A model generated the notes under the pieces. The model ran no database searches. It saw only the letters and a program-made list of their open reading frames with translations, and was not told the DNA's origin. The translations under genes were made by a program, and so were the position numbers. This document shows, in pieces, positions 1 through 64,000 of a DNA stretch of 64,000 nucleotides; within the stretch, counting starts at the first letter, position 1, and the number at the start of each line of letters is the position of its first letter. The DNA lies in IMG/VR virus record IMGVR_UViG_3300042562_001598, positions 218,193 to 282,192 of that record. One strand, given 5' to 3'.

Positions 1-31
1 TTATAACAAAAATTATTCTATGAATCAATAT

Positions 32-123
32 TGACAATTTGTCAGTATATTTTTTTATAAAATGTCAAATTGTCATATAAATAAGTCATTTTACTATAAA
101 TTTGACTTTGGTATAAAATTAGT
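32..123 (+). promoter_or_regulatory. Putative operator palindromes plus sigma54-like -24/-12 element upstream of the UVR-domain gene
   Basis: TGACAATTTGTCA palindrome at 32-44 and near-copy TGTCAAATTGTCA at 63-75; TGGTATAAAATTAGT gives GG(110-111)-N10-GT(122-123). Confidence 0.35.
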
Positions 124-161
124 TATAATTATTTCAAATAAAAAATTAAAACAAAAAAATT

Positions 162-629
162 ATGTTTAGAAACACAAAAAACCCGTTCGTATTATTAAAT
201 GATTTTACTACACCTTTTGGTTCTTTTGACCCATTCACGGTATTACTAGGAGATGTTAAGACTGAAAAAGGTCAAGACGAGAATGGTCAATGGACTTCTC
301 AGACTTACACATCTGAAAATGGTGTTGTTACAGTAAAAAACTTCACTAGAACTTCTAAAAGTCCTAAAAGTAAAACAACTACTAATACAACAACAACTAA
401 CACAACAACTAACACTACTGAGTTAACAACTTTACAAAATGAGTTAACAACAGCTATTGAGACTCAAAACTTTGAACGTGCAGTTGAATTAAGAGACCAA
501 ATTAAAAAATTGGAATCTAATCAAGAAAAAATTGAAACTCTAACTTTAGAATTAGAAACTTCAATTAAAGAACAAAACTTTGAGAAATCAATTAAGTTGA
601 GAGACCAAATTAATAAGTTGACTAAGTAA
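162..629 (+). CDS. Protein with two UvrB/UvrC (UVR) coiled-coil motifs and a Thr/Asn-rich linker
   Basis: LQNELTTAIETQNFERAVELRDQI and LETSIKEQNFEKSIKLRDQI match the UVR pattern A..E.FE.A..LRD.I. Confidence 0.8.
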   Translation: MFRNTKNPFVLLNDFTTPFGSFDPFTVLLGDVKTEKGQDENGQWTSQTYTSENGVVTVKNFTRTSKSPKSKTTTNTTTTNTTTNTTELTTLQNELTTAIETQNFERAVELRDQIKKLESNQEKIETLTLELETSIKEQNFEKSIKLRDQINKLTK

Positions 630-635
630 TTTACT

Positions 636-662
636 AAACCCCACCTTTGAGTGGGGTTTTTT
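636..662 (+). terminator. Rho-independent terminator
   Basis: AAACCCCAC-ctttga-GTGGGGTTT followed by T-run. Confidence 0.8.
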
Positions 663-709
663 ATTTATTAAAATTACTGAATAGTTATTATTATAAAAAA
701 AATTATATT

Positions 710-952
710 ATGGGAATTAAAAAAGAAATTATTGAAGGTACTAAAATTATTAATGAAATTGAATCAAGTAATTTAGTTAAAACTATCTATGATGTTGAGA
801 GTCAAAAATTAATAGCGGAATTCAAAAATGGGTTTAAATATGAGTATGATGAAGTGCCTCACAAAACATATACTCAATTTAGGATGTCAGAATCTCAAGG
901 AAAATTCTTCAACACTAACATCTCAAAGACTTTTAAGTATAAAAAATTATAA
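710..952 (+). CDS. KTSC domain protein (start reassigned to ATG 710)
   Basis: SSNL..YD....L..EF.NG..YEY..VP...Y..F....SQGKFFN.NI is the KTSC signature; the track start (647) lies inside the terminator. Confidence 0.85.
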   Translation: MGIKKEIIEGTKIINEIESSNLVKTIYDVESQKLIAEFKNGFKYEYDEVPHKTYTQFRMSESQGKFFNTNISKTFKYKKL

Positions 953-983
953 ATTTTTCTAAAAAATTGGATATTTATCTTTA

Positions 984-1754
984 ATGGATAATAATATTAA
1001 AAATATTTTACAAAGTTTTCACTTACAAGACACCTTAAACCCTAAAATATGGGTTATGTCTGAAGATGATGAAATTGGTAATATGAATCCTAAAGTTAGG
1101 ACTCGTTTACTTGACATTGCCTACGACTTTATTGATTTCTTAGGTGTGGATGTTATTGTGTCGGATGTTGTTATGACAGGTTCATTATCAAATTATAATT
1201 GGTCAAAATACTCTGATGTTGATTTACACATCATTGCTGATTTTAATCAATTCAAGGAATCTGAATTACCTTTATATAAAGACTTATTTATATTAAAAAA
1301 AACAATATATAATGATAACCATGATATTACTATTTATGGTTATGATGTTGAACTATATGTTCAAGATGAAAATGAAGCTCACTTTAGTAGTGGTGAATAC
1401 TCTATTCTATTTGATGAATGGAAATCAAAACCTAAAAAAGAGAATGTTGATATTGACACCGAATTAATTAAAACAAAAGCTAAAAAATGGATGGATTCTA
1501 TTGATGCTATAATAGAACAATCAAAAGATGAATCTTTAGAAGAGTCTAAATTATTAATAGGTAAGTATAAGGATAAGTTAAAGAAATATAGAACAAGTGG
1601 GTTAGAAAAAGACGGAGAATATTCTAATGAAAATTTAGTATTTAAGGTTTTAAGGAGAAATGGGTATGTTCAAAAGTTATTTGATTTCTTAAATAAAAAC
1701 ACAGATAAAATCCTCTCGCTTGACGAAAAAATAAAAAATACATCAGAAAAGTAA
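984..1754 (+). CDS. Pol-beta-superfamily nucleotidyltransferase
   Basis: TGSLSNYNWSKYSDVDLH (GS...DxD) and distal VELYVQD acidic residue. Confidence 0.75.
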   Translation: MDNNIKNILQSFHLQDTLNPKIWVMSEDDEIGNMNPKVRTRLLDIAYDFIDFLGVDVIVSDVVMTGSLSNYNWSKYSDVDLHIIADFNQFKESELPLYKDLFILKKTIYNDNHDITIYGYDVELYVQDENEAHFSSGEYSILFDEWKSKPKKENVDIDTELIKTKAKKWMDSIDAIIEQSKDESLEESKLLIGKYKDKLKKYRTSGLEKDGEYSNENLVFKVLRRNGYVQKLFDFLNKNTDKILSLDEKIKNTSEK

Positions 1755-1811
1755 TATTTTTAATTCTGACTATATTTATATATAAAATTAATTCAAAACA
1801 AAAATAAAAAA

Positions 1812-3182
1812 ATGGGAAATAATTTAAGACCAATTGGTAGTGAAAAATTGCAAGGTATGGAGAAAATCAACCGTATGCTTGAAATTGCTAGATATAAAGA
1901 ATCAACACCTAATCCTATCAATGAGGATAAGTCAGTAGAATACACTAAAACTTTATCTGATGGTAACAATTACCAAATCATTAAAGAAAAAAGTGGTTAT
2001 GTTCTAAAAAGAACATTATTGGAATCAGATGGTAATTCTGATTATTTAGAACCAATGAGAAATAGAAAATATTACCCATCATATTCTCAAGCATTAAAAA
2101 GATTAAATCTTATTGCTAAAGAAGTTAATGTTAATGAAGGTGTTGAAAGTAATACATCTTTATTTAATGAAAGTCAATCTGACGCTACAAAATATATTTT
2201 GAAAATGTCAGCTAACGAACAAGCCCCTGTTGCGGGACAAGTACCTGCTCCAGCACCAGCCCCCGCGGCTGCACCGGCTCCTGCCCCAGTTGCTGCACCA
2301 GCACCAGCTCCGGAAGAAGAATTAGATTTAGATTTTGATATGGAGGATACTGAAGGTGAAGAGGATGATAATGAACCAGTATCAATAAAAGTTATTCAGA
2401 AATTAACTGGAAAATTAGCTCAAAAATTAAGAGCTTTTGACGAGGCTAATGAAGAAGAACCAATGTCATCTAAAGATATTAAGTATGTTGTTAATTCTAT
2501 TTTATCAGCAATTGATGTTGAAGCGTTAGATGAGGAAGATAAAGACGATATCTTAAGTAAATTAGAAGGTATTGAGGACGAATCTGAATTTGGTGGTGAA
2601 GAAGATTTTGATGGACTATCTGACGAAGATGGTTTAGAAGATGAAGAATTAGAAACTGAATTACCTGAAGGTGAAATGGGAGAAGCTTTTGATAGCGAAG
2701 AAATGACAATGTTTGATGATTTTAGTGAAGATGATTATGAAGAAATTTCTGACCTTAAAAGTCATATGTCTGGAAACAGAATGAACCCAAGAGCTGACAG
2801 AGAGTATCTTGATTTAAGTGATAACGATGAAGATTCTGATAGAACTAAAAAACATTTTGGTCTTGAACCTCGTCACAGAAAAAATATGGGAGATATGTTT
2901 GAAGGTATTTTTTCTGAATCTAAAGTTGATAAAATATTAGAAAGATATTTTGAGACTGAAAAAACTGAAAATACTAAAAAAACTCCTATCACTGAAAATA
3001 GAAAAGTTATTGTTAACAGAATTAAAAATTTATCTGAAAGTATTTCACAAGAAGTAGCTTCAACTAAGTTTACGAGAAATAACCCAACCGCTAAATTAAT
3101 TGGTAAAACAACTAAAAACTTTTTAGTATTTGAAAATAATAATACAAAAGTAAGAATCTCTACTAAAGGTGAAATTCTATGA
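1812..3182 (+). CDS. Acidic hypothetical protein, probably head-associated, with Pro/Ala linker
   Basis: Long ORF; D/E-rich; PAPAP tract at ~2223-2312; many L/I-x-E motifs; lies upstream of TerL. Confidence 0.6.
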   Translation: MGNNLRPIGSEKLQGMEKINRMLEIARYKESTPNPINEDKSVEYTKTLSDGNNYQIIKEKSGYVLKRTLLESDGNSDYLEPMRNRKYYPSYSQALKRLNLIAKEVNVNEGVESNTSLFNESQSDATKYILKMSANEQAPVAGQVPAPAPAPAAAPAPAPVAAPAPAPEEELDLDFDMEDTEGEEDDNEPVSIKVIQKLTGKLAQKLRAFDEANEEEPMSSKDIKYVVNSILSAIDVEALDEEDKDDILSKLEGIEDESEFGGEEDFDGLSDEDGLEDEELETELPEGEMGEAFDSEEMTMFDDFSEDDYEEISDLKSHMSGNRMNPRADREYLDLSDNDEDSDRTKKHFGLEPRHRKNMGDMFEGIFSESKVDKILERYFETEKTENTKKTPITENRKVIVNRIKNLSESISQEVASTKFTRNNPTAKLIGKTTKNFLVFENNNTKVRISTKGEIL

Positions 3183-3589
3183 ATCATTTAATTTACGTAA
3201 ATGAATTAGGACCAAATTATAAAGGCGATAACATTTACGAATTTATTTTTTCGGATACTATAGATAATATCTGGGGCGAAAATTGGGAATCAAAACCATC
3301 TAATGGTTACCCTTTACCCCCAGATTTAGAATTTGTTAAAAAAGTGGGTGTATTGAAAAATGACCTAATAACAATGTCAGTAATTCAGAATTCTGATTAT
3401 TTCTCAATGATGGATTGTCTTGATGGTGTTGTAGCTTTAGCTTGGGAAAACGAATCGGATTATGTTGATTTTAGTCATAAAAAAAGATTAGTGTTCTTAT
3501 TCGGTGATACTGAAGAATCTGTTAAAGATAAACTATACGAACGAGATATCGTTTTAGAAATTGAAAAAAAAACAATATATGAAAATTAA
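3179..3589 (+). CDS. Hypothetical protein
   Basis: ATGA overlap with previous gene; coupled to next gene. Confidence 0.7.
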   Translation: MNHLIYVNELGPNYKGDNIYEFIFSDTIDNIWGENWESKPSNGYPLPPDLEFVKKVGVLKNDLITMSVIQNSDYFSMMDCLDGVVALAWENESDYVDFSHKKRLVFLFGDTEESVKDKLYERDIVLEIEKKTIYEN

Positions 3590-4544
3590 TCACAAATTAT
3601 TAAAATTGGTTGAGTATGGTATGAAAACTACCACTCTAACTTCCTTGACTGAATCTCAAGTGAATAATCTATATAATAGATTAGTAGAAGGTAAAAAAGA
3701 AACTAAAGAAGCTACAACAACTAATCTTAACGCTAAAGAAACAACTTATAGTTCTGGTGAAGTTGGAGCTATGAAAACCAAAGGACTTGGTGTTAATGTT
3801 AAAAATGGTGAAGTTAGACCAACTGGTGACGGAGGTCTTAAAGTTATCACTAAAGAAGGTGAAATGACTGAAAAAGCCGAATCTAAACAACAACAAAAAT
3901 TTATGGGTTTAGCTTTGTCAGTTAAACGAGGTGACACGCCTAAAGGTGAAGTGTCTAAAAAAGTTAAAGAGACAGCTAAAAAAATGTCTGAAAAAGATTT
4001 AGAAGATTTTGCATCTACAGAACATAAAGGTTTACCTAAAAAAGTTAAAAAAGAAGAAACTAAAGAAAGTTTTGGATTTGGTGATTATGGTAAAAAATTA
4101 GCATCTGCTGCTGCTGGTGCAACTAAAAAGAATTTAGGTCAAATAAGTCCTAGTGTATCTATTGGTGAATCTAAAGAAGCTATTATAGAAAGAAAAATTA
4201 TTCAATTGGTTGAGAAACACCTTACACCAAAAATGACTAAACAAGACTTCTTAAATTTAGTTAAAGAACAAGGAACTAAAGAAGCCCCTGTTAAGACTCC
4301 TGTTAAGACACCAACAAAACCAAAAAAAGATAATCCTTATCAACCAAAACATAAACCAGCTCCTAAAGCTGAAGTTAAAGAACAAGGAACTAAAGAAGCT
4401 CCGGTGAAAACTCCGGTAAAAACTCCTACAAGACCAAAACCGTTTAATCCTTATCAGCCAAAGCATAAACCAGCTCCTAAAGCTGAAAATAAAGATTTAC
4501 CTGAATGGTTATCTTTCACATCATTAGGTCTTAAATTAAAATAA
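3579..4544 (+). CDS. Basic protein with DUF3008-like domain and 38-aa tandem repeat
   Basis: AESKQQQKFMGLALSVKRG...MSEKDLEDFASTEHKGLP resembles DUF3008; ATG 3579 is in frame with track TTG 3561. Confidence 0.65.
   Translation: MKINHKLLKLVEYGMKTTTLTSLTESQVNNLYNRLVEGKKETKEATTTNLNAKETTYSSGEVGAMKTKGLGVNVKNGEVRPTGDGGLKVITKEGEMTEKAESKQQQKFMGLALSVKRGDTPKGEVSKKVKETAKKMSEKDLEDFASTEHKGLPKKVKKEETKESFGFGDYGKKLASAAAGATKKNLGQISPSVSIGESKEAIIERKIIQLVEKHLTPKMTKQDFLNLVKEQGTKEAPVKTPVKTPTKPKKDNPYQPKHKPAPKAEVKEQGTKEAPVKTPVKTPTRPKPFNPYQPKHKPAPKAENKDLPEWLSFTSLGLKLK
4260..4487 (+). repeat. 2 x 114-bp (38-aa) tandem repeat
   Basis: VKEQGTKEAPVKTPVKTPT(K/R)PK..NPYQPKHKPAPKAE at 4260-4373 and 4374-4487. Confidence 0.95.
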
Positions 4545-4549
4545 TAGTT

Positions 4550-5887
4550 ATGAGTTTAAATTCTAAAATAGAACAAATATTAAAAGCGAAAACTAAACTT
4601 GAAACTAAATTAATTCAAGAAGGTTTAACTAAAAAAGAACATAGTGTTTTGAATGAAATCAATTCTACTATGAAAGAACAGATAGATTACGAAGGTCCTG
4701 AAAGAATGGAACCGGGTATTGAGAGAAAGATTACATCAAAAGAAACTCCTTTTGCTGGACATCCTGCAATTCCTGAAGGTGACAAAGATTTTATTGAAAC
4801 TATTTCATCTAAAAGATTTAAGGATTCTGTAGCTAAAGTTAGAAGATTTTTAGGTGACACAACACCTATCCAAGGTCGTAATCCAATGATGGGTTTAATG
4901 TCTATGGTTATGAGAGGCTTACAACAGACTATGTCTATAGAGTCTCAAAACAAGGAAACTCTTGAGAATTTGGCGGTTGAGTTAGTTAAAAAAGAATTAG
5001 GAATACCTGAAGGTTCATTACAATTTGACGCCCAATTAGTTCATAGACCTATGGGTGCCGCTGAAGGTATGAGAGGTGAAGCTGAAGAACCTAGTGAAGA
5101 AGAAGTTAAAGACGCTTTTGCTAAAGCTGAAGAACACCAAGAAGAATTGGCGGATTTCGCGGATGAATTTGAGAAATTTAATTTAGAAAAAGCTAAAAGA
5201 AGACTTATCAACTCATTAATACAAGGTGCTGCTTTTAAAGGTGGTCATATGTATGTTTTACTTAATGATGAGTTAAATGCAATTAACCCTAACTTAATGA
5301 ATTTATATGGTGTTAATCAATCATTGATGGAACACTTATATTGGTTATACCCAGATATGGAACAAATGGCAGGTTCTGGTGGTGGTCAAATGGGACAATC
5401 AGAAGTTGATAATGAAACAGACCCACCTACAGTTGTTGCTCGCGCCGCTACTTTCCCTTTATTGGTTCACGAATTAGTTAAAGGTGTTTATGAAGTATTT
5501 GGAACTCACGGATTACCGGATGACCCAAGACAAGCTGAAATGGTTATGGGTGCTGAAGATACTTTACCCGCAGAAATTTGGGATTCTAGATTAGGTCCTA
5601 TATTTTGGGAAAAATTTACAGATGCTTACCCTGACAAATTATTTGATGAGGATAAAAAACATTTACAACATTATCTTTTTGTTAGGTTCTCAAGATTAGA
5701 TGCTGCGGAATTTATGAAAATTGCAAAATTAATCTTAAAAGGTGACCCACAAGGAAGTAAATTTATTGATAGAATGGTTAATGAAATCATTGAGGATTTG
5801 AAAAAACAAGAATACGAAGATAAGGATAATGATGATTACGATGATGATGATTTGAATGATATTGATTTGTCAGCACTTGGTTTTTAA
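4550..5887 (+). CDS. Hypothetical protein immediately upstream of terminase
   Basis: 445-aa ORF; LVHELVKG motif; acidic C-terminal tail. Confidence 0.7.
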   Translation: MSLNSKIEQILKAKTKLETKLIQEGLTKKEHSVLNEINSTMKEQIDYEGPERMEPGIERKITSKETPFAGHPAIPEGDKDFIETISSKRFKDSVAKVRRFLGDTTPIQGRNPMMGLMSMVMRGLQQTMSIESQNKETLENLAVELVKKELGIPEGSLQFDAQLVHRPMGAAEGMRGEAEEPSEEEVKDAFAKAEEHQEELADFADEFEKFNLEKAKRRLINSLIQGAAFKGGHMYVLLNDELNAINPNLMNLYGVNQSLMEHLYWLYPDMEQMAGSGGGQMGQSEVDNETDPPTVVARAATFPLLVHELVKGVYEVFGTHGLPDDPRQAEMVMGAEDTLPAEIWDSRLGPIFWEKFTDAYPDKLFDEDKKHLQHYLFVRFSRLDAAEFMKIAKLILKGDPQGSKFIDRMVNEIIEDLKKQEYEDKDNDDYDDDDLNDIDLSALGF

Positions 5888-5904
5888 AAAATTAAATTAA
5901 CATT

Positions 5905-7677
5905 ATGGCAAACCTAACAAAAGAACAAGTATTAATTGAATATGTAAGATGTCATAAAGATATTGAATACGCGTTAAGAACTTATTTACAGACATACGAT
6001 AATACAGTATCAAAATATGTTCCTTTAGAATTATACCCTGACCAATTATCATTACTTAATGATTATGAGGATTATAATGAAAATATTGCATTGAAATACA
6101 GACAAGCGGGGGTATCAACAGTTACCGCCGCTTGGGCTTCAATGAAACTATCCTTCGCAAAAAAAACAAAACCTGAAAAAGTACTTATTATTGCCAATAA
6201 ATTAGATACATCTTTAGAGATGGCTAATAAAATTAGAGCGTTTGTAGCTCAATGGCCTAGTTGGGTTGGTATTGACTTTTCAGTAGAAAAAAATTCACAA
6301 AAACATTACAAATTAAATAATGGTAGTGAGGTTAAAGCTGTAGCGACATCCAAGGATGCACTGCGTGGTTTTACCCCCACTATACTTGTATTTGATGAGG
6401 CTGCGTTTATTGACGCTGATAGTGATTTCTGGGCTGCGTGTATGGCATCCCTTTCCACTGGGGGTAAAGTAATAGTTGTTTCAACTCCCAATGGATTTGA
6501 CCCTATTTATTACGAAATATACGACCAAGCCTTACGAGGAATGAATGACTTTAAGATATCAGAGATGTTTTGGTATCGTGACCCTCGTTATACTAAAGAT
6601 TTATATTTGGTTAAAACACATGATACCATTCATTATCTTTTAAATAAAGAGGATTACAATAAAAATGAACTTATTAGTTGGGCTCATATCCCAGCGGACC
6701 AAAGGGATTATGTGGAATTAAAATCAATGATGGATAATGGTTATAAACCATGTTCAAGTTGGTTTGAGAGTATGGTTAAGAAATTAAAATATGATAAGAG
6801 AAAAGTATCACAAGAGTTAGAATGTAACTTTTTAGGTTCTGGTGATAATGTATTTGATTCTAATTTAATGCAGAACATTCACGAGAATATGATTACTGAA
6901 CCTAGTAATAAAATGATGGCTAACGCATTATGGTTATGGAAAGAACCGGTGATAGGTCATAAATACATTATGGGTGTGGATGTCAGTCGTGGAGATAGTG
7001 AGGATTTTAGTTCTTTTCAGATAATTGATTTTGATGAAAGAGAACAAGTTGCTGAATATGTTGGGAAAGTTCCCCCCGATGTTATGGCGGAGATTGCATA
7101 TAAGTGGGCTAATATGTATTCAGCTTATGTGGTTATAGATATTACTGGGGGTATGGGGGTTTCAACTGCGAGAAAGATGCAGGAGATGGGTTATAAGGAT
7201 TTATATATTGATGGTGTTGACACCACTAATAAATGGGCTTACAATCCTAAATCGGCAGAAAAAATACCTGGAATAAATTTTAACAATAAAAGGGTTCAAA
7301 TTATTGCGTCATACGAAGAAGTATTGCGTCATAAGTTCAGAATATATAGTTCAAGACTATACAATGAAATGAATTCCTTTATATATATTAATGGTCGTCC
7401 TGACCACCAAAGAGGTCACCATGACGATTTAATTATGTCAATTGCGATGGCAACTTATGTTGCTGAATCATCATTTAGTAATTTAACTAAAGTTACTGAA
7501 CATACAAAAGCGATGATTGATTCATGGTCTGTAAATAATAATACTGACATAAATAAATCTTTAGAGTTTAACCCTGTAATACCAAATTATACAGATAGAC
7601 AAGGTCAATTTAATGGTGGTAATATAGCTAAAGAAGACTATAACAAATACGGGTGGTTATTTGGAGGTATGAGATAA
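5905..7677 (+). CDS. terL: Terminase large subunit (T4 gp17-like)
   Basis: Walker A KYRQAGVST, Walker B LVFDEAAF, coupling motif STPNG, RNase-H nuclease GVDVSRG and HDDL. Confidence 0.95.
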   Translation: MANLTKEQVLIEYVRCHKDIEYALRTYLQTYDNTVSKYVPLELYPDQLSLLNDYEDYNENIALKYRQAGVSTVTAAWASMKLSFAKKTKPEKVLIIANKLDTSLEMANKIRAFVAQWPSWVGIDFSVEKNSQKHYKLNNGSEVKAVATSKDALRGFTPTILVFDEAAFIDADSDFWAACMASLSTGGKVIVVSTPNGFDPIYYEIYDQALRGMNDFKISEMFWYRDPRYTKDLYLVKTHDTIHYLLNKEDYNKNELISWAHIPADQRDYVELKSMMDNGYKPCSSWFESMVKKLKYDKRKVSQELECNFLGSGDNVFDSNLMQNIHENMITEPSNKMMANALWLWKEPVIGHKYIMGVDVSRGDSEDFSSFQIIDFDEREQVAEYVGKVPPDVMAEIAYKWANMYSAYVVIDITGGMGVSTARKMQEMGYKDLYIDGVDTTNKWAYNPKSAEKIPGINFNNKRVQIIASYEEVLRHKFRIYSSRLYNEMNSFIYINGRPDHQRGHHDDLIMSIAMATYVAESSFSNLTKVTEHTKAMIDSWSVNNNTDINKSLEFNPVIPNYTDRQGQFNGGNIAKEDYNKYGWLFGGMR

Positions 7678-7740
7678 AAATATTTCTCAATTACCATATA
7701 GGACTATTTATATGGGAAGAAAATAAGTTATATTAAGAAT

Positions 7741-9606
7741 ATGGAAAATAATCAAAACAATCAAAATAATTTAACTGTTTGGCAAAGATTATCAAAAGCG
7801 TTTGGTCCTAATTCATTATTGAATCAAGACTATCCGACTTATAAAGTTGATAAAAAAGAGTTGTTAAAAACAACTTCTAAAGCTGAATACGAAAAAGAAA
7901 AGTTACAGGCTCAACAAACTTATTACTTAGGTAATCAGTGGACTAAAATTGAAAGTAACTTATATACTCAAGCGGTTTATTATGAACCAACTCGTTTAGC
8001 ATCATTTTATGATTATGAAAGTATGGAGTACACACCTGAAATTTCTGCAGCATTAGACATTTATGGTGAGGAATCAACAACGGTTGACCAAAATGGTCAT
8101 ATGTTACAAGTATTTTCTGAATCAAAACGAATCAAATCAATCTTAACGGATTTATTCAACAACGCTTTAGATATTAATACAAATTTACCTATGTGGACAA
8201 GAAATACTTGTAAATATGGGGATAATTTCGTTTACCTAAAATTAGATGGTGAAAAAGGTATTGTTGGTGCTATGCAACTTCCTAATATTGAAATAGAACG
8301 ATTAGAGAGAGGTATGGCAGCTAAATCCGCTAATGTTGAGGAATTACCTGAAAATAGAGGGTTAAGGTTCAAGTGGAAATCTAAAGATATGGAATTTAAC
8401 ACTTGGGAGATTGCTCACTTTAGATTATTAGGTGATGATAGAAAATTACCTTATGGTACTTCTATGTTGGAGAAAGCGAGAAGAATTTGGAAACAATTAT
8501 TACTATCTGAAGACGCGATGTTAATTTATAGAACATCAAGAGCACCTGAGAGAAGAGTATTTAAAGTTTTCGTTGGTAATATGGATGATAAAGATGTTGA
8601 ACCATATGTACAACGTGTTGCGAATAAATTCAAAAGAAGTCAGGTTGTTGATTCAAGTTCAGGAAATGTTGATATGAGATTTAATCAAATGGCTGTTGAC
8701 CAAGATTATTTCATCCCTGTTCGTGACCAAGCGGCTGCTTCACCTATTGAGACTTTACCCGGTGCTCAAAACTTAGCTGAAATCGCGGATATTGAGTATA
8801 TTCAAAAGAAATTATTAACGGCTCTTAGAGTCCCTAAAGCCTTTTTAGGGTTTGAAGAACCTGTTGGTGGTGGTAAAGATTTATCGTTAATGGATATTCG
8901 TTTCGCAAGAACAATTAATAGAATACAAAATTGTATGATTGCCGAATTAAATAAAATTGCAATTATTCATTTATTTTTATTAGGTTTTGAAGATGAGTTA
9001 TCTAATTTTACATTAGGTTTAACTAACCCATCAAGTCAAGCGGATTTATTAAAAATTGACATATTCAAAGAAAAATTGTTGGCTTATAAAGATGCTGTAG
9101 CACCTATTGAGGGTATTGCTCCGGTTTCTGTATCTTGGGCTAAAAAACATATCCTAGGATTTTCTGATGAAGAAATTAAACTTGATTTACAACAACAACG
9201 TATTGAGAAAGCGGCCGGTGCTGAATTAACTAATACCGCAACAGTTATTACTCATACAGGTATCTTTGATAATATTGATAAGTTATATGGTAATAAACCT
9301 GGAGCTCCACAAGCTGCCGGTGCAACACCACCAGCAGAACCTGGAAGTGAAGGTGGCGGAGAAGATTTTGGTGCGTTAGGCGGAGCCCCTGAGATGGGTG
9401 GTGAAGAATTAGGTGGAACTCCACCTCCAGGACCTGAAGCAGGTGGTGAAGCTGGGGTAACACCAGAATCATTTAAGAAAACCAACCATAACATTTTATT
9501 AGAAAATGAAGGGCTATTTAATGACGATTCTTACATCAATTTATCTAAAGGTGAAAATTATTTAGGAGAAATTGAAGACCAATTGGATAAACTTCTGAAT
9601 GGTTAG
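7741..9606 (+). CDS. Portal protein (T4 gp20-like)
   Basis: EDAMLIYRTSRAPERRVF, DYFIPVR, IETLPG, DIEYIQKKL..AL.VP motifs; position after TerL. Confidence 0.95.
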   Translation: MENNQNNQNNLTVWQRLSKAFGPNSLLNQDYPTYKVDKKELLKTTSKAEYEKEKLQAQQTYYLGNQWTKIESNLYTQAVYYEPTRLASFYDYESMEYTPEISAALDIYGEESTTVDQNGHMLQVFSESKRIKSILTDLFNNALDINTNLPMWTRNTCKYGDNFVYLKLDGEKGIVGAMQLPNIEIERLERGMAAKSANVEELPENRGLRFKWKSKDMEFNTWEIAHFRLLGDDRKLPYGTSMLEKARRIWKQLLLSEDAMLIYRTSRAPERRVFKVFVGNMDDKDVEPYVQRVANKFKRSQVVDSSSGNVDMRFNQMAVDQDYFIPVRDQAAASPIETLPGAQNLAEIADIEYIQKKLLTALRVPKAFLGFEEPVGGGKDLSLMDIRFARTINRIQNCMIAELNKIAIIHLFLLGFEDELSNFTLGLTNPSSQADLLKIDIFKEKLLAYKDAVAPIEGIAPVSVSWAKKHILGFSDEEIKLDLQQQRIEKAAGAELTNTATVITHTGIFDNIDKLYGNKPGAPQAAGATPPAEPGSEGGGEDFGALGGAPEMGGEELGGTPPPGPEAGGEAGVTPESFKKTNHNILLENEGLFNDDSYINLSKGENYLGEIEDQLDKLLNG

Positions 9607-9629
9607 ATATTTATATATAAAAAAGTAAA

Positions 9630-10349
9630 ATGATAAAGTTCGGTATATTAAAATCACAGGTTGAGAATGTATTATTAGAATCATATAAAAATGATACATT
9701 TAAAAAAGAAGTACAAAATTTTAAGAAACTTGTATTAGAAAATAAAAATATTAATAAAATATTTTATCTATATGATGATTTAACCTCTAACAAGGGGTTA
9801 AATGAATCTATAGTTAATGAATACATCACTGAATGTATTTCAATTTATGAAAATACAATTAATAAAATTACACCATCCGATATTGATAAATTAAAGAAAT
9901 GGGTTGGTAATAATAAAACAGAAAATATATATGAATCTGTTGACAATTTATTTTCAAAAGATGTTCTTATGATTGAGTCAAGAATTCAATCTAAAAAAGT
10001 TATTTCAGAAACTTTAAAAGTATCCCCTAAACAAATTCAGGAAAATGTTAACATACCTTTAGGTTCAATGGTTAATATTGCAAATAAAACTATTAACACA
10101 TTTATTGAAAATTTAGAGGAGTCAGATAAAAAAGAATTAAAAACTTTATTATCAACAGATGATGAAGAATTAAAATTAAAGTATGATTCAATTAAAGAAA
10201 CTATCATCACAAAATTAACTAAAATGAAAGGCGATGAACTAGATGTTTCAACTAACAATACAATCAACGAAACAATTGATAGAGTTGTTTCAGAAAAATA
10301 TGATAAATTAAATTATGTTAAACTTAAAACTTTAAACGAAAATTTATAA
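9630..10349 (+). CDS. Hypothetical head-module protein
   Basis: ORF between portal and protease; numerous L/I-x-E motifs. Confidence 0.65.
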   Translation: MIKFGILKSQVENVLLESYKNDTFKKEVQNFKKLVLENKNINKIFYLYDDLTSNKGLNESIVNEYITECISIYENTINKITPSDIDKLKKWVGNNKTENIYESVDNLFSKDVLMIESRIQSKKVISETLKVSPKQIQENVNIPLGSMVNIANKTINTFIENLEESDKKELKTLLSTDDEELKLKYDSIKETIITKLTKMKGDELDVSTNNTINETIDRVVSEKYDKLNYVKLKTLNENL

Positions 10350-10371
10350 ATCAATCTATAAGTTTAAAATC

Positions 10372-10398
10372 AACCCCTCCGATAACGAGGGGTTTTTT
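10372..10398 (+). terminator. Rho-independent terminator
   Basis: AACCCCTC-cgataac-GAGGGGTT plus T-run. Confidence 0.8.
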
Positions 10399-10475
10399 AT
10401 TACCTATATATTTTTTTGACAATAAGGTATTATTTACTTACTTTTTTAAAAAATAAACTAAAAATATGTACATTA

Positions 10476-10946
10476 ATGAAAAAAGGAAAAACATCACAGA
10501 TTGATGGATTTGATAATGCAAAAATAACTTACGGAACAGTAGATTCTGTAAATCTAAAATCAATTTATCTTAACATACAAACTTGGGTTGAACCAATAAC
10601 CGAAGTTGAAGATTGGAATAGAATAGTTTTAAACTTAAGTAGAAACATTAAACACTCCATTTACGAGGTTATGAATGAAGATGTATTCACAAAAACTTTT
10701 ATAGTTGATTTAGATTTGAGGTCAAGTGGATTATCAATATTAAAGAAATCATTTATGAATTTAGAAATTAATTTTTATCTTAACGATAGTGAAATTGATT
10801 TTAAAGATGAAAAAATAAGAAAAACATTGTCAAAAATAACATACGAAATATTCAAAGAGAATTTTAAAGATAATAAATATTTTAATTTTTATTTAACTAA
10901 AACATCTAAATTATGTGATAATATGTTAGAAATAGAAAATTCTTAA
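10476..10946 (+). CDS. Hypothetical protein (start reassigned to ATG 10476)
   Basis: ATG in frame with track ORF; the track's TTG start (10416) is part of a TTGACA hexamer. Confidence 0.65.
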   Translation: MKKGKTSQIDGFDNAKITYGTVDSVNLKSIYLNIQTWVEPITEVEDWNRIVLNLSRNIKHSIYEVMNEDVFTKTFIVDLDLRSSGLSILKKSFMNLEINFYLNDSEIDFKDEKIRKTLSKITYEIFKENFKDNKYFNFYLTKTSKLCDNMLEIENS

Positions 10947-10970
10947 TATTTATTAATAAAAACATTTATT

Positions 10971-11705
10971 ATGAGTAATATAGAAATTAATAAAACTAAT
11001 GTCCTTAATAAAAAATTAATTCTAATTGAATACGATGCGGGTTATATTTCACCAAAAGATGAGTATAATTCTAAAATAATTAAAGAGTCTGATGGTATGT
11101 TAGACCATTCAAAACCTTTTGAATTTTACGCTGTATTACAAAAATACGATACCCCTAATAGAAATGGTAGAGTATACCCTAAAAGACTATTAGAAAGAGA
11201 AGCTCAGAATTATAGAAAAATGATTGAGAAAGGAACTGCGTTATCAGAATTAAACCATCCTGAATCATCATTAATTGACTTAGATAGAGTATCACATTTA
11301 ATTACTGATGTATGGTGGGAAGGACCTGCGTTAATCGGTAAAATAAAACTATTAACAACACCAGGTTACCACGAAAGAGGTATTGTATCATCTAAAGGTG
11401 ATTTGGCTGCCAATTATTTAAGACAAGGGGTTACTTTAGGTATCTCATCAAGAGGTGTAGGTTCGCTTAAAAAAGTGGGTGAACAAAATGAAGTTCAAGA
11501 CGACTTTGAACTAATTTGTTTTGACTTAGTTTCATCACCATCAACACCGGGGGCGTATCTATACCATAACGAAGGTGATAGACAGAAATATGATGAAAAC
11601 CTTGACGAAGAAAAAAAGACAACTATAGAGCGACAAGTCGGAAGTAATGGTAATAAATCACTTGACTTAATGAAAAAATTAAACGATTATTTAGGAAACA
11701 AATAA
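10971..11705 (+). CDS. Prohead core protease (T4 gp21-like)
   Basis: NRNGRVYP, ELNHP, GISSRGVGS, FDLVSSPSTPGA motifs. Confidence 0.95.
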   Translation: MSNIEINKTNVLNKKLILIEYDAGYISPKDEYNSKIIKESDGMLDHSKPFEFYAVLQKYDTPNRNGRVYPKRLLEREAQNYRKMIEKGTALSELNHPESSLIDLDRVSHLITDVWWEGPALIGKIKLLTTPGYHERGIVSSKGDLAANYLRQGVTLGISSRGVGSLKKVGEQNEVQDDFELICFDLVSSPSTPGAYLYHNEGDRQKYDENLDEEKKTTIERQVGSNGNKSLDLMKKLNDYLGNK

Positions 11706-11717
11706 ATAAAATATAAT

Positions 11718-11927
11718 ATGGACGAAAAGTACTTTGTTGCAAAAATCGCAATTGATTCAATTGATAATGAATCAGGTAAATTAAAAAAACTTAGAGAAGA
11801 AAAATTAGTTAGGGGTTATAATCCAACTGATGTTGAATCTAAAGTAACCAAAATCTATGAAAACTATAACCTTGCTTGGAGAATTACAGGAATTGTTGAA
11901 AGTAAAATTGACGAGGTAATAGAATAA
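11718..11927 (+). CDS. Small DUF4494-like protein
   Basis: YFVAKI...GKLKKLREEKLV...TDVESKV...I.ESKI.EV resembles Bacteroidota DUF4494. Confidence 0.55.
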   Translation: MDEKYFVAKIAIDSIDNESGKLKKLREEKLVRGYNPTDVESKVTKIYENYNLAWRITGIVESKIDEVIE

Positions 11928-11947
11928 TTATCAATTAAAATTAAATT

Positions 11948-11977
11948 AAAAGAGGACTTATTAAGTCCTCTTTTTTT
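11948..11977 (+). terminator. Rho-independent terminator
   Basis: AAAAGAGGACTT-att-AAGTCCTCTTTT plus T-run. Confidence 0.85.
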
Positions 11978-12071
11978 GTTTATATAAAAAAATATTCATT
12001 TTTAATACAAAAAAAGTGATTTTTTTTAACTTTTTCTTTTTTCTCAATATTTATAATAAATAAAAACAATA

Positions 12072-13439
12072 ATGGCAAAAGAAAAATCTTTAGTTGAGGA
12101 CGCAATCATCCAAATGAGAAATTTGGAAGAAGCTGTTGCGGAAAATGCAAAAGGAATACTTGCTTCTACAATGAAGGAAGAAATCAAAGAACTAGTAAAA
12201 GAATCTCTGACCGAACAAGAAGACGAGATTGACACAGATGTTGAAATGGATTTACCTACGGATGACGAAGGTGATGAAATGGATATTGATAATATTGACG
12301 ATATGGAAGACGAAGAAGACTTTGATGAGTTTGGTGATGACGAAGACGTTATTGACCTAACTGATATTGAAGACGATTCTGAAATCTTACGTGTATTTAG
12401 TTTATTAGGACCTGAAGATAATGTTATAGTTAAGAAAGACGAGACTGGTAACATTAGCTTAAAAGATGGTGATAAAGAATACATGATTGTTGGTGAAAAC
12501 GAAGACGAAGATGCTGACATGGAAATGTTTGAAGGTTTCGGAGAATTTGAAGACGACGAAGAACAAGAAGAAGACGAACTTTACGAAGAAGATGAATTTT
12601 CAAATGAAGATGAATCTATTGACGATATCGTTTCTAAAGTATTTGGAGAAGGTCAAGACTTTGAGGATAATGAACTTGAAGAAAATGATGAAGAAGTTGT
12701 TTACGAAATTGAAATGGACGACGAAGATTTAATGGATGAAGAAGATGAATATCTTGAGGAATCTAAATCAACAATTAAACCTAAAGGTGTTGGTATGGGT
12801 AAACCAAAATTCTCTTATAATTCTAAACCAAATCAAGGAAAAGGTTTCAACACTAAAATGAAAGAAGCCCCTAAATCTGTTGGAACTGGAAAAGCGAAAT
12901 TTGAATTTAAAGAAGACGAAGATTTTGAAAAAATAGAAACTAAAGAAGCTGCTCGCACTATCGGAAATGGTTCTAAATCAGGTCGTGGTCTTAGAAAAGG
13001 TATTACTCCTAATAGAAACTTGGAATTCCCTATTAAAGAAAATACTGACGCTAAAGAACTACAAATCCTTAGAGAAAAAAACGAAGAGTATAGAAAAGCT
13101 TTAAATATTTTCAGAAATAAATTAAATGAGGTTGCTGTTTTTAACTCAAACTTAGCTTACGCTACTCGTTTATTTACTGAATGTACTACTTCAAAACAAG
13201 AAAAAATAAACATATTGAAAAGATTTGATGGTGTTGAAACGATTAAAGAATCTAAAAACTTATATCAAAGTCTTAAAAATGAATTGTCAGTTAAATCTGG
13301 TAAACCAATCAATGAATCTATTGAGTCTAAATTAGACAAAACACATTCAACTGGTTCTGCCGTTAATTTAATTGAATCAAAAACTTACGAAAATCCACAA
13401 TTCCTTAGAATGAAAGATTTGATGAGTAAATTAAAATAA
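12072..13439 (+). CDS. Prohead scaffold/core protein (gp22-like role)
   Basis: Highly acidic, coiled-coil C-terminus; lies between protease and MCP. Confidence 0.75.
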   Translation: MAKEKSLVEDAIIQMRNLEEAVAENAKGILASTMKEEIKELVKESLTEQEDEIDTDVEMDLPTDDEGDEMDIDNIDDMEDEEDFDEFGDDEDVIDLTDIEDDSEILRVFSLLGPEDNVIVKKDETGNISLKDGDKEYMIVGENEDEDADMEMFEGFGEFEDDEEQEEDELYEEDEFSNEDESIDDIVSKVFGEGQDFEDNELEENDEEVVYEIEMDDEDLMDEEDEYLEESKSTIKPKGVGMGKPKFSYNSKPNQGKGFNTKMKEAPKSVGTGKAKFEFKEDEDFEKIETKEAARTIGNGSKSGRGLRKGITPNRNLEFPIKENTDAKELQILREKNEEYRKALNIFRNKLNEVAVFNSNLAYATRLFTECTTSKQEKINILKRFDGVETIKESKNLYQSLKNELSVKSGKPINESIESKLDKTHSTGSAVNLIESKTYENPQFLRMKDLMSKLK

Positions 13440-13470
13440 AAAATAAACATAAAATTAAACAAAAACAAAA

Positions 13471-15315
13471 ATGGGAGCATTATTAGAATCAGGTCTTGTT
13501 GGTAACATCGGACTAAAACACCTTAAAGTTATCAAAGAAGATACTATTAACAAATGGGATAAATTAGGATTCCTAGAAGGTCTTAAAGGACACTTAAGAG
13601 AAAACGTAGCTCAATTATATGAGAACCAAGCGTCTTTCTTGATTAACGAAGCTACTTCAGAAGGTTCATCAGGTTCATTTGAAACTGTTGTATTCCCTAT
13701 CGTAAGAAGAGTTTTCTCAAAATTATTGGCGAATGAAATCGTATCTGTACAAGCAATGAACTTACCAATTGGTAAATTGTTCTTCTTCGTACCTAAAATT
13801 CAAGGTTACAATGGTGGTGTTGAAGGTCAACAATCAGGTGACCACTACGCACCAATAGGTTCTCCAGGAAACTACTCAGGTAGTACAGAAGCTGGATATA
13901 CAGGTGCTGGAGCTTACGCTAAAAATCTTTATGATTTGTTTTATGAAGGTACTGAACCAGGATTGAACCCAGGTGGTTTATTTGATTACTCTAAAGGTAG
14001 ATGGTCAGCTATTACTTCTACAGTAGCTATTCAACAATGGTCTAATGGTAATTTAGTTGACGCTGTAATTTCTGGTACTTCAACAAGTGCTGGTGTTATT
14101 GCTGGAGGTAATACAAGAAAAGTAATTGTAAAACTTTGTGGTTTCCAAGATACTGGAGCTGGTAAATTAATTGGACCTGATGGAAATGAAATGGACACAG
14201 AAACTTTCTTGTCTGATTTAATTATCTACACTGGTTCTGGTTTAACAGTTGCCGCTGGTAGTCCATGTACAGTTTCAACAGGAGCTTTATTGTATAGAGT
14301 TGTTACTCAACAATATGGTCAAGGTATCGTAAATGGTGCTTCAGGAACTAGAACTCAAACTTCTTGGCCAACAAACAACGGTGGTTCATTCCAAAGTCCA
14401 TGTAACGCTAACGGATGTATCTTCTTAGAAGTTGATTTGTCTTGTCCAGCTTGTGCTGATTGTGGTTCTGATTCATTAGATGGATACACTGGAACAACTA
14501 TTTCTACAGGTTTAACTTCATCATCTTTCAACGCTGCTTGGAGACGTTACGAAGAATTAGAATTTGAAGATAAAATCGGTGAGGTTTCATTTGATTTAGA
14601 GTCTGTTACTGTATCTGTTACAGAAAGAAAATTAAGAGCACAATGGTCTCCTGAGTTAGCTCAAGACGTTGCAGCTTTCCATAACATTGATGCTGAAGCA
14701 GAATTAACTGCTTTGTTATCTGAACAAGTTGCGGCAGAGATTGACCGTGAAATCTTAAGAGATTTACGTAAAGGTGCTGCTTGGACTTTGAGATGGGATT
14801 ACAATGGATGGAGAAGAGTAGGAGCTACAACTTCTTATACACAAAAAGACTGGAACCAAACTTTGATTACAGCTATTAACCAATTGTCAGCACAAATTCA
14901 CAAATCTACTTTAAGAGGTGGTGCTAACTGGATTGTAGTTTCTTCTGAGGTTTCTGCTATCTTTGATGACTTAGAGTACTTCCACGTATCTAACGCTTCA
15001 GCTGAACAAGACCAATATAACATGGGTATTGAAAGAGTTGGAACATTAGCTGGTCGTTACCAAGTTTACCGTGACCCTTACTTCCCAGCTAACCAAGTGT
15101 TAATTGGACATAAAGGTACTTCATTGTTAGACACAGGTTATATCTACGCACCATACGTGCCGTTGCAATTAACTCCAACAATGTATAACCCTTTTAACTT
15201 TACTCCAATAAAAGGAATAATGACAAGGTATGCTAAAAAAATGGTAAACAACCGCTTTTACGCCCGAATTACTGTTGATGGTGTTAGAACATTTGATATT
15301 AAAGAATTAAGATAA
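13471..15315 (+). CDS. Major capsid protein (T4 gp23-like) with large insertion
   Basis: PIVRRVF...VSVQAM, RKLRAQWSPELAQD, DAEAEL, EIDREI, YAPYVPL, TRY motifs; strongly biased codon usage. Confidence 0.97.
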   Translation: MGALLESGLVGNIGLKHLKVIKEDTINKWDKLGFLEGLKGHLRENVAQLYENQASFLINEATSEGSSGSFETVVFPIVRRVFSKLLANEIVSVQAMNLPIGKLFFFVPKIQGYNGGVEGQQSGDHYAPIGSPGNYSGSTEAGYTGAGAYAKNLYDLFYEGTEPGLNPGGLFDYSKGRWSAITSTVAIQQWSNGNLVDAVISGTSTSAGVIAGGNTRKVIVKLCGFQDTGAGKLIGPDGNEMDTETFLSDLIIYTGSGLTVAAGSPCTVSTGALLYRVVTQQYGQGIVNGASGTRTQTSWPTNNGGSFQSPCNANGCIFLEVDLSCPACADCGSDSLDGYTGTTISTGLTSSSFNAAWRRYEELEFEDKIGEVSFDLESVTVSVTERKLRAQWSPELAQDVAAFHNIDAEAELTALLSEQVAAEIDREILRDLRKGAAWTLRWDYNGWRRVGATTSYTQKDWNQTLITAINQLSAQIHKSTLRGGANWIVVSSEVSAIFDDLEYFHVSNASAEQDQYNMGIERVGTLAGRYQVYRDPYFPANQVLIGHKGTSLLDTGYIYAPYVPLQLTPTMYNPFNFTPIKGIMTRYAKKMVNNRFYARITVDGVRTFDIKELR

Positions 15316-15337
15316 TCAAATATACTTAATTAAAACT

Positions 15338-15368
15338 AAAGGGACAAGAAATTGTCCCTTTTTTTTTT
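15338..15368. terminator. Terminator between convergent MCP and endonuclease genes
   Basis: AAAGGGACAA-gaaa-TTGTCCCTTT plus long T-run. Confidence 0.85.
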
Positions 15369-16986
15369 ATAATAAAATTTCATATTTTAAATTACCGGTA
15401 TCCCATATTTTATCGTAACCTAATTCAGACATTATTTGAGATTCTGTTTTATTTTTATCATAACCTAACTTAACTAATCTATCTTTTCTATAGTTAAACC
15501 TATGTTCTCTAACATCATATTTTTTAGTATAACTATAATTAGGTTTTGTTTCCCCAATATAATTAAACCCTGTTTTAGAATAAAAACAAAATTCATCTGA
15601 AGGTGACCAATTTCTGTTAGAATATGTTATAATTTTTTTAGGTGAATATTCCTTTATAAAATGTTTTAATAATTTTGTAAATCCACCAACTACATTTACG
15701 GAACAATAACGATATAATTCATATTCATCTATAGTTTTATTTTTATTACCTAAAATTTTTCTTAATGAACCAAATGACATAACGGCAACAATAATATCAT
15801 TATGTTTTAGACCAAAGTATATTGTTGATTTATCATTACCTTGTAAATGGTTAGTCTTAAGAAAATTACTTTTTTCATCACTACTTATAGTTGTTATTTC
15901 ACAATTTCTCGCATAAATTTTAGTATTATTTTTCTTCAATAAATTAGTAATTCTATTTTTTACTATATTTTTCTTTGTTAACCATTCGTCAGAAAAAATA
16001 TGAATTAATTGAATGTTTTTTTCAAGACATTTTAATGTTTTATCTATATGATAATTTTTATGTTTCCCCCTATTTTCTGAGTGCCAATATAATCCATTAT
16101 ATTCTATAGCTATATTATAATCAGGAAAATACAAATCTAATTCAACACCATTTAATTGTTTCTTATCACAAACTTTAACATCAACACCTAATGATTTAAC
16201 ATATTCCTCAATTTCTTTTTCAGATTTACTTCTGTAGTAAAAATTAGTTTCACATTTTAATAAATTAGATACAAATGTGTCTTTTGTTTTTTTAGAAATT
16301 AAAGAGTTTTCGCCAAATTTATTTTTATATTCCTCGGTTGTTATATTATGTGATGACAAATGAGTGTTAGATAACATTTTAAATTGTTCGTCACATAATT
16401 CACAAGTGACATAATTATCTGTTTCATTAAATAACACATCTCTGTCAATAGAATTTGATAACGTTGTGAATAGTTTAAGTTCTGAAGGGAATTTTAACAC
16501 ATAATCACTAATTGAGTTGTGTGCGTTTTCAATATGTTTAGATAACGCCCCGGATTTATTAACAATATCTTTGGTGACCCATCCACATTCTAAACATTTT
16601 ATTGTTGTTGATTCCGGTTTAGTGATTAAATTAAAGTAAGTAAAATGCCAATAATTCCCAGTATCCGTTAAATACATTCTTCTTTTGAATGAAGATGGGA
16701 TAACTTCATTAGGGTAACATTTTTTAATATGATTAGTTACTCCACCACTTTTATTTTCAATGTCATCATATTCTTTACCACAACACTTACAAGATAGTAT
16801 AATATTTTTATTATCTAACTCAATCTTTTTGACCTGTTTATGTTTGATTTGACCACCTTTAGTTTTTAATGGTATGTTATTACTTAATAAAATTTTTTTA
16901 ATTTTAAGTTTACCAACCTTAAATTCTTTAGCCAAGGTCTCAATAGAGACATTATCTTTATACTTTTCAATTATTATATCTTCCAT
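15367..16986 (-). mobile_element. Free-standing Hef-like homing endonuclease with C2H2-type zinc fingers
   Basis: Three CxxC...H fingers; S..EKE, ELDLY, AIEYNGLYWHS, HIFSDEW, KIYAR.C, NHLQG, KIWDTG motifs; oriented opposite to flanking genes. Confidence 0.85.
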
Positions 16987-16993
16987 AAATATA

Positions 16994-17021
16994 ATTATAC
17001 CTAAAAAAGGAATGGAGTCAA
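16994..17021 (-). promoter_or_regulatory. sigma70-like promoter for the endonuclease
   Basis: Minus strand TTGACT-N16-TATAAT, 7 nt upstream of the ATG. Confidence 0.45.
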
Positions 17022-17104
17022 TTTTTTTAACAAAAATATATTTTTTTATTATTTGTATAATAAATTATTATAAACTTTGTGATATTTATTAATAAAAAGA
17101 TTAT

Positions 17105-17698
17105 ATGAAAAATTTATATTCCTTAAATGATGAGGAAAAACAGAGAATATTAAATCTTCACGAGAATGCAACAAAACGTCAATATTTGGGAGAACAATTA
17201 ACTGATGAAACTGGTAAATATACTCCAGTATATAAACCTGAAGTTGGTCCTGATACTCAAGTAGATGCTAGTAAGAAATTTACCCCAGCGGCAATGGCTT
17301 GTATTAAACAATTTGGTGAATATAAACCGGCTAAAACACCTGGTTTTGTTCAGGTTGAAACAGATAAAGCCACTGTATTCTTTAGTAAAGATTATGAAGT
17401 TAGATATCGACCAACCGGTGGTGAAATTATAAAGGGTCAATGGTCTTGTATGAGTAATGTTTTTAATATTAATCTAAACGATGATTCAACTTGGTCAAGG
17501 GCTCAAGGTGGTTGGAAGAATCCGACAATTAATACTAAACCTCAAGTTAAAATAAATCCGGTTTTACAACAAACAATGACGATTAATAAACAAATTCAAC
17601 AAAAACTTGGATTAAAACAAACAGGTAAATTAACTCATAATGAATTGGAAGTTCTAATTAAAACATTAACACCTAACGCTACACCAACTCAACAATAA
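17105..17698 (+). CDS. Hypothetical virion protein with possible C-terminal peptidoglycan-binding helix motif
   Basis: N-terminal EEKQRILNLHE leader; C-terminal IQQKLGLKQTGKL. Confidence 0.55.
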   Translation: MKNLYSLNDEEKQRILNLHENATKRQYLGEQLTDETGKYTPVYKPEVGPDTQVDASKKFTPAAMACIKQFGEYKPAKTPGFVQVETDKATVFFSKDYEVRYRPTGGEIIKGQWSCMSNVFNINLNDDSTWSRAQGGWKNPTINTKPQVKINPVLQQTMTINKQIQQKLGLKQTGKLTHNELEVLIKTLTPNATPTQQ

Positions 17699-17712
17699 AA
17701 ATAAGAAACAAA

Positions 17713-18081
17713 ATGAACAGAAGTTATAGTAAAATTAGACATATTCAAGAAATAAATGTGTTACTTGAAAAAAAATTATTATCTGAACAAACAGGAATTG
17801 GATATGGTAATGAACCAGCGCCAATTGCTGGTGTTACAGACACAGCAACAACACCTGCTGTGACAACAACACCTACTGCAACAACACCTGCCACCACAAC
17901 AACACAATCTACTGAAACACAAACTAAAGAGGTTCAAGGAAAAGAAAAAACGGCAGAATTAGTTGGTACTTTACAAGAATTATTAAAAAACACATATAAA
18001 CAAAATATTGTGGCGGATAAAAAATACGGGTCAAAAACAGCTCAAGCTATTCTTAACACTTTAAAGACATTAAAAAAATAA
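17713..18081 (+). CDS. Small protein with Thr/Pro linker and PG_binding_1-like C-terminus
   Basis: LQELL...IVADKKYGSKTAQAI resembles PGBD LQ..L....DG.YG..T..A; Thr-rich linker. Confidence 0.6.
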   Translation: MNRSYSKIRHIQEINVLLEKKLLSEQTGIGYGNEPAPIAGVTDTATTPAVTTTPTATTPATTTTQSTETQTKEVQGKEKTAELVGTLQELLKNTYKQNIVADKKYGSKTAQAILNTLKTLKK

Positions 18082-18105
18082 AGAGACTATTCGGTCTCTT
18101 TTTTT
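18081..18105. terminator. Terminator between convergent genes
   Basis: AAGAGAC-tattcg-GTCTCTT plus T-run. Confidence 0.7.
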
Positions 18106-18308
18106 GTTATAGTTCTAATTGCTCTAGATATTACCTCACATTCCCCCAATGAATACATCCCACTACTATATCCGTATTTAACGGCTTGAATTAGGAAGTA
18201 GGTTGCGTTATCTTTATCCATTGTGTTTAGAATGGTATCTAAATGTTCTTCATTATACAGAGGTATAGTTTCAAATAATTTACCAAAAAGTTCTTGTTCT
18301 TGTTCCAT
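18087..18308 (-). CDS. Hypothetical protein (likely start MEQEQ at 18308)
   Basis: Internal ATG avoids overlap with the divergent gene. Confidence 0.6.
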   Translation of the reverse strand: MEQEQELFGKLFETIPLYNEEHLDTILNTMDKDNATYFLIQAVKYGYSSGMYSLGECEVISRAIRTITKKETE

Positions 18309-18341
18309 AATATAATTTAATAGTATATTTATAATTATACT

Positions 18342-18758
18342 ATGAAAAATAATAAAATACATATTTCAGAAGCGACAAGTACTTCATCTGGAAGTAGGGG
18401 TTCTTATAACGCTCCATTATCAATTGGTATTAGATTGTTTAATAAACAGGCTATGCAACCATATTATGTACCAACATCAGAGTATGATGACGCTATGTTG
18501 ACATATGATAGTTATGATGGTGAGATGAGTACACCGAAGAAGGTTATTAATAAAATTGAGAAATTGGCTCGTAAGATTGCGAAGAAGGTTAAAGATAATC
18601 CGGTATTAAATGATGATGATGGTGATATTTTAAATAATAAACTTGGTAAAGTTAATGAGTGGATTGAAATAAGAAGTTTTAACGAAGGAAAACACGAAAC
18701 CCGTAATCTACAACAAATAATAAAAGATACTCTATTACAAGAAAGAAAAAACCCCTAA
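18342..18758 (+). CDS. Hypothetical protein
   Basis: ORF preceded by TATTTAT (18326-18332). Confidence 0.65.
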   Translation: MKNNKIHISEATSTSSGSRGSYNAPLSIGIRLFNKQAMQPYYVPTSEYDDAMLTYDSYDGEMSTPKKVINKIEKLARKIAKKVKDNPVLNDDDGDILNNKLGKVNEWIEIRSFNEGKHETRNLQQIIKDTLLQERKNP

Positions 18759-18780
18759 TCTTCAACGACAGGGGTTTTTT
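18746..18780. terminator. Bidirectional terminator
   Basis: AAAAAACCCCT...AGGGGTTTTTT at the convergent gene ends. Confidence 0.7.
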
Positions 18781-19207
18781 GTTTTGGTTTCGGATTCATC
18801 TTACTTAAAATGTTATCTAAAGAATGTTTTATTTGAGATTTCATTTGGTTTTTTAGTTCTTGTCTGAGACTTTCAGTTTTGTTATCATACATAGTTGTCA
18901 TTTTTCTCCAATCTCTATCGGTTAATAAAATGTTACTATAATAAAAAACATGATTGATAACACTAATTTTTTTATTATCAAGAATTACGAATATTCCTAG
19001 TTTACTATTTTTAATATATCTTTCTTCCGATAATGGAGCGATAAAGAACTCAGACTTTGGATGTTTGATTGCGTTACGACAAATAGCAACACAGGTTTTA
19101 GTGTCCGCTAAAATACCTGGGTCAACAACATCATACATATGTTTTAACTTTAATAGTCTTTTTTTAACTATATCTCGTTTGATTAATTTTTTAATATATT
19201 GTATCAT
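18755..19207 (-). CDS. Hypothetical basic protein
   Basis: 150-aa ORF; upstream TATCTTTG (minus, 19232-19239) fits the Bacteroidota -7 element TAnnTTTG. Confidence 0.6.
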   Translation of the reverse strand: MIQYIKKLIKRDIVKKRLLKLKHMYDVVDPGILADTKTCVAICRNAIKHPKSEFFIAPLSEERYIKNSKLGIFVILDNKKISVINHVFYYSNILLTDRDWRKMTTMYDNKTESLRQELKNQMKSQIKHSLDNILSKMNPKPKQKTPVVED

Positions 19208-19254
19208 GGCGGGTGGGGTTTAATTACCATACAAAGATAGAGAATATAACCCAT

Positions 19255-19278
19255 AAAAAAAAGGGAAATTATCCCTTT
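19255..19278 (-). terminator. Terminator after the small unannotated ORF
   Basis: Minus strand AAAGGGA-taatt-TCCCTTTTTTTT. Confidence 0.65.
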
Positions 19279-19306
19279 CTTCTATATTGTAATAAAATAA
19301 TTTTAA

Positions 19307-19471
19307 TTAAGAATTTAATCCATTTCCACCAATAGTAACCGCATTCATTTGAACAACAGTTCCCCCAGTTGTGTTAGAGTATCCCGGATGTGGTGGTACG
19401 ATAATTTGTAAATTCTTATCACAGTCTATTTGACATATAACTGTTTCTGTGTTTGCACTAATTTCACCCAT
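19307..19471 (-). CDS. 54-aa small protein absent from ORF track
   Basis: Manual translation MGEISANTETVICQIDCDKNLQIIVPPHPGYSNTTGGTVVQMNAVTIGGNGLNS*; own TATTTAT (19485-19491), A-rich leader, downstream terminator. Confidence 0.75.
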   Translation of the reverse strand: MGEISANTETVICQIDCDKNLQIIVPPHPGYSNTTGGTVVQMNAVTIGGNGLNS

Positions 19472-19492
19472 TTTGTTTTTATTTATAAATAT

Positions 19493-20968
19493 TTAGTAAT
19501 CTGAATTTTTGATGTTTACAATCTGAAATTTAATCTGTCTTTTGTATGTGTTAATTTCACCACTACTTTCAACTTTGATATCCACATAATATTCATTAGG
19601 TATTTTATCTCTAGTATCAAATATAAAATTATATTCATCAGCGGTACGGTTTAGTTTTGTCCAATCTTGAACCTGAACTTCAACTTGACCTTCTCTAACA
19701 TATACTCTATAATATGCACGGATATTTGGTAATAATTTTTGAGTGGTATAAGCTTGTTTAATAACAACCCCCACTTTTCTAACATCCGTATTATAAATTT
19801 TTTCATCTTGTTTAATACCATAAAAATCAAATCCATATAATTTTGGGTCAACAGATGATGTACCAATTTGGATTGAATGTTTTAGTGGGTATATTGTAAA
19901 GTTATTTATCACATTAGGTAATGAAAACCCATTTAAAGTTAATCCAGACCAAATGTCTGAAAAAGTACAAGGAGTTTTATAACCAATAAGTGGTGGTATG
20001 GTGATTTCATACACACCTTTTGTTCTTCGGCAAGAAGTTAAACCGGTTAAACCAGGTATTAAAGTTCCGCTAGAATCTGATATGCTAACAGTCGGGTTAG
20101 TATCCAAATTAATAGGATTCCCATTATCGTATAGGTATAAATATAGTTTATTTATTTTACCTAATGTAAATGAATTTCTATCATCCTCAATTAGGTCATT
20201 GTAATTAGTTTCTAAAAATGGTTCGTAAAAAGTTTGAGTATGTCTAGTAAAAAACTGAACTTCATAATTTTCCGTTAAACCTGTTAAATTTTCAACTTGT
20301 GGTTTAAATGCGATACCCCATCCTGAAATATTAGGTAAAGTTCCATTTAACACATTATTAATTTCTTGGGTCATATCAAAACTAATGTTTTCATTACCAA
20401 ACTCAAAATGTTGTGTACCAACAATTGTTAAACCCGAATAAGGAACCACCCCAATATTTTTATTATTATAAATCCCGGGTGTAGTCCAAGAGTTTATTGT
20501 TGTTGTTGCGGACCAATTTGAAGGTCTTGTTGAATAATTTTTATCAATAGTTATTTCGTATTTTAAATCCGCGTAATCATAACCAACACCTTCATCCCAC
20601 AATTGGGGGGTTGTAACAACATTATTTATATAAGGAATTCTAAATAATATTAAATCAAATGATGTTGCTCTCATTCGTTGTTGAGAAGTGGTTGTGTTTA
20701 AACTTTCAATATCAAATGTTGAGGTATTAAACATTCTCAAGGTATGTTTTATATTGTTAGTACATCCCGTGGTTATTGTTCCATCTGAAATTTTTTGTTT
20801 TAATAAATCTAAATCTAAATTAAAAATAAAGCGACTATACCCATTTGGATATTGGGTTGTCGCTGTTGAACCATAAAATAATTCTGTAACCGGATTTCTC
20901 CCTGTATTACATAAACTATTTGATATAAGAGTATTGTTCCTATTAAAGTATGAATTGTTAATTGACAT
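19493..20968 (-). CDS. Putative virion structural protein (baseplate region)
   Basis: 491 aa, beta/Thr/Asn-rich; follows the gp5-like gene. Confidence 0.55.
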   Translation of the reverse strand: MSINNSYFNRNNTLISNSLCNTGRNPVTELFYGSTATTQYPNGYSRFIFNLDLDLLKQKISDGTITTGCTNNIKHTLRMFNTSTFDIESLNTTTSQQRMRATSFDLILFRIPYINNVVTTPQLWDEGVGYDYADLKYEITIDKNYSTRPSNWSATTTINSWTTPGIYNNKNIGVVPYSGLTIVGTQHFEFGNENISFDMTQEINNVLNGTLPNISGWGIAFKPQVENLTGLTENYEVQFFTRHTQTFYEPFLETNYNDLIEDDRNSFTLGKINKLYLYLYDNGNPINLDTNPTVSISDSSGTLIPGLTGLTSCRRTKGVYEITIPPLIGYKTPCTFSDIWSGLTLNGFSLPNVINNFTIYPLKHSIQIGTSSVDPKLYGFDFYGIKQDEKIYNTDVRKVGVVIKQAYTTQKLLPNIRAYYRVYVREGQVEVQVQDWTKLNRTADEYNFIFDTRDKIPNEYYVDIKVESSGEINTYKRQIKFQIVNIKNSDY

Positions 20969-20991
20969 AAATATCTTTTAACAATAAATAG

Positions 20992-22542
20992 TTAGTTTAT
21001 ACGAATATTGTTATTTAATATTGAATTTTCCGCGTTAGCTAATATTTGTTGTATTTCAGCACTTGTTTGACCATTACCTGAAGCTACAGGAACTGGTGGC
21101 ATTGTCGCTATAGGATGGACATGACCAGTTACAAACGAAAACATTTTTCTAAGTAATTTCATTAATTCATCACCTCTAACCGTTGGATAGGTTTTATTAT
21201 AAACACTATTCTCATCTCCAATAAATTTATCTTGGGGAATACCATACAAAGTATTGTTAATATCTATAGGACCTTTTGGACCAGTAGAATCATGTGAAAA
21301 TAGATAAATTTTTTGGCCACCTAAAACACTATATGTTATATCTTCATCTATAAATTCTGATGGTATTACAGTGTCGGTTTTTAATTCTGATTGAGACCCT
21401 ATTACAGGTTTTGAATTTTTATTTTCCCAAACTAAAAAAAAACCGGAATTTTTATCCGCTTGAGATAATTTTATTTTTTCAATAAATCCACTAAAATTAC
21501 TAGACTCATTGATATCATAATTAGAGTTTTGAAAATTAACGCCTTTTTCATAAGTTAATTTTGATGGTGTGACAATAAAAGGAAATACATCTTTTGTGTA
21601 ATTATTAGCGTTATTAAATGTAAAACCGGTTATATCCATAAACCCATTAAAAACACCAGATGTAAATTTATTAACTAAAGATACTACATCATCAAAGGAA
21701 TAACCATTAAATTTAAGTTCCTCTAAAGGACCTGTGTAATCACTACCAAAATCTAATTTAGTTATAGTGTCTGCGTTAAAATTACTAGTGTTAACTCTTT
21801 CACTTGGAATAACATTATAAAGCCCCACAGAACCATTAAACATCTGTTGAGTGTTTTCTAAATTATCAATATTCCAAATAACAATTTTCTTAACCACTTT
21901 AACTACCTCAACTAAATAGTTTTGACTTTCAGAAGATTGGTTAATTTTTTGTTGTGTGTAATTTGTTAATTGTAAAAAAGACCTTTTATTATTCCCAATA
22001 GGGAATTCATCTTTGTTTAATGTTTTTGTTTTACCAGCTCTAATTAAAACTTCATTATTTTTGACAATAACATCAGCAGTTCCTCTACCCAATAATGAAT
22101 TATCTCCAGGTTCTGGAAAAACACCATAACTAGAAATATTTCTATATTGACCAAATTTGTCCTTAAGAGACATACCTTGTTTAATTCTATCCCCAGACGC
22201 TAAAAATTTCTTAGCACCTTGATAATATTCAAAAGGTGTTGTCATAGGTGATGAAAATGGTCCTTGGATATAAAATTGACTACCGAATGGGAAATCTTTA
22301 TTCTGATATATTATATGAACATATTCATCTTTTAATGGGGTTTGATTAATATAAAAAGGTAATAATGGTAAAAACACTAAAGGGTCTCTAGATGTCCAAG
22401 AATCAATATCTTCATTCCAATTAGGGACGGACGCTAAAATATCCTTATAATTTTTAGTTTCAGGTATAACTCTCAAACGACCCAACATCATTGGGTCTTG
22501 ATTATCAATAACATGTCCAGGAAAAATTATTTGATTATCCAT
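20992..22542 (-). CDS. Baseplate hub/spike protein (gp5/gpV-like)
   Basis: N-terminal OB-fold G.V.D..DP..LGRLRV; C-terminal VRGDEL...HVHP HxH tip motif. Confidence 0.7.
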
Positions 22543-22753
22543 TTTGTTTCGTTCTATTTTCGTATTCTTTTAAAATTAAATTATAAGTTATTTCTAACTT
22601 ATCTAAATGATGCGTTAAATTAACTAAACTATCTTTAGTTAATTTAAAGTCCTGTTGAATAAAGTCCATTACAAAAATTAAATCTTTATTAGATGAAGAT
22701 TTATAGTCTTTAATAATATTAATAACTTTTTCAGTTTGTTCTTGTTTTACCAT
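22535..22753 (-). CDS. Hypothetical protein
   Basis: 72-aa ORF coupled to neighbours. Confidence 0.6.
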
Positions 22754-22755
22754 AA

Positions 22756-24648
22756 TTATAATTTTTTACCGTAAGCACTTGTAGGCATAGTTCCCGCTGG
22801 TGTCACAGATAATACACCTAAAGCTATTTGTACTTTTCCATTTTCGGCTTCTTCTTTAGCCATTGCTTTCATTTGAGCGAATTTACTCAATACGTCCAAA
22901 TTAGGACTACCATCAGGCATTGAACCTGTGGGTACTCCCATTTTTTGTAATTCCTCTATCGTTCCCATAAAAGCTCTTGATTCAGAATAACCATCAAGTA
23001 ACTGTGTTGCGAATAATAAAGGTAACGGTATGTCAAAACCGGGGGTTGTTAATAAATTTAACAGACCTAATAATTCATCAATTACACTTTTACATTTTCG
23101 CCAATCACTAATGAACTTTGCAACAAGAAGTAATAACGATATTAACTTTAATATTATTATTAATCGTTTGTCCATTTTTTCTCTAATAATATCAGTAATA
23201 ATTACTTGTAATAATCTTTGAATATCTTTTTTTATTAGATTAAATAATTCCTCAACAAATAAAGCTCCAATTTTGGATATTAAGTTTATTGCAAATTTTT
23301 TAAACTGTTTAATAAATTCAACAAATGAATTTATGATATCAGAAATATTTTGACCTAAAGCTTTTAACATTGTAAAAATAGGTAAAAGTATTTTTGGTGA
23401 TAATAAAGCGGATATTAAACCTTGAGCAATTAATTTAACAAAATTTAAATCTACAGCGGCTTGAGCATTAATTGTAAGACCCCATTCTGGGTTATTAGCT
23501 AAAACATTAGTTAAATTATCCGCGGCGTCAACAAAATCTTCGTCTTTAACGAATTTTAAATTACTTAATTCACTTAAGATTGTATCATAATCAACAGGGA
23601 CTTTAATGTCATCACAACCCTCAAATTCAATAACACCATTTTTAATATTTGTTACTCTTTGGTCTATTTTTCTTAAATCAACATCCGTAAATTCAAAAAA
23701 AGATTCATCAATACCATCAAGTTCAGCTAATTTAGCAATACCACTTACATCAATTTCATTTCTCCCGTCAAAACAAAGTCCTAAAATTCTTTGAATTAAA
23801 ATATCTAATTTTGTTTGATTTTCAACATCTCCAAATCCAGCACTCGCTTTCATAGAAACAGCTCCAGACAACGCTTCCATAATATTAGTCATAATATTAT
23901 TAGCGTCAACAACTTTAATAGTTTTGTAATAGTCAGACATAAATTGACCAACTTTATTAACACCATTAACCCTATTAACTAAATCAACTTTATACCAAGG
24001 TCCTGTTTCACCAGCAGGAGTAGTTTCAACATATTGGATGTTAAATAAATCCTGTCCTGATAAACCTTTATAGTTTTTACCAGTATAATCAACATTATAA
24101 GGTTGACCAGATTGTATTCTTTGATATAACTCCCTGTTCATTGCGAAAGGGTATGTTTGTACATTTATCTGATTTTTTTCATATAAAACATCTCCAGGAC
24201 TTTCAGTCGGTTTTTTTTTAAGAAGATTTCCTAAATCAATAGAACTTACTTTAATATAGTGTGTTCCTCCAGCGTATAATTGTTGTTGGTCACAACCAAC
24301 AGCGTTTAACGATTCTTTTATTACAATACTAGATATTTTAGGTTCAATATTTTGTAGTGCTTTAATTAATAGTCTTTTAACATATTTTGTGGTATTACTA
24401 CCCTGACTAGAACTAGCTTGATTAATATCTAAAAGTTTTTCAAATTGGGTTTTAATTCCTTTTTGATAACTTTTAGTTTTATCTTTAATTTTATTTAATT
24501 GGTCAGTAACTTCTTTTTTATTTTTTTCAATAGAATCACCAATACCTTTTTTAGTGTCACTATATTGAGACTTTAACTCACCATAAGCTTTACTCGCTTC
24601 AATTTTACTTTGAGCTTTATTAAAGTCGTAGTTTATATCAAATCCCAT
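22756..24648 (-). CDS. Hypothetical protein, probably virion-associated, with hydrophobic C-terminal helices
   Basis: 630-aa ORF; LIIILKLISLLLLVAKF-type hydrophobic stretches. Confidence 0.6.
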   Translation of the reverse strand: MGFDINYDFNKAQSKIEASKAYGELKSQYSDTKKGIGDSIEKNKKEVTDQLNKIKDKTKSYQKGIKTQFEKLLDINQASSSQGSNTTKYVKRLLIKALQNIEPKISSIVIKESLNAVGCDQQQLYAGGTHYIKVSSIDLGNLLKKKPTESPGDVLYEKNQINVQTYPFAMNRELYQRIQSGQPYNVDYTGKNYKGLSGQDLFNIQYVETTPAGETGPWYKVDLVNRVNGVNKVGQFMSDYYKTIKVVDANNIMTNIMEALSGAVSMKASAGFGDVENQTKLDILIQRILGLCFDGRNEIDVSGIAKLAELDGIDESFFEFTDVDLRKIDQRVTNIKNGVIEFEGCDDIKVPVDYDTILSELSNLKFVKDEDFVDAADNLTNVLANNPEWGLTINAQAAVDLNFVKLIAQGLISALLSPKILLPIFTMLKALGQNISDIINSFVEFIKQFKKFAINLISKIGALFVEELFNLIKKDIQRLLQVIITDIIREKMDKRLIIILKLISLLLLVAKFISDWRKCKSVIDELLGLLNLLTTPGFDIPLPLLFATQLLDGYSESRAFMGTIEELQKMGVPTGSMPDGSPNLDVLSKFAQMKAMAKEEAENGKVQIALGVLSVTPAGTMPTSAYGKKL

Positions 24649-24651
24649 ATA

Positions 24652-25029
24652 TTATTGTTTTTTAATTTTATATATGTCATCAGAATTTGAAACATCCTTA
24701 TCTATTAAATTTTTAAGAGTTTCGTCATCAACACCCAAATCCAAGATAGAAAAACTTTCTTGATTATTATTAGATTTTTCCCACATACTAGACTGTAGTT
24801 TAGATAATGTTAATTTTTTTTCAACACAATCATTGATGATTTTTTGTTGTTTCTCAATGACAGGACCAATAAGAGTCATATCTTCAGGGTCCTTCATCAT
24901 TGTCAACATTTTATTTTGAATTCTAATCGCGGTATTTCTTTGTTCAACAAGTTCATTGTAAATCTCTTGCATAAGAGATAACATAGAATCTTTAGTTAAA
25001 TTAATTTCTTTTTTTTTCGGTCTTCCCAT
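24652..25029 (-). CDS. Hypothetical coiled-coil protein
   Basis: 125-aa helical ORF in operon. Confidence 0.6.
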   Translation of the reverse strand: MGRPKKKEINLTKDSMLSLMQEIYNELVEQRNTAIRIQNKMLTMMKDPEDMTLIGPVIEKQQKIINDCVEKKLTLSKLQSSMWEKSNNNQESFSILDLGVDDETLKNLIDKDVSNSDDIYKIKKQ

Positions 25030-25084
25030 AATATATAATTACTTACTACTTAATTTATTTTTTAATAATTAAAATTAATTCGTT

Positions 25085-25834
25085 TTATTTAACCATATTT
25101 TGAATTAAATCATAATACATATATTTGTATCGTTTCATCGAACCTCTTACCTCTTTGGTTGTTAAATTTGTCATTTCTCTTAATGACAATAAAATAATAT
25201 TTTTATTAAATTTATTATTATCATTACCAATAAATATTTGTTCATAGTTACCAAAAATATCATATAAAGCTTGACCTAACTTAACTTCATTTTCTGTTAA
25301 GTTATTGTTTTTAAGTGTTGTATCTAACTCTAATAAGAATTTTGCAATAACATTTCCGGAATCTAAAGAATCGTTCTCAATACTATATGAAAACATTTCA
25401 TCATTTTCTATACTTGATGAAATGTCCTCATAAGAAATTTTTCTATTAGTCTCCTTTTGGTCTTTAATAATTTGTCCCATTAAGTAATTCTTACAAATGG
25501 TTCCAAAATAAGAATACGCCTTTTTTTCCTTGTCCGGTTTAAACTTATCTATTTTAGTCATTAAAAACGAGTGAGTATCTACATGAATATCATTGAAATC
25601 CATATCTTTTCTGTATAATTTGTATCGTCTAATAATTGACGATATCATCTTATCTAAAGGTTTTTTTAAAAAATCGTTATAAATTTTATTTTTTTCTTCA
25701 TATGTTTTAGCATTTAGAAAATCTATAACTGCCAACTCTTCCCTAATATCAAAATAGTTAGTTTGAGTTGGCTTTCTACCTTTCTTTTTTAACTCAACAA
25801 TTGTTATACCTGTCAAATTAATTTCAAGATTCAT
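25085..25834 (-). CDS. Late-transcription sigma factor (T4 gp55-like)
   Basis: KIDKFKPDKEKKAYSYFGTICKNYL resembles the gp55/sigma region 2 motif F.P.K....F.YF..I. Confidence 0.65.
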   Translation of the reverse strand: MNLEINLTGITIVELKKKGRKPTQTNYFDIREELAVIDFLNAKTYEEKNKIYNDFLKKPLDKMISSIIRRYKLYRKDMDFNDIHVDTHSFLMTKIDKFKPDKEKKAYSYFGTICKNYLMGQIIKDQKETNRKISYEDISSSIENDEMFSYSIENDSLDSGNVIAKFLLELDTTLKNNNLTENEVKLGQALYDIFGNYEQIFIGNDNNKFNKNIILLSLREMTNLTTKEVRGSMKRYKYMYYDLIQNMVK

Positions 25835-26658
25835 TAAACTTCTTGTGGTTCGTAACTTAACGACCTGTCATTTGTGAAGAAGTATTCTTTTTTGGCTGAA
25901 TCAATCCAAAATTTAACTTCGTCATTGGTTAATGTGGTTTCACCATTTTTATAATTCCAAAAAATAGAACCTTGTCTTAAATTAACATGCTTGTATCCAA
26001 TTCTTGGGATAGACATAATCTTAACAGCATTATGTGTTAATCTCAATAAAAATTCATATCCAAAAGTTAATTTAAAAGATGATTTTAATTTTCCAAATTC
26101 AAGGAAAGTTTCTTTCTTAATTACCATTCCAGATGTTTGGAAATTTTGATAATCGTGTAAAGTTTCATTAGTTAAAATACCCATTTCAGATGTAAAGTTA
26201 GCTGCGAATGTTGCTTCATTTGTAAATCCAGCAAAAACACCTTTCTCGTCCGTATCAATTACAACTGGTAAAAATACAGATACTTCAGGGTAAGCTTCGG
26301 AATATTTAACAACATTTTTAACCCAAATATTTGAATATTCATCATCAAATTCAAACAATGTAACCCATTTAGAGGTTGCTAAACTAACTCCGTGGTTAAT
26401 TTGGTCAGCATAATTAGGTTCATTAGTCCATTCATGTTTAACAACATTTAAATCACCAAAATTAAAATTATTAAGGTAATCGACTAAATAAGTTTCATTA
26501 GTATGAACAATAACAAGTTCGTTTATCGCAACTTTTTGAGTTTTTAATGACTCAATACATTTTTCAAAGTAATCTACAAATCCAATAGTTTTACCTGATT
26601 TTATTGGTAATATAACCGAAATACTAAAAGTGTTTTTATTTTCCATATTATTCTTCAA
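25834..26658 (-). CDS. GT-A fold glycosyltransferase (GT2-like)
   Basis: ISVILPI, C.ESL..Q, IN.G....SKWV.LFEFDDE. Confidence 0.75.
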   Translation of the reverse strand: MKNNMENKNTFSISVILPIKSGKTIGFVDYFEKCIESLKTQKVAINELVIVHTNETYLVDYLNNFNFGDLNVVKHEWTNEPNYADQINHGVSLATSKWVTLFEFDDEYSNIWVKNVVKYSEAYPEVSVFLPVVIDTDEKGVFAGFTNEATFAANFTSEMGILTNETLHDYQNFQTSGMVIKKETFLEFGKLKSSFKLTFGYEFLLRLTHNAVKIMSIPRIGYKHVNLRQGSIFWNYKNGETTLTNDEVKFWIDSAKKEYFFTNDRSLSYEPQEV

Positions 26659-27709
26659 TTGTGTTTAGTTTAGGTAATTGTTCTTCAAATGAGTTTAATC
26701 TTGTTGAAATATAACCCTCAAATAAAGTAACCACTTGTTTATTAAAATTTTCAGTTGTTGGTAAATTCTCAACAGTTTTTAACATTTCAGTTTCCAACTC
26801 TTCATTTACATTATCTTCTAACCAATTTTGTAAAAAGTCAGCAATATAATCAACCATTTGATTTTTATTATTAATCCAAACTCCGTTAGTTTCTGTCATC
26901 CATTCCGGTACTAAATTAGGTGCTAAACCTAAAACAGGAACATTTGATTTCATTGATTCTAATGGGTAAGTACCATAACCACTTGTTTCATCAATCCATA
27001 CAGATAAGAAACATTCGTTAAGAGCTCCAGCAAATTCTTTTTCAGATAAACCTCTCATATCTCTAAAAGTTATCCATCTATATTGTGGAAATTTAATATA
27101 AAAAGCTTTAATTACATTAATAGAATCTCTTTGTTCTCTTGAATGAATAGCAATCATTGGTTTTGCAGGTAGAGTATGTGGTTTGAAACTGTCAGAAATA
27201 ACAGGTTCTAAAATATCAAAAGAAACATTTCTCATAACATTCTCAATAAATTCTTTTTGTTTTGCGGATGTTGTAATACATTTAAAGAAACCTAATTGAG
27301 ACCATGTTTGTCCTGGTTGTAATGTTTCTAAAATATGGTCGTAAGCTTGACATAATACAATTTTACCACAAGGTAATTTTGAAATTTGTTCCATTATAAA
27401 ACCATAAAGTTCAGGTAAAACAATAAAATCTTCCGGAGAAACTTCCAAGTTTTGTCCTTCAATTGCTGTATGAGGTAGTTCCATATACTCAGTTCCTAAC
27501 CATTCACCAACACCTACATAATCCGGTTTTTCGTGCAACATAATAGGGTTGTAACCATTATTTTTTAACGCCATAGCTAATTTGTAGATATAGGTTAAAG
27601 ACGCTTTTGCGTTTCCTTTAGTGTCTTGAACTAGAAGATAAATCCTTGATTTCTTATTCTTCATGTTTTCAATTGACAATTCTAATTTTGAAATTTGTTC
27701 TTGTGTCAT
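26648..27709 (-). CDS. GT-B fold glycosyltransferase (GT4-like)
   Basis: FIVLPE; SGYGTYPLESM..NVPV resembles the GT4 E-x7-E region. Confidence 0.7.
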   Translation of the reverse strand: MTQEQISKLELSIENMKNKKSRIYLLVQDTKGNAKASLTYIYKLAMALKNNGYNPIMLHEKPDYVGVGEWLGTEYMELPHTAIEGQNLEVSPEDFIVLPELYGFIMEQISKLPCGKIVLCQAYDHILETLQPGQTWSQLGFFKCITTSAKQKEFIENVMRNVSFDILEPVISDSFKPHTLPAKPMIAIHSREQRDSINVIKAFYIKFPQYRWITFRDMRGLSEKEFAGALNECFLSVWIDETSGYGTYPLESMKSNVPVLGLAPNLVPEWMTETNGVWINNKNQMVDYIADFLQNWLEDNVNEELETEMLKTVENLPTTENFNKQVVTLFEGYISTRLNSFEEQLPKLNTIEE

Positions 27710-27715
27710 TTTTAG

Positions 27716-27988
27716 TTAATATTTATTTATTAATTTTTTATTTAATAGTGTGTTAAACGCTAACTTGAAGGGAATAGATAATTCATTACTTTTAACACCT
27801 AAATTTTCGTCAATCTCATCACTTTCAGTCATGATTACCTCTAACATTAATTTTACCGTTTCATATTTGATAATACTAATATGATTAACATCCGTATCTC
27901 CAGTAAATTTTACGTCTTGTTTAACCTGTAAATATTCATCAACTTTATCTAAATCAATAAAATAATGTTCGTTTAAAATTTTTAACAT
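27716..27988 (-). CDS. Hypothetical protein
   Basis: 90-aa ORF overlapping the upstream gene's stop. Confidence 0.6.
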   Translation of the reverse strand: MLKILNEHYFIDLDKVDEYLQVKQDVKFTGDTDVNHISIIKYETVKLMLEVIMTESDEIDENLGVKSNELSIPFKLAFNTLLNKKLINKY

Positions 27989-28584
27989 TTTGTTATTTCT
28001 TTAATTTTTTCACTCAATTCAATTATTGAAGTTATTGTATGAGTGGAGTTTATTTCCTTATTATATTCTGTCTCAAATTTTATGACTTTTTTATTTTCAG
28101 GATATTCTAATAATAAGTCAGGATTTGATGTAAGTAAAACATCAATTTCATCCCACATAGAATTAATTGTTAAATTACTGTAAAATTTTACTTTTTCTAA
28201 TTGACACCCAAATTTAGATAAGAAAAACAACGATGCAGGTTTAGATTTTCCTATCTCATCCGAAACAACACAAAAGTCGTGTTCGTCTCTTAATTGGACA
28301 TAAATATCATTTAAGGTGTTAAATGTTGCGTATTCTGTTGATTGTGAATGGCCAAATATTTCCATAGGGAATTCTTCATATAAGAATGAATATAACTCAT
28401 CATCATCAACAAAAGTAAAATGATTTTGTAAATTTAACGAATTCACTGGGGTTGTTATTTCATACTTAAAAGTGTCTGAATCTTCAAGGCCTTCAGTCTT
28501 ATCAATCATAAATTTTTGATAAGTTTGCTCAATCTTATCTAAAGTATTTCGTAATACTCCATTAATTTCAATACCTATTCTCAT
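27982..28584 (-). CDS. HAD/NT5C-like protein with degenerate motif I
   Basis: MRIGIEINGVLR parallels IGIDIDGVL; YNK motif near C-terminus. Confidence 0.6.
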   Translation of the reverse strand: MRIGIEINGVLRNTLDKIEQTYQKFMIDKTEGLEDSDTFKYEITTPVNSLNLQNHFTFVDDDELYSFLYEEFPMEIFGHSQSTEYATFNTLNDIYVQLRDEHDFCVVSDEIGKSKPASLFFLSKFGCQLEKVKFYSNLTINSMWDEIDVLLTSNPDLLLEYPENKKVIKFETEYNKEINSTHTITSIIELSEKIKEITKC

Positions 28585-28659
28585 TGTTAATTTTTTATAT
28601 TTAATGAATAAATGAATAGTTTTTTTAATAAAATTTTCAGATATTAATGTTAATATAAT

Positions 28660-28695
28660 AAAAAAACCCCATAAATCAAGTAGCTATGGGGTTTT
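28660..28695 (-). terminator. Terminator downstream of phoH
   Basis: AAAAAACCCCATA...TATGGGGTTTT. Confidence 0.7.
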
Positions 28696-28711
28696 AAATA
28701 ATAAAAATATT

Positions 28712-29452
28712 TTATTGTTCTTCGTATTTTGTTAATATTTTACTGATTAATGGGTTTCTAACGATATCTTTTTTATCTTTGAACTCAAAAACTGCGATTG
28801 AATCGTTATCTCTAAATTTATCAATTGCGTCCCATAAACCACTTTGTTTTTTATCTCTATACTTATCGGATTGTTCAATATCTCCGGAGATAAAAAATTT
28901 ACTATTGTAACCAATTCTAGTTAATAATAATTTCATTTGACTTGGTGACGCATTTTGACCTTCTTCAAATAATAGTATTGAATTATCAATATTCATTCCT
29001 CTCATAAATGCTAAAGCAAAAACTTCAATAACTTCAATCTCTTTAAGTTTTTCTCTATTTTCCTTTCCAATGATTTTATTTAATAAATAATATGATGGGA
29101 AAATATAAGGGTCCAATTTTTCTTCAACATTACCAGGAAGACTTCCTAATTTTTCTTCTGCTTCTACAGCTGGTCTAACAATGATAATTTTTTCATAAGG
29201 ACTCGTTGGGTCGGCAATCAAATCAACGGCTGCCTTCATAGTTATATAACTTTTTCCAACACCGGCTGGACCTGAACATATTGTTATTTCATTCTCTATT
29301 AATGTTTCATAATATCGTTTTTGATTTTCAGTTAAAAACTTGTCTTTAGTTCTTCGTTTTATTATTTGAGCAATCAATTCTTTTTTGTTAACAATTTTTT
29401 TAGGTTCATCATTTGATGGTCCTTGTTGAGTCGGCTTTTTAGCTCTTGTCAT
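28712..29452 (-). CDS. phoH: PhoH family ATPase (likely start MTRAKK)
   Basis: GPAGVGKS, RPAVEAEEKLGSLPG, AFMRG, EGQN, LTRIG, GDIEQSD, DIVRNPL. Confidence 0.95.
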   Translation of the reverse strand: MTRAKKPTQQGPSNDEPKKIVNKKELIAQIIKRRTKDKFLTENQKRYYETLIENEITICSGPAGVGKSYITMKAAVDLIADPTSPYEKIIIVRPAVEAEEKLGSLPGNVEEKLDPYIFPSYYLLNKIIGKENREKLKEIEVIEVFALAFMRGMNIDNSILLFEEGQNASPSQMKLLLTRIGYNSKFFISGDIEQSDKYRDKKQSGLWDAIDKFRDNDSIAVFEFKDKKDIVRNPLISKILTKYEEQ

Positions 29453-29462
29453 AATTTTTAGT

Positions 29463-30449
29463 TTAAGTTTTATAAACATTCAACCAATACTCTACCATTT
29501 CATCTAACATACTCTCAAAAGTATAATCGTGAGACCATCCGGTCGTATTGATTAATTTGGTTGAATCGCCTTTAAGATTATGAAGTTCTTCAGGTCTTAA
29601 AAACTTTTCATCTTGTTTAACATAAATAGTCCAATCTAAATTTAATTTATTAAAAACATACTCACATAAATCTTTTACTGAATGAGAAATACCTGTTGAA
29701 CATACATAATCGTCAGGTTTATCCAATTGTAGAATTTCCCACATCGCTTTAACATAGTCCTTCGCATGACCCCAATCTCTGGTTGCATCTAAATTACCTA
29801 ATTTTAATTCATTAGATAATCCGAGTTTAATTTTTACCGCTTCCTTACATACTTTATTTGTAACAAAATTCGTACCTCTTCTTGGTGATTCGTGATTAAA
29901 TAATATCCCGTTTGAGATAAACATTCCGTAGGAATTTCTATAGTTTCTACAAATGTTATAACTAAAAACCTTTGCACAACCATAAGGCGATACTGGATTA
30001 AGGGGTGTTGTTTCTCTTTGGAAACCGTCAGAATCTATTGAATTACCGAACATCTCTGAAGATGAGGCTTGGTATATCTTCGTATTTGGTTTAATTAATT
30101 TAACGGCTTCTAATATATTTAGGGTTCCAATTCCTGTGACATTAGCGGTATATAATGGCTGGTCAAATGAAATTCTAACATGTGATTGAGCAGCTAGATT
30201 ATATATTTCATCGGGTTGTGATTCTTGTATTACACGTATTAATGATGCTAAATCTGTTAAATCAGCATAGTGTAACTTAAGTTTATCATAAACATTATTT
30301 AATCTTGAAGTCTGATTTTCAGAAACAGAATTTCGTTTTAATGTTCCGTGAACTTCATATCCTTTCTCAAGTAATAATTCAGATAGGTAGGACCCATCTT
30401 GACCATTAATCCCAAATATTAGGGCGATTTTATTTTCGTATATTTTCAT
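29463..30449 (-). CDS. gmd: GDP-mannose 4,6-dehydratase
   Basis: GINGQDGSYL, YNLAAQSHV, YQASSSE, SPYG.AK, GILFNHESPRRG, RDWGHAKDY. Confidence 0.97.
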   Translation of the reverse strand: MKIYENKIALIFGINGQDGSYLSELLLEKGYEVHGTLKRNSVSENQTSRLNNVYDKLKLHYADLTDLASLIRVIQESQPDEIYNLAAQSHVRISFDQPLYTANVTGIGTLNILEAVKLIKPNTKIYQASSSEMFGNSIDSDGFQRETTPLNPVSPYGCAKVFSYNICRNYRNSYGMFISNGILFNHESPRRGTNFVTNKVCKEAVKIKLGLSNELKLGNLDATRDWGHAKDYVKAMWEILQLDKPDDYVCSTGISHSVKDLCEYVFNKLNLDWTIYVKQDEKFLRPEELHNLKGDSTKLINTTGWSHDYTFESMLDEMVEYWLNVYKT

Positions 30450-31332
30450 AATTTTGATTAAACCAATTAATTGTTTCTTTTACCCCTTCTTCTATTGGTG
30501 TGAATTTGAAATCCGGTAAATAAGATTTTAATTTACTATTATCTGAAGGTTTTCTAAATTGACCATCAGGTTTTGTATCATCAAAAATAACTTTACCCTT
30601 AAAATTAAATTCTTTTACCAATAAATCAACTAAATTAATAATACTTATTTCTTGAGAAGGACTAAAGATTATTGGTTCAGATTCATTATAATTTTCTACA
30701 GCCCATTCCGATAAACGAGCAACATCTTTAGAAAAAATAAACTCCCTTAACGGTTTTCCTGAACCCCAAACTGTAAAATCTGAATTATTTTTTTTAGCTA
30801 AATATATTTTATGGATTAACATCGGTATAACGTGACCATGTTCTAATGAAAAGTTATCATTAGGGCCATAAATATTAGTAGGTATAACAGAAGTATAGTT
30901 AAGACCATATTGTTCTCTATATGCTCTTATTTGAACGTCAGCCATTCTTTTAGCATAAGCATAAGGGTAATTAGAAAAGTGTGGTTCACCTAAATGAATT
31001 TTATCTTCAGTTAATGGATAACTAACATTATCAGGGAATACGCATGTAGATAAAAAACAAACCAAATTTTTAACATTTGATTTTCTTGCCGATTCAATAA
31101 CATTAGTGTTAATCATTATGTTATCGTAAAAATATTCACCTTTATAATTCATATTACCACCAACACCACCAACTTTACCAGCACAATGAATAACATGTGT
31201 AGGTTTTTCCGTGTTGAACATTCCAAGAGTATCGGAGGGGTTTATTAGATTAATTTCACGACCGATTTTAATATCTGATATTATTGATGACCCAACTAAC
31301 CCATTTGAACCTGTAACCAAAAGTTTTTTCAT
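30430..31332 (-). CDS. fcl: GDP-L-fucose synthase (GDP-4-keto-6-deoxymannose epimerase/reductase)
   Basis: VTG..GLVGS, AGKVGG, STCVFP, YAYAKR, PTNIYGP.DNF, HVIP, WGSGKPLREF. Confidence 0.93.
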   Translation of the reverse strand: MKKLLVTGSNGLVGSSIISDIKIGREINLINPSDTLGMFNTEKPTHVIHCAGKVGGVGGNMNYKGEYFYDNIMINTNVIESARKSNVKNLVCFLSTCVFPDNVSYPLTEDKIHLGEPHFSNYPYAYAKRMADVQIRAYREQYGLNYTSVIPTNIYGPNDNFSLEHGHVIPMLIHKIYLAKKNNSDFTVWGSGKPLREFIFSKDVARLSEWAVENYNESEPIIFSPSQEISIINLVDLLVKEFNFKGKVIFDDTKPDGQFRKPSDNSKLKSYLPDFKFTPIEEGVKETINWFNQNYENIRK

Positions 31333-31338
31333 ATTATT

Positions 31339-32103
31339 TTATTTATAAATTTCATAAAATTTATTAACAGAATTCAGAACATTTTCACATTTAATAACTT
31401 CATAAGTTATTATTTTACCATATTTTAATTTTTTAATATGGTTAGAAAAGTTAATATGAAAATTAAAATTTTTAATTATTTCTAATTTATTTTCCGATAT
31501 ATGAATATGGTTAATGTATGTATAATATTTTTCAAAATCAATTATTGGGTCAGAATTCTCTAAAATAATATTATGAGTATCAATCATAGTTTTTATATTA
31601 TTTAGTTTATTTTTAGTAATAAACTCAACAATTTCAGATACTGTGAAAAAATAGTCTCCACCATATATTTTTGAATTAGGTTCTATTGAGATTTGTATCC
31701 CAGTTCCTTCCAAAATAAGGTCTAATTCTTTAAAAACTTTAGTTAAATGTTCTTCCCATCCTTCATATTTTTTTCTAAGTCCAGGTGACCCAAAAACTAA
31801 AATTTTTGAGGATAATAGTTTAGAAATTTCAATTAATCTTTTAAAGTGATTAATAAAAATGTCATCATCTTTAATACCATCACATTTAACACCATAGAAT
31901 AATGATTGTAATGATTCTAATCTAATATCTTTAGAATTTAATATTTTTTTATACTCAATGATTTTATTATCCGATAAGTTTTCCCAAGAAGCTAGTTTTG
32001 TTAATACACCTTCAATATTAAAAATACCTATTTTTTTTATTTCATCAAATATTATTTCAGACTCTTCATTATCCCACGCAAAATTACTTAATGATAAGTT
32101 CAT
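31339..32103 (-). CDS. Sugar phosphate isomerase/epimerase (AP-endonuclease-2 TIM barrel)
   Basis: LVFGSP, IEPN...YG, IDTHN, HIHISE, E motifs. Confidence 0.8.
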   Translation of the reverse strand: MNLSLSNFAWDNEESEIIFDEIKKIGIFNIEGVLTKLASWENLSDNKIIEYKKILNSKDIRLESLQSLFYGVKCDGIKDDDIFINHFKRLIEISKLLSSKILVFGSPGLRKKYEGWEEHLTKVFKELDLILEGTGIQISIEPNSKIYGGDYFFTVSEIVEFITKNKLNNIKTMIDTHNIILENSDPIIDFEKYYTYINHIHISENKLEIIKNFNFHINFSNHIKKLKYGKIITYEVIKCENVLNSVNKFYEIYK

Positions 32104-32851
32104 TTATTAATTCTTTAATTTCTGTTAATATATCTTCTTTCGTGTAAGAATAATCATTTTTTGAGAATTTTGTAGTATAATCATAGACGATTTTATTTTC
32201 TAAAAAACTAACTTTATCTATTAAAGATGGGAACAATTTTATTATTTCTGAAGAATCTATAGGTTCTGGAAATAAATTAAAAATTATATCATTAGGATAT
32301 AATTTTGAATATTCTACAATATCATTAGATAATTTATTTAAGTTATACCACTGATATGAAGAATTAGAATTTATTGATTCAACATTATTACCATTAATCA
32401 AATCAAATAATATGTTTTTTTTTATTTTTTTATTAAAAAGAGCTGGTAAACGAAAAATTTTTAAATCATCAGTTTTTATAAATTCCTTAATTAATACCTC
32501 AAACAGATATCTATTATTACCATAACTTAAATCTCGTATTATAGGTGTTATATTCTCATTTGATTTTAATTGAGTATTACTATACACATCAATAGTTGAG
32601 ATTAGTATTACTTTAGAAAATTTCTTATCTTTAATTAAATTAATAATGTTTAACATATTCTCAAAATCACCAGTTGGGTTTTTATTAACTAACCATTTAG
32701 TCGCTGGTAAACAAGTTAAGTACAATTCTGAACCATCTTCCACAATTTTTGGAAAATCAATTATATTAGAGCTATTAAAAGTTAAGTCAAAATTAATTGT
32801 TTCACATAAAGTTGAACCAACTAAACCGGTATTACCTATTATTATTTTCAT
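32084..32851 (-). CDS. NAD(P)-dependent epimerase/dehydratase-like protein
   Basis: IIGNTGLVGS, LISTIDVY, YG.NR, RLPALF. Confidence 0.8.
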   Translation of the reverse strand: MKIIIGNTGLVGSTLCETINFDLTFNSSNIIDFPKIVEDGSELYLTCLPATKWLVNKNPTGDFENMLNIINLIKDKKFSKVILISTIDVYSNTQLKSNENITPIIRDLSYGNNRYLFEVLIKEFIKTDDLKIFRLPALFNKKIKKNILFDLINGNNVESINSNSSYQWYNLNKLSNDIVEYSKLYPNDIIFNLFPEPIDSSEIIKLFPSLIDKVSFLENKIVYDYTTKFSKNDYSYTKEDILTEIKELINELIIK

Positions 32852-32855
32852 TAAA

Positions 32856-33842
32856 TTAAAATTGTATTTTTTGTTTTATATAATCCTCAATCAAATAAAC
32901 ACCCTGTATTTTACCCGTAAAACAATTAATTAAATTATTGTTTTCAATAATAATAGGTGACCTATCATCAGATAGGTTATCAATTTTTGATTTTGTAGAT
33001 AAAAAATATGATTTAAATCTAAAATCATTTGTAAAATTATTATAATATTTCGTAATTCTACTTTCAATTAAAGCTTGTTTTTTCTCAACAATAGTATTGT
33101 CAAAATTTTTAATAAAAGTATTTAATTTTTTAACTGAATTAAATTTTTTTATAGGTGTGAATTCAACATCGGTAACGGTATAATCGTTATTTTCGTAAGG
33201 GTAAATTGAGAATAATTTACCATCAACTAAAGTTAACGCATCAAAATCAGTTAACTTTATTTTTTCGTAAATCAATGTTAAGGTTAATTCATAAAATGAA
33301 TTATATTCATCATTATATTTTATATGGTTATTAGTACAATTTATTACTAAATCATATTCCTTTTGGAGTTTTTTAATTTTATTTTTATTTATATTTTCAT
33401 TAATTAATAAATGACGTAATTCTTTATTAAAGAATAAATTAGCTTTTTTAAAGTCAATAAATCTTTCTTTAGTGTTAACACAACCTTCAATTTTATTTAA
33501 ACCTATGTTAATATTTTCAATTTCATATTTATTAAAAATCTCCAAGAATGTTCCGTAATCAATTATTGACTCATTAGTCGGGACACAATATAAATTTTTT
33601 ATCAGTTCTTTAGTTAGAAATGAATAATCATCCATAAATCTATTAAAAGTTGTTAGACATAAATTTCTAGTTTTTAAATTTCTTGAGTAATGAAATCCAA
33701 GATGTAACCTGTTTTGATTGTTATATGATGTTTCTGTAAATAATTCAACATTTTTATCGTATATAGTAATATTATGAGAATCTTTTAATTTATGAGCTAA
33801 ATGACACCCAACCCAACCACCACCAATTATTGCAATATTCAT
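32856..33842 (-). CDS. FAD-dependent oxidoreductase
   Basis: IAIIGGGWVGC, S..NQNRLHLGFHY, GKI. Confidence 0.85.
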   Translation of the reverse strand: MNIAIIGGGWVGCHLAHKLKDSHNITIYDKNVELFTETSYNNQNRLHLGFHYSRNLKTRNLCLTTFNRFMDDYSFLTKELIKNLYCVPTNESIIDYGTFLEIFNKYEIENINIGLNKIEGCVNTKERFIDFKKANLFFNKELRHLLINENINKNKIKKLQKEYDLVINCTNNHIKYNDEYNSFYELTLTLIYEKIKLTDFDALTLVDGKLFSIYPYENNDYTVTDVEFTPIKKFNSVKKLNTFIKNFDNTIVEKKQALIESRITKYYNNFTNDFRFKSYFLSTKSKIDNLSDDRSPIIIENNNLINCFTGKIQGVYLIEDYIKQKIQF

Positions 33843-33847
33843 AGTTG

Positions 33848-34558
33848 TCAGTATTTAATTGTTTTATAATTATCCATATTTATGGGTGTATGATTTCTAA
33901 AATGATAAATTCTAAATAGACTATCGTCAATAGTAACTTCATTACCATAATTAATTTGTTGATATTCAATATGTGATATTTTAAATTCAGTTGAAATGTT
34001 ACCATCATTTCTCATAAAATGATGTGCGTCAACACAACTAATAAAATTTTTAGGTTTAATCATTGACTTACCTCTATATCTGTATTCAGAATTATATCTC
34101 TGTTCATCAGTCCAAATAAGATTTGATTGACCCAAAATTAATTTAGATTCATCAAATCCACCCTTAAAATCCCAAGAATTAATATATAAACATTCGCTAT
34201 TTAGTAATTCTAAAAATGTTTTAAACTCAATATCTTTTTGAGGAAAAATAAATTCGTCAACCTCAATAAAACAAATCCAATCTAATTCAGAATAATTTTT
34301 TAAAGTGAAATCATACATTTTATGACTACGTTTAATCCATGAATTAACTATGTGACTCGGTGCAACTTCTGAAGTTAAATAAATATCAATATCAATATTT
34401 GGAATATTGGATAATATTAAGTGTGAATCGTCTGTACAATCATCTAAAAAAATGATAAATTTATTAACCCCTAAATTATTATGGTATGTAATCCATTCAA
34501 CTAATCTACTACCTTGATTTTTACTCATTGTAGCTAAACCTATATTCATATTATTCAT
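33848..34558 (-). CDS. GT-A glycosyltransferase (GT2_4/GT92-like)
   Basis: LVEWITYH..LGV..F..F.DD..D; W..FIEVDEF; KS. Confidence 0.7.
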   Translation of the reverse strand: MNNMNIGLATMSKNQGSRLVEWITYHNNLGVNKFIIFLDDCTDDSHLILSNIPNIDIDIYLTSEVAPSHIVNSWIKRSHKMYDFTLKNYSELDWICFIEVDEFIFPQKDIEFKTFLELLNSECLYINSWDFKGGFDESKLILGQSNLIWTDEQRYNSEYRYRGKSMIKPKNFISCVDAHHFMRNDGNISTEFKISHIEYQQINYGNEVTIDDSLFRIYHFRNHTPINMDNYKTIKY

Positions 34559-35240
34559 CCGTTAAATATTTATATACTAAATTAGAATAAACAACATCAA
34601 AATCATTTGTTCTAACTTTAATTCTTATATGCGTATTATTACGTATATCTTCTTTAGTAAAAAAAAAGTTTTCAGTTACAATATCAAATCTATTAATACC
34701 ACCGTAATTAGGTTTAATTCCATTTAATTTATTTAACACAAATCCAATAAAAATATCATCCGTCCAAGTTTCATTTAAGAGATTTTTATTATCTAAAATT
34801 AAATTGACTGATTTTGTATTTAATAAAATTCCAGCACCAGAACAAAAATAATAATCTTTATAATGACCCACTAAACCATCGTAAACATATTCTCTATCTT
34901 TTGATATTTCTTCACAATACTCATAAAATTTATCAAAATTCATAATAGTTGACAGATTAGTTTTGAATACTAAATCAAAATTATTTTGAGTAAAATATTC
35001 AAGTCCTGCAATAACTTTTAATAATAAAGCATACCAATAATCCTCAACACACTTAGTAATTAAATTATTACCTTGGATTTGATAATTTTCGGATATTTCA
35101 TTATCTGAATATAGAAATTTAAACTCAATATTTAACTTAGAAGTATCAATATTTGAGATTTGGTTATCCCAAATTCTTTTAAAGTTAGTAAAACTTTCAT
35201 CTTTGGTTTTATGAGACATTATTAAAATTAATATTTTCAT
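34551..35240 (-). CDS. Putative GT31-like glycosyltransferase
   Basis: LLKV..GL, FDLVFKTN, CSGAGILL, DDIFIG. Confidence 0.55.
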   Translation of the reverse strand: MKILILIMSHKTKDESFTNFKRIWDNQISNIDTSKLNIEFKFLYSDNEISENYQIQGNNLITKCVEDYWYALLLKVIAGLEYFTQNNFDLVFKTNLSTIMNFDKFYEYCEEISKDREYVYDGLVGHYKDYYFCSGAGILLNTKSVNLILDNKNLLNETWTDDIFIGFVLNKLNGIKPNYGGINRFDIVTENFFFTKEDIRNNTHIRIKVRTNDFDVVYSNLVYKYLTDE

Positions 35241-35243
35241 ATT

Positions 35244-35879
35244 TTAATTCAAATAATCATTTAAAACCCATATACTGTCAGATTGTAAAGTTCCTCCTGA
35301 ACAATATTCAAAATATATTTGAGAATAATTATGTTCAATTAAAAATTTTGCAACATCATCATAAAGTTTTTGACCTTTCCAAACTTCCCGATGTTCACAC
35401 TCTAAATGGAATGATTTAATTTTATTTAACTCATTTCCAAAACTACTTAAAACTTCAATTGTTAAACCTTCAACATCTACTTTACAGATATCAATATCTT
35501 TATTTATTTTATTTAATAATTGTTTACCTGTTATAGTTTTTACTTTAATTATATTTGTTTTTGATTCATACCATTCATCATTACGATTAATTAATGAACT
35601 AGTTCCAACGTCATTAGGGTCTGAACTAATTACTTGGTAAAAATCATGTTCAGTTTCCTCGTTAAAAATAGCATTTTGAATAATATTAAAATTAGGGTAA
35701 GAATTTTCAATAACCTTAATTTGATTTGGATTTGGTTCAACCACCCAAACATTTTCATTATTAAGTTGGAAATACCCCATCAATTCATTAGCGTCATTAC
35801 CATCTCTAGACCCTATCTCTAAAATTATTTTTGGAGATATTTTAGTTTTTTCAACAATATTATTGTAATAATTTTTCAT
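35244..35879 (-). CDS. FkbM-family methyltransferase
   Basis: LEIGSRDG, VEPNP, KVDVEG, E motifs. Confidence 0.85.
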   Translation of the reverse strand: MKNYYNNIVEKTKISPKIILEIGSRDGNDANELMGYFQLNNENVWVVEPNPNQIKVIENSYPNFNIIQNAIFNEETEHDFYQVISSDPNDVGTSSLINRNDEWYESKTNIIKVKTITGKQLLNKINKDIDICKVDVEGLTIEVLSSFGNELNKIKSFHLECEHREVWKGQKLYDDVAKFLIEHNYSQIYFEYCSGGTLQSDSIWVLNDYLN

Positions 35880-36605
35880 TTAATTTAGACAATTTATTAA
35901 TTTATTTATTTCTTCAGAATATTGAGTATAAGGTCTTAAAGAATGTGAATCTATATAATACCCTTCAGAGACTTTAATTGGGTCATAATTCCAAAATCCT
36001 CTATCAATACGTTTACATAATATTTCGGACCACCCTCTTTTTAGTAAAATTACGTTATTAGTACGTAAATTAAATTCATTCACTTTTTCATATAAATATT
36101 TTTGGTCGGTAGACCAACCTTGATTTCTATTTTTCATTAAAAGTACAAAAGACTCCCAATCTAAATCCAAATTTAAAATATTTCTAAATGATTCACTATG
36201 TGATGAAACATAACACATAGGGTATTCATGTTTAGCCAAACATTCTGGATGGTCAGAAGAGTATACAACAATATTATTTTCTGTTAAATAACTTGCACAA
36301 TCCTCAAAATATTTAGTAGAAAGTGGAATTATATCAATATCACTAATCAAACAGTAACCTTTTAACATTTTTGGTAAAAATAACCTCACTATTTGGGATT
36401 GGAGTCCTGTATCAATACCATTAACCGATTTAAATTTTTTAACTATACCATATTCAGATTCTTGAAAATCTGAATCTTCATCACTAATTAAACCTAAAAC
36501 GGGAGTTATATTAAATTTTTCTTTCCAAACTTTTGATATTATTGGCCAAAAATCTAAATAATATGGGTTTTCATTTGAAGCTACTATTACATAATCAATT
36601 TTCAT
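35880..36605 (-). CDS. Putative GT-A glycosyltransferase
   Basis: RL, ISDIDIIP, W.TDQ, YIDSH..RP. Confidence 0.55.
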   Translation of the reverse strand: MKIDYVIVASNENPYYLDFWPIISKVWKEKFNITPVLGLISDEDSDFQESEYGIVKKFKSVNGIDTGLQSQIVRLFLPKMLKGYCLISDIDIIPLSTKYFEDCASYLTENNIVVYSSDHPECLAKHEYPMCYVSSHSESFRNILNLDLDWESFVLLMKNRNQGWSTDQKYLYEKVNEFNLRTNNVILLKRGWSEILCKRIDRGFWNYDPIKVSEGYYIDSHSLRPYTQYSEEINKLINCLN

Positions 36606-36626
36606 AGTTTTTTAAATATTTTATGT

Positions 36627-37286
36627 TTAGTATTGAGTGATATAATCATCTTTATAAGATTTATAACTATTTAATTCATAATCAAGTAATGGTTCATCAA
36701 TAAAATAACAAACATAACCCAATTTTGTAATTTTTAACCATGTATCATAATCTTCAATACCTCTTAAATGGTTTGATTCTGATATAAGATTTACGTCATT
36801 TAATAAATCTTTATACACCAACACTGATGAATTAATTATTAAATTATGTTTTAGTAGTAAATCATAATTAAATTCATATATATTTTCAGGATTTTTTTGA
36901 TTCCAAATGTTAAGGTATTTACCTTTAGCGTATAATTGATTTTCATAATACGACTCAGTACATATAAATTTATATTTATCTGTTAAAGACATTTGTTTTT
37001 CTAATTTTTCAGATTTCCAAGTATCATCATCATCTAAAAAAGCTATCCAATCACCAAGAGATTGTCTTATTCCAAAATTTCTAACAATAGCTGGTAAACC
37101 ACTACGTTTAGTTAATTTAAAATATCTAATATCATTTCTTTTTTCTAATTCATCATATCTAATGTCGTCTGAACAATCATTAATAACTATTATTTCAAAA
37201 TCAGTATAAGTTTGGTTCAGAACTGAATTTATAGCTCTTTGAACTAGTTCAAATCTATTATATGTTGGTATTATAACACTTACCAT
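36627..37286 (-). CDS. GT2 glycosyltransferase
   Basis: VSVIIPTYNR, INDCSDD, RNFGI, FLDDDD, KLEKQ, EDY. Confidence 0.92.
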   Translation of the reverse strand: MVSVIIPTYNRFELVQRAINSVLNQTYTDFEIIVINDCSDDIRYDELEKRNDIRYFKLTKRSGLPAIVRNFGIRQSLGDWIAFLDDDDTWKSEKLEKQMSLTDKYKFICTESYYENQLYAKGKYLNIWNQKNPENIYEFNYDLLLKHNLIINSSVLVYKDLLNDVNLISESNHLRGIEDYDTWLKITKLGYVCYFIDEPLLDYELNSYKSYKDDYITQY

Positions 37287-37299
37287 ATTCTTTATTTTT

Positions 37300-37734
37300 T
37301 TACATTACCATTTTATAATCATTACCGACTGGATTGTTATTTTCGTCAATTCTATCGCCAATAAATCTATTTATTTCCCTTTTCACCGGAAAAGCTTCAT
37401 TATTTTGAATATAATCAACTTGTTGTTCAAGCTTGGTTGGTAAATATAAATCATCCGCATCTAAAAATCCAACCCATTCAGTATTAACATATTGTAAACC
37501 AAAATTTTTAGCATAAGATAATCCTTCTTTTTTATCCTTTATTAATACCGTTAAATCTAAATCATAGTTTAAAGAATTAATCATTTCTTTAGTTTTACCC
37601 CAACATTGGTCTAAAACAATAATTGTTTTAAATTTTTTATAAGTTTGATTTACTAACGAAAGTATTGATTTATTCAATAACATATCGTGAAATTCGTTTG
37701 TGCTATGAACACAAATTAAAATTGTTAATGTCAT
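37300..37734 (-). pseudogene. Truncated/chimeric GT2 gene (probable in-frame deletion)
   Basis: GT2 N-half (AKNFGL, FLDADD, KLEQQ) ends abruptly; the last ~31 aa resemble the C-terminus of the 37742-38395 family. Confidence 0.6.
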
Positions 37735-37741
37735 ATTATTT

Positions 37742-38395
37742 TTAATAAATTTTTAAATAATACTCCGGATGTCTCTTTTCATTTTCATCAAAAACATCCC
37801 CAATAAATTCTTTATTTATTCTTTCAGATGGAAATTTTTTAGAATTACTATTATAATTTAAGTATGAGTCGTGTACAAAACTATGATTAACAACTAAAGG
37901 ATATATTTTTTCTCTTAAAAAATTTTGGTCTACTTGCCAAAAATTACCCTTAACATAATCATCAATAATGGTTTTAATATTATTTATTAAACCATTTCTA
38001 ACACCCCACATACCACCTAAAATTTCTGTGGTGTGATATGGATGGTCTCTCATTATGTGAAAATCTTTATCTGATTTTAACCATTCATCCACCGCTAATT
38101 TTTCTCTATTTGATAAACGACTATCAGTATCACGAGATAACATAACATCTGAATCATCACAAGCGTAAAACCTCCAAAACATACCTGACCAATCACCATC
38201 AACATCCATTATAATAATTTCAGTGTGAGGTAACGATTTTAATGTTTCTATAATACTAGTTGGAACTGAAAGACCACAATAAAATCTTGACACCCACCCC
38301 GGAAAAATTATAGGGGTTAATTCGGCATTTCTGATTGCACCTATAGTATACTTGGAATTGTCACCCCAAAGTGAAAAACTTATTATTTTTTTCAT
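37742..38395 (-). CDS. Putative glycosyltransferase-like protein
   Basis: ISFSLWG, GMFWRF, RDTDSR, HIMRDHPYH, GGMWG, DQ.FL. Confidence 0.6.
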   Translation of the reverse strand: MKKIISFSLWGDNSKYTIGAIRNAELTPIIFPGWVSRFYCGLSVPTSIIETLKSLPHTEIIIMDVDGDWSGMFWRFYACDDSDVMLSRDTDSRLSNREKLAVDEWLKSDKDFHIMRDHPYHTTEILGGMWGVRNGLINNIKTIIDDYVKGNFWQVDQNFLREKIYPLVVNHSFVHDSYLNYNSNSKKFPSERINKEFIGDVFDENEKRHPEYYLKIY

Positions 38396-39057
38396 AGTTC
38401 AAAATTTACTAATTTTCGGTTTAGATACAAATTTCTATCAACATCATTATTTTTTGAATTGTTTAAATGAATATCATCTCTATCGCCAATCCCAATATCT
38501 GGATGTTCGTGTTTGATTATAACTTCAGAAAAATAAGTTTGTTTTTCTAATAAATTGGCAACATCGGTAAATTCGTTATCAGCCCACAATGATTTATATT
38601 CAGGTTGGTAAATGTAATTAAATCTTTTATAATATTTTTTACCTAAAATACACAAAGTATTTAATTTGTTTCCTTGATGACCATCATTAAACCAAAGAAC
38701 TCCATCTGTGTCAGGATAATTTTCTTTCATATTATTTCTAATTATTGTGTCGTAGCCTTTAACTTTAGGTATCATATCGTCAGAGGCTAATAAAACAATA
38801 TCCCAATTTTTAAAAAAATTAAGGTCTCTGTTAACAGCATCAATTTTAGATTTACTTTTACCATAAATAACATCTGTATTTTTATAACTTTTTAACGAGT
38901 TAATAATTTCTAAATTGTTCATATCCTCATCATCAACATCTAAAGTTATTAAAAATTTTGTGTTTTCAATGTCATCACATAAATCAATATATTGATTAAA
39001 GACTTCTAAAAATTTTGTTCGTCTACCTCTCGTTGGGAATTTAATTAATAATTTCAT
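38392..39057 (-). CDS. GT-A glycosyltransferase-like protein
   Basis: KFPTRGR, SKIDAVN, LASDDM, WADNEFT, HEHP. Confidence 0.7.
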   Translation of the reverse strand: MKLLIKFPTRGRRTKFLEVFNQYIDLCDDIENTKFLITLDVDDEDMNNLEIINSLKSYKNTDVIYGKSKSKIDAVNRDLNFFKNWDIVLLASDDMIPKVKGYDTIIRNNMKENYPDTDGVLWFNDGHQGNKLNTLCILGKKYYKRFNYIYQPEYKSLWADNEFTDVANLLEKQTYFSEVIIKHEHPDIGIGDRDDIHLNNSKNNDVDRNLYLNRKLVNFEL

Positions 39058-39060
39058 ATC

Positions 39061-39624
39061 TTAAAAATTAACATTATAATAAACTTCAGGTGTTGTTATG
39101 AAGTTATTAGTTAATGATTTTAATTTAATTAAAAAATCAAAATCCTCACCATCTCTATTAGTATTAAATAATAAATCGTTAAATTTATTTTTATAACAGA
39201 ATGAAATTCCAACATCACCAAAAATAATATTATTATTATTATGTCCTGGTATTACTCTACCATCATTTAATATCATTCTCCAAATTACAAAATCATAGTT
39301 TGAGTAATTTTCATATAGAGTATTCACATAATCAGGATGTAAAGTATCATCATCATCCAAAAATCCAATCCATTCAGTATTAACCTTTTTAATACCTTCA
39401 TTTCTAACTAAACCCGATTGACCATGAACAGGACCTATAGTTCCAGTTTTTTTAATCTTAATTGTTTTTATCCTATCATCATCAAAAGTAATTCCATCAA
39501 CACCATCATAAATAATTATACACTCCCAATTAGGATTTGTTTGGTCAATTAGTGACTGAATTGATTTTGTTAGAGAATTCCTATTTAATGACGGAATTAT
39601 AAAAGTTATTTTATTTTTACTCAT
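39061..39624 (-). CDS. GT2 glycosyltransferase
   Basis: FIIPS, SL..QT, RNEGI, FLDDDD, GEDF. Confidence 0.88.
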   Translation of the reverse strand: MSKNKITFIIPSLNRNSLTKSIQSLIDQTNPNWECIIIYDGVDGITFDDDRIKTIKIKKTGTIGPVHGQSGLVRNEGIKKVNTEWIGFLDDDDTLHPDYVNTLYENYSNYDFVIWRMILNDGRVIPGHNNNNIIFGDVGISFCYKNKFNDLLFNTNRDGEDFDFLIKLKSLTNNFITTPEVYYNVNF

Positions 39625-39625
39625 T

Positions 39626-41134
39626 TTACTGAACTATTATTTTTGATTTTAATTTTGATAAATTTTCATTCATAAATGGTATTAATGTGTTTAAGTAATC
39701 AGAAGTTTCGTTCTTTTGATTAATTTCTGTTTTACCTCTTGTTTGACTTTCTAAATGATATGCAACCAAGTTACTATCAATAATATTATCATAACTTAAT
39801 ATAACACATTTTAGATTTAATTCAACATCTTCAAAACAAGTTGTATAATTTTCGTTAAAATATCCACATTGTTCAAACATATGTTTTTTAATCATTAATA
39901 ATGCCGCTGTTGAACCGATAACTGATTTCTGACCTATTGAGTGGTTAAAATAATTTCCCAACCCTATATGACCTAATAATAATTGAGTCTGTTTATTTAC
40001 CATAGCGAAAACCCCATCGTGTTGTATCGTGTTATCCTCAAAATGTAATCTACAACCAACGGTTCCCACTTTAGGTGTTGTTTTGAATACTTTCAACATT
40101 CCGTAAACAACATTATTTAATAATTTAATATCGTTATTACAGAACAGTAAAAATTCATAGTCATTGGTAATATGATTTTTAACAACGTCATTATTAATTT
40201 TCGCAAAATTATAATAATCGTATTCAATTAGTTTAATGTTATTTCTTGAGGAAATATGATTTTTTATTTGAGTTTTTTCTTCTTCTGAAGAACCGGTATC
40301 AGCAATAAAAATATCAAATAAATTAGGATTACAATGTTCGTAAAATGAATCAAGACAAGGTAATAATAATTCTAAATTTCCTTTTGTAGGTATTATAACA
40401 GCAACTTTACCAATATTTTTAATTGGTTTTTCTTTTATTTCTGGAATGTAAATTTTTTCAGGTTTTAATTCTAACGGTAATTTATCACCATATTTTTCTA
40501 AAAATTTATCTTTACTCTCCCAAAACTCTTGATTTGGTTGACCAACAGATTGATGAGTTATTTCAAATGATGACGTAACCCCAATTTTAACACCGTCCAA
40601 ATAATTTGGGATACAGAATAAATGGTCGTAAAAGTGAAATTTTCCTATTGTTTCGTCAAAGGTATGTTTTATTTTTGTTTTATCAAATGCGATGAATAAA
40701 CCATCAATAGTAACCACAGGAACTAAAAAAGGTAATTTAGGTGAATAAGTACTCAACCATTTTTTTTGACCATCAGGATGGTGATAAACTTGACCAACCA
40801 TTGTTTGACCCATTCGTTCCCAATAAACACCAGATTTAGGATAATAACAAGACCCGGCCTTACCTATGATGGCAAAGTCGGGATTGTTAGTAAAATCGTT
40901 TAATAATTTCTTACCCCAATCTTTTTCTAACTTAATATCATGATGACAACATACGACAATATCGTATGTTGCTTCAGAGATACCTTTATTATAAATTTCG
41001 GCTAAAGTATATTGATTATGATTAACATATTCTAATATTTGAACATCTTTAACACCTACTGTTTGTAACAAATGTTGTTTAAATTTGTTACAATAATCCT
41101 CATCTTTATGAGTTGAATATACTATTGTTATCAT
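39626..41134 (-). CDS. Two-domain GT-A glycosyltransferase
   Basis: N-domain YN.G...CHHD...FDE...FHFYD; C-domain VIIPTK, DTGS, NFA..NN, NND, FED. Confidence 0.85.
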   Translation of the reverse strand: MITIVYSTHKDEDYCNKFKQHLLQTVGVKDVQILEYVNHNQYTLAEIYNKGISEATYDIVVCCHHDIKLEKDWGKKLLNDFTNNPDFAIIGKAGSCYYPKSGVYWERMGQTMVGQVYHHPDGQKKWLSTYSPKLPFLVPVVTIDGLFIAFDKTKIKHTFDETIGKFHFYDHLFCIPNYLDGVKIGVTSSFEITHQSVGQPNQEFWESKDKFLEKYGDKLPLELKPEKIYIPEIKEKPIKNIGKVAVIIPTKGNLELLLPCLDSFYEHCNPNLFDIFIADTGSSEEEKTQIKNHISSRNNIKLIEYDYYNFAKINNDVVKNHITNDYEFLLFCNNDIKLLNNVVYGMLKVFKTTPKVGTVGCRLHFEDNTIQHDGVFAMVNKQTQLLLGHIGLGNYFNHSIGQKSVIGSTAALLMIKKHMFEQCGYFNENYTTCFEDVELNLKCVILSYDNIIDSNLVAYHLESQTRGKTEINQKNETSDYLNTLIPFMNENLSKLKSKIIVQ

Positions 41135-41727
41135 ATACCTGTTGAACCAAATCCATTAGAATTACGGTCTTTATCTTTTATTGATTTAACTTCATTTAGA
41201 TTAACCCATTCACCATTTGCCACCGGACAATAAACACCTTGAGCGACTTTCATTCCTTTAGTGATTGTAAATTCGTGAGGGTTAGTGTTGAATATAATTG
41301 CTTTCACTTCTCCTGTGTATCCACAATCTACAGTTCCTGGAGAATTTAACACCATTAACCCTTGATTGATTGCTAATCCACTTTTTGTTCTAACTTGAAT
41401 TTCATGACCCGTTTCAATATCAAATGATAATCCTGTTGGAACTAATGCTCTTCCAAATGCGGGAATTACAATTTCATCAACTGAATGTAAATCAAAACCT
41501 GAATCTGTTGGATAATTATAAAATGGTGTTACAGCATCAGGATGTAATTTTTTATAAGGTAATGATAATTGAGGTTTATGATTAATTAAATCACGCTCCA
41601 TTTCTTTAATATCAATACCAAATTCATTTTTTATATCATCATAATTAATTCCTTCAAAATCTTGATTTAACATATTTTGCAATTCTGCAGCTCTATCTTT
41701 CAACAAATTTAAACTTTCTTGTTCCAT
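41131..41727 (-). CDS. dut: Trimeric dUTPase with ~50-aa N-terminal extension
   Basis: SGFDL, R.KSGLA, NSPGTVD.GYTGE, AQ, R..NGFGSTG. Confidence 0.95.
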   Translation of the reverse strand: MEQESLNLLKDRAAELQNMLNQDFEGINYDDIKNEFGIDIKEMERDLINHKPQLSLPYKKLHPDAVTPFYNYPTDSGFDLHSVDEIVIPAFGRALVPTGLSFDIETGHEIQVRTKSGLAINQGLMVLNSPGTVDCGYTGEVKAIIFNTNPHEFTITKGMKVAQGVYCPVANGEWVNLNEVKSIKDKDRNSNGFGSTGI

Positions 41728-42437
41728 TACTTAAGTTCTTTTAATTTTTTTATTACATCAATTAATACTAATACATCACGTTCACAGTAAGCTGAAATTT
41801 CAGGTAACATATTTTGATTCCAATAGCTATCGTGAACTTTATCACCTGTTACCTCACCCTCTTTTGGAGAAGGAACTTCTAAACTATTACACATTAAATC
41901 TAACGACCCAATAGCGGTGTATGCCCCATATTGCCAAACATCTTTAGTATCAATTGCTTTTACTTCCCACGGTTTTGTATCATAAGAAGGTAAAAGGGTT
42001 GGTGGTAACAACCCATTAATAATCATTCGTTTTGCCATCATTGGGATATCAAAATTTTTAAGATTATGACCACATAAATGAAAGTCCAACCTACCACACT
42101 TATTAAGTAATGATTGACAATCTAACAAAACTTGTTTTTCATCATCACCTGAATATGTTGTTTTTTTAATAGAACCATCATCCATAACAAATGCGGCACT
42201 AATACAAACAATTTTGGCGAATTCCGGAACTAACGCTGTTCTTTTTGCAAATACTTGATTTTTTTGGTCTATTTCAATTTTTCCATCTTCAGGAAAACGC
42301 TTTAAGAACCAATCGTAGTATTTGTCAAATTGATGGGCTAACGATGGTCTTTTCTCAAGACAGGTATCATAATCTTTCTCAATTCCGACAGTTTCAATAT
42401 CAAGGAACAAAATTTTTGTGATAGGTATTCTTATCAT
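41727..42437 (-). CDS. 3'-5' exonuclease (PolB-related DEDDy)
   Basis: LDIET, HN..NFD.P, DT, YC..DV. Confidence 0.9.
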   Translation of the reverse strand: MIRIPITKILFLDIETVGIEKDYDTCLEKRPSLAHQFDKYYDWFLKRFPEDGKIEIDQKNQVFAKRTALVPEFAKIVCISAAFVMDDGSIKKTTYSGDDEKQVLLDCQSLLNKCGRLDFHLCGHNLKNFDIPMMAKRMIINGLLPPTLLPSYDTKPWEVKAIDTKDVWQYGAYTAIGSLDLMCNSLEVPSPKEGEVTGDKVHDSYWNQNMLPEISAYCERDVLVLIDVIKKLKELK

Positions 42438-42457
42438 TTTTTTATTTTTTTTTTTAA

Positions 42458-43639
42458 TTAAACACTAAACACTTTTTCTACAACATGATTGTAAAAGTCT
42501 TTTCTGGCTTCAGTTACTTTTGTTAAGTCATAACGGTCTTTTACAGTTTCGTATAATCTTTCACCCATATCGGTAATCAATCCAGGGTTTTCAACTAATT
42601 TTTTTATACTTTTTGACCAATCGCTATGGTTTCTTGTTTCCGGAACTAAGATAGCATTTCCATCTGTAAAATTACCATTAGTTAAACAATGTTTCAAATC
42701 AATTGTGTAAGGACCGATTTCAGAAGCGATTAACGCTTTTTTGTAGAAGCCAGCTTCAATAACTTTCAATTGAGATTTCATTCTGTTAAAGATATGGTTT
42801 TTAATCGGTGCCAAAGATATGTCAAATTTTGAATAATTCATAGCATAACTTGTAACTGGTTTTGTCCATACTCTTGAATAAGGTAATGTTTCATCAGTAA
42901 CATAATTTGTGTCCTTAAAATTCAATAAGTGTTTCTTGTAATCGTCACCAACAATTTTATAATTATTTGTGAATAATTCCTCATATCTTGCCCACACCGT
43001 TTCGTGAGGTAAAATATCTCTTCTTTTTTCTTCACGAGTTTCAGGATTAATTTCCGTTACAGTTCCTCTTGTATCAAAACCACAAAGAACATATTGGATT
43101 TTATCGTTAATCTGTGAATTTTTGTTGACAAATCCTTCCAACAACATCAAATCGTGTAAGTGAGAACTTCCACCTAACCAACCAACTCTGATTCTATCAG
43201 ATGGTAAAGTTTTTTCCTTGAACTGTGGTTCATTTGGGTTAATAGCATTTGGAAATACAATTACATTTTTATTAACCTTACGGATTTCATCAGCAAAAAT
43301 TTCAGTAGTTGTTGTAACATAACTTGCTTCTCTCAAGTTAGCAACAATCTTTTCGTGGATTTTATGTTGAACAATAATTGAGTGAATTGGGTGTTCCTTA
43401 GTTGGTAACCAATAATCGTCAATATCAAATATAACCACAATACCCATTGATTTTAATTGTCTAATCAATAAAGGTGTTGTTTCGTAAGTATTACCGATAT
43501 TTCTATGAACATGGACGATTTGGTATTTTGACCAATAAGACATATCATTTATTCTCGGTTCATAGTCAATATCCACATGGAAGTCATCTGGATACATATT
43601 TTGTAACATTGTGTGAGGGTCAATAGAGCGAAATTTACC
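42458..43639 (-). CDS. GT-B glycosyltransferase, main (3') reading frame
   Basis: FDIDDYW, PNAI, GWLGGSSHLHDL, DISLAP, FN..KS.LK.IE; frame is open upstream of ATG 43609 as GKFRSIDPHT. Confidence 0.85.
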   Translation of the reverse strand, partial: GKFRSIDPHTMLQNMYPDDFHVDIDYEPRINDMSYWSKYQIVHVHRNIGNTYETTPLLIRQLKSMGIVVIFDIDDYWLPTKEHPIHSIIVQHKIHEKIVANLREASYVTTTTEIFADEIRKVNKNVIVFPNAINPNEPQFKEKTLPSDRIRVGWLGGSSHLHDLMLLEGFVNKNSQINDKIQYVLCGFDTRGTVTEINPETREEKRRDILPHETVWARYEELFTNNYKIVGDDYKKHLLNFKDTNYVTDETLPYSRVWTKPVTSYAMNYSKFDISLAPIKNHIFNRMKSQLKVIEAGFYKKALIASEIGPYTIDLKHCLTNGNFTDGNAILVPETRNHSDWSKSIKKLVENPGLITDMGERLYETVKDRYDLTKVTEARKDFYNHVVEKVFSV

Positions 43640-43725
43640 TAACCTACCCCTGAGCGGTCAGACGCGAGTACTAAAACTCTTATCTTTTCACGACCATTCA
43701 GGGGCTGAATTGTTGTTTGTTGCAT
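43639..43725 (-). CDS. 28-aa N-terminal segment of the same glycosyltransferase, in a different frame
   Basis: MQQTTIQPLNGREKIRVLVLASDRSGVG* reads as the first beta-strand and Gly loop of a GT-B fold; removing one TAGGT copy yields ...SDRSGVGKFRSIDPH... Confidence 0.75.
   Translation of the reverse strand: MQQTTIQPLNGREKIRVLVLASDRSGVG
43647..43704 (-). other. GC-rich RNA stem-loop abutting the frame break
   Basis: mRNA arms CCCCUGAAUGGUC (43704-43692) and GACCGCUCAGGGG (43659-43647) pair 12/13 including one GU. Confidence 0.7.
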
Positions 43726-44611
43726 ACTTGTTTATTATTAGTATTAGTTTATCATTATTAGACTTGAGTTCATTCTCCCAAATCACTTCTAAATTATAAC
43801 CATAACTTTTGACTAAATCAAGTTTTTTTTTATCATAGTCCCACAACTCCCAAGCATATTTATTTTTTTTAGCATTAAAATAATCTTTTGAATATTTGAT
43901 TGGATTACAATGCCAATAATCTCCAAAGTATTCAATTATCAAATTGAGTGAAGGTATATAGATATCACATATTTTACTATCAACTCTATAGGATTGTATT
44001 GCCTCTACCCCCATTTCAGTTAGTAATTCTATTATTTCTTTTTCTTTTTTTGAGGTTATACCCGAATTTAATTTTCCTTTTCTTTGATTTTGTTTCATAA
44101 GTTCAGACATTGTATCTCTATCCCAGATATTATTATCCCAATTAGACCTAGCAATACCCCTACTCATTTGTCGGTATTTTTCTTGTTTCATGTGATTATC
44201 GTAACCAGTGTATTTATTAGTTCTACTCTCCGATATTTGTTTAATAGTACTTTCTTTATGTTTTTTACCGTAAAATGGGTTGTTCTCACCTAAATTACAT
44301 TTACCCATACACTTTTTACAATTACTATTGTCTCGTAATTTATTAAAGTGATTTCTACACGCAATAGTACTTTGTTTAGAATAAGTCTTAATTTCTTCCT
44401 TACACATTGGACATAATCTTGCAACATAAAAATTTTCCCCCTCTTTTACAATATCTAAAGATTTACATCTATCTCGTTGTCTCACTAAATTGTGTTTATG
44501 CAAAATAGCTAAAATAGTATGTTTTGGGACACCCGTCATTTTAGATATTATAATACTTCCATTTCCCTTTTTATATTCAGATATGATTTTTTCTTCAATT
44601 TCTATATTCAT
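43688..44611 (-). mobile_element. Free-standing homing endonuclease (NUMOD3 plus Vsr/DUF559-like nuclease)
   Basis: GENNPFYGKKH (NUMOD3), CxxC pairs, S..EKE, CDIYIP..NLIIEYFGDYWHCNP, IWE. Confidence 0.85.
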
Positions 44612-44671
44612 AATATATGTTGTTTTATTATAAATAGTCCGGTTCTATCAAAAGGAACAATATTATAAAAT

Positions 44672-44703
44672 AAAAAACCCAACCTTAATTAAAAGATTGG
44701 GTT
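44672..44703 (-). terminator. Rho-independent terminator
   Basis: Minus strand AACCCAATCTT...AAGGTTGGGTTTTTT. Confidence 0.75.
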
Positions 44704-44723
44704 CTTAAAAATAAAAAATATGT

Positions 44724-45329
44724 TTAAGCTATTTTTTTAATTTTTGTTACTTTCCCCTCAAAGATATGTTTTCCTACTTTGAAAGAAAAAACCTCATTTG
44801 ATTTAGTTGTTGATTCGGTTAATAGACCATTTTCTGCTAAAACTTCCTCAATTGTTTCTCTAATCATTTTTTTCAACTCATTAGTAGATGGTGCTGAAGT
44901 TACTTGTTCTTGAACAGGTCTCTTAGTCGTTGTTGGAGTTATTTGGTCACCATTTGCGTTAACATTCATTAACCTAGCAGCTTTCTCAATTACATCATTT
45001 GATAATGTTGTTCCGCCACCCATACTTGTTGGTTGAGCTATAGGGTGTTCAATCATTAATTGTTTAATAGCGTCAGGTAATTTAGATGACATAACTCTAT
45101 CTCTAGTTAATGGTTGTTGTGTTGTTGGTGGAGTATATGTTGACGGAGCAACATTCTCCATTAAATCTTGTGGTAAGTTATAGGTTGCTGGAGGAGCATC
45201 ATAAGTTGCTACATTAATACTTTCATTAATATTAGGGTTAGTAATACCATTTCTACCCATAGTATTATGTTTATCCATAATTTGTTTGGATACCATTAAT
45301 TTTTTGATTAAATCGTCTTCACTATTCAT
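44724..45329 (-). CDS. Hypothetical protein
   Basis: 201-aa ORF in operon; several L/I-x-E motifs. Confidence 0.65.
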   Translation of the reverse strand: MNSEDDLIKKLMVSKQIMDKHNTMGRNGITNPNINESINVATYDAPPATYNLPQDLMENVAPSTYTPPTTQQPLTRDRVMSSKLPDAIKQLMIEHPIAQPTSMGGGTTLSNDVIEKAARLMNVNANGDQITPTTTKRPVQEQVTSAPSTNELKKMIRETIEEVLAENGLLTESTTKSNEVFSFKVGKHIFEGKVTKIKKIA

Positions 45330-45334
45330 TTTTA

Positions 45335-45715
45335 TTAAAATTTTGCGTTTATTATAACTCTTGACATACTTTTATCTCCGTTTGGATTGTATAGAGGTCT
45401 TGGAGTATCAAAGTTTTCACCTGTTGGGTTGAACGATAATATTTTATCCACTCTAAAGATTCTCCATCCCGGTAAGGGTTGTTCTCCTTTATAACTAGTG
45501 TGTGAAGCACCTTCATCATCCCAAGCTCTAAGAACGGGATTTCCGGCTTTACTATAACCAAAACATACGGGTTCTATATTACGAAGACCCTTACCTCCCG
45601 GTTCATCACCAGCATAATATATAACAACCTTGTCTTTTTGTTTGATAGCTTTAACGACGGAGTCAATAGAAGCTATTTCAACAATAAGTGATTTAAAAGT
45701 GTTGTAAAGTTTCAT
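45335..45715 (-). CDS. Stand-alone WYL-domain protein
   Basis: AI.....V.IYY, RNIEP, LRAW, WRIFRVDKI. Confidence 0.75.
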   Translation of the reverse strand: MKLYNTFKSLIVEIASIDSVVKAIKQKDKVVIYYAGDEPGGKGLRNIEPVCFGYSKAGNPVLRAWDDEGASHTSYKGEQPLPGWRIFRVDKILSFNPTGENFDTPRPLYNPNGDKSMSRVIINAKF

Positions 45716-45728
45716 TTATAATAACTTA

Positions 45729-46022
45729 TTAAGCTGTTGGTTTAGTGTAAGGATTAGTATTTTTATATTCGTTAATAACTATTCCCGCTTTTCTTTCAAT
45801 GATATCTTGTACAGCTCCGGCTGCTTGGTTATTTGTATCTAAAAATCCACCTGTTCCTTTACCTTGAGCATCACCATCACCTAAGGCGTCAGGATTAACC
45901 GCTGAATATTGGTTAGTAGTTTTATAATCGTTTTTAATGATAAGTTTTTTTCTTTCAGTCTCAGCAATTGAGGATAAGTCATTTTTTGGTTGTTCAAAGT
46001 CTATTGGTTCGTTAACTGGCAT
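45729..46022 (-). CDS. Hypothetical protein
   Basis: 97-aa ORF in operon. Confidence 0.6.
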   Translation of the reverse strand: MPVNEPIDFEQPKNDLSSIAETERKKLIIKNDYKTTNQYSAVNPDALGDGDAQGKGTGGFLDTNNQAAGAVQDIIERKAGIVINEYKNTNPYTKPTA

Positions 46023-46024
46023 AA

Positions 46025-46495
46025 TTAAATAATTTTTTTAATCAAATCGTTTATTCTTTTCAGATTTTCATTTATTGCGGAATCTATTTCATTAACCGCG
46101 GAGTTATGGCTTTTGCTTGGCCTATTTAAATTTTCAATATTATCTTTTTGATGGGTATCATTATATTGATTAGGTAATACCACAGATTTAATTTCTTTTC
46201 CTAAATCAATATCATTTCTTTTTGTTTCTAAAGTATTGTTAACCCAATTTTTCACATATTCACCCCCATTTAAAATAAAGGTAAGGTCATTATTGGTTCC
46301 GTTGAAACTATCAAACCAATTTTTCATTCGTTTTAATTGTTGGTATGATACTTCTTTTGTATTTCTTAATTCTATATTTCTTTTGTAACCTTCAGTTGTT
46401 TTGTCGGCATTTTTTGCAACCTCAAAACATTTTTCTAAATAATTTAATACTTCTTGAGGTATTACAAAAGTTTTTCCATATAAATCACTATTCAT
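46025..46495 (-). CDS. Hypothetical protein
   Basis: 156-aa ORF coupled to neighbours. Confidence 0.6.
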   Translation of the reverse strand: MNSDLYGKTFVIPQEVLNYLEKCFEVAKNADKTTEGYKRNIELRNTKEVSYQQLKRMKNWFDSFNGTNNDLTFILNGGEYVKNWVNNTLETKRNDIDLGKEIKSVVLPNQYNDTHQKDNIENLNRPSKSHNSAVNEIDSAINENLKRINDLIKKII

Positions 46496-47330
46496 TTGAT
46501 TTCAGGGTTTTAATTAATTGATTAACACTAATACCTTCTTTATCTGCTAATTTTTTAATAACTTGTAAATTTTTCATTAAAATTTTACTAACACTATTTT
46601 CTTTTGAAACAACATCTGATGTATCTTTAGATTTTTTGGTTACGATATCCTCAACCATTTTCTTCATCATACTTTTTTGTTGTTCTTCAAGACTATCTTT
46701 TTCGGATAATCTTTGTTTTACGAAAGCACCTGGTTTTTTAGATTTGTCTAATTTTTCGGTTTTACCCATTTCATTAGCTCTTCCTTCAGGGTCTTCAACA
46801 CCCATTTTTTCTAAAGTTTCAACGGTATCTTCATAATCCATATCTTTTGTTTCTTCATAACCGAAGGCTTCAGAATAATCAACTTCAGACACAATATTTA
46901 TTTTACCATTAACACTTTCTCCCCAATATACGCGATATCCTCTTGTAACAGGGTCGTTTGAAACTCTTGACATAGGAACAGTCTGGTCCATAGTTTTTTT
47001 AGGGTGAAGTTTACTGTTTAAAATTGGAATGTTAGACCCCAACATAGAACCGTCACTATCCACTAATTCATCTAATTCACCATCACCGTTAATTTTATCA
47101 AAATGGTTTTTTAATTTAGCTTTTGTAATTTTCTTTTTTGATTTTAGGATATTTTCAATACTATTTTTAACTTTTTTTGTATCTTTTTTATCAAAATCAA
47201 TCTTATCGTCATTTTTCCTTGATTCGGTTAAAGTTTCCGCAACTGAATAGTATAACGATATTTTACTCTTACTTTCTTTTAAGAAAAAGTAAAGATTGTT
47301 ACTAAAATATTCTGTATTAAATTCAATCAT
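46488..47330 (-). CDS. Hypothetical protein (likely start MIEFN at 47330)
   Basis: ATG 47330 lies downstream of the minus-strand TATTTAT. Confidence 0.6.
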   Translation of the reverse strand: MIEFNTEYFSNNLYFFLKESKSKISLYYSVAETLTESRKNDDKIDFDKKDTKKVKNSIENILKSKKKITKAKLKNHFDKINGDGELDELVDSDGSMLGSNIPILNSKLHPKKTMDQTVPMSRVSNDPVTRGYRVYWGESVNGKINIVSEVDYSEAFGYEETKDMDYEDTVETLEKMGVEDPEGRANEMGKTEKLDKSKKPGAFVKQRLSEKDSLEEQQKSMMKKMVEDIVTKKSKDTSDVVSKENSVSKILMKNLQVIKKLADKEGISVNQLIKTLKSNE

Positions 47331-47346
47331 AATATCTTTTTTATAT

Positions 47347-47372
47347 ATAAATAGTCGGTTCAATATATTTAT
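47347..47372. promoter_or_regulatory. Back-to-back divergent TATTTAT (putative late) promoters
   Basis: Minus copy at 47347-47353 and plus copy at 47366-47372, at the strand switch. Confidence 0.65.
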
Positions 47373-47385
47373 TATTAAAAAGATT

Positions 47386-49389
47386 GTGAATCAAAATATA
47401 AATCAATATAATAGTCAGAATTGGGGATTGAAATTTAGTTTGGATTATCCCGATATGTCTTTGGTTTCTGACGAAAGAAACTATAATGAAGAAGTTGTTT
47501 TTTCACCTTATTTAATTGCCCAAACTTACGGTAATAGATTGCCGGTATATTTTGATATTAATAATATACTATCAGTTCAGAATCAAGTATTAAACTACAA
47601 ACAATATAACAATAACAATATTTTTGTTTCTTTGAACTATTACAATCCGAATAATCTTGATTTAACTTGTTTCACCGCACAAACATCTTGTGATATTGGA
47701 TTAACAGGAATAGATAACGGATTGGTTAGTGGTATGACGGGTCAGTCAATCACATTTACAAATGGTTTATTAAATAATTTACAGAAATTTGATAGATTAT
47801 CTTTTGATAGACGATTAAAATTATTTCAAGTAACAGGACATACAAGTTCTAATGTTCGTTTTTCAGGGTTTAATAAAACGATATTATATGAAGTGGTTAG
47901 TAAAACTGGAACAACAGGTTCTTACCACGAATTATATGGTGGGTTTTATCAAGGGTTTTATGAATTATTTGGTTATGATTATGAAATTTTCCCTGAACGA
48001 ATGAATAAAGGTTGGTCGGTTGAGATGTTATTGAAACCAAGATTAACTAACGAATATTTTCCAACATCTGCTGAAACAACATTAAATGTTATATACCCCC
48101 AAAATAAGAACACCTTTTTCTATTTTGGAACAAGAGCTGAGAATAAGTTCTATCATCACGCTGACGGGTCACCATCAGGTATTACAGGTTATACGAGAGT
48201 TACATCCGGATTAACGGGATTGGAGACTTGTGCTTGTTGTAATACTGGTGTTACCGATAGTAGATGTCTTTTTGTTTATCCCCCAACATCACAAGATAAT
48301 ATTTACGATTACCATAAAAACTATGGTTGTTGTTCATGTGGTTCAACAATAATTACGGGAAGTTCTTGTAATTGTTCTTGTCAGAGTCCTGATTATGGAA
48401 CTTGTGGGTGGGAGTGTAAGTGGCATGGATGTGAATCCTCAATACAATCAACTTGTGAGACCGACCCATTATTTGACTCAATGTCAAATGCGTTATCTTT
48501 TAGATTATCGGGTGACCCTAAAAATCCGGCGATATGTGTTAAGATATTAACATTTACTGGGGGATGTCAGACAACAGGGTTTTGTTCCTCAACGGGTATT
48601 ACCTATACAACGGGTTATACAATAACTGAATATGTTACACCGACCATTTACCCTTATTGTGAGGTAAAAAACCCTTCGTATTTGAACGAAGAACATTGGT
48701 TTCAAGTCAATGTAACCTGGGAGAGATATGATTACATACAGGACGCGTTATTGGGTTCTGAAGGTGGATTATGTGATATTACCACAACACCACATTTGGA
48801 ATCTTTGGTAAATAATACCGTTGCGTTAATAACAACACCATATACCACTGAAGGGAATGAAAGTGCTGCTAAAAAAGTAACATTAGTTAATTTAAACGAA
48901 CAATGGTTATTAGAAAAAAAATATAGAAAAGGTAGATTAAAAATTTATGTAAACGGTAGGTTAATTCACACCGTTAATGATGTTGAGGAAATTATACCAA
49001 GAGCATTAAACACCGATAAGGAAAAACAAGTGGGTGTTCCATTTAACATCTCTTGGGGTGGAGGAACTCAAGGATTGAGAGAAAATTTAACCTTTTCATC
49101 AACAACCGGAACAACTTATATTCAAGACCCGGAATGTTTACCAAATAACGACTTGTCGGGGACAACATTAAGTGGAATATCAACCAATATTTTATTGGAA
49201 CAAAATTTCGGTGGAACTTTTGAGGGGGGAATATCCCAATTCAGAATGTATGTAACACCATTATCGGCACCTGAAGTAAAACATAATTTTGACTTATTGA
49301 AGGATAACTTTTCAATGTTTAATCCAAATTGTCCTGATTGTGATACAACATTTTGTAAGGTGAATGACTTTGGTTATACCATTAATTAA
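47386..49389 (+). CDS. Cys-rich virion protein with LamG/ConA-like motifs (probable GTG start 47386)
   Basis: WSVEMLLKP, KIYVNG, F.GGISQFRMY..PLS..EV..NF; central CACC/CCSC/CNCSC cluster. Confidence 0.6.
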   Translation: MNQNINQYNSQNWGLKFSLDYPDMSLVSDERNYNEEVVFSPYLIAQTYGNRLPVYFDINNILSVQNQVLNYKQYNNNNIFVSLNYYNPNNLDLTCFTAQTSCDIGLTGIDNGLVSGMTGQSITFTNGLLNNLQKFDRLSFDRRLKLFQVTGHTSSNVRFSGFNKTILYEVVSKTGTTGSYHELYGGFYQGFYELFGYDYEIFPERMNKGWSVEMLLKPRLTNEYFPTSAETTLNVIYPQNKNTFFYFGTRAENKFYHHADGSPSGITGYTRVTSGLTGLETCACCNTGVTDSRCLFVYPPTSQDNIYDYHKNYGCCSCGSTIITGSSCNCSCQSPDYGTCGWECKWHGCESSIQSTCETDPLFDSMSNALSFRLSGDPKNPAICVKILTFTGGCQTTGFCSSTGITYTTGYTITEYVTPTIYPYCEVKNPSYLNEEHWFQVNVTWERYDYIQDALLGSEGGLCDITTTPHLESLVNNTVALITTPYTTEGNESAAKKVTLVNLNEQWLLEKKYRKGRLKIYVNGRLIHTVNDVEEIIPRALNTDKEKQVGVPFNISWGGGTQGLRENLTFSSTTGTTYIQDPECLPNNDLSGTTLSGISTNILLEQNFGGTFEGGISQFRMYVTPLSAPEVKHNFDLLKDNFSMFNPNCPDCDTTFCKVNDFGYTIN

Positions 49390-49400
49390 AAAAATAAAAT

Positions 49401-50231
49401 ATGTCAACAATAACAATTCAGAGTATAAATTATAGTGGTGAGGTTGCGAATATATTATTCAAACCTGAAAATGTTAATGTGGTTGTTAATTTAGGTAATC
49501 AAGTATTACCTTATGTTTTTAACCCATCAGGGTTAACACCACCATATGATGTTTATGGTACTTACACAATATTGGTATTAGATTCGGATTGTCCGAACAT
49601 ATTAAATGTTCCAGCACCAAGTCCTACACCTACACCAACCCCAACACCTACTCCTACACCTACACCGGTGTTGAAGGCATACTTGTTTATTGAACCAGTT
49701 AGTGGTGCAACAAATATTGGTCAATGGATGTTTAACTCCGGAAGTAATTTCTATGGTTTTACAAATAATAGTCAACCAACACAAAATCAAACTAATTTTA
49801 ATGTTGATATGAACAAATATGTTGACTTTAGTGGTTGGACTAGTGGATTATTCCCAACAATTATTCAACAAACAGTTCCACAAACAAGTGGAGGGGTTGA
49901 TTCCTACAATAATCCTATCGTTGCTTATAACTTCCTAACAACTCAAATACCTCAAAATTATGTGGGTGGTCAAGGTTGGTACACATGGATTATCCCAACA
50001 TCACTTACAAATAATCAAAGACAAACGGCTATTGACTTGAACATTAATAATGTTCCTAATTTATTTACTGTAGTTGGAACTGAAGGGGTAATAAATAATT
50101 ATACCTTCACCTATTCAGGAACGACAATTCCTGCGACAACTTATAAAGTATACACCACATATCCAAATATTATATTCAAGATTTCCGATAGTAACAATAT
50201 TTATATGAAAGGAAATACAATAGCACCATAA
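49401..50231 (+). CDS. Virion protein with (PT)n linker
   Basis: PAPSPTPTPTPTPTPTPTP at ~49611-49667. Confidence 0.6.
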   Translation: MSTITIQSINYSGEVANILFKPENVNVVVNLGNQVLPYVFNPSGLTPPYDVYGTYTILVLDSDCPNILNVPAPSPTPTPTPTPTPTPTPVLKAYLFIEPVSGATNIGQWMFNSGSNFYGFTNNSQPTQNQTNFNVDMNKYVDFSGWTSGLFPTIIQQTVPQTSGGVDSYNNPIVAYNFLTTQIPQNYVGGQGWYTWIIPTSLTNNQRQTAIDLNINNVPNLFTVVGTEGVINNYTFTYSGTTIPATTYKVYTTYPNIIFKISDSNNIYMKGNTIAP

Positions 50232-50233
50232 TT

Positions 50234-52126
50234 ATGAGTAATTTATTAAACAAAATACCGGTTTCACCATTAACGGTTTTAGGTAATCCGTCAGTTCCAA
50301 ATAACGCAATTTTTGGGACTAATTTTAGTGTATTATCTACCGGTGGTTATATGGAGGTCTATAGTATTAACGATTTAGACTTTATAATCCCTTCAGGTTC
50401 AACAGGTTTAATTGAATATTCCGCAAATACAATTCCAATTCAGTTTAATAAGGGGACGGGGTCACCGTTTTCATATGATGTTATAACACTAAATTCTGAT
50501 AATATTTCTTCAGGTAGAAGAAAGATTGGGATGTTGGTTTATGTTATTGAAGAAAAACAAGTTTATCAATATAGAATTGATAATTATGATACTCTATGGA
50601 ACGCAGCAACAGGTGCTACAGGACCTGGAGGTCCAACAGTTGTTGTATCAAACTTTGGAACAACCATTAAAAATAATACAACTGCTGGTCAGAATTTTAT
50701 TGATGCTTGGTTGAATTCAGGTGTTGACGGGATTGATATTAATCCTAGATGGATTAAGTATTACGGGACAAATTTAGCGGTTACAGGTGGAACTTATAAC
50801 CCAAGTATTAATACTTTAACATTAACTAACATAACCGGAGGAACTATTCCAATCACAGGTTTTAGTGATGCAACAATTTCAGCTTTTACATATAACAATA
50901 ATAATACCTTAACAATAACCGATACATCAGGAGGAACATTTAATGCGACAATTGATGTTATGAGTGGTTTAACCGTTAATGGTATAATATCGGCAACTAC
51001 AATAAATGGAACTAATTTATATGTTACTGGTGGAACTCAATCTTTATTTTCAGGAAATAGTTCATCTGAATTAGTTAAAATCATTCAAGCTGGTTCAGGT
51101 GACGCTTTTGTTGTTCAAGACCAAGCTAATGGTGACGCTTCACATTTTGTTATTAATGCAAGTGGTAATACAGCAATAGGTTTAACACAACCATTGGGTA
51201 ATGATAAATTAACTGTATCTGGTAATACTAGTATTTATGGTACTTTATATGCAACAACATATCAAAATTTACCAGTATCGGTTGTTAATACGAGTTCATT
51301 ATTTTCAACAGGATTAAGTAATACAGGTCTTAATGCCTCAGGTGTTACTTATAGTATATTTTTGGGTGTGAATGCTGGTAATGGTGCAACAAATGCTTAT
51401 AATTCAACTTTTTTAAATGAAAATGCTGGTAGAAGTGCAACAAACGCTTATCATTCTAATTTTATTGGTCAACAAGCTGGTTATCAAGCAACAAATGCTA
51501 ATTTATCAAACTTTTTAGGTTTAAATGCTGGTCAAGGTGCTACTAACGCTCAATTATCTAATTTTTTAGGTAATGAAGCTGGTTATAACGCTACAAGTGC
51601 GTCATTTTCTAATTTATTTGGTTATCAAGTTGGTAAATCTTTTTTAGGTAATAATATTGGGACTAATAATATTATTATTGGTAAAAACATATCATTACCT
51701 AATGCGACAACTAACGCAATTAATATTGGCGGTGTATTATTCGGAATTAACACTTATTCTAATTCATCAGGTAATCCATTCACTGGAGCATCATCAACGG
51801 GTAGAATAGGTATTAATGTTGTTACACCAACTGAAACGTTACATGTATCAGGTAATACATTGATAAATGGTCAATTAACCGCTAATACTGTAAATGCGAC
51901 AACTTCAATATTACCGACACAAGATATTACTGTTAATATTGGAACTCCAACAAATAGATTTAGAGAAGTTAATACATATAGTGGAACTACAACAATTTGG
52001 AGTGCAACAACAATAATTTATTCACCTACTTTAGATTTAGGTTTAGATAGTTTAGGAAATAGTAGAATACTAACAGCAAATTCATCAATATTAAATAATG
52101 ATGTATTATTAGGAGGAAGTTATTAA
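50234..52126 (+). CDS. Tail fibre/adhesin-like protein
   Basis: Thr/Gly/Asn-rich; ~6 SNFxG..AG 17-aa repeats; IGI..P...LHVSG motif; ends LLGGSY. Confidence 0.7.
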   Translation: MSNLLNKIPVSPLTVLGNPSVPNNAIFGTNFSVLSTGGYMEVYSINDLDFIIPSGSTGLIEYSANTIPIQFNKGTGSPFSYDVITLNSDNISSGRRKIGMLVYVIEEKQVYQYRIDNYDTLWNAATGATGPGGPTVVVSNFGTTIKNNTTAGQNFIDAWLNSGVDGIDINPRWIKYYGTNLAVTGGTYNPSINTLTLTNITGGTIPITGFSDATISAFTYNNNNTLTITDTSGGTFNATIDVMSGLTVNGIISATTINGTNLYVTGGTQSLFSGNSSSELVKIIQAGSGDAFVVQDQANGDASHFVINASGNTAIGLTQPLGNDKLTVSGNTSIYGTLYATTYQNLPVSVVNTSSLFSTGLSNTGLNASGVTYSIFLGVNAGNGATNAYNSTFLNENAGRSATNAYHSNFIGQQAGYQATNANLSNFLGLNAGQGATNAQLSNFLGNEAGYNATSASFSNLFGYQVGKSFLGNNIGTNNIIIGKNISLPNATTNAINIGGVLFGINTYSNSSGNPFTGASSTGRIGINVVTPTETLHVSGNTLINGQLTANTVNATTSILPTQDITVNIGTPTNRFREVNTYSGTTTIWSATTIIYSPTLDLGLDSLGNSRILTANSSILNNDVLLGGSY

Positions 52127-52167
52127 TAAAAATTAATATAAAAAAAGAAATTAAATAATATATTAAT

Positions 52168-52307
52168 TATTATTAGTTATATATAATATATAGGAATTTA
52201 TAAAATAAAAGTAAATAATAAAATGCAAATTTAATATTAATATAATAATATATATTATTAGTTATATATAATATATAGAAATTTATAAAAAAAAGTAAAT
52301 AGTAAAA
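52168..52307. repeat. Two ~55-bp direct repeats in an extremely AT-rich intergenic region
   Basis: TATTATTAGTTATATATAATATATAG identical at 52168-52193 and 52253-52278, each continuing RAATTTATAAAA..AAAGTAAATA.TAAAA. Confidence 0.9.
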
Positions 52308-52336
52308 AATAAAAATATATTAAATAAATAAAAATT

Positions 52337-53932
52337 ATGGCGATTAGAAATACTCAATTGGTAATTAAAAATAGTAATGTACCAAGTAAACCTTTTAGTG
52401 GTAGTACATTTCTTCAAGGTGAGGCATTTGTTAATACCGCGGATGGTATTTTAATGTTCTCCGGTAATACTCAATCAACAAGTGAATGGACTCCTGCTGG
52501 AACTGGTGGTAATGGTAATTTCTTTGAAGTAGGTTCTAATCTTTATGATTTAAGACTTAGAAATAGATTAACAAAATATGAAGGTATTTCAGGTTCAGGA
52601 TTAATAGGTAAATTTTTATCAGGAACAACAAATGGTTTTGTTTTAGCGGATATTTCAAATATTATTGGTGTTGATACCTATGTGACCGGATTTACATATC
52701 AAGATAATGTTTTTACAATCAAACAAAATGTAGGTCAACCAAATTTAACAGCAACTATAAATTCTGTAACTGGTTTAACAGTTAATGGGACTTTATCTGC
52801 AACAACTGCAAATTTAGGAACTATTAATGTTAATAATTTAACAATTACAGGAACTGCAACTTATAACAAAACTGCAACAGGTTCAACTGAATTAGTTAAT
52901 TACGGAACATTAACAGCATTTACTCAAACAAATGATGTATATGTAACAGGTAATACATTAACTGCCGCTAATAATGATACTAACACACAATCAGCAGTAT
53001 TAGATTACCATGGCACTCCGATAGGTGGTCCTTATGCTATTACAACTCAAAATACTTTTACAACAGGTGGAACATATTCTAATTCAACTAAATTAGTTAC
53101 ATTTAAACGAAATGATGGTTTAACAGGATATACAGTTGATTTAAGTAATCTTGACACTAATGATACTTATGTAACTGGTGGTACTATAACTACAGCTCCT
53201 TCTAACACTAATATTAGTGGTGTTACAACTCTTTCTTATAGTGATAATTCTTTTCCTAACACATACACTTTACCTTTTACAGATGTATTCACAACCGGAT
53301 TTACTTATAATTCAACAAACAATACATTCACTCTTAAAGATAATAGTGGAAATACATTTAACCAAGCGATTAATACTGTTTCAGGTTTAACATTCTCTAA
53401 CTTAACAGCCGGTAGAGTTGTTTATGTTGGTTCAGGTGGTTTATTAACTGATGAAGCTGGATTTACATATGATGCCGGAACAAATACATTTTCAGTTCCT
53501 TCTGATGGAACGGTTAATGTTGGAACAGGTGGATTAAATGTTGGTGGTGATGCGGTTATCCAAGGTTCTTTAACTGTTTTCGGACCTTCAGTTTCAGCAT
53601 TTACTTCTAACTTATATGTTGAAGACCCTAATATCACATTAAACTACAACCCAACAGGTAACACTACTGTAACTTCAGTAGGTGCTGGATGGACAATTCA
53701 AGATGGTTCAGGTATTGCTAACACGGCAACAACATTAAACATTGGGGTTTCTTACCTAAACGCTAACTTATCTCCAAATACTGAATATACTGCAGCAACA
53801 GGTAATCTAAATAGAAATTTCTATTCTCCAATTGGTGATATTATCATCAGAAATACGAATGGTGATTCAAGTGCACCGAATGGTGTGAGGGTATTGGCTT
53901 CTGGGGATATTTTGAACGGAGGTTCTTATTAG
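52337..53932 (+). CDS. Tail fibre-like protein
   Basis: N-terminal IKNS.VP.KP...GE..VNTADG; repeated D.YVTG(F/G/N)T units; ends LNGGSY. Confidence 0.7.
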   Translation: MAIRNTQLVIKNSNVPSKPFSGSTFLQGEAFVNTADGILMFSGNTQSTSEWTPAGTGGNGNFFEVGSNLYDLRLRNRLTKYEGISGSGLIGKFLSGTTNGFVLADISNIIGVDTYVTGFTYQDNVFTIKQNVGQPNLTATINSVTGLTVNGTLSATTANLGTINVNNLTITGTATYNKTATGSTELVNYGTLTAFTQTNDVYVTGNTLTAANNDTNTQSAVLDYHGTPIGGPYAITTQNTFTTGGTYSNSTKLVTFKRNDGLTGYTVDLSNLDTNDTYVTGGTITTAPSNTNISGVTTLSYSDNSFPNTYTLPFTDVFTTGFTYNSTNNTFTLKDNSGNTFNQAINTVSGLTFSNLTAGRVVYVGSGGLLTDEAGFTYDAGTNTFSVPSDGTVNVGTGGLNVGGDAVIQGSLTVFGPSVSAFTSNLYVEDPNITLNYNPTGNTTVTSVGAGWTIQDGSGIANTATTLNIGVSYLNANLSPNTEYTAATGNLNRNFYSPIGDIIIRNTNGDSSAPNGVRVLASGDILNGGSY

Positions 53933-53956
53933 CGTAATTTTAACAATTAACATTAT

Positions 53957-53989
53957 AAATGGAGTGGTTTTACTACTCCATTTTTTTTT
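53957..53989 (+). terminator. Rho-independent terminator
   Basis: AAATGGAGTGG-tttta-CTACTCCATTT plus T-run. Confidence 0.8.
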
Positions 53990-54072
53990 ATATAAAAAAT
54001 AACATTAATAAAATAACCTATATTTATAATTAAGGGTTTTATAATCCACATAAAAAAACATAAGTCATAAAT

Positions 54073-56973
54073 ATGGCAAATAGAGACACTAGATTTTTAA
54101 TAAAAAGGTCTAATGTTCCTGGTAAAATACCAACAAATGGTGATTTGTTGTTAGGTGAACTCGGTCTAAACACCGCAGACGCAATTTTATATACTTCAGG
54201 AACGACCGCAAATACAATACTACCTATTGGGTGGGATAGAGTAGCACGAACAGGTGATACAATGACAGGTGGTTTATTCACACCATTTCTATCCGCAACT
54301 ACAGTATCCGCAACAACTTATTATAACTTACCAGCAACACCTTTTACGGGAGGAACGGTAAGTGGAGCAACCAATTTTACAAATGGTTTAACTGCGAATA
54401 CTTTTAGTGCGACAAGTATAAATAAAGTTGATTATATTGTATTCAACACTGGAACTACAAGTGCTTCCACAGTAGCTGGTACTGTTTATTTTGACAATAC
54501 TGAACATGCTTTATCATATAATACTTCAATAAATCAAGGTGTTACCGTTAATTTAGGTCAACAAAATTATTTAAGAGTATTCAATAATACGGGTATTGAT
54601 ATTCCTAGAGGTAAAGCATTAGAAAACTTAACAGCTTATAGTGGGGTACCATCTGTAACTTTAGCAGTTAATAACCATACAGGTTTTAATATTATTGGGG
54701 TTTCAGCTGAAATTATACCTAATAATTCTGAAGGTATTGCTATCACAAATGGTATTTTAAGTAATATAGAATTAACTGGTATGACAATTGGGTCATTAGT
54801 TTACGCTTCTGATACTGTACCAGGTAATTTAGATAGTTTAAGTAAATATTTAAACTTTCCACTTACCGCTAGAACAAATACTATTGGTTATGTTATTCAA
54901 ACAGGAGTTACAACAGGTAAATTATATGTTAATATTCAGAATGAAAATTCTGCTTTATCTTTAACTGATTTAGAACGAAATGTATTGGAAGGAAATACAA
55001 TTTCAACGGGGACTTTTGAATATACTGGAATGACAACGGCATCAACAACAACTTTTAATGTTGCACCATTACAAGGTTGGATAGTTAAAAATACATACAC
55101 ATATGCTTTAAGTCCAGATGTTCTAGGTATTAATTATACTGGTGGTACAAACATTTCAGTTACTAATATTGCTTCAGCGGATTCAACATATATTTTAATC
55201 ACTAGTGCTTTAACAGTTACACAACAAGTAACATTTCCAACGCCACAAGAAAGAAGAGAAAATATATTTTTGGGTAAAGTTAATCACCCAAATAGAACGA
55301 GTATATTAAACATAAATAATACAGTTGATTACGATGTATCACCAATGTCATCTTTGCGTGATTTATGGTCACCTATAAGATTGATAAATCAAGGTATTAT
55401 ACCTTCACCAAATGGTGCTAATTTAAGTTTTAATACTTCAGCTGGTATTCTTTGGGGTAATGGTATTAATTGGCATAATAACCAATTAAGTCCTAATAAT
55501 GTTAATATTGCTGCAAAAGTACCAGCGTCATTTTTTTATAGAACTCAAACTGGTGGTACTAGTGGTTCGGTTACAGTTATTGACCCTAGAAAATATGATA
55601 TTGGTGGTGTAATAACTACTATTACACCAGCTGGTAGTAATGATGCGACTAATCAAAGAATTTATATGTACCCTACTGGGGTTATTAATGTTTTGTATGG
55701 TCAAACTAGGTATGCCACATTAGCTGAAGCTATCGCTAATATACAATCTGAAACATTTATACCTTACCCTAACGTAGAGTCTACTGGTATACTTATTGGT
55801 GTTCTTTCTGTTAGAAATGATATTGTTGCTGATGGTGAACCTTTAACCAACACTGATTATGCTAAATTTACACTAGTTTCTAAATTTGGTGAAAGTTTTG
55901 GTGGAACTGGTGGTTTATCAACAACAACACTTCAACAAGCGTATGATAACTCAACAAACCCAGAAATTGTTATAAACTCTACATTGGGTGCATTATCTGT
56001 TAAGAATGGTACAGGAAATGCTGATAATGTTACAAGTTTATTTGAGGGTCAAACCGCAACAAATGGTATTACTTCTATTATAAGAGCTGACGGTTATATT
56101 TCAGGAACTACTTTACATACTAGTGGATTTACGGCTAATTCAACAGGGATATCGGCAAGTACAGCATCTGCAACAACAATATTTACAAGTGGTTTTACAG
56201 CCAATACTACAGGTTTATCTGCAACAACAGTATCCGCTACAACATATTATAATTTACCTTTAGATATTCGTGTAACAGGTGGAACATATAGTAGTGGGAT
56301 AGCAACATTTACGAACAATACCGGTGGGACATTCACAGTAACGGGGTTCACTACTACTGGATTAACTACTACTGGTGTAAATGTTGGTGGTGGTGTTGGT
56401 ATTTATTCTGGTTTTTCAGGAACAAGTTTGGTTTTTAAAACTTTGACATCTACAGCAACAACTATTAATATTATTAATAATAGTGATAGTGTTAACTTAG
56501 AAACTAATGCTGGTGTTGCAGTTGTACCAATCGCAACTTCTAATGTTTCAATTGGAACTGGGTCTAATGATTATTATTTAAATTTTAAAGTTCCATATAA
56601 TTTAATAGTTAAAAGTGTTACGTTTAGTGTATCCATTGCTGGTTCTGATAATGTTAGATTTGGTATTTATAGAGGTCAAGATTTAACTGCTATTTTGGTT
56701 GGTCAAAGTGCCGCAAGTGGTGTTTCAACAATCAATACTTTTAATATAACGGCTGAATCTGGACAAAATTTAAGTTTTAATGCTGGTGAATGGATGGTTA
56801 TTGGTGTGGCAGTTGCCGGGACAACAACTAACTTATATGGTTCCGATTGTCCTGCTAATAACGCTATAGCTTGGACAAATACAACTGATAGTGGTGGTGG
56901 ATTCCCTGTTAATCCTAGAAGTAAAGCTGGTACTAGAACTAGTTTTCCATCTGTTGAAATAAACGTTGTTTAA
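54073..56973 (+). CDS. Tail fibre-like protein
   Basis: N-terminal IKRS.VPGK.P...L.LGEL.LNTAD; GDTMTG; twice LSATTVSATTYYNLP; Thr/Gly-rich. Confidence 0.75.
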   Translation: MANRDTRFLIKRSNVPGKIPTNGDLLLGELGLNTADAILYTSGTTANTILPIGWDRVARTGDTMTGGLFTPFLSATTVSATTYYNLPATPFTGGTVSGATNFTNGLTANTFSATSINKVDYIVFNTGTTSASTVAGTVYFDNTEHALSYNTSINQGVTVNLGQQNYLRVFNNTGIDIPRGKALENLTAYSGVPSVTLAVNNHTGFNIIGVSAEIIPNNSEGIAITNGILSNIELTGMTIGSLVYASDTVPGNLDSLSKYLNFPLTARTNTIGYVIQTGVTTGKLYVNIQNENSALSLTDLERNVLEGNTISTGTFEYTGMTTASTTTFNVAPLQGWIVKNTYTYALSPDVLGINYTGGTNISVTNIASADSTYILITSALTVTQQVTFPTPQERRENIFLGKVNHPNRTSILNINNTVDYDVSPMSSLRDLWSPIRLINQGIIPSPNGANLSFNTSAGILWGNGINWHNNQLSPNNVNIAAKVPASFFYRTQTGGTSGSVTVIDPRKYDIGGVITTITPAGSNDATNQRIYMYPTGVINVLYGQTRYATLAEAIANIQSETFIPYPNVESTGILIGVLSVRNDIVADGEPLTNTDYAKFTLVSKFGESFGGTGGLSTTTLQQAYDNSTNPEIVINSTLGALSVKNGTGNADNVTSLFEGQTATNGITSIIRADGYISGTTLHTSGFTANSTGISASTASATTIFTSGFTANTTGLSATTVSATTYYNLPLDIRVTGGTYSSGIATFTNNTGGTFTVTGFTTTGLTTTGVNVGGGVGIYSGFSGTSLVFKTLTSTATTINIINNSDSVNLETNAGVAVVPIATSNVSIGTGSNDYYLNFKVPYNLIVKSVTFSVSIAGSDNVRFGIYRGQDLTAILVGQSAASGVSTINTFNITAESGQNLSFNAGEWMVIGVAVAGTTTNLYGSDCPANNAIAWTNTTDSGGGFPVNPRSKAGTRTSFPSVEINVV

Positions 56974-56984
56974 TAAAAATTAAA

Positions 56985-57533
56985 ATGGATAATATAAAAA
57001 TAGAATTTATTGGTAGTGGTTTAAAAACAACTATTGGTGAACTGACTGAAATTAATAAAAATTATATTTTATCACATCAATTAGAATGTAACAGAACTAT
57101 ACCTATAATTAATATTAATTCTCAATTGTCTTATACAGATTGGAAAGATTTTAATACAATTGGTGATTATTATGGTTTTGTTTATGGTGGTAATAATTTA
57201 ATTAATATTAGTATAAATAATCAATTAGTAGAAAATAATATTATTGAAATAAGGGAATATCCTATTTTCAATAATAATAAAAATTATTTGATGAGTATTG
57301 AACATCTACATGGGGATATATTTTCAACCTATGAATTTAGTATTGATGGTTTTGACATCAATAAATTAAAAATAAAATTAATGGACTTAAACTGTTTATT
57401 ATGGGGTGAATTAATAATAGGTGTAGAATATGATGGTAATAATATAAACTTAAATAAAGGTATAACAAATGTTTATGCTTTTGAACATTTAGTTTTTGAT
57501 AATGATATGATAGTACCTATATTCAAATATTAA
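56985..57533 (+). CDS. Hypothetical protein, very AT-rich
   Basis: 182-aa ORF directly after the fibre gene. Confidence 0.55.
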   Translation: MDNIKIEFIGSGLKTTIGELTEINKNYILSHQLECNRTIPIININSQLSYTDWKDFNTIGDYYGFVYGGNNLINISINNQLVENNIIEIREYPIFNNNKNYLMSIEHLHGDIFSTYEFSIDGFDINKLKIKLMDLNCLLWGELIIGVEYDGNNINLNKGITNVYAFEHLVFDNDMIVPIFKY

Positions 57534-57590
57534 TCTTCATTATAAATTATAAATTTCACACTATTTATTGTTAATCAAACTTAAAGAAAA

Positions 57591-60500
57591 ATGAGATTAA
57601 CGGATAGAGTATTAGCAACGGGAATTACGTCAACAGATTTATTACATATAGTCATTACTGGTGACACAACACAAAGCCCGGAAGGGTCTTCATATAAGGC
57701 GTCCATAGGTCAAATACAAACGTTTTTTGGTCAACAACTAATTATAACCGGAACGGGGATTACATCTTCTATAAGACGAGATTCAGGTAACTCCGCTTCC
57801 GGCAATTTTTCTTCCTCAATTCCTGGGTCAGGAAATACATCTTCAGGTCATTTATCTTATTCTGAAGGTGAAAATACATTATCAAGTGGTAGAACCTCAC
57901 ATTCCGAAGGTGGAAATACTATTGCCGGTGGTGATTATTCACATGTTGAAGGTTTTAATAGTGAAGCTTATGGTAATTATGCTCACGCTGAAGGATTTAA
58001 TACTTTAGCTAGTGGTTTTGGTTCTCATGCCGAAGGTGGTGACACAATAGCTTCAGGTAATGGTTCTCACGCTGAAGGTAAAAACACTCAAGCAATTGGT
58101 ACTTATTCACATGTTGAAGGTTCTTACAATATTGCTAGTGGTATATCGTCACACTCCGAAGGGTATTATACCCAATCCAATGGAGAAAATTCACATTCGG
58201 AAGGTACTTTTTCAATTGCTACAGGTGATAATTCTCACGCGGAAGGTAATCTAACTAATTCTGTTGGTGAAAACTCACATGCTGAGGGTAGTGAAACAAT
58301 AGCTAGTGGTATATCATCACATGCCGAAGGATATTTAACTCAAGCTATTGGTGATTATTCTCATTCGGGTGGTCATAATACAATCGCTTCAGGAGAAACT
58401 TCATTTATTCATTCTAAAGATTCCACAGTTTATAGTGATTACTCAAGTATTTTGGGTGGTTCAGGTAATACAATTACTGGTTTAACTGTTTCTAGTGGGT
58501 CAAGTAATAACACTGCGATTATTGGTGGTAATAACAACTTAATTAGTAATCAGACGATTGATTTAGGGTATGCTAATGGTATTGGTGACTCTGTAAATAG
58601 TACAATAATTGGTGGTCAATATAATAGTATATATGGTCATAAAAACTCATCAATCATTGGGGGTTCTGGTAATACAATTCACTTTGATTTCCCTATAGTT
58701 TATAATGATTCTGAAATAATTGCAGGTTCTATAGATTCGTTAATTACCGCAACCACTATTAGTAGTATTATATCATCTTCAGGTTCAACATTATTTGCAA
58801 CTAATCAAACATCAATATTAGGGGGTAAGAACAATTTTGCGGTATTTTACGATAATAGTTTAATACTTGGTGGTGAAGACAATACTATTGGTGTATTAGG
58901 TAACCCTACAGGTCCTGGATTAAACACCGTTATTGTTGGTGGTAAAAATCATAAAACTACAGTTGGATTAGTTCAATCAGTTATATTAGGTGGTGAAAAC
59001 ATAACGGCAACAACAGACAATACTGTATATACACCATATCTAAATATTCAATCAGCAACAACAGATAATAATGTTACTAATGTTCTTGTTAGAGATACTG
59101 ATGGTTCTGTTAAACTAAAAACAGTAAGTTCTTTTAGTGGAACATCATTATATTGGTATGCTGAAAATTCTACACCACCAACAACAGCACCTTTGGCTAG
59201 TGGTACTGGTTCTATTGCTTTGGGTAATGGAGCTGAAGCTTTGGGTGGTGATATGTTTGTTTATGGAACTAATGCTGGCAGTGGAACGACTGGTGCTGAT
59301 TTTTCTAATTTTATTGGTGCTCAAGCAGGTATTGCTGCAACAAATAGTACAGGTTCAAATTTTATAGGTCCTGGTGCTGGTCAAAGTGCTACAAACTCAA
59401 ATGATTCTAACTTTATAGGTAATGGTGCTGGTTTAAATGCTACAGACGCCAGTCTTTCAAATTTTATCGGAGGTAACGCTGGTTCCAGTACGGTATATTC
59501 ATATTATTCAAACTTTATTGGGTTTAACGCTGGCCAAGCAGCAATAAATAGTAATAATTCTAACTTTATTGGTGAAAACGCTGGTAATAACGCAATAAAT
59601 GCTAATGACGCAACTTTTATTGGTAGTCGTGCTGGTGAAAATACAACTAATGTTTCTAATTCAACCCTTATTGGTGAATACGCTGGTTCTGGGGCAACAG
59701 GTGTAACTGATTCAAATTTCATAGGTAATGGAGCTGGTCAGGGTGCGAAAAATCTTATTTATTCTAATTTTGAGGGTTATCAATCAGGTTTTGAGGCTAG
59801 TGGGTCTAGTTACTCTAATTTTTCAGGATTTTATGCGGGGTATAAATCAAACACTTCAACATATTCAAATTTAATTGGGCATAGACCTGGTTATGAATCT
59901 GTTGGTATTATTAATTCTAATTTAATAGGTGTTGATGCTGGTTATCAATCAACGGGTCTTGTAAATGTTAATTTAATTGGTAGATATGCGGGTAGACAAG
60001 CGTCAACAATAAGTTTATCTAATTTTATAGGATATTTTGCGGGATATTTATCTTCAGGTAATACTGTTGCAAACTTTATAGGTCAAAACGCGGGTTATTT
60101 GTCAAGTAGTTCTTCTTATACTAATATTTTTGGTTACGAGGCTGGTAGTACATCTACAGGTAATACATACTCTAATTTTATAGGTAGAGGTGCTGGTATG
60201 AGTGCAACAACATCTTATAATAGTAACTTTATTGGTTTATACGCTGGTAGAAGTGCAAATAGTTCTTATTATTCTAATTTTATTGGAAATAATGCGGGTT
60301 ATGAATCAATTAATAATACTTATGGTAACTTTATCGGATTAAGTGCTGGTTATCAATCAACTGGTAATACTTATGGTAATTTTATTGGAAATCAAGCTGG
60401 TTATCAGTCAACAGGTAATACTTATGGTAATTTTATTGGTACAAACGCTGGTAGAGGTGCTAGTAATTCATTAAATTCAAACTTTATTGGTAGCTCCGCT

Positions 60501-63500
60501 GGATTAGAGACCATTAGTAATTATTCTAACTTTATTGGTGCTGAAGCTGGTTATCAATCAATAACAACAGGTAATGCGTATATTAACTTTATTGGTACTC
60601 GTACTGGTTATCAATCAACTGGTAGTACTGTATCAAATTTTATAGGTTATCAAGCAGGTTATCAAAGTAGTGATAGTATACATTCTAATTATTTAGGTTC
60701 TAATGCTGGTTATCAAAGTAGTGGTAATACATATGTTAATAGTATAGGGATTAATGCTGGTTATCTATCTTCAGGAACAACTAGTTCAAATTTTATGGGT
60801 ACTAGTGCTGGTAGAGAGTCTAGTTCTGATTACTCTAACTTTTTAGGTTATCAAACAGGTTATGGTACAATAGGTTCTAATTATTCTAATTTTATCGGAT
60901 ATAATGCGGGGAATAGTGCGTCTACTTCCACCAATTCAAATTTTATTGGTTATTCTGCGGGTTATTCATCTACAGGAACAACAACTAGTAATTTTATTGG
61001 TTATAATGCGGGTAAAAGTTCAGATAGTGTAATTGCTTCTAATTTTATTGGTCTTAATGCGGGTAATCTATCAACAGGAACAACAAATACTATTTTTATT
61101 GGAACTAATGCCGGACTTCAGTCAAATAATAATTCGTCAGCTAATTTTATCGGTAACTCAGCGGGTTGGTTAAGTAATGATAACTTAAATGGAACTTTTA
61201 TTGGTACAAGTGCGGGTAGAAATGGTAGTGGTAACACATATAGTAATTTTATTGGTTATCAAGCGGGATATTTATCTTCAGGTAATACTGTTGCAAACTT
61301 TATAGGTCAAAACGCGGGTTATTTGTCAAGTAACTCTTCTTATTCTAATTTATTTGGTTTTGAAGCTGGTAGTACATCTACAGGTAATACATACTCTAAT
61401 TTTATAGGTAGAGGTGCTGGTATTACAACAACTAATGCGAATAATAGTAATTTTATAGGGTTATATGCTGGTAGAGGTGCGAATAGTTCATCTTATTCTA
61501 ATTTTATTGGTAATAACGCAGGATACGAAGCTAATGGTTCTGGTGATTCTAATTTCATTGGTAAAAGTGCTGGTTACCAAGCTACCGGTTCAACTAGTTC
61601 TAACTTTATAGGTGTTAGTTCCGGTTATTTAGCGAAAGGGTCTTACGACGCTAATTTTATTGGTAGAGAAAGTGGTTATCAAGCTACCGGAGCTTATGGT
61701 TCTAATTTTATAGGTAAAGGTGTTGGTCAATCAGCAACAAACGCATTTTATTCTACTTTTATAGGTGTTCAAACTGGTTATCAGGCGATTGAATCTACTA
61801 ATTCAAACTTTATAGGTTATAACACAGGTTATTCTGCGAGTGGAGCGACAGGTTCAAATTTTATGGGACAATACGCTGGTTATGGGGCGACAGATGCTGC
61901 GGCTTCTAACTTCATAGGTAGTTTTGCCGGTAGTGGTGCGTCAGGTTCTTACTATTCTAATTTTATGGGTCAAAATGCCGGTAAAAGTGCGTCAAACTCA
62001 GTCCTTTCTAATTTTATTGGTTATTCGGCTGGTAGTGGAGCGACCAATGTTAATACTTCAAACTTTTTAGGTCAAAATGCGGGTAGTGGTGCGACTAATG
62101 TTGTTAGTTCTAATTTTATTGGTTCAAACGCTGGTAATAGTGCTAAAAGTTCTAATTATTCTAATTTTATAGGTAATAATGCTGGGTACGAAACAACAGG
62201 GTCTAGTTATTCAACTTTAATTGGTTATGCTGTTGGTAGAACATTTACTAATAACAATATTGGTTCAAATAATATTATTATCGGAACAAATGTTACATTA
62301 CCAAATGGTACTACAAATAGTATTAACATCGGAGGTGTTTTATTTGGTTCTAACACTTATTCAACAATAACAGGAAATCCAATTACAGGTGCAACCTCAA
62401 CAGGTAAAATAGGTATTAATGTTGTTACACCAACTGAAGCATTACATGTATCGGGTAATACTCTTATTGATGGAAGTTTAACTGCGACTACCTTAAACAT
62501 ACGAACTTTAGGTGGTGGAACATCAGTAACTAATTTAGGTGTTGATTCGTTAGGTAATGTTGTTACTGGAACTACAGGTGGTAATACATCCCCAATTTCA
62601 GTTATTAGTGGAAGTTCATTATTCTCAACAGGGTTAAGTAATACAGGTCTTAATGCTTCTGGTGTTACTAATAGTATATTTTTTGGTGTTAGTGCTGGTC
62701 ATACTGCGACAGGTGCTACTAACTCAAACTTTTTAGGTTTAGACGCGGGTAATGGAGCGACAAATGCCGCTCAATCAAACTTTATTGGTTATCAAGTTGG
62801 TCTTACCGCCACAGGGGCTTCATTTTCAAACTTTATAGGTTGGAATGCTGGTAATGGTGCGAAACTTGGTTATAGTTCAAACTTTATAGGTATAGAAGCT
62901 GGTAGAGATGCGACAAATGCTAATGACTCAAACTTTATGGGTACTTATGCTGGTAAGGCGGCTACAGGAGCTTATCAATCAAATTTCTTTGGTATTAGTG
63001 CTGGTTTTCAAGCTACAGGTGCTTATCAATCAAATTTTATGGGTAATCAAGCTGGTTATGGTGCTACAGGTGCTACTAACTCTAATTTCTTTGGTCCGAG
63101 CGCTGGTTTTCAAGCGATAAATGCTAATCAATCAAACTTTCTTGGTATTAGTGCGGGTAATGGTGCGACAAATGCTAATGATTCAAATTTCTTTGGTTTA
63201 CAAGCTGGGTATCTAGCAACAGGTTCTAGTTATTCTACGTTCATAGGTTATTATGCTGGTAGAACTGCGACAAACGCTAGTAACTCAAACTTTATGGGTT
63301 ATCAAGCTGGTGGCGGAGCGACAGGTGCTAGTAACTCAAATTTTATGGGTCAGAATGCGGGTAATAGTGCGACAGGTGCTACTAACTCTAATTTCTTTGG
63401 TGGTCAAGCTGGTTATTTAGCGACAAATGCGAGTTATTCAAATTTTCTTGGTTATTTTGCGGGTTATCAAGCGACAGGTGTTACTCAGTCAAACTTTTTA

Positions 63501-64000
63501 GGATTACAAGCTGGTCAAAATGCTACAAATGCGACCTATTCTAATTTCTTTGGTAGTAACGCTGGTAATGGTGCAACAACCGCTAATAATTCTAACTTCT
63601 TTGGTTCTAATGCTGGTAATGGAGGTAAAAACGCTTATCATTCTAATTTTATCGGTAATAATGCGGGTAATGGTGCGACTGATGCTAATAGGTCTAATTT
63701 TATAGGTGTTAACGCTGGATATCAGGCGACAGGCTCAACTCTTTCAACATTTATTGGTTATCAAGCGGGGTACAACGCAATCGGTAGTACTACACCTGGT
63801 TCTAATAATATTATTATAGGTACAAACATAACATTAAGTGCGGGTACATCAAATAGTATTAATATTGGTGGTGTGTTATTTGGTAGTGGAACTTATTCGT
63901 CAACTGCTGGTAATCCAACTACAGGTGCAACCTCAACAGGTAAAATAGGTATTAATGTTGTTACACCAACTGAAGCATTACATGTATCAGGTAATACACT
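57591..64000 (+). CDS. Giant repeat-rich fibre/adhesin (>2,130 aa, runs off window; absent from ORF track)
   Basis: ATG 57591 after TATTTAT (57562-57568); same frame checked at 58020 (GSHAEG), 60000 (ASTISLSNFIG) and 63960 (VTPTEALHVSG); 14-aa SHAEG and 17-aa SNFIG..AG repeats. Confidence 0.9.
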   Translation, partial: MRLTDRVLATGITSTDLLHIVITGDTTQSPEGSSYKASIGQIQTFFGQQLIITGTGITSSIRRDSGNSASGNFSSSIPGSGNTSSGHLSYSEGENTLSSGRTSHSEGGNTIAGGDYSHVEGFNSEAYGNYAHAEGFNTLASGFGSHAEGGDTIASGNGSHAEGKNTQAIGTYSHVEGSYNIASGISSHSEGYYTQSNGENSHSEGTFSIATGDNSHAEGNLTNSVGENSHAEGSETIASGISSHAEGYLTQAIGDYSHSGGHNTIASGETSFIHSKDSTVYSDYSSILGGSGNTITGLTVSSGSSNNTAIIGGNNNLISNQTIDLGYANGIGDSVNSTIIGGQYNSIYGHKNSSIIGGSGNTIHFDFPIVYNDSEIIAGSIDSLITATTISSIISSSGSTLFATNQTSILGGKNNFAVFYDNSLILGGEDNTIGVLGNPTGPGLNTVIVGGKNHKTTVGLVQSVILGGENITATTDNTVYTPYLNIQSATTDNNVTNVLVRDTDGSVKLKTVSSFSGTSLYWYAENSTPPTTAPLASGTGSIALGNGAEALGGDMFVYGTNAGSGTTGADFSNFIGAQAGIAATNSTGSNFIGPGAGQSATNSNDSNFIGNGAGLNATDASLSNFIGGNAGSSTVYSYYSNFIGFNAGQAAINSNNSNFIGENAGNNAINANDATFIGSRAGENTTNVSNSTLIGEYAGSGATGVTDSNFIGNGAGQGAKNLIYSNFEGYQSGFEASGSSYSNFSGFYAGYKSNTSTYSNLIGHRPGYESVGIINSNLIGVDAGYQSTGLVNVNLIGRYAGRQASTISLSNFIGYFAGYLSSGNTVANFIGQNAGYLSSSSSYTNIFGYEAGSTSTGNTYSNFIGRGAGMSATTSYNSNFIGLYAGRSANSSYYSNFIGNNAGYESINNTYGNFIGLSAGYQSTGNTYGNFIGNQAGYQSTGNTYGNFIGTNAGRGASNSLNSNFIGSSAGLETISNYSNFIGAEAGYQSITTGNAYINFIGTRTGYQSTGSTVSNFIGYQAGYQSSDSIHSNYLGSNAGYQSSGNTYVNSIGINAGYLSSGTTSSNFMGTSAGRESSSDYSNFLGYQTGYGTIGSNYSNFIGYNAGNSASTSTNSNFIGYSAGYSSTGTTTSNFIGYNAGKSSDSVIASNFIGLNAGNLSTGTTNTIFIGTNAGLQSNNNSSANFIGNSAGWLSNDNLNGTFIGTSAGRNGSGNTYSNFIGYQAGYLSSGNTVANFIGQNAGYLSSNSSYSNLFGFEAGSTSTGNTYSNFIGRGAGITTTNANNSNFIGLYAGRGANSSSYSNFIGNNAGYEANGSGDSNFIGKSAGYQATGSTSSNFIGVSSGYLAKGSYDANFIGRESGYQATGAYGSNFIGKGVGQSATNAFYSTFIGVQTGYQAIESTNSNFIGYNTGYSASGATGSNFMGQYAGYGATDAAASNFIGSFAGSGASGSYYSNFMGQNAGKSASNSVLSNFIGYSAGSGATNVNTSNFLGQNAGSGATNVVSSNFIGSNAGNSAKSSNYSNFIGNNAGYETTGSSYSTLIGYAVGRTFTNNNIGSNNIIIGTNVTLPNGTTNSINIGGVLFGSNTYSTITGNPITGATSTGKIGINVVTPTEALHVSGNTLIDGSLTATTLNIRTLGGGTSVTNLGVDSLGNVVTGTTGGNTSPISVISGSSLFSTGLSNTGLNASGVTNSIFFGVSAGHTATGATNSNFLGLDAGNGATNAAQSNFIGYQVGLTATGASFSNFIGWNAGNGAKLGYSSNFIGIEAGRDATNANDSNFMGTYAGKAATGAYQSNFFGISAGFQATGAYQSNFMGNQAGYGATGATNSNFFGPSAGFQAINANQSNFLGISAGNGATNANDSNFFGLQAGYLATGSSYSTFIGYYAGRTATNASNSNFMGYQAGGGATGASNSNFMGQNAGNSATGATNSNFFGGQAGYLATNASYSNFLGYFAGYQATGVTQSNFLGLQAGQNATNATYSNFFGSNAGNGATTANNSNFFGSNAGNGGKNAYHSNFIGNNAGNGATDANRSNFIGVNAGYQATGSTLSTFIGYQAGYNAIGSTTPGSNNIIIGTNITLSAGTSNSINIGGVLFGSGTYSSTAGNPTTGATSTGKIGINVVTPTEALHVSGNT
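60039..61525 (+). repeat. ~260-bp internal duplication in the giant ORF
   Basis: GCGGGATATTTATCTTCAGGTAATACTGTTGCAAAC... at ~60039-60300 and ~61263-61525, near-identical. Confidence 0.85.
62384..63988 (+). repeat. 69-bp exact direct repeat, with a diverged third copy at ~51800-51860
   Basis: TACAGGTGCAACCTCAACAGGTAAAATAGG...CATGTATC at 62384-62452 and 63920-63988. Confidence 0.9.

What the first reader, a model, noticed from the sequence alone, without database searches (positions are those of the whole stretch)
15157..16986. Recoded 3' end of the capsid gene next to a free-standing homing endonuclease
Seen: by eye, all Arg codons in the first ~560 MCP codons are AGA or CGT, but 15157-15267 abruptly uses AGG, CGC, CGA, CCG, GTG and two ATA while keeping the conserved YAPYVPL...TRY protein. 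The Hef-like endonuclease is about 100 bp downstream. Known: free-standing phage endonucleases cut a neighbouring conserved gene in competitors while their own allele is resistant (intronless homing). Inference: this patch is the immunised target site.
Basis: partly seen in the sequence, partly recalled or inferred. Interest (0 to 1): 0.6.

Follow-up and report, generated by a model that had tools for sequence, protein, structure and literature searches.

The report
Nuclease-linked recoded end of capsid gene
The last ~50 codons of this phage's major capsid gene are rewritten with unusual synonymous codons, and in about 150 related phages this rewriting goes with a mobile nuclease gene parked just downstream; this is the expected trace of "intronless homing", a known kind of selfish-gene behaviour.

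Summary
AGG, CGC, CGA and CCG each occur once in the 614-codon capsid gene, all within 15157-15267. Eight rare codons fall in 37 codons (permutation p about 1e-4 to 3e-3).

The patch is not private to this phage. In about 150 relatives, codons ~560-606 have the most rare codons and the highest synonymous diversity in the gene, although the protein there is ~99% conserved.

The excess tracks the gene just after the capsid terminator. Relatives carry one of three free-standing nucleases there:
- a Hef-like gene on the minus strand (as here);
- a distant Hef-like gene on the plus strand;
- an HNH gene.

Alleles next to a nuclease carry 6-7 rare codons in the patch; alleles without one carry 3.6. 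This holds in phylogenetically independent pairs and in a second data set.

Each nuclease type has its own recoded block of ~16 codons: 572-587 for the window's type, 585-601 for the other two. The window carries its own block plus part of the second.

The best reading is a homing-linked tract that probably holds the cut-resistant target. Cleavage and immunity remain untested. This matches T4 mobE/nrdB, segF/56 and segG/32, and segD occupies the same slot in T4. I rate it a new member of a known kind, of moderate interest.

The parts
13471..15315 (+). Major capsid protein gene (T4 gp23 family), 614 codons, strongly codon-biased
   Evidence: Pfam PF07068 E 4e-74 and phrog_138 E 1.6e-66; codon tally
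15157..15267 (+). The flagged rare-codon patch (codons 563-599). It lies inside the family-wide hot spot of synonymous diversity and rare codons (codons ~560-606, 15148-15288).
   Evidence: Permutation p 1.5e-4 to 3e-3; family profile; close-pair divergence spike
15184..15231 (+). Block 1, codons 572-587: the signature shared by alleles next to a minus-strand Hef-like gene (TAT572, TTT575, ACT578, CCA579, ATA580, GGA582, ATA583, AGG586, TAT587). This is the predicted recognition or immunity region of the window's own nuclease.
   Evidence: The core codons (TAT572, ACT578, ATA580, GGA582, ATA583) are in all six such alleles and the others in four or five. Per-site association. The consensus differs from the nuclease-less consensus at 11 of 15 degenerate codons. 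The five independent alleles form one clade on the 3'-end tree.
15235..15273 (+). Block 2, codons 589-601 (AAA589, GTA592, CGC595, TTT596, GCC598, CGA599, ATT600, ACT601). It resembles the 'B' haplotype that in relatives is linked to the HNH gene and to the plus-strand Hef-like gene, not to the window's HEG type.
   Evidence: CGC595 occurs in 18 of 52 nuclease-adjacent alleles against 4 of 74 nuclease-less ones (p 3e-5).
15338..15361 (.). G+C-rich hairpin followed by a T-run on the + strand: the MCP terminator, which is also a terminator-like hairpin on the minus strand for the HEG. It is present in all relatives. The HEG cassette begins directly after its T-run.
   Evidence: terminator-like on both strands; comparison of junctions
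15367..16986 (-). Free-standing Hef-like endonuclease gene, 539 aa, intact, convergent with the MCP. The cassette is inserted between the MCP terminator and the promoter region of the next gene (which starts at 17105).
   Evidence: phrog_3339 'homing endonuclease' E 2e-101; annotated Hef-like relatives in Campylobacter, Bacillus AR9 and Dickeya phages; absent from most relatives at this locus
15913..16254 (-). Nuclease domain (residues 245-358), Vsr-like PD-(D/E)XK fold of the I-Bth0305I ('EDxHD') type
   Evidence: AF2 model pLDDT 84. Foldseek top hits are 3r3p I-Bth0305I (TM 0.65/0.75, 23% id) and then Vsr 1cw0/1vsr. Weak Pfam MTES_1575 and PvuRts1I_N hits and an NCBIfam Vsr hit fall in the same residues. 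Invariant E/D/H columns.
15370..15909 (-). C-terminal GNAT-fold, Mom-like domain (residues ~360-539)
   Evidence: The Foldseek top hit of the full model is phage Mu Mom 8bv8 (E 2e-6), followed by many GNATs. The paralog L082:799-2379 (41% id over this part) hits Pfam Mom PF25680 at 33 bits against a cut-off of 27.1. The window's own copy has no Pfam hit.
16994..17021 (-). Sigma-70-like promoter (TTGACT-16-TATAAT, 11 of 12) just upstream of the HEG start codon
   Evidence: consensus match only

Best explanation
The 3' end of the capsid gene is the footprint of intronless homing at a contested insertion slot.

Shown: the short intergenic slot right after the MCP terminator is occupied, in different relatives, by one of three unrelated or distantly related free-standing nuclease genes, or by none.

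Inferred: during mixed infection the nuclease cuts the highly conserved 3' end of the capsid gene of a competitor that lacks it. Repair copies the nuclease gene, together with the adjoining MCP 3' tract, from the carrier genome.

The carrier's tract differs from the nuclease-less ('canonical', codon-optimal) allele at about three quarters of all possible synonymous positions within a block of ~16 codons (~48 bp). That is the size of a homing-endonuclease recognition site. Because the protein cannot change, the target can only be altered through non-preferred codons. Drive, together with selection against self-cleavage, overrides the weak selection for optimal codons. Hence the rare codons.

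In this window, block 572-587 (15184-15231) is the signature of its own minus-strand Hef-like gene. Block 589-601 (15235-15273) resembles the allele linked to the HNH and plus-strand Hef-like genes. This suggests an earlier encounter with, or resistance to, those rivals.

Shown: the clustering, the association with nuclease genes, the block structure, the phylogenetic discordance and the insertion anatomy. Inferred: that cleavage occurs inside these blocks and that the changes reduce it.
For: 1. Clustering in the window: p 1.5e-4 to 3e-3.
2. Local spike: pairs that are 0-5% diverged over codons 361-555 jump to 17-23% divergence, nearly all of it synonymous, in codons ~572-606. Family-wide, this window has the top synonymous heterozygosity (0.91 of expectation against 0.6-0.8) and the top rare-codon frequency, at 99% amino-acid conservation.
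3. Three nucleases use the slot: Hef-like minus, Hef-like plus (38-41% identical to the former), and HNH with an HVDH...NLQPxW...N motif.
4. Rare codons in codons 559-600: Hef-minus 7.0, HNH 6.35, Hef-plus about 5.2, none 3.57 (Mann-Whitney p 2e-7). In 13 phylogenetically independent pairs about 8 go the same way and 0 the other way, p about 0.008. Replicated in 71 non-duplicate metagenome loci: HNH 7.67 against none 3.68, p 1.3e-4.
5. Each of the window's 8 rare codons is more frequent in nuclease-adjacent than in nuclease-less alleles.
6. Block structure: the group consensus differs from the nuclease-less consensus at 12/16 (HNH) and 12/15 (Hef-plus) degenerate codons in 585-601, and at 11/15 (Hef-minus) in 572-587. 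In control codons 480-555 the figures are 3/74, 8/74 and 16/73.
7. The core of the signature, ACT578-(CCA579)-ATA580-AAA581-GGA582-ATA583-ATG-ACA585, is shared by all six Hef-minus alleles, whose HEGs are only 56-74% identical to the window's (the near-duplicate L086 aside). The stretch nearer the HEG (588-603) is less alike: codon identity 0.48 against 0.79. This argues for retention by selection rather than plain linkage.
8. On the backbone tree (codons 361-555) the five independent Hef-minus alleles are scattered (5 changes). On the 3'-end tree (556-614) they form one clade, SH-aLRT 92.
9. The cassette boundaries are clean: terminator, then HEG, then the promoter region of the next gene. 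Nuclease-less relatives join terminator to next gene directly.
10. Precedent: polymorphisms at the MobE nicking site in nrdB separate mobE+ from mobE- phages and were proposed to prevent self-nicking (PMC2790892). Co-conversion and marker exclusion are established (PMC2988022). T4 segD sits between genes 23 and 24 in the opposite orientation (PMC2988022).
Against: - No cleavage data exist, so the cut site could lie elsewhere (for example in the invariant last 8-13 codons or the intergenic hairpin), with the blocks being only linked markers.
- Nuclease-less alleles also show about 3-fold rare-codon enrichment here, owing to three conserved rare codons (CCG561, CTA565, AAG589) that this model does not explain.
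- Some nuclease-less alleles carry fully recoded blocks (L061, L073, L060). This needs loss of the nuclease or recombination to explain.
- The association for the plus-strand Hef-like gene is weak and did not replicate (values 1, 1, 5, 7).
- There are only five independent alleles of the window's HEG type.
- The AU test does not significantly reject their monophyly on the backbone (p 0.16).
- Metagenome contigs can be chimeric within conserved stretches. That would inflate backbone discordance, though not the short-range linkage between patch and nuclease.
- From memory of Sandegren et al. 2005 (paper not held): U5 Hef cut its own DNA as well in vitro, which would argue against sequence-based immunity for this family.
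- The rare-codon count near the second Hef-like copy in the same genome is not clearly raised.
Confidence: 0.6

Rival explanations
1. Pure hitch-hiking. The recoded blocks are only co-conversion tracts that travel with the nuclease genes (genetic draft) and have no effect on cleavage. The carrier protects itself in another way, for example DNA modification by the Mom-like domain or another genome-wide modification, or it tolerates self-cleavage.
For: Co-conversion of flanks is obligatory in homing (PMC2988022). The 3'-end tree follows the nuclease type. The codon usage of the patch resembles the genomic background rather than any special set. The enzyme has a Mom-like GNAT domain, and Mom-REase fusions in jumbo phages were predicted to protect self DNA by modification (PMC7824862). 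Recoded blocks also occur in some nuclease-less alleles.
Against: Differences reach 73-80% of degenerate codons inside 16-codon blocks. That exceeds the roughly 45-48% expected even for independent draws from the family's codon usage (p 0.006-0.04), while control regions differ at 4-22%. In Hef-minus alleles the conserved signature block lies further from the HEG than a less conserved stretch, which is not the monotonic decay that simple linkage predicts. Different nucleases have different blocks.
Confidence: 0.25
2. A conserved rare-codon cluster near the C-terminus slows translation to aid folding or assembly of the capsid protein, independently of the nucleases.
For: Enrichment is family-wide, and three rare codons (CCG561 in 67 of 80 relatives, CTA565 in 38 of 80, AAG589 in 41 of 80) are position-specifically conserved even without a nuclease.
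Against: It does not explain why the count doubles next to a nuclease gene. It does not explain why the rare codons sit at different positions in different nuclease groups. It does not explain why synonymous diversity, rather than conservation, peaks here.
Confidence: 0.05
3. A functional RNA or DNA element (mRNA structure, regulatory site) overlaps the coding sequence and constrains third positions.
For: Third-position choices are non-random, and the region lies just upstream of the terminator.
Against: The RNAalifold consensus over 47 sequences is -3.7 kcal/mol with almost no covariation. The window's own fold has z = 0.10 against shuffles. No alternative-frame ORF of 40 aa or more overlaps the patch.
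Confidence: 0.02
4. Chance, an assembly chimera, or gene conversion from a gp24-like paralog.
For: Metagenomic contigs can be chimeric, and T4-like phages often have an MCP paralog.
Against: Permutation p is 3e-3 or lower. Identical sequence over 5.7 kb was assembled from two other metagenomes (L084 and L085). No second MCP-like gene is detectable in the 282-kb genome. The result replicates across about 150 loci.
Confidence: 0.03

Closest known systems
T4 mobE / nrdB (HNH free-standing endonuclease; Wilson & Edgell 2009, PMC2790892)
   Same: A free-standing nuclease sits next to a conserved essential gene. A short polymorphic stretch in that gene separates carrier phages from non-carriers and was proposed to prevent self-nicking. 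Flanking markers are co-converted.
   Different: Here the target gene is the major capsid gene and the nuclease families differ. Nothing has been tested biochemically. The evidence is population-scale (about 150 uncultured relatives) and shows several nucleases with separate blocks.
T4 segF/gene 56 and segG/gene 32 intronless homing and marker exclusion (reviewed in PMC2988022)
   Same: The mechanism proposed here: cleavage in a neighbouring gene of the nuclease-less phage, repair from the carrier, and localized exclusion of the competitor's markers.
   Different: Those are GIY-YIG enzymes, shown by crosses and cleavage mapping. Here there is only sequence inference.
T4 segD between genes 23 and 24 (PMC2988022)
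   Same: The same slot, directly downstream of the gp23 capsid gene, and the same unusual opposite orientation between terminators.
   Different: segD is a GIY-YIG gene with no promoter of its own and, in that 2010 review, an unknown target. The window's gene is Hef-like with a strong sigma-70-like promoter match.
Hef of phage U5 and the 'Hef-like' genes of Campylobacter, ViI-like, AR9 and other large phages (PMC3296691, PMC2988022)
   Same: The window's protein matches the PHROG and the annotated proteins of this group. These genes are multi-copy and sit next to structural genes (tail tube, baseplate), as the window's genome also shows.
   Different: A direct comparison with U5 Hef was not possible. 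The domain make-up found here (Vsr/EDxHD-like nuclease plus Mom-like GNAT) is not stated in the papers I could read on Hef-like genes.
I-Bth0305I (EDxHD family, PDB 3r3p) and Vsr
   Same: Best structural matches of the nuclease domain.
   Different: I-Bth0305I is intron-encoded. Identity is about 23% and the Foldseek E-value is only 2e-3.
Mom-REase fusions of jumbo phages (Iyer et al. 2021, PMC7824862)
   Same: A Mom-family GNAT domain fused to a restriction-endonuclease-fold domain in a jumbo phage.
   Different: That paper reads them as restriction-modification-like weapons. Here the gene shows the presence/absence pattern, the multiple orientations and the flank linkage of a homing element.
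Nuclease genes at boundaries of genetic exchange (Barth et al. 2023, PMC10448857)
   Same: HEGs sit next to capsid and other essential genes and mark recombination boundaries between related phages.
   Different: That study covers other nuclease families (T5orf172, IPA-HNH) and, by the terms I searched, has no analysis of synonymous codons or target recoding.

Membership tests
Free-standing homing endonuclease system (intronless homing) | Nuclease gene lies free-standing between conserved genes, outside any intron or intein | tested here: met
   ORF 15367-16986 lies between the MCP terminator and the next gene's promoter region
Free-standing homing endonuclease system (intronless homing) | Sporadic presence or absence at the same locus among close relatives | tested here: met
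   At least 18 changes of nuclease adjacency on the MCP tree; many relatives join the MCP directly to the next gene
Free-standing homing endonuclease system (intronless homing) | Flanking sequence is co-inherited with the nuclease gene (co-conversion) | tested here: met
   The 3'-end tree groups the Hef-minus alleles (SH-aLRT 92) while the backbone tree scatters them. Close-pair divergence spikes. This is indirect: no crosses.
Free-standing homing endonuclease system (intronless homing) | Site-specific cleavage of the nuclease-less allele close to the insertion site | not testable with these tools
   Needs enzyme assays. Predicted regions are 15184-15231 (own type) and 15223-15273 (HNH and Hef-plus types).
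Free-standing homing endonuclease system (intronless homing) | The carrier's own allele is cut poorly | not testable with these tools
   Only the polymorphism pattern is consistent with this
Hef-like endonucleases (phrog_3339) | Full-length sequence similarity to the family profile and to annotated members | tested here: met
   phrog_3339 E 2.3e-101 over residues 26-536; tblastn hits of 31-38% identity to annotated Hef-like genes
Hef-like endonucleases (phrog_3339) | Homology to the founding protein, Hef of phage U5 | not tested
   No U5 Hef sequence or paper was available
EDxHD / Vsr-like PD-(D/E)XK nucleases | Vsr-like fold with conserved acidic and His residues | tested here: met
   Model pLDDT 84. 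Top PDB hits are I-Bth0305I (TM 0.65/0.75) and Vsr. Invariant E12, E14, E38, D40, E51, H58, H69, D89 and E90 in the 14-sequence domain alignment. The Pfam and NCBIfam hits are below their curated cut-offs.
Mom family (GNAT) DNA-modifying domain | Match to Pfam PF25680 above the gathering score | tested here: inconclusive
   The window's copy has no Pfam hit. Its paralog in the same genome scores 33.0 against a cut-off of 27.1. The fold search puts Mu Mom first.
Mom family (GNAT) DNA-modifying domain | Adenine modification of DNA | not testable with these tools
   Needs nucleoside analysis or kinetic or nanopore signals
T4 gp23-type major capsid protein | Match to Pfam Gp23 above the gathering score | tested here: met
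   250.7 bits against a cut-off of 24.4

The most novel reading that the evidence does not exclude
Hef-like genes may be self-contained mobile 'cut-and-protect' elements. The Vsr/EDxHD-like domain would cut the competitor's capsid gene, while the fused Mom-like GNAT domain would chemically mark adenines at or near the same site in the carrier. The recoded 16-codon blocks would then be the product of a multi-party arms race among at least three nuclease lineages for one slot, strong enough to override codon optimisation in the most highly expressed gene of the phage.
Probability: 0.12. Interest if true: 0.8.

Novelty: new member of a known kind. Interest (0 to 1): 0.5.

Why it matters
If the blocks are the recognition sites, metagenomes alone would give a base-resolution prediction of the targets and resistant alleles of three uncharacterised nucleases (a Hef-like pair and an HNH enzyme). 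A few cleavage assays could test this.

The finding also suggests that selfish nuclease drive can visibly degrade codon optimisation in the most highly expressed phage gene. The site after the capsid gene would be a conserved battleground from T4 (segD) to uncultured freshwater jumbo phages.

The Vsr-like plus Mom-like architecture gives the poorly characterised Hef-like group a concrete biochemical hypothesis.

For annotation pipelines, short patches of odd codons at the ends of conserved phage genes could serve as a flag for present or past homing elements.

Tried and rejected
- RNA structure in the patch: the consensus fold is negligible and the single-sequence z-score is 0.10. Rejected.
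- Overlapping ORF: none of 40 aa or more.
- Gene conversion from an MCP paralog: no second MCP-like gene in the genome.
- Target-site duplication or a repeat of the MCP end beyond the HEG: none.
- GenBank phages: no close nucleotide relatives, only a 99-nt match to Flavobacterium phages.
- Closer nuclease-less relatives: an exact-word search found only identical contigs or contigs that end before the patch.
- Second Hef-like copy in the same genome (between gp19-like and baseplate genes): the rare-codon pattern in its neighbours is not clearly clustered. Inconclusive.
- Distant lineage L090 (MCP 42% identical, two Hef-like copies convergent on the MCP end): own-rare codons peak at the homologous place, but p is only 0.05-0.12, so this is suggestive only.
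- Remnants of nuclease genes in 'nuclease-less' loci: none. Four 'unknown' loci turned out to carry truncated HNH genes.
- Sandegren et al. 2005 (Hef) is not held. What I say about it rests on memory.
- The big protein searches were not needed.
Full report
**Anatomy.** The window belongs to a 282-kb, 30% G+C, about 96% complete virus record.
- Window 13471-15315 (+) encodes a 614-aa T4 gp23-type major capsid protein (MCP) (Pfam Gp23, E 4e-74).
- Fifty-one bases after its stop codon, on the opposite strand, ends a 539-aa ORF (15367-16986). It matches PHROG 3339 'homing endonuclease' (E 2e-101) and the genes annotated 'Hef-like homing endonuclease' in Campylobacter, Bacillus AR9/PBS1 and Dickeya phages.
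- A G+C-rich hairpin with a T-run (15338-15361) lies between the two genes and scores as a terminator on both strands.
- A TTGACT-16-TATAAT promoter match (17021-16994, minus strand) precedes the endonuclease gene.
- In relatives without the gene, the same hairpin is followed within about 100 nt by the homolog of the next window gene (17105-17698). The endonuclease gene is therefore a clean ~1.7-kb cassette between terminator and next promoter.

- AGG (codon 586), CGC (595), CGA (599) and CCG (564) each occur once in the gene.
- GTG563 is one of two, ATA580 and ATA583 are two of three, and GCC598 is one of two. All other Arg codons are AGA or CGT.
- Shuffling synonymous codons within amino acids reproduced eight rare codons in 37 codons in 3 of 20000 trials (family-defined rare set) or 58 of 20000 (own-usage set).
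- These codons are rare relative to the strongly biased MCP. Genome-wide, ATA, TAT, TTT, AGG and CCG are ordinary, and only CGC is truly rare. In the patch the MCP falls back towards background codon usage.

**The patch is a family-wide feature.** I fetched 80 relatives from IMG/VR (74-86% amino-acid identity) and built a codon alignment.
- The 40-codon window 561-600 has the highest rare-codon frequency of the gene (0.13 against 0.01-0.04 over most of it; the only other rise, 0.05-0.09, is in the first ~70 codons).
- It also has the highest synonymous heterozygosity (0.91 of the expectation from codon usage, against 0.6-0.8), although the protein there is 99% conserved.
- For example, 118 of the 158 CCG codons in all these genes sit at four positions of this stretch, and 18 of 20 CGC codons lie here.
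- In pairs that are 0-5% diverged over codons 361-555, divergence jumps to 17-23% in codons ~572-606, nearly all of it synonymous, and then falls again in the last ~8 codons.

**The slot downstream of the MCP is contested by three nucleases.** Clustering the ORFs in the 3 kb after the MCP showed a mosaic region.
- The window's type is Hef-like on the minus strand. It occurs in the window, L086, L004, L048, L087 and L088, with HEG identity of 56-99%.
- A second Hef-like lineage, 38-41% identical, sits on the plus strand in 9 IMG/VR loci and 4 metagenome loci.
- A 226-252-aa protein sits about 100 nt after the MCP stop in 27 IMG/VR loci and 12 metagenome loci. It has an N-terminal helix-turn-helix-like region and a C-terminal HVDH...NLQPxW...N motif, so it is an HNH endonuclease (phrog_1035, E 4.5e-11).
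- On a tree of MCP codons 1-545, nuclease adjacency needs 18 changes, so these genes come and go.
- A phage whose MCP is only 42% identical (L090) also has Hef-like copies convergent on its MCP end.
- In T4 itself the GIY-YIG gene segD occupies the 23/24 slot in the opposite orientation (PMC2988022).

**Rare codons go with the nucleases.**
- In codons 559-600, alleles next to a nuclease carry more family-rare codons: Hef-minus 7.0, HNH 6.35, Hef-plus about 5.2. Nuclease-less alleles with at least 900 nt of downstream sequence carry 3.57 (Mann-Whitney p 2e-7).
- In 13 phylogenetically independent pairs, about 8 go the same way and none the other way (p about 0.008).
- In a second set of 71 non-duplicate metagenome loci, the HNH-linked alleles have 7.67 against 3.68 (p 1.3e-4). 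The four Hef-plus alleles were mixed.
- Four loci first classed 'unknown' carry HNH genes cut by the contig end, and they have 5-7 rare codons.
- Each of the window's eight rare codons is more frequent among nuclease-adjacent than nuclease-less alleles. For CGC595 the figures are 18 of 52 against 4 of 74.

**Block structure.** Nuclease-less alleles mostly share a near-optimal 'canonical' haplotype.
- HNH-linked and Hef-plus-linked alleles share a different one in codons 585-601. Their consensus differs from the canonical one at 12 of 16 and 12 of 15 degenerate codons.
- Independent draws from the family's codon usage would give about 7, and the control codons 480-555 differ at 3 of 74 and 8 of 74.
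- Hef-minus alleles are canonical-like in most of 588-597 but differ at 11 of 15 degenerate codons in 572-587.
- The core ACT578-(CCA579)-ATA580-AAA581-GGA582-ATA583-ATG-ACA585 is shared by all six Hef-minus alleles, with AGG586 in four of them and CGA in one, and TAT587 in five. Their endonucleases are only 56-74% identical to the window's (the near-duplicate L086 aside).
- The stretch between this block and the HEG is less alike: codon identity 0.48 against 0.79.
- On a tree of codons 556-614 the five independent Hef-minus alleles form one clade (SH-aLRT 92). On the backbone tree of codons 361-555 they are scattered. The AU test does not formally reject monophyly there (p 0.16).
- The window is therefore a composite. 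Block 15184-15231 is its own HEG's signature. Block 15235-15273 (GTA592, CGC595, TTT596, ATT600, ACT601) matches the HNH/Hef-plus haplotype, and GCC598 and CGA599 recur elsewhere mainly in HNH-linked alleles. GTG563-CCG564-TTG565 are shared only with its near-twin L086.

**Interpretation.** The pattern is what intronless homing predicts: a nuclease gene next to a conserved gene, sporadic distribution, a flank that travels with the nuclease, and a short heavily polymorphic stretch separating carriers from non-carriers.
- The same contrast was drawn for mobE+ and mobE- phages at the MobE nicking site in nrdB, and it was read there as protection of the carrier (PMC2790892).
- Co-conversion and marker exclusion are established for T4 Seg and Mob enzymes (PMC2988022).
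- HEGs at recombination boundaries near capsid genes have been described (PMC10448857).
- Three things argue that the blocks are more than passive passengers. They are about 48 bp long, the size of a recognition site. They differ at more positions than saturation under codon bias would give. In the Hef-minus group the conserved block lies further from the HEG than a less conserved stretch.
- None of this shows cleavage. I put 0.6 on 'homing-linked tract that contains the resistant target' and 0.25 on pure hitch-hiking.

**What the enzyme is.**
- The full-length model (pLDDT 70) has a C-terminal GNAT fold whose best PDB match is phage Mu Mom (8bv8, E 2e-6).
- The paralog elsewhere in the same genome lies between a gp19-like and a baseplate gene and hits Pfam Mom above its gathering score.
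- The middle domain, modelled alone (pLDDT 84), best matches the catalytic domain of the homing endonuclease I-Bth0305I and then Vsr. This agrees with weak Vsr, MTES_1575 and PvuRts1I hits.
- The N-terminus has a helical module and Cys/His modules (ROS_MUCR hit).
- Mom-REase fusions in jumbo phages were noted before and read as modification-plus-restriction (PMC7824862). That leaves open that the carrier is protected by modification rather than by sequence.
- From memory, U5 Hef was reported to cut its own DNA in vitro. I could not check the paper.

**Rivals tested.**
- RNA structure: none.
- Overlapping ORF: none.
- MCP paralog: none.
- Repeats or duplication: none.
- A translation-pause cluster could explain the three rare codons conserved even in nuclease-less alleles (CCG561, CTA565, AAG589). 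These remain unexplained. It cannot explain the nuclease association or the group-specific positions.

**Caveats.**
- All relatives are metagenomic contigs. Chimeric assembly in conserved stretches could inflate backbone discordance, though not the linkage between patch and nuclease, which lie within 250 bp.
- The window's own sequence was assembled identically from two other samples.
- There are only five independent alleles of the window's HEG type.
- The Hef-plus association is weak.
- The read-level test could not be run.

**Verdict.** This is a well-documented new instance of a known phenomenon. It has two features worth a bench test: block-wise recoding by several competing nucleases at the capsid gene's end, and the Vsr-like plus Mom-like make-up of Hef-like genes.

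Noticed in passing
window 15370-15909 (-); L082:799-2379: The C-terminal third of the Hef-like protein has a GNAT fold closest to phage Mu Mom. The paralog in the same genome hits Pfam Mom (PF25680) above its cut-off. Hef-like 'homing endonucleases' thus look like Mom-REase fusions.
   Followed up: partly
L036:5936-6616 and 38 other loci (e.g. L054:5863-6621): An HNH endonuclease of 226-252 aa (HVDH...NLQPxW...N motif, N-terminal HTH-like region; phrog_1035 'endonuclease VII') sits about 100 nt after the MCP stop in many relatives. It shows the strongest link to recoding of MCP codons 585-600.
   Followed up: yes
L016, L023, L026, L029, L034, L039, L043, L057, L058: A second Hef-like lineage (38-41% identical) occupies the same slot on the plus strand. 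It shares the recoded haplotype of codons 585-601 with the HNH-linked alleles.
   Followed up: partly
L090:3001-6621: A distant T4-like phage (MCP 42% identical) carries two tandem Hef-like copies convergent on its MCP 3' end. Its own rare codons peak at the homologous place (p 0.05-0.12).
   Followed up: partly
G000:C1:18557-20137 (L082:799-2379): A second Hef-like gene in the same genome lies between a gp19-like tail-tube gene and a T4 baseplate-protein gene. No clear rare-codon cluster appears in those neighbours.
   Followed up: partly
MCP codons 561, 565, 589 (window 15151-15153, 15163-15165, 15235-15237 in relatives): CCG561, CTA565 and AAG589 are rare codons conserved in most nuclease-less relatives (67, 38 and 41 of 80). 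The window itself has CCA, TTG and AAA there. No explanation found.
   Followed up: no
L073:6023-8593, L044:6015-8066: Relatives carry large proteins downstream of the MCP with GEVED, SprB and Por_Secre_tail (T9SS sorting) domains and a subtilase. Together with a 99-nt DNA match to Flavobacterium phages, this points to Bacteroidota hosts.
   Followed up: no
window 12072-13439 (+): The gene upstream of the MCP encodes a 455-aa protein with long Asp/Glu-rich runs and no family hit. By position it may be a scaffold or prohead-core protein.
   Followed up: no
MCP codons ~106-350 (window ~13786-14520): The middle of the MCP (probably the insertion domain) is highly variable and mosaic among relatives (20-55% nucleotide divergence even in pairs close elsewhere). 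This is a second, separate recombination or diversification zone.
   Followed up: no
L084, L085 (IMG/VR 3300033984, 3300042888): Contigs from two other metagenomes are 100% identical to the window over 5.7 kb including the MCP end and the HEG. L086 is 96% identical and carries the same patch.
   Followed up: yes

What the first reader, a model, noticed from the sequence alone, without database searches (positions are those of the whole stretch)
43647..44636. Homing endonuclease overlaps and may have rebuilt the 5' end of its neighbour gene
Seen: the endonuclease's last codons (YATNNNSAPEWS*) overlap the GT start by 38 nt and encode the 5' arm of the stem; its UGA lies in the loop. The GT's first codons include GC-rich ones unusual here (CCC CTG, CTC GCG, CGC, GGG). 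The endonuclease has its own TATTTAT just after a terminator, so it heads the downstream glycan/dut transcript. Inference: the element supplied a recoded, cleavage-resistant GT 5' end and the promoter, making it hard to lose. Ribosomes finishing the endonuclease would melt the stem, coupling the two genes.
Basis: partly seen in the sequence, partly recalled or inferred. Interest (0 to 1): 0.65.

Follow-up and report, generated by a model that had tools for sequence, protein, structure and literature searches.

The report
Homing endonuclease with ribosome-hop cassette
A mobile endonuclease gene in a 282-kb lake phage has replaced the start of the neighbouring glycosyltransferase gene with its own version, which holds a stop codon and a frameshift between two identical glycine codons; ribosomes most likely hop over this, making it a second, independent natural case of the trick known from phage T4 gene 60.

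Summary
The glycosyltransferase (GT) frame that starts at ATG 43725 stops after 28 codons at TAG 43641-43639, and the other 392 codons lie in another frame. The break reads GGT-TA-GGT.

About 50 related metagenomic loci interrupt the same GT at the same residue. Each has a sense codon, then a stop at once, then 0-6 further G-free bases (once 41 nt in all), then a matching codon. Hop lengths are 5, 6, 9, 11, 12 or 44 nt, all three stop codons occur, and one locus has AGC/AGC.

- Every fully covered copy keeps an intact 385-423-aa downstream frame, including at least five lineages where the endonuclease has decayed or gone.
- All 32 distinct short-gap alleles have a covarying hairpin (-22 to -34 kcal/mol) that ends 0-2 nt before the take-off codon. 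Endonuclease-free alleles have none (mean -5.6).
- The 5' segment is 92-100% identical between loci whose GT bodies are saturated in synonymous changes, so the cassette moves.

Best reading: a homing endonuclease plus programmed translational-bypass cassette, analogous but not homologous to T4 mobA/gene 60. This rests on computation only; no protein evidence exists.

The parts
44673..44706 (-). Intrinsic-terminator-like hairpin ending the upstream gene (44724..45329). It lies outside the cassette and is shared with endonuclease-free relatives.
   Evidence: comparison with L003
43637..44658 (-). Extent of the mobile cassette: leader motif, endonuclease gene, GT 5' segment with hairpin, gap and landing codon.
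   Evidence: An endonuclease-free form joins 43636 to 44659. Identity to L003 is 57% inside and about 90% outside the right boundary.
44630..44652 (-). Conserved leader motif TTTGAT-N-TATTTAT upstream of the endonuclease start. It may be a promoter or operator; its function is untested.
   Evidence: Kept in 12 of 13 related cassettes. It is the only match upstream of a gene in the window, and the count is no higher than chance.
43688..44611 (-). Free-standing homing endonuclease, 307 aa: N-terminal helix-turn-helix, zinc finger plus NUMOD3 (I-TevI-like DNA-binding part), and a C-terminal EDxHD/Vsr-like PD-(D/E)xK nuclease.
   Evidence: alignment A2; dN/dS 0.14-0.41
43642..43725 (-). GT segment 1: 28 codons from ATG 43725 to the take-off codon GGT 43644-43642. 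It includes a 10-aa N-terminal extension absent from endonuclease-free GTs.
43646..43705 (-). 5' hairpin whose 3' arm ends 1 nt before the take-off codon.
   Evidence: It is present with covariation in all 32 distinct short-gap alleles and absent from endonuclease-free alleles.
43637..43644 (-). Hop site: take-off GGT (43644-42), gap TA (43641-40), landing GGT (43639-37). The stop TAG is 43641-39.
   Evidence: the same grammar in about 50 loci
42458..43636 (-). GT segment 2: 392 codons plus stop, from the resume codon AAA (Lys19 of the uninterrupted protein). The fold is GT-B, GT4-like.

Best explanation
This is a mobile cassette: a free-standing homing endonuclease gene, a replacement 5' end for the downstream GT gene, and a short untranslated gap inside that GT.

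Inferred: the endonuclease cuts endonuclease-free GT alleles near the conserved GVG|KFRS coding site. Repair then copies the cassette in, with its right boundary at the landing codon. The gap splits the target and protects carriers from being cut again.

Inferred from the anatomy: the GT is still made whole. A ribosome translates the 28 codons of segment 1 and stalls with peptidyl-tRNA-Gly on GGT and a stop codon in the A site. The tRNA unpairs, the mRNA slides 5 nt (5-12 nt in relatives, 44 in one), and the tRNA re-pairs with the matching GGT. Decoding resumes at AAA, which gives the normal ...GVGKFRS... protein.

More speculative: the hairpin, whose 3' arm sits inside the ribosome at take-off, refolds behind the ribosome and pulls the mRNA forward, as proposed for the 5' stem-loop of T4 gene 60.
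For: 1. Grammar. About 50 loci share a sense codon, then a stop at once, then a short gap, then a codon with the same first two bases (identical amino acid). The forms are GGT-TA-GGT, AGC-TG-AGC, GGT TAA GG(A/C/T), GGC or GGT TGA GGT, GGT TAACCA GGC, GGT TAAATCAA GGT and GGT TAACCAACA or TAACAAAAC GGT. One locus has GGT followed by a 41-nt gap (GCT, TAA, a hairpin, an AT-rich tail) and then GGT. All three stop codons occur, so this is not a code change. Four forms change frame (5, 5, 11 and 44 nt), so readthrough cannot serve them. In the short gaps no G follows the stop, so there are no premature landing sites.

2. Coding capacity. Every fully covered interrupted GT has an intact 385-423-aa downstream frame, and there is no start codon near the break in most.

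3. Endonuclease decay. At least five lineages have a decayed or lost endonuclease but keep the gap, the hairpin and an intact GT: L069/L135/L148, L165, L186/L196, L168 and L385.

4. Selection within the gap-bearing line. Between the window and another-study contig that also carries the 5-nt gap, 8 of the 9 listed GT differences are synonymous. GT dN/dS is 0.04-0.2 between most gap-bearing loci, higher (0.3-0.4) against the divergent L020.

5. Hairpin. It scores -22 to -34 kcal/mol in all 32 distinct short-gap alleles and closes 0-2 nt before take-off. Pairs covary: position -4 is C-G, G-C or U-A, and position -7 shows six pair types. The 29 endonuclease-free alleles average -5.6, with -13.9 the strongest. 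Endonuclease-bearing alleles without a gap have no such stem.

6. Mobility. The 100 nt before the landing codon are 92-100% identical between most pairs tested whose GT bodies have dS 0.8-1.5. Endonuclease dS is lower than GT dS in close pairs.

7. Position in the protein. The break lies in the loop between strand 1 and helix 1 of a GT4-like GT-B fold, and the KFRS that follows is invariant, so a product lacking segment 1 should be inactive.

8. Precedent. In T4, a homing endonuclease (mobA) and the gene 60 bypass form one mobile element, and the insert blocks self-cleavage. Pairing of exiting mRNA is proposed to drive forward movement. Synthetic 'stop-hops' between matched codons work in E. 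coli.
Against: - There is no protein, ribosome-profiling or reporter evidence.
- Unstimulated stop-hops in E. coli are described as low-level, so efficiency here rests on unproven stimulators.
- Because the cassette moves between GT backgrounds, most of the purifying selection seen in GT bodies could predate its arrival. The within-lineage test rests on 9 listed differences from a truncated table.
- The window's hairpin alone is only modestly better than shuffles (z = -2.35).
- The host is unknown.
- The 41-nt variant is a single 4.9-kb contig.
Confidence: 0.65

Rival explanations
1. Selfish knock-out. The insertion exists only to destroy the endonuclease's own target. The GT is inactivated on invasion and is dispensable. 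Intact downstream frames only reflect recent, repeated homing into live GT genes.
For: The cassette is clearly mobile relative to the GT body. Endonuclease-bearing alleles without a gap exist (L036, L037, L042, L044, L047, L053, L375, L378, L381), so a gap is not the only route to coexistence.
Against: - A target-breaking insertion needs no stop codon, no matched flanking codons, no G-free interior and no hairpin, yet all are kept while gap length and sequence drift.
- No extra lesions occur in the fully covered interrupted GTs.
- At least five lineages lost the endonuclease, which takes time, yet the GT frame stayed open.
- 8 of 9 listed differences within the 5-nt-gap lineage are synonymous.
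Confidence: 0.17
2. Mixed mechanisms. In-frame gaps (6, 9 and 12 nt) are passed by stop-codon readthrough, which adds 2-4 residues. The out-of-frame ones (window, L020, L007, L385) are dead or use some other frameshift.
For: Most loci have in-frame gaps. One gene caller read TGA as Trp to obtain P0018.
Against: - The out-of-frame forms arise in separate endonuclease clades and keep intact GT frames.
- L007 (11 nt) and L008/L009 (12 nt) sit in one tight clade.
- The sites have no slippery sequence for a -1 or +2 shift.
- Readthrough does not explain matched codons or AGC/AGC.
- All three stop codons are used.
Confidence: 0.08
3. Split protein. A 28-aa peptide and a separately initiated C-terminal fragment assemble into an active GT, as in genes split by MobE or MobA.
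For: The window has an ATG ten codons after the break, at 43609. Phage genes split by homing endonucleases that still work are known.
Against: Most relatives have no ATG, GTG or TTG near the break; they read HVF, HIF or HVH there. A 28-aa piece that supplies one strand of a Rossmann sheet is an unlikely stable partner. This model needs neither matched codons nor the hairpin.
Confidence: 0.05
4. Sequencing or assembly artefact at the TAGGT repeat.
For: Short tandem repeats can be mis-assembled.
Against: The same sequence occurs in independent assemblies from other studies, and 18 runs hold at least half of the sampled words. The same type of break occurs in about 50 other contigs.
Confidence: 0.01

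Closest known systems
Phage T4 mobA / gene 60 bypass cassette (bioRxiv 10.1101/2022.08.31.505936; 10.1101/2024.12.09.627546)
   Same: - A homing endonuclease sits directly upstream of the gene it invades, and the cassette brings a new N-terminal segment plus an untranslated gap.
- Take-off is on a Gly codon, a stop follows at once, and the landing codon matches.
- The gap interior lacks landing triplets, and mRNA structure lies 5' of take-off.
- The endonuclease decays while the gap persists.
- The same site is invaded repeatedly.
   Different: - There is no sequence homology. The target is a GT4-like glycosyltransferase, not topoisomerase.
- The nuclease is EDxHD/Vsr-like, whereas T4 MobA is an HNH-type enzyme (from my own knowledge).
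- Gaps are 2-9 nt (one of 41) rather than about 47-50 nt.
- The hairpin abuts the take-off codon, whereas the T4 5' stem-loop ends 9 nt before it.
- There is no evident take-off stem-loop or mini-SD in the short forms.
- The 2022 preprint describes the gene 60 cassette as still unique and confined to Topo2L.
Synthetic 'stop-hops' in E. coli (Weiss et al. 1987, as cited in PMC5009743)
   Same: Matched codons flank a stop codon, and hops of +5 and +6 nt are reported. This is the exact geometry of the window (5 nt) and of most relatives (6 nt).
   Different: Those were engineered, low-level events without stimulators. The 2016 review states that no natural in-frame stop hopping is known. Here the sites are natural, conserved and paired with a hairpin.
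Intronless homing by free-standing phage endonucleases (Seg and Mob proteins of T-even phages; review PMC2988022, listed but not read)
   Same: An endonuclease gene lies between conserved genes, is sporadic among relatives, and carries flanking polymorphisms in with it.
   Different: In the cases I know, immunity comes from substitutions in the target, not from an interrupting gap. This statement is from my own knowledge.
I-Bth0305I / EDxHD and Vsr-like homing endonucleases (PDB 3r3p, 1vsr; family first noted in PMC2677866)
   Same: The best structural match of the C-terminal domain is 3r3p (TM by target 0.75, 26% identity), followed by Vsr. An invariant E..GD..WH block is present.
   Different: The domain set is different: a helix-turn-helix plus an I-TevI-like zinc finger and NUMOD3 in front. 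No Pfam nuclease family reaches threshold.
Other proposed natural bypasses: Magnusiomyces mitochondrial byps and the Streptomyces phage Hau3 terminase (PMC5009743, PMC10732093)
   Same: Coding gaps are skipped between matched codons after a slow-to-decode codon.
   Different: The hosts, gap lengths and triggers differ (a rare UUA codon in Streptomyces), and no homing endonuclease is linked.

Membership tests
Programmed translational bypassing (gene 60 type) | Take-off and landing codons that one peptidyl-tRNA can pair with | tested here: met
   All 11 distinct gap forms share the first two bases and the amino acid, and AGC/AGC covaries in L020. GGT/GGA pairs need relaxed third-base pairing.
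Programmed translational bypassing (gene 60 type) | A stop or slow codon directly 3' of the take-off codon | tested here: met
   TAA, TAG or TGA follows at once in every short-gap locus. In L385 the stop is one codon later.
Programmed translational bypassing (gene 60 type) | The two frames together encode one conserved protein, and the second has no start of its own | tested here: met
   Joined at the matched codon, the product equals uninterrupted homologues (GVGKFRS). Most loci lack a nearby start codon.
Programmed translational bypassing (gene 60 type) | Stimulatory mRNA structure | tested here: inconclusive
   A conserved, covarying 5' hairpin is strictly linked to the gap, but its effect on ribosomes is not measured.
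Programmed translational bypassing (gene 60 type) | Nascent-peptide signal | not testable with these tools
   A 10-aa N-terminal extension with a kept P-x-(N/D)-(G/H/V)-R is present, but it also encodes the 5' arm of the hairpin.
Programmed translational bypassing (gene 60 type) | A single polypeptide spanning the gap is observed | not testable with these tools
   This needs mass spectrometry or a reporter.
T4 mobA/gene 60 element (homology) | Sequence relationship to MobA, Topo2L and the 50-nt cassette | tested here: not met
   The target gene is different (GT4-like) and so is the nuclease fold (3r3p/Vsr). The resemblance is analogy, not membership.
Free-standing homing endonuclease | A nuclease domain plus sequence-tolerant DNA-binding modules | tested here: met
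   NUMOD3 2.2e-07; I-TevI DNA-binding domain 1i3j; nuclease matches 3r3p and Vsr; phrog_559 and phrog_3339.
Free-standing homing endonuclease | Sporadic presence at one site among close relatives, and mobility relative to the flanks | tested here: met
   117 of the 120 best GT homologues are uninterrupted and start with the native short N-terminus; the three checked at DNA level (L003-L005) lack the endonuclease. Among 77 GT loci, 10 have an endonuclease. The cassette is 92-100% identical where GT dS is 0.8-1.5.
Free-standing homing endonuclease | Cleaves the endonuclease-free allele and spares its own | not testable with these tools
   Indirect hint only: alleles that carry the endonuclease without a gap often have Ser (TCA or TCG) in place of the Gly codon (L037, L378, L381).
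GT4-like GT-B glycosyltransferase | Two-Rossmann GT-B fold | tested here: met
   Model pLDDT 82, pTM 0.82. Top matches are GlgM, HepE, PglA, MshA, BshA and PimA. Pfam gives no hit; phrog_7162 does.

The most novel reading that the evidence does not exclude
This is the first natural family of short-range programmed ribosome hops ('stop-hops' of 5-12 nt, with one 44-nt relative). It is carried as the immunity module of a homing-endonuclease cassette that evolved independently of T4 mobA/gene 60. It is driven by a 'spring' hairpin whose 3' arm is held inside the ribosome at take-off.
Probability: 0.55. Interest if true: 0.9.

Novelty: new variant of a known kind. Interest (0 to 1): 0.82.

Why it matters
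- Programmed bypassing in phages has rested mainly on one family, T4 gene 60 and its homologues, plus one Streptomyces phage candidate. Its origin and its link to homing endonucleases have been puzzling.
- An independent cassette with the same logic, in another gene and with another nuclease, would show that 'endonuclease plus untranslated gap' is a recurring solution to the self-cleavage problem.
- It offers a natural series of gap lengths (2 to 41 nt) with a simple hairpin. That makes a compact system for testing how exiting-mRNA pairing drives ribosome sliding.
- It would supply the natural stop-hops that a 2016 review says had long been presumed but never found.
- Standard gene callers truncate or mis-code these genes. 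One caller invoked TGA=Trp. Similar sites may be hidden in phage metagenomes.

Tried and rejected
- Searching phage GenBank records with the region gave only a 49-nt match in Bacillus phage AR9. It was of no use.
- RNAalifold on the MAFFT alignment of 32 alleles returned no consensus. The 5' arm pairs in a register shifted by one column between clades. I replaced it with per-sequence folds anchored on the codon-aligned 3' arm.
- The pattern for the window's exact junction found no GT context elsewhere in IMG/VR. The pattern GCCCCTGAAYGGTCG was too unspecific. The pattern for the 41-nt variant found only its own contig.
- I considered an internal Shine-Dalgarno-like stimulator (GGGG or GGAG, 2 nt before take-off, as in prfB) and dropped it. 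Endonuclease-free alleles have GGTGTT or GGAGTT at the same place, so the G-rich run is not special to gap alleles. Gene leaders in this phage also show no SD.
- The idea that TTTGAT...TATTTAT is a general promoter of this phage was not supported: 2 matches against 2.7 expected.
- Alternative genetic codes were not used. All three stop codons occur at the site, and the window needs a frame change.
- dN/dS between gap-bearing GTs cannot by itself prove selection in the interrupted state, because the cassette moves between backgrounds.

Full report
**Setting.** The window is the last 64 kb of a 282,192-bp IMG/VR virus record, 30% GC and estimated 96% complete. It carries terminase, portal and major head genes, so it is a tailed jumbo phage. 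The runs that hold it are mostly lake-water metagenomes. The finding lies in a minus-strand block: an unknown 201-aa gene with a terminator, the endonuclease, the GT, a 3'-5' exonuclease, dUTPase and a double GT2 glycosyltransferase.

**What is in the sequence.** The endonuclease ORF is 44611..43688 (307 aa). An ATG at 43725, 38 nt inside its 3' end, opens a frame that reads MQQTTIQPLNGREKIRVLVLASDRSGVG. This frame stops at TAG 43641-43639. The remainder of the GT, KFRSIDPHTMLQN... for 392 codons, lies in another frame (43636..42461).

The junction is GGT TA GGT AAA. Removing five bases, or moving a tRNA-Gly from the first GGT to the second, gives ...GVGKFRS.... That is exactly what 117 of the 120 best homologues encode without interruption. 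A standard ORF caller instead reports a 383-aa product from an internal ATG at 43609, which lacks the first strand of the fold.

The break is not an artefact. Contigs from other studies reproduce it, one without a single difference across 43398-44800. A 6.9-kb contig has 50 substitutions and no indel there. Two contigs from RNA libraries also span it unchanged, so nothing suggests removal at the RNA level, although DNA carry-over cannot be excluded.

**The same device in many relatives.** I searched with the endonuclease protein, with an alignment of its relatives, with junction patterns and with the GT protein. Together these gave about 50 loci in which the same GT is interrupted at the same residue.

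| Take-off | Gap | Landing | Hop (nt) | Loci |
|---|---|---|---|---|
| GGT | TA | GGT | 5 | window |
| AGC | TG | AGC | 5 | L020 |
| GGT | TAA | GGA, GGC or GGT | 6 | many |
| GGC or GGT | TGA | GGT | 6 | many |
| GGT | TAACCA | GGC | 9 | L038 |
| GGT | TAAATCAA | GGT | 11 | L007 |
| GGT | TAACCAACA or TAACAAAAC | GGT | 12 | L008-L011 |
| GGT | 41 nt (GCT, TAA, strong hairpin, AT-rich tail) | GGT | 44 | L385 |

- In every short form a stop codon follows the first codon at once.
- The flanking codons always specify the same amino acid with the same first two bases.
- No G follows the stop inside the short gaps.
- All three stop codons occur, so no reassigned code explains the sites.
- Four forms change the reading frame.
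- L007 (11 nt) and L008/L009 (12 nt) belong to one tight endonuclease clade. Gap length therefore drifts across frame boundaries while the grammar stays.

**Is the GT still a live gene?**
- Every interrupted GT with full coverage has an open downstream frame of 385-423 codons and no further lesion.
- At least five lineages have lost the endonuclease but keep the extension, the hairpin, the gap and an intact GT. L069/L135/L148 have a large N-terminal deletion plus a frameshift. L165, L186/L196 and L385 keep only a C-terminal remnant. L168 has no trace at all.
- Between the window and another-study contig with the same 5-nt gap, 8 of the 9 listed GT differences are synonymous third-position changes. 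The table was truncated, so this is indicative only.
- GT dN/dS is 0.04 against the endonuclease-free L003, and 0.07-0.23 between most gap-bearing loci (0.3-0.4 against the divergent L020). Because the cassette moves (below), these values cannot be assigned wholly to the interrupted state.
- The break lies in the loop between strand 1 (residues 5-10) and helix 1 (24-32) of a confident GT-B model. Its best structural matches are GT4 enzymes (GlgM, HepE, PglA, MshA, BshA, PimA), and KFRS is invariant. A product without segment 1 would lack a core strand.

**The hairpin.** Each of the 32 distinct short-gap alleles folds into a long-range hairpin of -22 to -34 kcal/mol over the 72 nt before the take-off codon. 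Its 3' arm ends 0-2 nt before that codon.
- The arms covary between clades: CCCCUGA/UCAGGGG, AACGCCC/GGGCGUU, CUCCGG/CCGGAG and AACCUCGG/CCGGGGUU. L385 has GACGCC/GGCGUC.
- Anchored on the 3' arm, position -4 is C-G, G-C or U-A, and position -7 shows six pair types.
- The 29 distinct endonuclease-free alleles average -5.6 kcal/mol, with -13.9 the strongest.
- Endonuclease-bearing alleles without a gap also lack the stem, including L036 and L037, which do have an N-terminal extension.

The hairpin therefore goes with the gap, not with the endonuclease. The 5' arm is encoded by the 10-aa N-terminal extension that only cassette alleles have.

At take-off the 3' arm must lie inside the ribosome. 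Refolding behind the ribosome would draw mRNA out of the exit side, which moves the ribosome forward. This is the role proposed for the 5' stem-loop and extended stem-loop of gene 60. For this locus it is inference.

**The endonuclease and its mobility.**
- Pfam finds NUMOD3 and a helix-turn-helix.
- A profile of 13 relatives matches the DNA-binding domain of I-TevI.
- The C-terminal domain gives sub-threshold MTES_1575 hits. In an AlphaFold model it matches the catalytic domain of I-Bth0305I (TM by target 0.75) and then Vsr.
- The relatives are 46-63% identical to the window's protein, all full-length ones are open, and dN/dS is 0.14-0.41.
- Between most pairs of loci tested, the 100 nt before the landing codon are 92-100% identical while the GT body has dS of 0.8-1.5. 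For example, L182 against L188 is 100% identical upstream and 75% identical in GT protein. Endonuclease dS is below GT dS in close pairs.
- Against the endonuclease-free L003, identity drops from about 90% to 57% exactly at the landing codon. An endonuclease-free form joins 43636 to 44659.

These are the marks of homing with a fixed right boundary. On the endonuclease tree, the alleles without a gap form two clades nested among gap-bearing ones. The gap is therefore old in this family and has been lost or replaced at least twice, unless it was gained repeatedly. Three of those alleles carry Ser (TCA or TCG) at the take-off position. This hints that this codon lies in the recognition site.

**Comparison with what is known.** The closest system is T4 mobA/gene 60. 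Shared traits are an endonuclease just upstream, a new N-terminal segment, a Gly take-off, an adjacent stop, a matched landing codon, an insert that blocks self-cleavage, and decay of the endonuclease with the bypass retained. The 2022 survey of that element found it only in topoisomerase genes and called the cassette unique.

The present element shares none of its sequences. The target gene and the nuclease fold differ, the gaps are far shorter, and the structure abuts the take-off codon. It is an analogue, not a member.

The short forms have the geometry of the engineered +5 and +6 'stop-hops' of Weiss et al. 1987. The 2016 review says no natural in-frame stop hopping is known and that shorter counterparts of gene 60 had long been presumed. 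Three full-text searches found no description of this GT cassette. The library does not cover subscription journals.

**Verdict.** The central feature is a conserved, mobile, stop-containing gap flanked by matched codons and preceded by a covarying hairpin. The best explanation is programmed translational bypassing that keeps the GT functional while protecting the cassette from its own nuclease (confidence about 0.65). The main rival is a tolerated knock-out of a dispensable gene (about 0.17). All evidence is comparative, and a reporter and mass-spectrometry test would decide.

Noticed in passing
L385 (= L389), K codon at 1356; take-off GGT 1309-1311: A 41-nt-gap version of the same device. 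The gap holds a strong internal hairpin and an AT-rich tail, only an endonuclease remnant is left, and the 387-aa GT frame is intact. The fold has z = -4.24, and no shuffle of 200 folds as well. It is a single 4.9-kb contig in IMG/VR.
   Followed up: partly
G000:C1:194183-201749 (outside the window): The phage carries 13 tRNA genes. They include tRNA-Gly(UCC) at 200311-200383 and an odd tRNA with a 6-nt anticodon loop at 200570-200641. A phage tRNA-Gly(UCC) could bear on GGT to GGA hops; this is speculative.
   Followed up: partly
window 15367-16986 (-): A second, larger homing endonuclease (539 aa; phrog_3339 2e-101, phrog_559) lies just downstream of the major head gene (13471-15315). It shares a weak nuclease-domain match with the endonuclease studied here.
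   Followed up: no
L037, L378, L381 (also L036, L042, L044, L047, L053, L375): Alleles that carry the endonuclease but no gap. Three have Ser (TCA or TCG) instead of Gly at the take-off position. This may be another way to alter the presumed target.
   Followed up: partly
window 44017-44159 (within the endonuclease gene): A contig of another study differs from the window at 25 positions within 143 nt here, spread evenly over codon positions, but at only 9 listed positions in the whole GT. It looks like a recombination patch in the endonuclease's middle region.
   Followed up: no
window 44630-44652 and the equivalent place in L007-L034: A motif CCTTTTGAT, 7-13 nt, TATTTAT lies 15-35 nt upstream of the endonuclease start in 12 of 13 cassettes. 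A shorter look-alike (TTTTGATTATCATTTAT) precedes the GT in the endonuclease-free L003.
   Followed up: partly
L006, L034, L172, L186, L188 and other TGA-type loci: In TGA-type alleles the take-off codon and the stop (GGCUGAG) can pair with the downstream UCAGU/CUCGGUC, forming a small hairpin that starts at the take-off codon. This recalls the gene 60 take-off stem-loop. It is absent from the window.
   Followed up: no
P0018, P0031, P0032 in the protein collection: Public gene calls for interrupted GTs were produced by reading TGA as Trp. This is an annotation artefact that hides such sites.
   Followed up: yes

What the first reader, a model, noticed from the sequence alone, without database searches (positions are those of the whole stretch)
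50234..54260. Possible plug-and-socket chaining of consecutive fibre proteins
Seen: ORF 50234 ends NDVLLGGSY* and ORF 52337 ends GDILNGGSY*. The gene following each begins with the same domain: MAIRNT..VIKNSNVPSKP...GE..VNTAD (52337) and MANRDT..LIKRSNVPGKIP...GE..LNTAD (54073). Inference: a C-terminal D-x-L-x-GGSY peptide docks into the next protein's N-terminal domain, building a segmented fibre A->B->C in gene order.
Basis: partly seen in the sequence, partly recalled or inferred. Interest (0 to 1): 0.6.

Follow-up and report, generated by a model that had tools for sequence, protein, structure and literature searches.

The report
End-to-end joints between tail-fibre proteins
Three neighbouring tail-fibre genes of a large T4-like phage carry matching end motifs that most likely join the three proteins end to end into one segmented fibre, using the same kind of joint that links gp36 to gp37 in phage T4, here used twice.

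Summary
ORF A (50234-52126) and ORF B (52337-53932) are the only two ORFs in the 282-kb genome that end in GGSY. The genes after them, B and C (54073-56973), are the only two with the MA.R.T..[KR][NR]S..P..GE..NTAD N-domain.

The pattern is general. In 102 related IMG/VR loci the order is A (a-type end), then B (B-type N-domain plus b-type end), then C (C-type N-domain). It holds although the middle parts vary several-fold in length. An independent scan for D.LDGG.Y-stop again found mostly proteins followed by such an N-domain.

The C-type N-domain is homologous to the N-terminus of T4 gp37 (hhalign E 1.4e-6, shared PHROGs). gp36-like proteins of five T4-like phages end in [ILQ]-D-[FY]-G-x-[YF]-stop, the same end motif. 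T4 gp36 is known to bind the gp37 N-terminal region.

A complex prediction (3 x A-end + 3 x B-N) passed: ipSAE 0.67, best control 0.00. The last 13 residues of A pair with the first 13 of B.

Verdict: the plug-and-socket reading is supported in silico. It is the T4 distal-fibre joint, duplicated and diverged into two types, so a variant of a known kind. No binding has been measured.

The parts
50234..52126 (+). Gene A, first fibre segment (630 aa). Its N-terminus is not a socket. The body shares SNF[IL]G..AG..A repeats with the giant ORF at 57591. It ends in an a-type plug.
   Evidence: No Pfam family at E<=0.1; only a weak PHROG hit (phrog_23630, E 3.9e-4).
51914..52123 (+). Conserved C-terminal domain of A, about 70 aa (P..D..IG.P..RFR..N..SG.T..W...P.LDLG.DS.GN.R.ITA.NS.I..D.L.GG.Y).
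   Evidence: Alignment A4 of 46 loci has invariant P26, G35, R40, F41, R42, G49, L67, G68, D70, R76, A80, S83 and D88.
52085..52123 (+). a-type plug: the last 13 residues of A (SILNNDVLLGGSY).
   Evidence: Residues 83-95 of the A-end construct are all in the predicted interface. D, L, GG and the terminal Y/F are conserved.
52127..52336 (.). A-B spacer, 210 nt and very AT-rich, with an 83-85-nt tandem duplication (52127-52209 and 52212-52294).
   Evidence: Most relatives have spacers of 25-70 nt here.
52337..53932 (+). Gene B, middle fibre segment (531 aa), with a B-type socket at the N-terminus and a b-type plug at the C-terminus.
52337..52696 (+). Conserved N-terminal region of B (120 aa). 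The socket proper is residues 1-31 or so (52337-52429).
   Evidence: Alignment A5 has 72% mean column identity. The predicted interface is residues 1-13, 18-19, 23, 26 and 31.
53555..53929 (+). Conserved C-terminal domain of B (125 aa; LYVED.NITLNYNPTG..AGWTIQDG...NGVRVL..D.L.GG.Y). The b-type plug is the last 13 residues or so (53891-53929).
   Evidence: Alignment A6 of 48 loci. Its end aligns with gp36-like ends of five T4-like phages.
53933..54072 (.). B-C spacer, 140 nt, with a hairpin at 53957-53983 followed by a T run (terminator-like).
   Evidence: In about 10 related loci a homing-endonuclease-like gene sits in this spacer.
54073..56973 (+). Gene C, distal fibre segment (966 aa), with a C-type socket at the N-terminus and a variable C-terminus without a plug.
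54073..54237 (+). C-type socket, residues 1-55, homologous to the T4 gp37 N-terminus.
   Evidence: hhalign of A7 against T4 gp37 1-120: probability 90%, E 1.4e-6 over 59 columns. PHROG hits phrog_17885 (2.5e-8), 20242, 35830, 19966 and 1699 are shared with T4 gp37.
54238..54279 (+). Internal RVARTGDTMTGGLF motif of C (residues 56-69). This is the common fibre motif that the b-type plug resembles.
   Evidence: The same motif occurs in T4 gp36 residues 173-184 and in a gp34-like chain, 9f4a.

Best explanation
The window is the end of a 282-kb, roughly 30% GC genome of a distant T4-like myovirus. Genes A, B and C encode three trimeric fibre segments that assemble non-covalently, head to tail, in gene order.

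The last 13 residues or so of the upstream trimer, ending [LI]-x-G-G-x-[YF]-COOH, are backed by a conserved end domain. They interleave as parallel beta-strands with the first 13 residues or so of the downstream trimer (M-A-x-R-x-T...[KR]-[NR]-S). The rest of the N-domain (P...GE..NTAD) buttresses the joint.

Two cognate types exist: an a-type plug with a B-type socket, and a b-type plug with a C-type socket. This pairing would fix the order A, B, C. C has a socket but no plug and a hypervariable C-terminus, so it would be the distal, receptor-binding segment. The B-to-C joint is the homologue of the T4 gp36-to-gp37 joint. The A-to-B joint is a diverged duplicate of it.

Shown: the motifs, their conservation, the gene order, the homology to gp37 and the gp36-like ends, and a passing in-silico complex. 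Inferred: actual binding, 3:3 stoichiometry, type specificity, and that A is the virion-proximal segment.
For: T4-like terminase, portal and gp23 genes lie in the window.

The genome has two plugs and two sockets, and they are adjacent.

The a / B..b / C architecture is seen complete in 65 of 102 loci. Most other loci are cut by contig ends or interrupted by inserted genes; the other departures are listed under evidence against. It holds although A spans 123-707 aa, B 331-1179 aa and C 180 to more than 1735 aa. The ends are therefore conserved independently of the shafts.

a-type ends are always followed by B-type sockets and b-type ends by C-type sockets. The one departure is the extra stand-alone b-type protein of L012/L014.

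Natural fusions join A and B in one polypeptide: L020 (plug lost) and L067 (plug and socket both excised).

Complex prediction: median ipSAE 0.67 (0.50-0.79), best of 3 controls 0.00. Runs agree in at least 82% of contacts and the partner pLDDT is at least 68. The tool's calibration says 58 of 80 solved complexes and 2 of 110 mismatched pairs reach the mark. Invariant D88 of A touches invariant R4 of B.

The C socket is homologous to the T4 gp37 N-terminus.

gp36-like proteins of T4, RB49, Kimel, JIPh_Kp122 and RCIP0020 end in [ILQ]-D-[FY]-G-x-[YF]* directly before gp37.

T4 gp36 trimer binds the N-terminal region of gp37 (PMC3004832).

The plug-only scan recovers socket genes downstream.
Against: No experiment was done, and the complex score is the model's own confidence. 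The controls were unrelated proteins, not other fibre ends, so a generic end-to-end stacking of two beta-rich trimers is not excluded.

Covariation between plug and socket columns was inconclusive with 46-48 sequences.

A and B have no Pfam gp36 domain. The B-type socket matches T4 gp37 only weakly (E 0.024).

Some proteins break a strict chain logic. A stand-alone b-type end domain without a socket occurs in L012/L014. The L020 fusion keeps the socket without a plug. Cyanophages P-SSM2 and S-CAM7 have sockets with no adjacent plug gene.
Confidence: 0.7

Rival explanations
1. The C-terminal motif is a self-contained folding or trimerisation nucleus of each fibre protein, like the fibritin foldon or other C-terminal registration elements. 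The N-domain is a general anchor that binds something else, such as the baseplate or neck. Their adjacency is only conserved synteny of paralogous fibre genes.
For: Fibre folding is commonly nucleated at the C-terminus (established knowledge, T4 fibritin). The plug occurs on many small proteins whose next gene is not a socket gene, such as the S-CAM7 85-aa protein beside the gp13/gp14 neck genes and the 77-aa protein in L148. Sockets occur without an adjacent plug in cyanophages. All co-occurrence data come from syntenic relatives, so they are not independent events.
Against: C, also a fibre, lacks the motif, and so do the other fibre-like ORFs of the genome. The predicted interface is hetero-oligomeric, with controls at 0.00. 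The homologous T4 pair gp36/gp37 is known to bind at these ends. The L067 fusion removes plug and socket together and joins the shafts, as expected for a joint rather than a folding nucleus.
Confidence: 0.15
2. The conserved ends are mainly recombination boundaries. Conserved coding termini, spacers and homing endonucleases would serve the exchange of fibre shafts between phages, without the two termini needing to touch.
For: The middle parts are hypervariable between conserved ends. Homing-endonuclease-like genes lie exactly in the A-B or B-C spacers in about 10 loci. The GDTMTG-like motif is widespread in fibres.
Against: Conservation is at protein level, not DNA level. The two junctions in the window share no long identical DNA, and the motif persists at 45-60% protein identity across loci. 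Recombination sites would not need an invariant terminal aromatic residue right at the stop codon. This reading is compatible with, and secondary to, a structural joint.
Confidence: 0.1

Closest known systems
Phage T4 long tail fibre, distal half: gp36 trimer joined to the N-terminal region of the gp37 trimer (genes 36 then 37)
   Same: The downstream protein starts with the homologous N-domain..F-K-R-S-K-I-A-G-T-R-P....L-A-E-G-E-L-A-I-N in T4 against ..L-I-K-R-S-N-V-P-G-K-I-P....L-L-G-E-L-G-L-N in C (hhalign E 1.4e-6; shared PHROGs). The upstream protein ends in hydrophobic-D/x-G/F-G-x-aromatic-stop. The plug gene lies directly before the socket gene. The segments are trimeric, beta-rich fibres in gene order.
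   Different: The joint is used twice in series, with two diverged plug and socket types. The upstream proteins A and B are not gp36-family members (no PF03903) and are much larger. No gp35 kneecap or gp34 homologue was recognised next to them. B carries both a socket and a plug. Atomic detail of the T4 joint was not found in the papers searched.
Branched receptor-binding-protein assemblies with N-terminal adaptor domains (G7C gp63.1/gp66, CBA120 TSP1-4, K1-5 adaptor; from general knowledge and the introduction of PMC12143355)
   Same: A conserved N-terminal module of one fibre or spike attaches it to another fibre protein. The distal parts are exchangeable.
   Different: Those adaptors bind side-on to dedicated domains and build branches. 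Here a C-terminal end meets an N-terminal end collinearly. No sequence relation was found.
C-terminal foldon of T4 fibritin and other C-terminal registration elements
   Same: A short conserved C-terminal beta element with aromatic residues at the very end of a trimeric fibre.
   Different: The foldon acts within one protein and has no partner. No Pfam match to it was found. Here the element is predicted to pair with another protein.

Membership tests
T4-type distal fibre joint (gp36 C-end / gp37 N-domain) | The downstream fibre protein begins with the gp37-type N-terminal domain. | tested here: met
   C: hhalign of A7 against T4 gp37 1-120, probability 90%, E 1.4e-6; PHROGs 17885, 20242, 35830, 19966 and 1699 shared with gp37. 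B: related to C (BLASTP E 1e-5) but only weakly to T4 gp37 (E 0.024).
T4-type distal fibre joint (gp36 C-end / gp37 N-domain) | The upstream protein ends in the gp36-type C-terminal motif, [ILQ]-D-[FY]-G-x-[YF]-stop in the five T4-like phages checked. | tested here: met
   B ends ..ILNGGSY and its relatives ..LDGG.[YF] (47 of 48 have D at position -5). T4, RB49, Kimel, JIPh_Kp122 and RCIP0020 end ..QDFGYY..IDFGTF..LDYGSF..IDFGTY and ..IDFGSY. A (..LLGGSY) shares L, G-G and the terminal Y but not the D at -5.
T4-type distal fibre joint (gp36 C-end / gp37 N-domain) | The plug gene lies immediately upstream of the socket gene on the same strand. | tested here: met
   Window. 87 of 100 distinct cases in IMG/VR, with most of the rest interrupted by inserted genes. 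T4-like phages.
T4-type distal fibre joint (gp36 C-end / gp37 N-domain) | The two trimers physically bind end to end. | not testable with these tools
   Only an in-silico proxy is available: ipSAE 0.67 against a best control of 0.00 for A-end x3 with B-N x3.
Pfam PF03903 Phage_T4_gp36 | A match to the gp36 domain model in the upstream protein. | tested here: not met
   T4 gp36 scores 9.6e-53. A and B have no Pfam family at E<=0.1. A and B are therefore not filed as gp36 homologues; only the terminal motif is shared.
Fibritin foldon / Peptidase_S74 intramolecular chaperone (C-terminal folding elements) | A sequence match to the family model at the C-terminus. | tested here: not met
   No Pfam hits. 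There is only an insignificant likeness of the A-end P..D...LG...R...Y..G stretch to T5 pb1, just before its cleavage site (E 0.3-0.5).
Mtd_N-type N-terminal domain (Bordetella phage BPP-1 Mtd) | A Pfam match to the Mtd N-terminal domain. | tested here: not met
   No Pfam family at E<=0.1 for B or C. The likeness recalled from memory stays a lead only. An Mtd_N-like start (..RRGT....F.G..GE..VNT..DT) was read by eye, not scanned, in neighbours of plug proteins in L147.

The most novel reading that the evidence does not exclude
The [LI]-D/x-G-G-x-[YF]-COOH end plus the gp37-type N-domain would be a portable, type-coded connector system used far beyond T4's gp36/gp37. It may chain and perhaps branch fibres of many aquatic T4-like and other phages. 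It would include minimal 'link' proteins of 92-103 aa that consist only of socket plus plug. It would also include small plug-only proteins of 77-136 aa, such as the cyanophage phrog_3384 family beside the neck genes, which could hang socket-bearing giant fibres on the neck or baseplate. The a/B and b/C pairings would be an assembly code that sets segment order.
Probability: 0.45. Interest if true: 0.6.

Novelty: new variant of a known kind. Interest (0 to 1): 0.45.

Why it matters
If the joint works as predicted, it gives a simple sequence rule: a terminal ..L-x-G-G-x-Y next to a gene starting M-A-x-R...K-R/N-S..P..GE..N..D. That rule would identify which unannotated phage ORFs are serial segments of one fibre and in what order. 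Most of these proteins have no Pfam or PHROG name today.

It would also mark natural, exchangeable break-points for studying how fibre shafts and receptor-binding tips are swapped between phages.

Finally, it would add sequence-level detail to the T4 gp36-gp37 junction. That junction has long been known genetically and by low-resolution EM, but it was not described at residue level in the papers I could search.

Tried and rejected
(1) Pfam and PHROG scans of the full-length A, B and C proteins gave essentially nothing. Only the isolated N-domain of C gave PHROG hits.

(2) tblastn of B, and of the C N-domain, against 50,697 phage records found nothing at E<=0.01. Only cyanophage hits appeared, at E about 2.

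(3) Profile searches of the four end alignments against PDB sequences found nothing significant.

(4) AlphaFold2 monomer models of the B N-terminal region (pLDDT 65.5, pTM 0.32) and the B C-terminal domain (pLDDT 52.8) were too poor for a fold search, so none was run.

(5) Mutual-information covariation between plug and socket columns showed no enrichment at the predicted interface.

(6) Circular closure of the contig to finish the giant ORF failed, because the ends do not overlap.

(7) The idea that the two junctions are a recent DNA duplication or gene-conversion tract was rejected.

(8) The idea that the GGSY ends precede read-through or a frameshift into the next gene was rejected. The spacers are 210 and 140 nt, AT-rich, full of stops, and one carries a terminator-like hairpin.

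It was sent again with TAY-TAA fixed, so that scan samples only Y-ended, TAA-stopped plugs with D at position -5.

(10) Rfam and a fold test on the repeat at the contig start gave nothing.


Full report
**Context.** The window is the last 64 kb of a single 282,192-bp contig. It carries a T4-type large terminase (5905), portal (7741) and gp23-type major capsid gene (13471). GC content is about 30%. The nearest capsid relatives are an uncultured 484-kb phage and Flavobacterium phage immuto, at 40-46% identity. The genome is therefore a large, distant T4-like myovirus. The start codons of A, B and C are preceded by A/T-rich sequence without a GGAGG-like box. I take this, as inference only, to fit a Bacteroidota-type host.

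**The observation.**
- ORF A (50234-52126, 630 aa) ends ..NNDVLLGGSY and ORF B (52337-53932, 531 aa) ends ..SGDILNGGSY.
- B and C (54073-56973, 966 aa) begin with the same roughly 48-residue domain: 24/48 identical, E 1e-5.
- In the whole genome these are the only two ORFs with that end and the only two places with that N-domain.
- The two junctions are not recent DNA copies.
- The conserved C-terminal parts are domains, not just peptides: about 70 aa in A and about 110-125 aa in B.

**Generality, searching from the socket.**
- Two IMG/VR scans with the B-type and C-type N-domains returned 102 loci.
- 65 loci show the full order: protein with a-type end (..R.ITA[ND]NS.I..D.L.GG.[YF]), then protein with B-type N-domain and b-type end (..NGVRVL.E.D.LDGG.[YF]), then protein with C-type N-domain and no plug. 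Most of the rest are cut by contig ends or interrupted by inserted genes.
- Of 100 distinct N-domain genes with an upstream neighbour, 87 directly follow a plug-ended gene.
- Nine of the other 13 have a homing-endonuclease-like gene (ending ..GF[IV]W.FK) inserted in the spacer. The rest have another inserted gene, a variant plug (..DAGDY) or a truncated B.
- Across these loci A spans 123-707 aa, B 331-1179 aa and C 180 to more than 1735 aa. The ends stay conserved throughout: D, L, G-G and the terminal aromatic in 45-48 of 46-48 sequences.
- a-type ends precede B-type sockets and b-type ends precede C-type sockets. The one departure is the extra stand-alone b-type protein of L012/L014.

**Generality, searching from the plug.**
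- A collection scan for D.LDGG.Y followed by TAA gave 118 matches. 108 lie at the end of an open frame of at least 60 codons. 79 have an ORF matching an HMM of the N-domain (E<1e-3) starting within 3 kb downstream.
- Of the 30 ORF-end cases without one, at least 14 have the N-domain elsewhere in the locus or inside the same small protein. Others are followed by a divergent socket, such as M-A-S-T-Q-T-I-K-I-K-R-S.. in L111.
- This scan also exposed further plug-bearing families. These include 92-103-aa proteins that are only socket plus plug (L190:866-1144). There are also 136-aa and 77-aa plug proteins, and a 222-aa plug protein 4 kb upstream of a socket-bearing protein of at least 1961 aa (L130).
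- In cyanophage S-CAM7 the only ORF ending in the motif is an 85-aa protein (phrog_3384, function unknown) just upstream of ORFs that I read from their sequences as gp13/gp14 neck proteins. It lies 94 kb from the socket-bearing giant fibre gene.
- Its 21 distinct IMG/VR relatives all end T-[DN]-T-[IL]-D-[GAC]-G-x-F.
- P-SSM2 has a socket protein but no match to the strict plug pattern.

**Relation to T4.**
- T4 gp37 begins M-A-T-L-K-Q-I-Q-F-K-R-S-K-I-A-G-T-R-P...L-A-E-G-E-L-A-I-N.
- The profile of C-type N-domains aligns to it with probability 90% and E 1.4e-6 over 59 columns.
- The first 110 residues of C hit the same PHROGs as the gp37 N-terminus, annotated 'long tail fiber protein distal subunit'.
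- T4 gp36, encoded directly upstream, ends ..D-S-V-Q-D-F-G-Y-Y. The gp36-like proteins of RB49, Kimel, JIPh_Kp122 and RCIP0020 end ..I-D-F-G-T-F..L-D-Y-G-S-F..I-D-F-G-T-Y and ..I-D-F-G-S-Y.
- Counted from the stop codon, this is the b-type plug with F/Y in place of the first G.
- T4 assembly studies state that trimeric gp36 binds the N-terminal region of gp37 and that gp36 is the proximal part of the distal half-fibre (PMC3004832; PMC3157838).
- B-to-C is therefore the homologue of a known joint. A and B themselves are not gp36-family proteins: PF03903 is absent.
- The b-type end also resembles the common internal fibre motif R-V-L-x-S-G-D-T-M-T-G. That motif is seen in gp36 173-184, in C 56-69 and in a gp34-like PDB chain. 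The plug may thus be that motif placed at a chain end.

**Predicted complex.** Three copies of the last 95 residues of A were folded with three copies of the first 120 residues of B, using my alignments A4 and A5.
- ipSAE was 0.67, 0.79 and 0.50 in three runs (median 0.67). Three controls with unrelated proteins gave 0.00.
- The runs agree in at least 82% of contacts and the partner's pLDDT is at least 68.
- In the tool's calibration 58 of 80 solved complexes and 2 of 110 mismatched pairs reach this mark. The tool warns that these counts hold only roughly for this kind of job.
- The interface is A-end residues 70, 72, 74, 76 and 83-95, against B residues 1-13, 18-19, 23, 26 and 31.
- The closest pairs run in parallel register (A 86-93 with B 5-11). 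Each B strand also touches a second A chain (A 88-91 with B 3-6). This reads as interleaved strands of the two trimers.
- Invariant D88 of A, the D of D.L.GG.Y, touches invariant R4 of B.
- This supports binding but does not show it. The controls were not fibre ends.

**Natural fusions.**
- In L020, L021, L038 and L039, A residues 1-123 are fused to B from about residue 6. The plug is lost.
- In L067 a 490-aa protein matches the A-end model only up to column 68 of 95 and then the B N-terminal model from column 77. Plug and socket are excised together and the shafts joined.
- Both fusions put A and B on one polypeptide in the order A then B, as a collinear joint predicts.

**Rivals.** A purely intramolecular folding element, or mere recombination boundaries, cannot be excluded without experiments. 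Neither explains well the absence of the plug from C, the hetero-oligomeric prediction, the T4 precedent or the L067 excision. I give them 0.15 and 0.10 against 0.70 for the joint.

**What failed.** Monomer AF2 models were too poor for fold searches. Covariation analysis was inconclusive. PDB sequence searches found nothing significant.

**Verdict.** The feature is not a new principle. It is the T4 gp36/gp37-type fibre joint, here duplicated into two diverged, apparently type-specific joints that string three proteins together. The sequence signature turns out to be widespread and largely unannotated in aquatic phages.

Noticed in passing
window 52127-52294: An 83-85-nt tandem duplication (78% identical) makes up most of the 210-nt A-B spacer. 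Most related loci have only 25-70 nt there.
   Followed up: partly
L024, L025, L036, L067, L083, L098, L102 (B-C spacer); L063, L082 (A-B spacer): Homing-endonuclease-like genes of about 255-333 aa, ending ..GF[IV]W.FK, are inserted exactly between plug gene and socket gene in about 10 related loci. P-SSM2 and S-CAM7 have an annotated HNH endonuclease directly upstream of their socket gene.
   Followed up: partly
window 57591-63998: A giant ORF (more than 2136 aa) is cut by the contig end. It is built of roughly 15-residue SNF[IL]G..AG..A repeats and repeated ..NNIIIG..INIGGVLFG..GINVVTPTE.LHVSGNT modules. Gene A contains one such block and looks like a single unit of it capped by a plug.
   Followed up: partly
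L067:2504-3976; L020:5611-6966: Natural A-B fusion proteins. L067 lacks both plug and socket. L020 lacks the plug but keeps the socket internally.
   Followed up: yes
L014:1546-1932 (also L012): An extra 128-aa protein between A and B is a stand-alone copy of the b-type end domain without a socket. Its role in a strict chain model is unexplained.
   Followed up: partly
L190:866-1144 and about 10 similar loci: Proteins of 92-103 aa consist only of a gp37-type N-domain and a ..D.LDGG.Y end. They are possible minimal link or adaptor units.
   Followed up: partly
L106:1270-1527 (Synechococcus phage S-CAM7) and L228-L253: A conserved 85-aa cyanophage protein family (phrog_3384, function unknown) ends T-[DN]-T-[IL]-D-[GAC]-G-x-F. 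It sits just before ORFs that I read from their sequences as the gp13/gp14 neck proteins.
   Followed up: partly
window 13471-15315: The major capsid gene encodes 614 aa, but the best Pfam Gp23 stretch covers only residues 348-599. This suggests a long N-terminal extension or an inserted domain.
   Followed up: no
window 15367-16986 (-) and 43688-44611 (-): A 538-aa ORF (PHROG homing / HNH endonuclease, E 2.7e-101) lies next to the capsid gene. A 307-aa ORF with a ..GENNPFYGKKH.. box (my reading from its sequence, not scanned) suggests a second mobile endonuclease gene in the structural region.
   Followed up: no
G000:C1:1-400 (L227; outside the window, at the contig start): Two tandem units of about 198 nt, richer in GC than the genome, each end in a GC hairpin plus a T run. 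There is no Rfam match and the fold z-score is only -0.7.
   Followed up: partly
window 56985-57533: A 182-aa ORF directly after C has no family match. Its position recalls tail-fibre assembly or adhesin genes after T4 gene 37, but nothing supports that beyond position.
   Followed up: no

What the first reader, a model, noticed from the sequence alone, without database searches (positions are those of the whole stretch)
51290..64000. A bounded repeat cassette shared between separate fibre genes
Seen: the module SSLFSTGLSNTGLNASGVT - (17-aa SNFxG..AG)n - NNIIIG.N..L...T.N.INIGGVLFG - STG(R/K)IGINVVTPTE.LHVSGNT occurs in ORF 50234 (~51290-51865, n about 6) and in the giant ORF (~62610-64000, n about 22). 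Its right border also closes a block of roughly 55 units at ~62260-62465. Borders are nearly identical in DNA (69 bp exact) while the internal repeats diverge. Inference: conserved borders act as recombination handles that copy, swap and resize adhesin modules.
Basis: partly seen in the sequence, partly recalled or inferred. Interest (0 to 1): 0.6.

Follow-up and report, generated by a model that had tools for sequence, protein, structure and literature searches.

The report
Length-variable capped solenoid cassette in phage fibres
Two tail-fibre-like genes of an uncultured T4-like lake phage share an undescribed 17-residue beta-solenoid module with conserved end caps. Related phages change its coil number and swap it for other domains, which is a new example of the known modular evolution of phage fibres.

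Summary
ORF 50234-52126 carries a left cap, 6 units of 17 aa and a right cap. The giant ORF (57591 to the contig end) carries 58 units closed by the same right cap, then a left cap, 22 units and a right cap.

The DNA claim needs correcting. The 69-bp exact match joins the two right borders inside the giant ORF. Between the two genes the longest exact match is 31 bp. The array interior also holds 70-bp and 59-bp exact matches.

The module models as a beta-solenoid with one coil per unit. It has no Pfam, NCBIfam or PDB sequence match. Its right cap follows 130 of 172 arrays in other phage and bacterial proteins, so the caps are structural.

At synonymous sites the caps look like the interior. 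Only a 22-codon junction motif after the right cap (STGKIGINVVTPTEALHVSGNT) is homogenised in DNA.

Giant-ORF orthologues have about 22, 26, 32 or 53 units and no second cassette. Orthologues of the short gene have 5, 6 or about 20 units, or unrelated domains. One lake assembly carries a 24-unit deletion.

Several breakpoints sit at cassette edges or at the junction motif, and one lies inside the array. Recombination between conserved fibre motifs is already known from T-even phages.

The parts
50234..52126 (+). Short fibre-like gene (630 aa). It has an N-terminal anchor (to ~50865), a variable middle and a constant 89-aa C-terminal tail (51860-52126).
   Evidence: Orthologues keep the N-terminus and the tail at ~90% identity but differ in the middle.
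51155..51229 (+). Upstream junction-like motif (NASGNTAIGLTQPLGNDKLTVSGNT), 21 aa ahead of cassette A.
   Evidence: It resembles the R-core motif in pattern (..IG..xP...L.VSGNT); this is a direct reading of the sequence.
51293..51349 (+). Type-1 left (N-terminal) cap of cassette A, SSLFSTGLSNTGLNASGVT.
   Evidence: All 19 aa match the copy at 62613, with 15 of 19 codons identical. The model gives pLDDT 70-85 here.
51353..51658 (+). Array A: 6 units of 17 aa (51 nt).
   Evidence: The model shows one short strand per unit, with pLDDT 85-96.
51665..51793 (+). Right (C-terminal) cap and loop of cassette A (NNIIIG...INIGGVLFG...GAS).
   Evidence: Synonymous identity is at the interior baseline.
51794..51859 (+). 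R-core junction motif, copy A (STGRIGINVVTPTETLHVSGNT).
   Evidence: Its 31-bp exact match to both other copies lies inside this motif, at 51805-51835. Homology with relative L002 resumes right after it (~51863-51866).
57591..64000 (+). Giant fibre-like ORF (at least 2136 aa), cut by the contig end.
   Evidence: The N-terminal 515 aa are orthologous to complete genes of 1123-1711 aa in relatives.
59142..59303 (+). Type-2 (B-type) left cap, ...LYWYAENSTPPT...GSIALG...GDMFVYGTNAG...
   Evidence: The same cap opens an array of about 20 units in short-gene orthologue P0011 and opens the arrays in L011, L025 and L027. Orthology with L011 stops at 59135.
59304..62261 (+). Array B: 58 units. A gene-conversion-like patch links units 14-20 to units 38-44 (60039-60108 = 61263-61332 and 60141-60199 = 61365-61423, both exact).
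   Evidence: A lake contig joins 60140 to 61365, skipping 1224 bp or 24 units.
62268..62396 (+). Right cap and loop closing array B.
62397..62462 (+). R-core junction motif, copy B. It lies within the 69-bp exact repeat 62384-62452.
62463..62612 (+). 50-aa linker between cassettes B and C.
   Evidence: Contigs in runs X1 and X2 diverge from the window at 62497.
62613..62669 (+). Type-1 left cap of cassette C.
62673..63794 (+). Array C: 22 units.
   Evidence: No orthologue of the giant ORF has a second cassette.
63804..63932 (+). Right cap and loop closing array C.
63933..63998 (+). R-core junction motif, copy C. It lies within the 69-bp exact repeat 63920-63988, and the contig ends 2 nt later.

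Best explanation
The cassette is a capped beta-solenoid domain.

Shown:
- Each 17-residue unit (consensus S-N-F-I-G-x-x-A-G-x-x-A-T-x-A-x-x) makes one coil.
- An N-terminal cap, of two types, opens the stack. A C-terminal cap (NNIIIG...INIGGVLFG) closes it.
- After a loop of about 20 residues comes a 22-residue junction motif (STGKIGINVVTPTEALHVSGNT) that leads into the next module.

Inferred:
- The domain is a length-adjustable shaft or surface element of tail-fibre-like proteins in an uncultured T4-like freshwater phage.
- The caps are conserved because the fold needs them (protein-level selection).
- Coil number changes by unequal homologous recombination or gene conversion between coils.
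- Whole cassettes are gained, lost or replaced by recombination at module edges. The junction motif is the only stretch kept nearly identical in DNA between copies (69 bp exact).
- Cassette C (62453-63988, 1536 bp) is flanked by that 69-bp direct repeat and is absent from all orthologues found. It looks like a lineage-specific insertion or duplication made in this way.

Not shown: that the proteins are fibres, that they form trimers, or that they bind anything.
For: Anatomy. Positions 1-5, 8, 9 and 12 of the unit are conserved; positions 6, 7, 10, 11, 16 and 17 are variable.

Fold: the AlphaFold2 model of P0001:344-545 shows one strand per 17 aa, with pLDDT 85-96 across the coils. The best structural matches are beta-helices: phage Andhra tail protein 8egr_A at Z 12.4 and rmsd 2.4 over 148 residues, then pectate lyases and tailspikes.

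The caps are part of the domain: 130 of 172 arrays in 340 other proteins are followed by the right cap. Modules bounded by a left cap and a right cap have about 5 to 31 units.

Synonymous-site test, as the fraction of identical codons at identical residues:
- interior units 0.595
- right-cap part 0.61
- left cap 0.79 (p = 0.10)
- R-core 0.90 (p = 1e-7)
A run of 23 identical codons between copies B and C has P about 2e-8 from codon usage.

Variation among relatives:
- Giant-ORF orthologues have about 22, 26, 32 or 53 units and a single cassette.
- Short-gene orthologues have 6, 5 or about 20 B-type units, no module, or a delta-60 propeller instead.
- One lake contig carries a 1224-bp, 24-unit deletion that runs through a 59-bp exact repeat.

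Breakpoints lie at ~50865, 51863-51866 and 59135/59142.

Phage context: terminase, T4-type portal, gp23 capsid protein and prohead protease are in the window. Relatives of these proteins carry Peptidase_S74, YadA_head and Mtd_N domains.
Against: - There is no experimental or virion evidence that these are fibres.
- The model is a monomer built from a 20-sequence alignment. The loop and R-core (model residues 144-189) are below pLDDT 50, so the structural role of the junction motif is unknown.
- Not all breakpoints lie at the motif. The 3' junction of L003 is diffuse inside the array, and the common 5' breakpoint (~50865) is far from the left cap.
- The 24-unit deletion rests on one k=31 Logan contig at depth ~6 and could be an assembly collapse.
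- No recent donor was found for cassette C; the best matches are about 70-75% nt.
- The exact 31-mer of the R-core occurs in no other IMG/VR or JGI contig. The homology patch is therefore lineage-local, not a widely shared handle.
Confidence: 0.6

Rival explanations
1. One reading: both whole borders are conserved in DNA mainly because they serve as recombination handles that copy, swap and resize the module between the two genes.
For: - The borders are more alike than the interior: 78-84% nt for the right border and 93% for the left, against 56-64% for units.
- Cassette content varies among relatives.
- Some breakpoints lie at cassette edges.
Against: - At synonymous sites the left border and the right-cap part do not differ from the interior.
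- The 69-bp exact match lies within one gene. Between the two genes the longest exact match is 31 bp.
- The same caps end arrays in many unrelated proteins, bacterial ones included.
- Resizing events map to interior units.
- Modules A and C share only ~61% nt in their interiors, so there was no recent copying between the two genes.
Confidence: 0.2
2. Structure and shared ancestry only. Caps and junction motif are conserved by purifying selection on the protein, recombination at them has no special role, and cassette differences among relatives come from ordinary illegitimate or random recombination filtered by selection for folded products.
For: - The caps are widespread and are modelled as terminal turns.
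- Most of the border sits at baseline synonymous identity.
- Selection for intact domains would by itself concentrate surviving breakpoints at domain edges.
Against: - R-core synonymous identity is 0.90 against 0.595 (p about 1e-7), and 23 consecutive codons are identical between copies B and C. Protein-level selection does not explain that.
- Cassette C is flanked by a 69-bp exact direct repeat.
- The 24-unit deletion passes through a 59-bp exact repeat.
Confidence: 0.15
3. Assembly artefact. The order of blocks in the giant ORF, or the tandem B-then-C arrangement, is a mis-join across exact repeats, and the shared cassette is partly an assembler construct.
For: - The contig stops 12 nt after the third copy of the 69-bp repeat and does not close on its own start.
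- Independent k=31 contigs all break at the exact repeats, at 60068 and 62413/62423.
- Related contigs L022 and L026 also end in the array or in the R-core.
Against: - Logan contigs from other lake runs reproduce the long segments with 0 differences: 58001-60068, 60170-61292, and 62423-63949, which runs from one R-core copy to the next.
- JGI contig L022 is 100% identical over aa 1-520 and continues into array B.
- Module A and many complete orthologous genes show the same cap-array-cap layout.
Confidence: 0.05

Closest known systems
T-even phage distal tail-fibre adhesins gp37/gp38, where recombination between conserved motifs swaps specificity (Tetart et al. 1996, 1998, as cited in Trojet et al. 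2011, PMC3157838)
   Same: - Conserved motifs separate variable segments of a fibre protein.
[quoted passage not shown]
- Duplication of a small repeated fibre domain changes the protein.
- The phage is T4-like.
   Different: - There is no sequence relationship; no Pfam or PHROG fibre family matches.
- The variable element here is a long 17-residue solenoid of 5 to 58 coils, not His-box or glycine-rich-motif segments.
- Host range effects are untested.
- The constant part of the short gene is its C-terminal tail.
Head repeats of trimeric autotransporter adhesins (YadA_head / Hep_Hag, PF05658)
   Same: - Both are Gly/Ala/Asn/Ser-rich short repeats that form a parallel beta-roll, one coil per repeat, in long fibrous surface proteins.
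- Relatives of the giant ORF's N-terminal region carry PF05658.
- One look-alike Atlas cluster is 28% YadA_head.
- AtaA, UspA1 and EibD heads appear among the fold matches at Z about 9, but with rmsd 7.5-8.
   Different: - The period is 17 residues, not 14.
- No Pfam hit on the window's arrays.
- No membrane anchor.
- Trimer state was not tested.
Capped single-chain beta-solenoids and beta-helices (phage tailspikes, pectate lyases, pentapeptide-repeat proteins, phage Andhra tail protein 8egr_A)
   Same: The best structural matches are of this kind (Z 12.4 for 8egr_A). They share a stack of coils with special terminal turns.
   Different: - Sequence identity is 7-13%.
- Foldseek gives nothing below E 0.1.
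- A regular 17-residue coil with a single short strand is not the three-strand coil of the pectate-lyase type.
Sphingomonas phage PAU gp257 and an unnamed Leptolyngbya phage Lbo-JY46 protein
   Same: They carry the same 17-aa repeat (49-52% identity over ~145 aa), so the domain occurs in cultured phages.
   Different: Both are annotated only as gp257 or hypothetical protein. Their genomic contexts and hosts are unrelated.

Membership tests
YadA_head / Hep_Hag repeat (PF05658) | Match to the Pfam model | tested here: not met
   No Pfam-A family at E <= 0.01 for ORF 50234 or the giant ORF. PF05658 appears only as a precomputed label on relatives of the giant ORF's N-terminal region.
YadA_head / Hep_Hag repeat (PF05658) | 14-residue coil period | tested here: not met
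   The period is 17 aa (51 nt) in 86 units.
Left-handed beta-helix, hexapeptide repeat (18 residues per coil) | Hexapeptide-repeat sequence signature, or sequence similarity to solved LbH proteins | tested here: not met
   No Pfam hit. The only PDB sequence match is gamma-carbonic anhydrase at E 0.65.
T-even gp37/gp38-type modular adhesin | Conserved motifs that flank variable segments, with natural chimeras whose exchanges lie at the motifs | tested here: met
   The R-core and the cassette edges coincide with breakpoints at 51863-51866 and 59135/59142. One junction lies inside the array instead.
T-even gp37/gp38-type modular adhesin | Sequence homology to gp37/gp38 | tested here: not met
   No Pfam, NCBIfam or named PHROG fibre family matches.
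T-even gp37/gp38-type modular adhesin | Determines host receptor specificity | not testable with these tools
   The phage is an uncultured metagenomic virus with no known host.
Tail fibre with a C-terminal intramolecular chaperone (Peptidase_S74, PF13884) | S74 domain at the C-terminus | tested here: inconclusive
   ORF 50234 lacks it. The C-terminus of the giant ORF lies beyond the contig end. Many other proteins with this module do carry it.
Diversity-generating retroelement target | Reverse transcriptase in the genome | tested here: not met
   No RVT_1 match in the 282-kb record, while the control genomes gave matches.
Capped beta-solenoid repeat domain (structural class) | One coil per repeat, with distinct conserved terminal turns | tested here: met
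   The model has one strand per 17 aa at pLDDT 85-96. The right cap follows 130 of 172 arrays. This rests on prediction only.

The most novel reading that the evidence does not exclude
The 22-codon junction motif (R-core) is a dedicated, DNA-level homology box kept identical by gene conversion. It lets this phage lineage insert, delete and exchange whole solenoid cassettes between different fibre genes and co-infecting relatives. Coil-number changes tune fibre reach in steps of ~0.5 nm (about 3 to 28 nm) to match host surface layers. That would be a built-in system for diversifying fibre length and specificity, based on a repeat family no database describes.
Probability: 0.25. Interest if true: 0.6.

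Novelty: new member of a known kind. Interest (0 to 1): 0.4.

Why it matters
- The work defines a widespread repeat domain that no database describes: a 17-residue capped solenoid with no Pfam, NCBIfam or PDB sequence match. It occurs in hundreds of phage fibre-like and Bacteroidota surface proteins and is a candidate for a new family model and a structure.
- It gives a clear natural example, in abundant lake phages, of fibre modules changing size (5 to 58 coils) and being exchanged.
- It separates what is conserved for folding (the caps) from what is homogenised in DNA (one short junction motif).
- It explains why such genes break metagenome assemblies. The concept itself is already established for T-even phages, so the finding extends known biology and does not overturn it.

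Tried and rejected
- Pfam, NCBIfam and PHROGs on all seven ORFs of 47296-64000 gave no named family.
- A profile search of PDB sequences returned only gamma-carbonic anhydrase at E 0.65. Foldseek against PDB gave nothing below E 0.1.
- Joining the contig end to its start to finish the giant ORF gave a stop after 6 codons and found no terminal overlap.
- The loose end at 63998 looked like a continuation of the giant ORF. It is identical to ORF 50234 at 51860-51889, so it is a cross-mapped contig.
- A DGR explanation for the repeat diversity was rejected: the genome has no reverse transcriptase.
- No other copy of the module exists in the 282-kb genome.
- The exact 31-mer of the R-core was not found in IMG/VR or in JGI metagenome contigs.
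- A protein word search with cassette C found no near-identical fragment that would show what follows it.
- The genome search on the records behind L001 and L002 failed because they are not held.
- Most short-sided joints (side under 30, other organisms or repeats) were disregarded.
- The big representative search and complex prediction were not used; the report makes no binding claim.
No genetic code other than table 11 was used.
Full report
**Context.** The window is the last 64 kb of a single 282,192-bp contig. That contig is an IMG/VR virus record classed as linear, with CheckV completeness 96%. The window encodes a T4-type terminase, portal, gp23 capsid protein and prohead protease. GC content is about 30%. 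Near-identical sequence occurs in lake-water metagenomes from 24 studies. The element is therefore an uncultured T4-like freshwater phage. From 47296 to the contig end lies a plus-strand cluster of large Gly/Ser/Thr/Asn-rich ORFs with no Pfam, NCBIfam or named PHROG family. Calling them fibres is an inference. It rests on relatives that carry Peptidase_S74, YadA_head, Peptidase_G2 and Mtd_N domains.

**Checking the observation.** Translation confirms the module.
- ORF 50234-52126 has the left border SSLFSTGLSNTGLNASGVT (51293-51349). Six 17-aa units follow (51353-51658), then the right border starting at 51665.
- The giant ORF (57591 to 64000, open at the 3' end) has 58 units (59304-62261) closed by the same right border (62268-62462).
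- After a 50-aa linker it has the same left border (62613-62669), 22 units (62673-63794) and a third right border (63804-63998).
- The unit consensus is S-N-F-I-G-x-x-A-G-x-x-A-T-x-A-x-x. Positions 1-5, 8, 9 and 12 are conserved, and positions 6, 7, 10, 11, 16 and 17 are variable.
- The 58-unit block opens with a different cap (LYWYAENSTPP...GDMFVYG, 59142-59303).
- No other gene in the genome carries the module.

**The DNA claim is only partly right.**
- The 69-bp exact match is 62384-62452 against 63920-63988. It joins the two right borders inside the giant ORF.
- Against ORF 50234 the longest exact matches are 31 bp and 23 bp.
- The interior also holds 70-bp and 59-bp exact matches (60039/61263 and 60141/61365). 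These belong to a patch of about seven units that is 67-96% identical at an offset of 24 units. Units otherwise average 56-64%.

**What the module is.**
- An AlphaFold2 model of residues 344-545 of the short protein used a 20-sequence alignment of cap-to-cap modules. It shows one short strand per 17 residues, with pLDDT 85-96 across the coils. The loop and junction motif are below 50.
- The exhaustive structural search returns beta-helices and solenoids. The best is phage Andhra tail protein 8egr_A (Z 12.4, rmsd 2.4 over 148 residues). Foldseek finds nothing significant.
- A profile of the module matches no PDB sequence.
- The repeat is widespread. Word searches gave 661 and 881 hits above threshold, from phage contigs and from bacterial-sized contigs or named Bacteroidota. 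Cultured phages PAU and Lbo-JY46 also carry it.
- Among 340 fetched proteins, 130 of 172 arrays of four or more units are followed directly by the right cap, and 35 are preceded by the type-1 left cap. Cap-to-cap modules have about 5, 6, 11, 13-15, 20, 22, 25 or 31 units.
- The borders are therefore the terminal turns of a domain family. Conservation for the sake of the fold is expected.

**Protein-level or DNA-level conservation.** I counted identical codons at identical residues.
- In-register interior units between arrays: 0.595 (7855/13192).
- The 43-aa right-cap part: 0.61 (58/95).
- The left border: 15/19 (p = 0.10).
- The last 22 codons of the right border, STG(K/R)IGINVVTPTE.LHVSGNT: 56/62 = 0.90 (p about 1e-7).

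A run of 23 identical codons between copies B and C has a probability near 2e-8 given the codon usage of these genes. A sliding identity profile shows the same picture: about 75% through the cap, rising to 98-100% (B-C) and 92% (A-B, A-C) in the last ~70 nt. DNA homogenisation is thus confined to this junction motif, which I call the R-core. A similar motif (..AIGLTQPLGNDKLTVSGNT) lies 21 aa upstream of cassette A. Related G(N/L)T..G.L.A.T motifs sit at other module joints.

**Variation among relatives of the short gene.** Orthologues keep the first ~210-270 aa and the last ~85 aa at about 90% identity, but their middles differ:
- the same 6-unit module (P0003-P0008);
- 5 units plus an extra domain (P0009);
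- 6 units plus an extra domain (P0010);
- a B-type left cap with about 20 units (P0011);
- no module at all (P0012, P0013, P0016);
- a delta-60 propeller instead (P0014, P0015).

**Breakpoints in DNA.**
- L002 is homologous up to window 50864 and again, sharply, from ~51863-51866. That is right after HVSGNT-L-I.
- L003 is homologous up to 50866 and resumes diffusely inside the array near 51487.

**Variation among relatives of the giant ORF.** Complete orthologues were recovered:
- L011: 88% nt over aa 1-515, 1412 aa, an extra ~356-aa domain, 22 units;
- L023 and L024: 94% aa, 1123 aa, about 26 units;
- L025: 72%, 1571 aa, about 32 units;
- L027: 61%, 1711 aa, about 53 units.

Each has one cassette only. 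Three of them end about 45 aa after an R-core variant with a tip ...GWNGSAWKQL(D/N)N. Orthology with L011 stops at window 59135, 7 nt before the B-type left cap. Only units 7-10 of L011 match window units B17-B20 closely (84-98% nt). Cassette C is therefore specific to this phage. The 1536-bp segment 62453-63988 is flanked by the 69-bp exact direct repeat. That is the footprint expected from insertion or duplication by recombination at the R-core (inference).

**Reads.** Logan contigs of four lake runs were laid on 58001-64000.
- They reproduce the long segments without differences.
- They break exactly 30 nt into each exact repeat, as k=31 graphs must. This supports the repeats being real and present in two copies.
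- In run X4 one 2025-nt contig passes 59157-60140 and continues at 61365-62405. It skips 1224 bp (24 units) through the 59-bp exact repeat and has 255 nt on its shorter side. This suggests a natural deletion or non-duplication variant, but it rests on one low-depth contig.
- Contigs in X1 and X2 leave the window sequence at 62497, 11 codons after B's R-core, for a sequence absent from this genome. This alternative continuation is unresolved.
- The loose end at 63998 is ORF 50234's own tail cross-mapped, so it says nothing about what follows.

**Interpretation.** The best-supported reading is a capped, length-variable beta-solenoid cassette.
- The caps are structural.
- Coil number changes by recombination between coils.
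- Cassettes are exchanged at module edges, with the R-core as the one DNA-level homology patch.

At the canonical ~0.48 nm rise per solenoid coil (established knowledge), 6, 22 and 58 coils would span about 3, 11 and 28 nm. Unit changes would therefore alter the reach of the protein (inference).

'Shared between genes' reflects a common domain family (61% nt between modules A and C), not recent copying. Exchanges at conserved fibre motifs, and host-range change by duplication of a small fibre domain, are established for T-even phages (Trojet et al. 2011, PMC3157838, citing Tetart et al. 1996 and 1998). This case is a new member of that kind, built on a repeat family without a database model.

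**Limits.**
- There is no evidence for function, oligomeric state or presence in virions.
- The C-terminus of the giant ORF is missing.
- The structure is a monomer prediction.
- Contig-level read data cannot give variant frequencies.

Noticed in passing
window 54073-56973: The 966-aa fibre-like ORF between the two genes varies in length in close relatives: 747/758 aa in L001/L007 (the L007 gene may be cut by the locus end) and 1239 aa in L002/L011. It contains a 66-nt tandem duplication at 56118-56248. It looks like another hypervariable fibre gene.
   Followed up: partly
window 56985-57533; L011:7703-10936: The window has one 182-aa ORF upstream of the giant gene. Relative L011 has four genes there (139, 303, 308 and 311 aa; one is weakly Gly_rich_2). 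The gene content of the fibre cluster differs between phages that are about 88% identical.
   Followed up: no
window 49401-50231 (repeat at 49615-49666): This ORF holds a CCTACA hexanucleotide (Thr-Pro) tandem repeat. Its orthologues are 276, 290 or 309 aa long, so this repeat probably also changes length.
   Followed up: no
window 43688-44611 (-): The 307-aa ORF has orthologues in L001 and L007 with a weak NUMOD3 (homing-endonuclease) hit. In L002 and L005 a single 410-aa gene replaces this ORF and its 383-aa neighbour. This may be a presence/absence polymorphism of a mobile endonuclease.
   Followed up: no
window 15367-16986 (-): A minus-strand 539-aa ORF directly after the gp23 capsid gene has a ROS/MucR zinc-finger hit and a sub-threshold REase_MTES_1575 hit. 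It may be a nuclease-type insertion in the head module.
   Followed up: no
G000:C1:1-~330 (contig start, outside the window): The contig begins with two diverged direct copies of a non-coding element, each about 200 nt or less, ahead of a DNA-polymerase-like ORF. It does not continue the giant ORF.
   Followed up: no
window 52127-52336: The AT-rich gap after ORF 50234 holds several direct repeats that include TTATTAGTTATATATAATATATAG. It may be a promoter or terminator region of the fibre cluster.
   Followed up: no
window 51860-52126: The C-terminal 89 aa of the short protein (LINGQLTANT...LLGGSY) stay constant while the middle is swapped (P0009-P0016). Usually fibre tips are the variable part. 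This tail may be an assembly or attachment element instead of the receptor-binding tip.
   Followed up: partly
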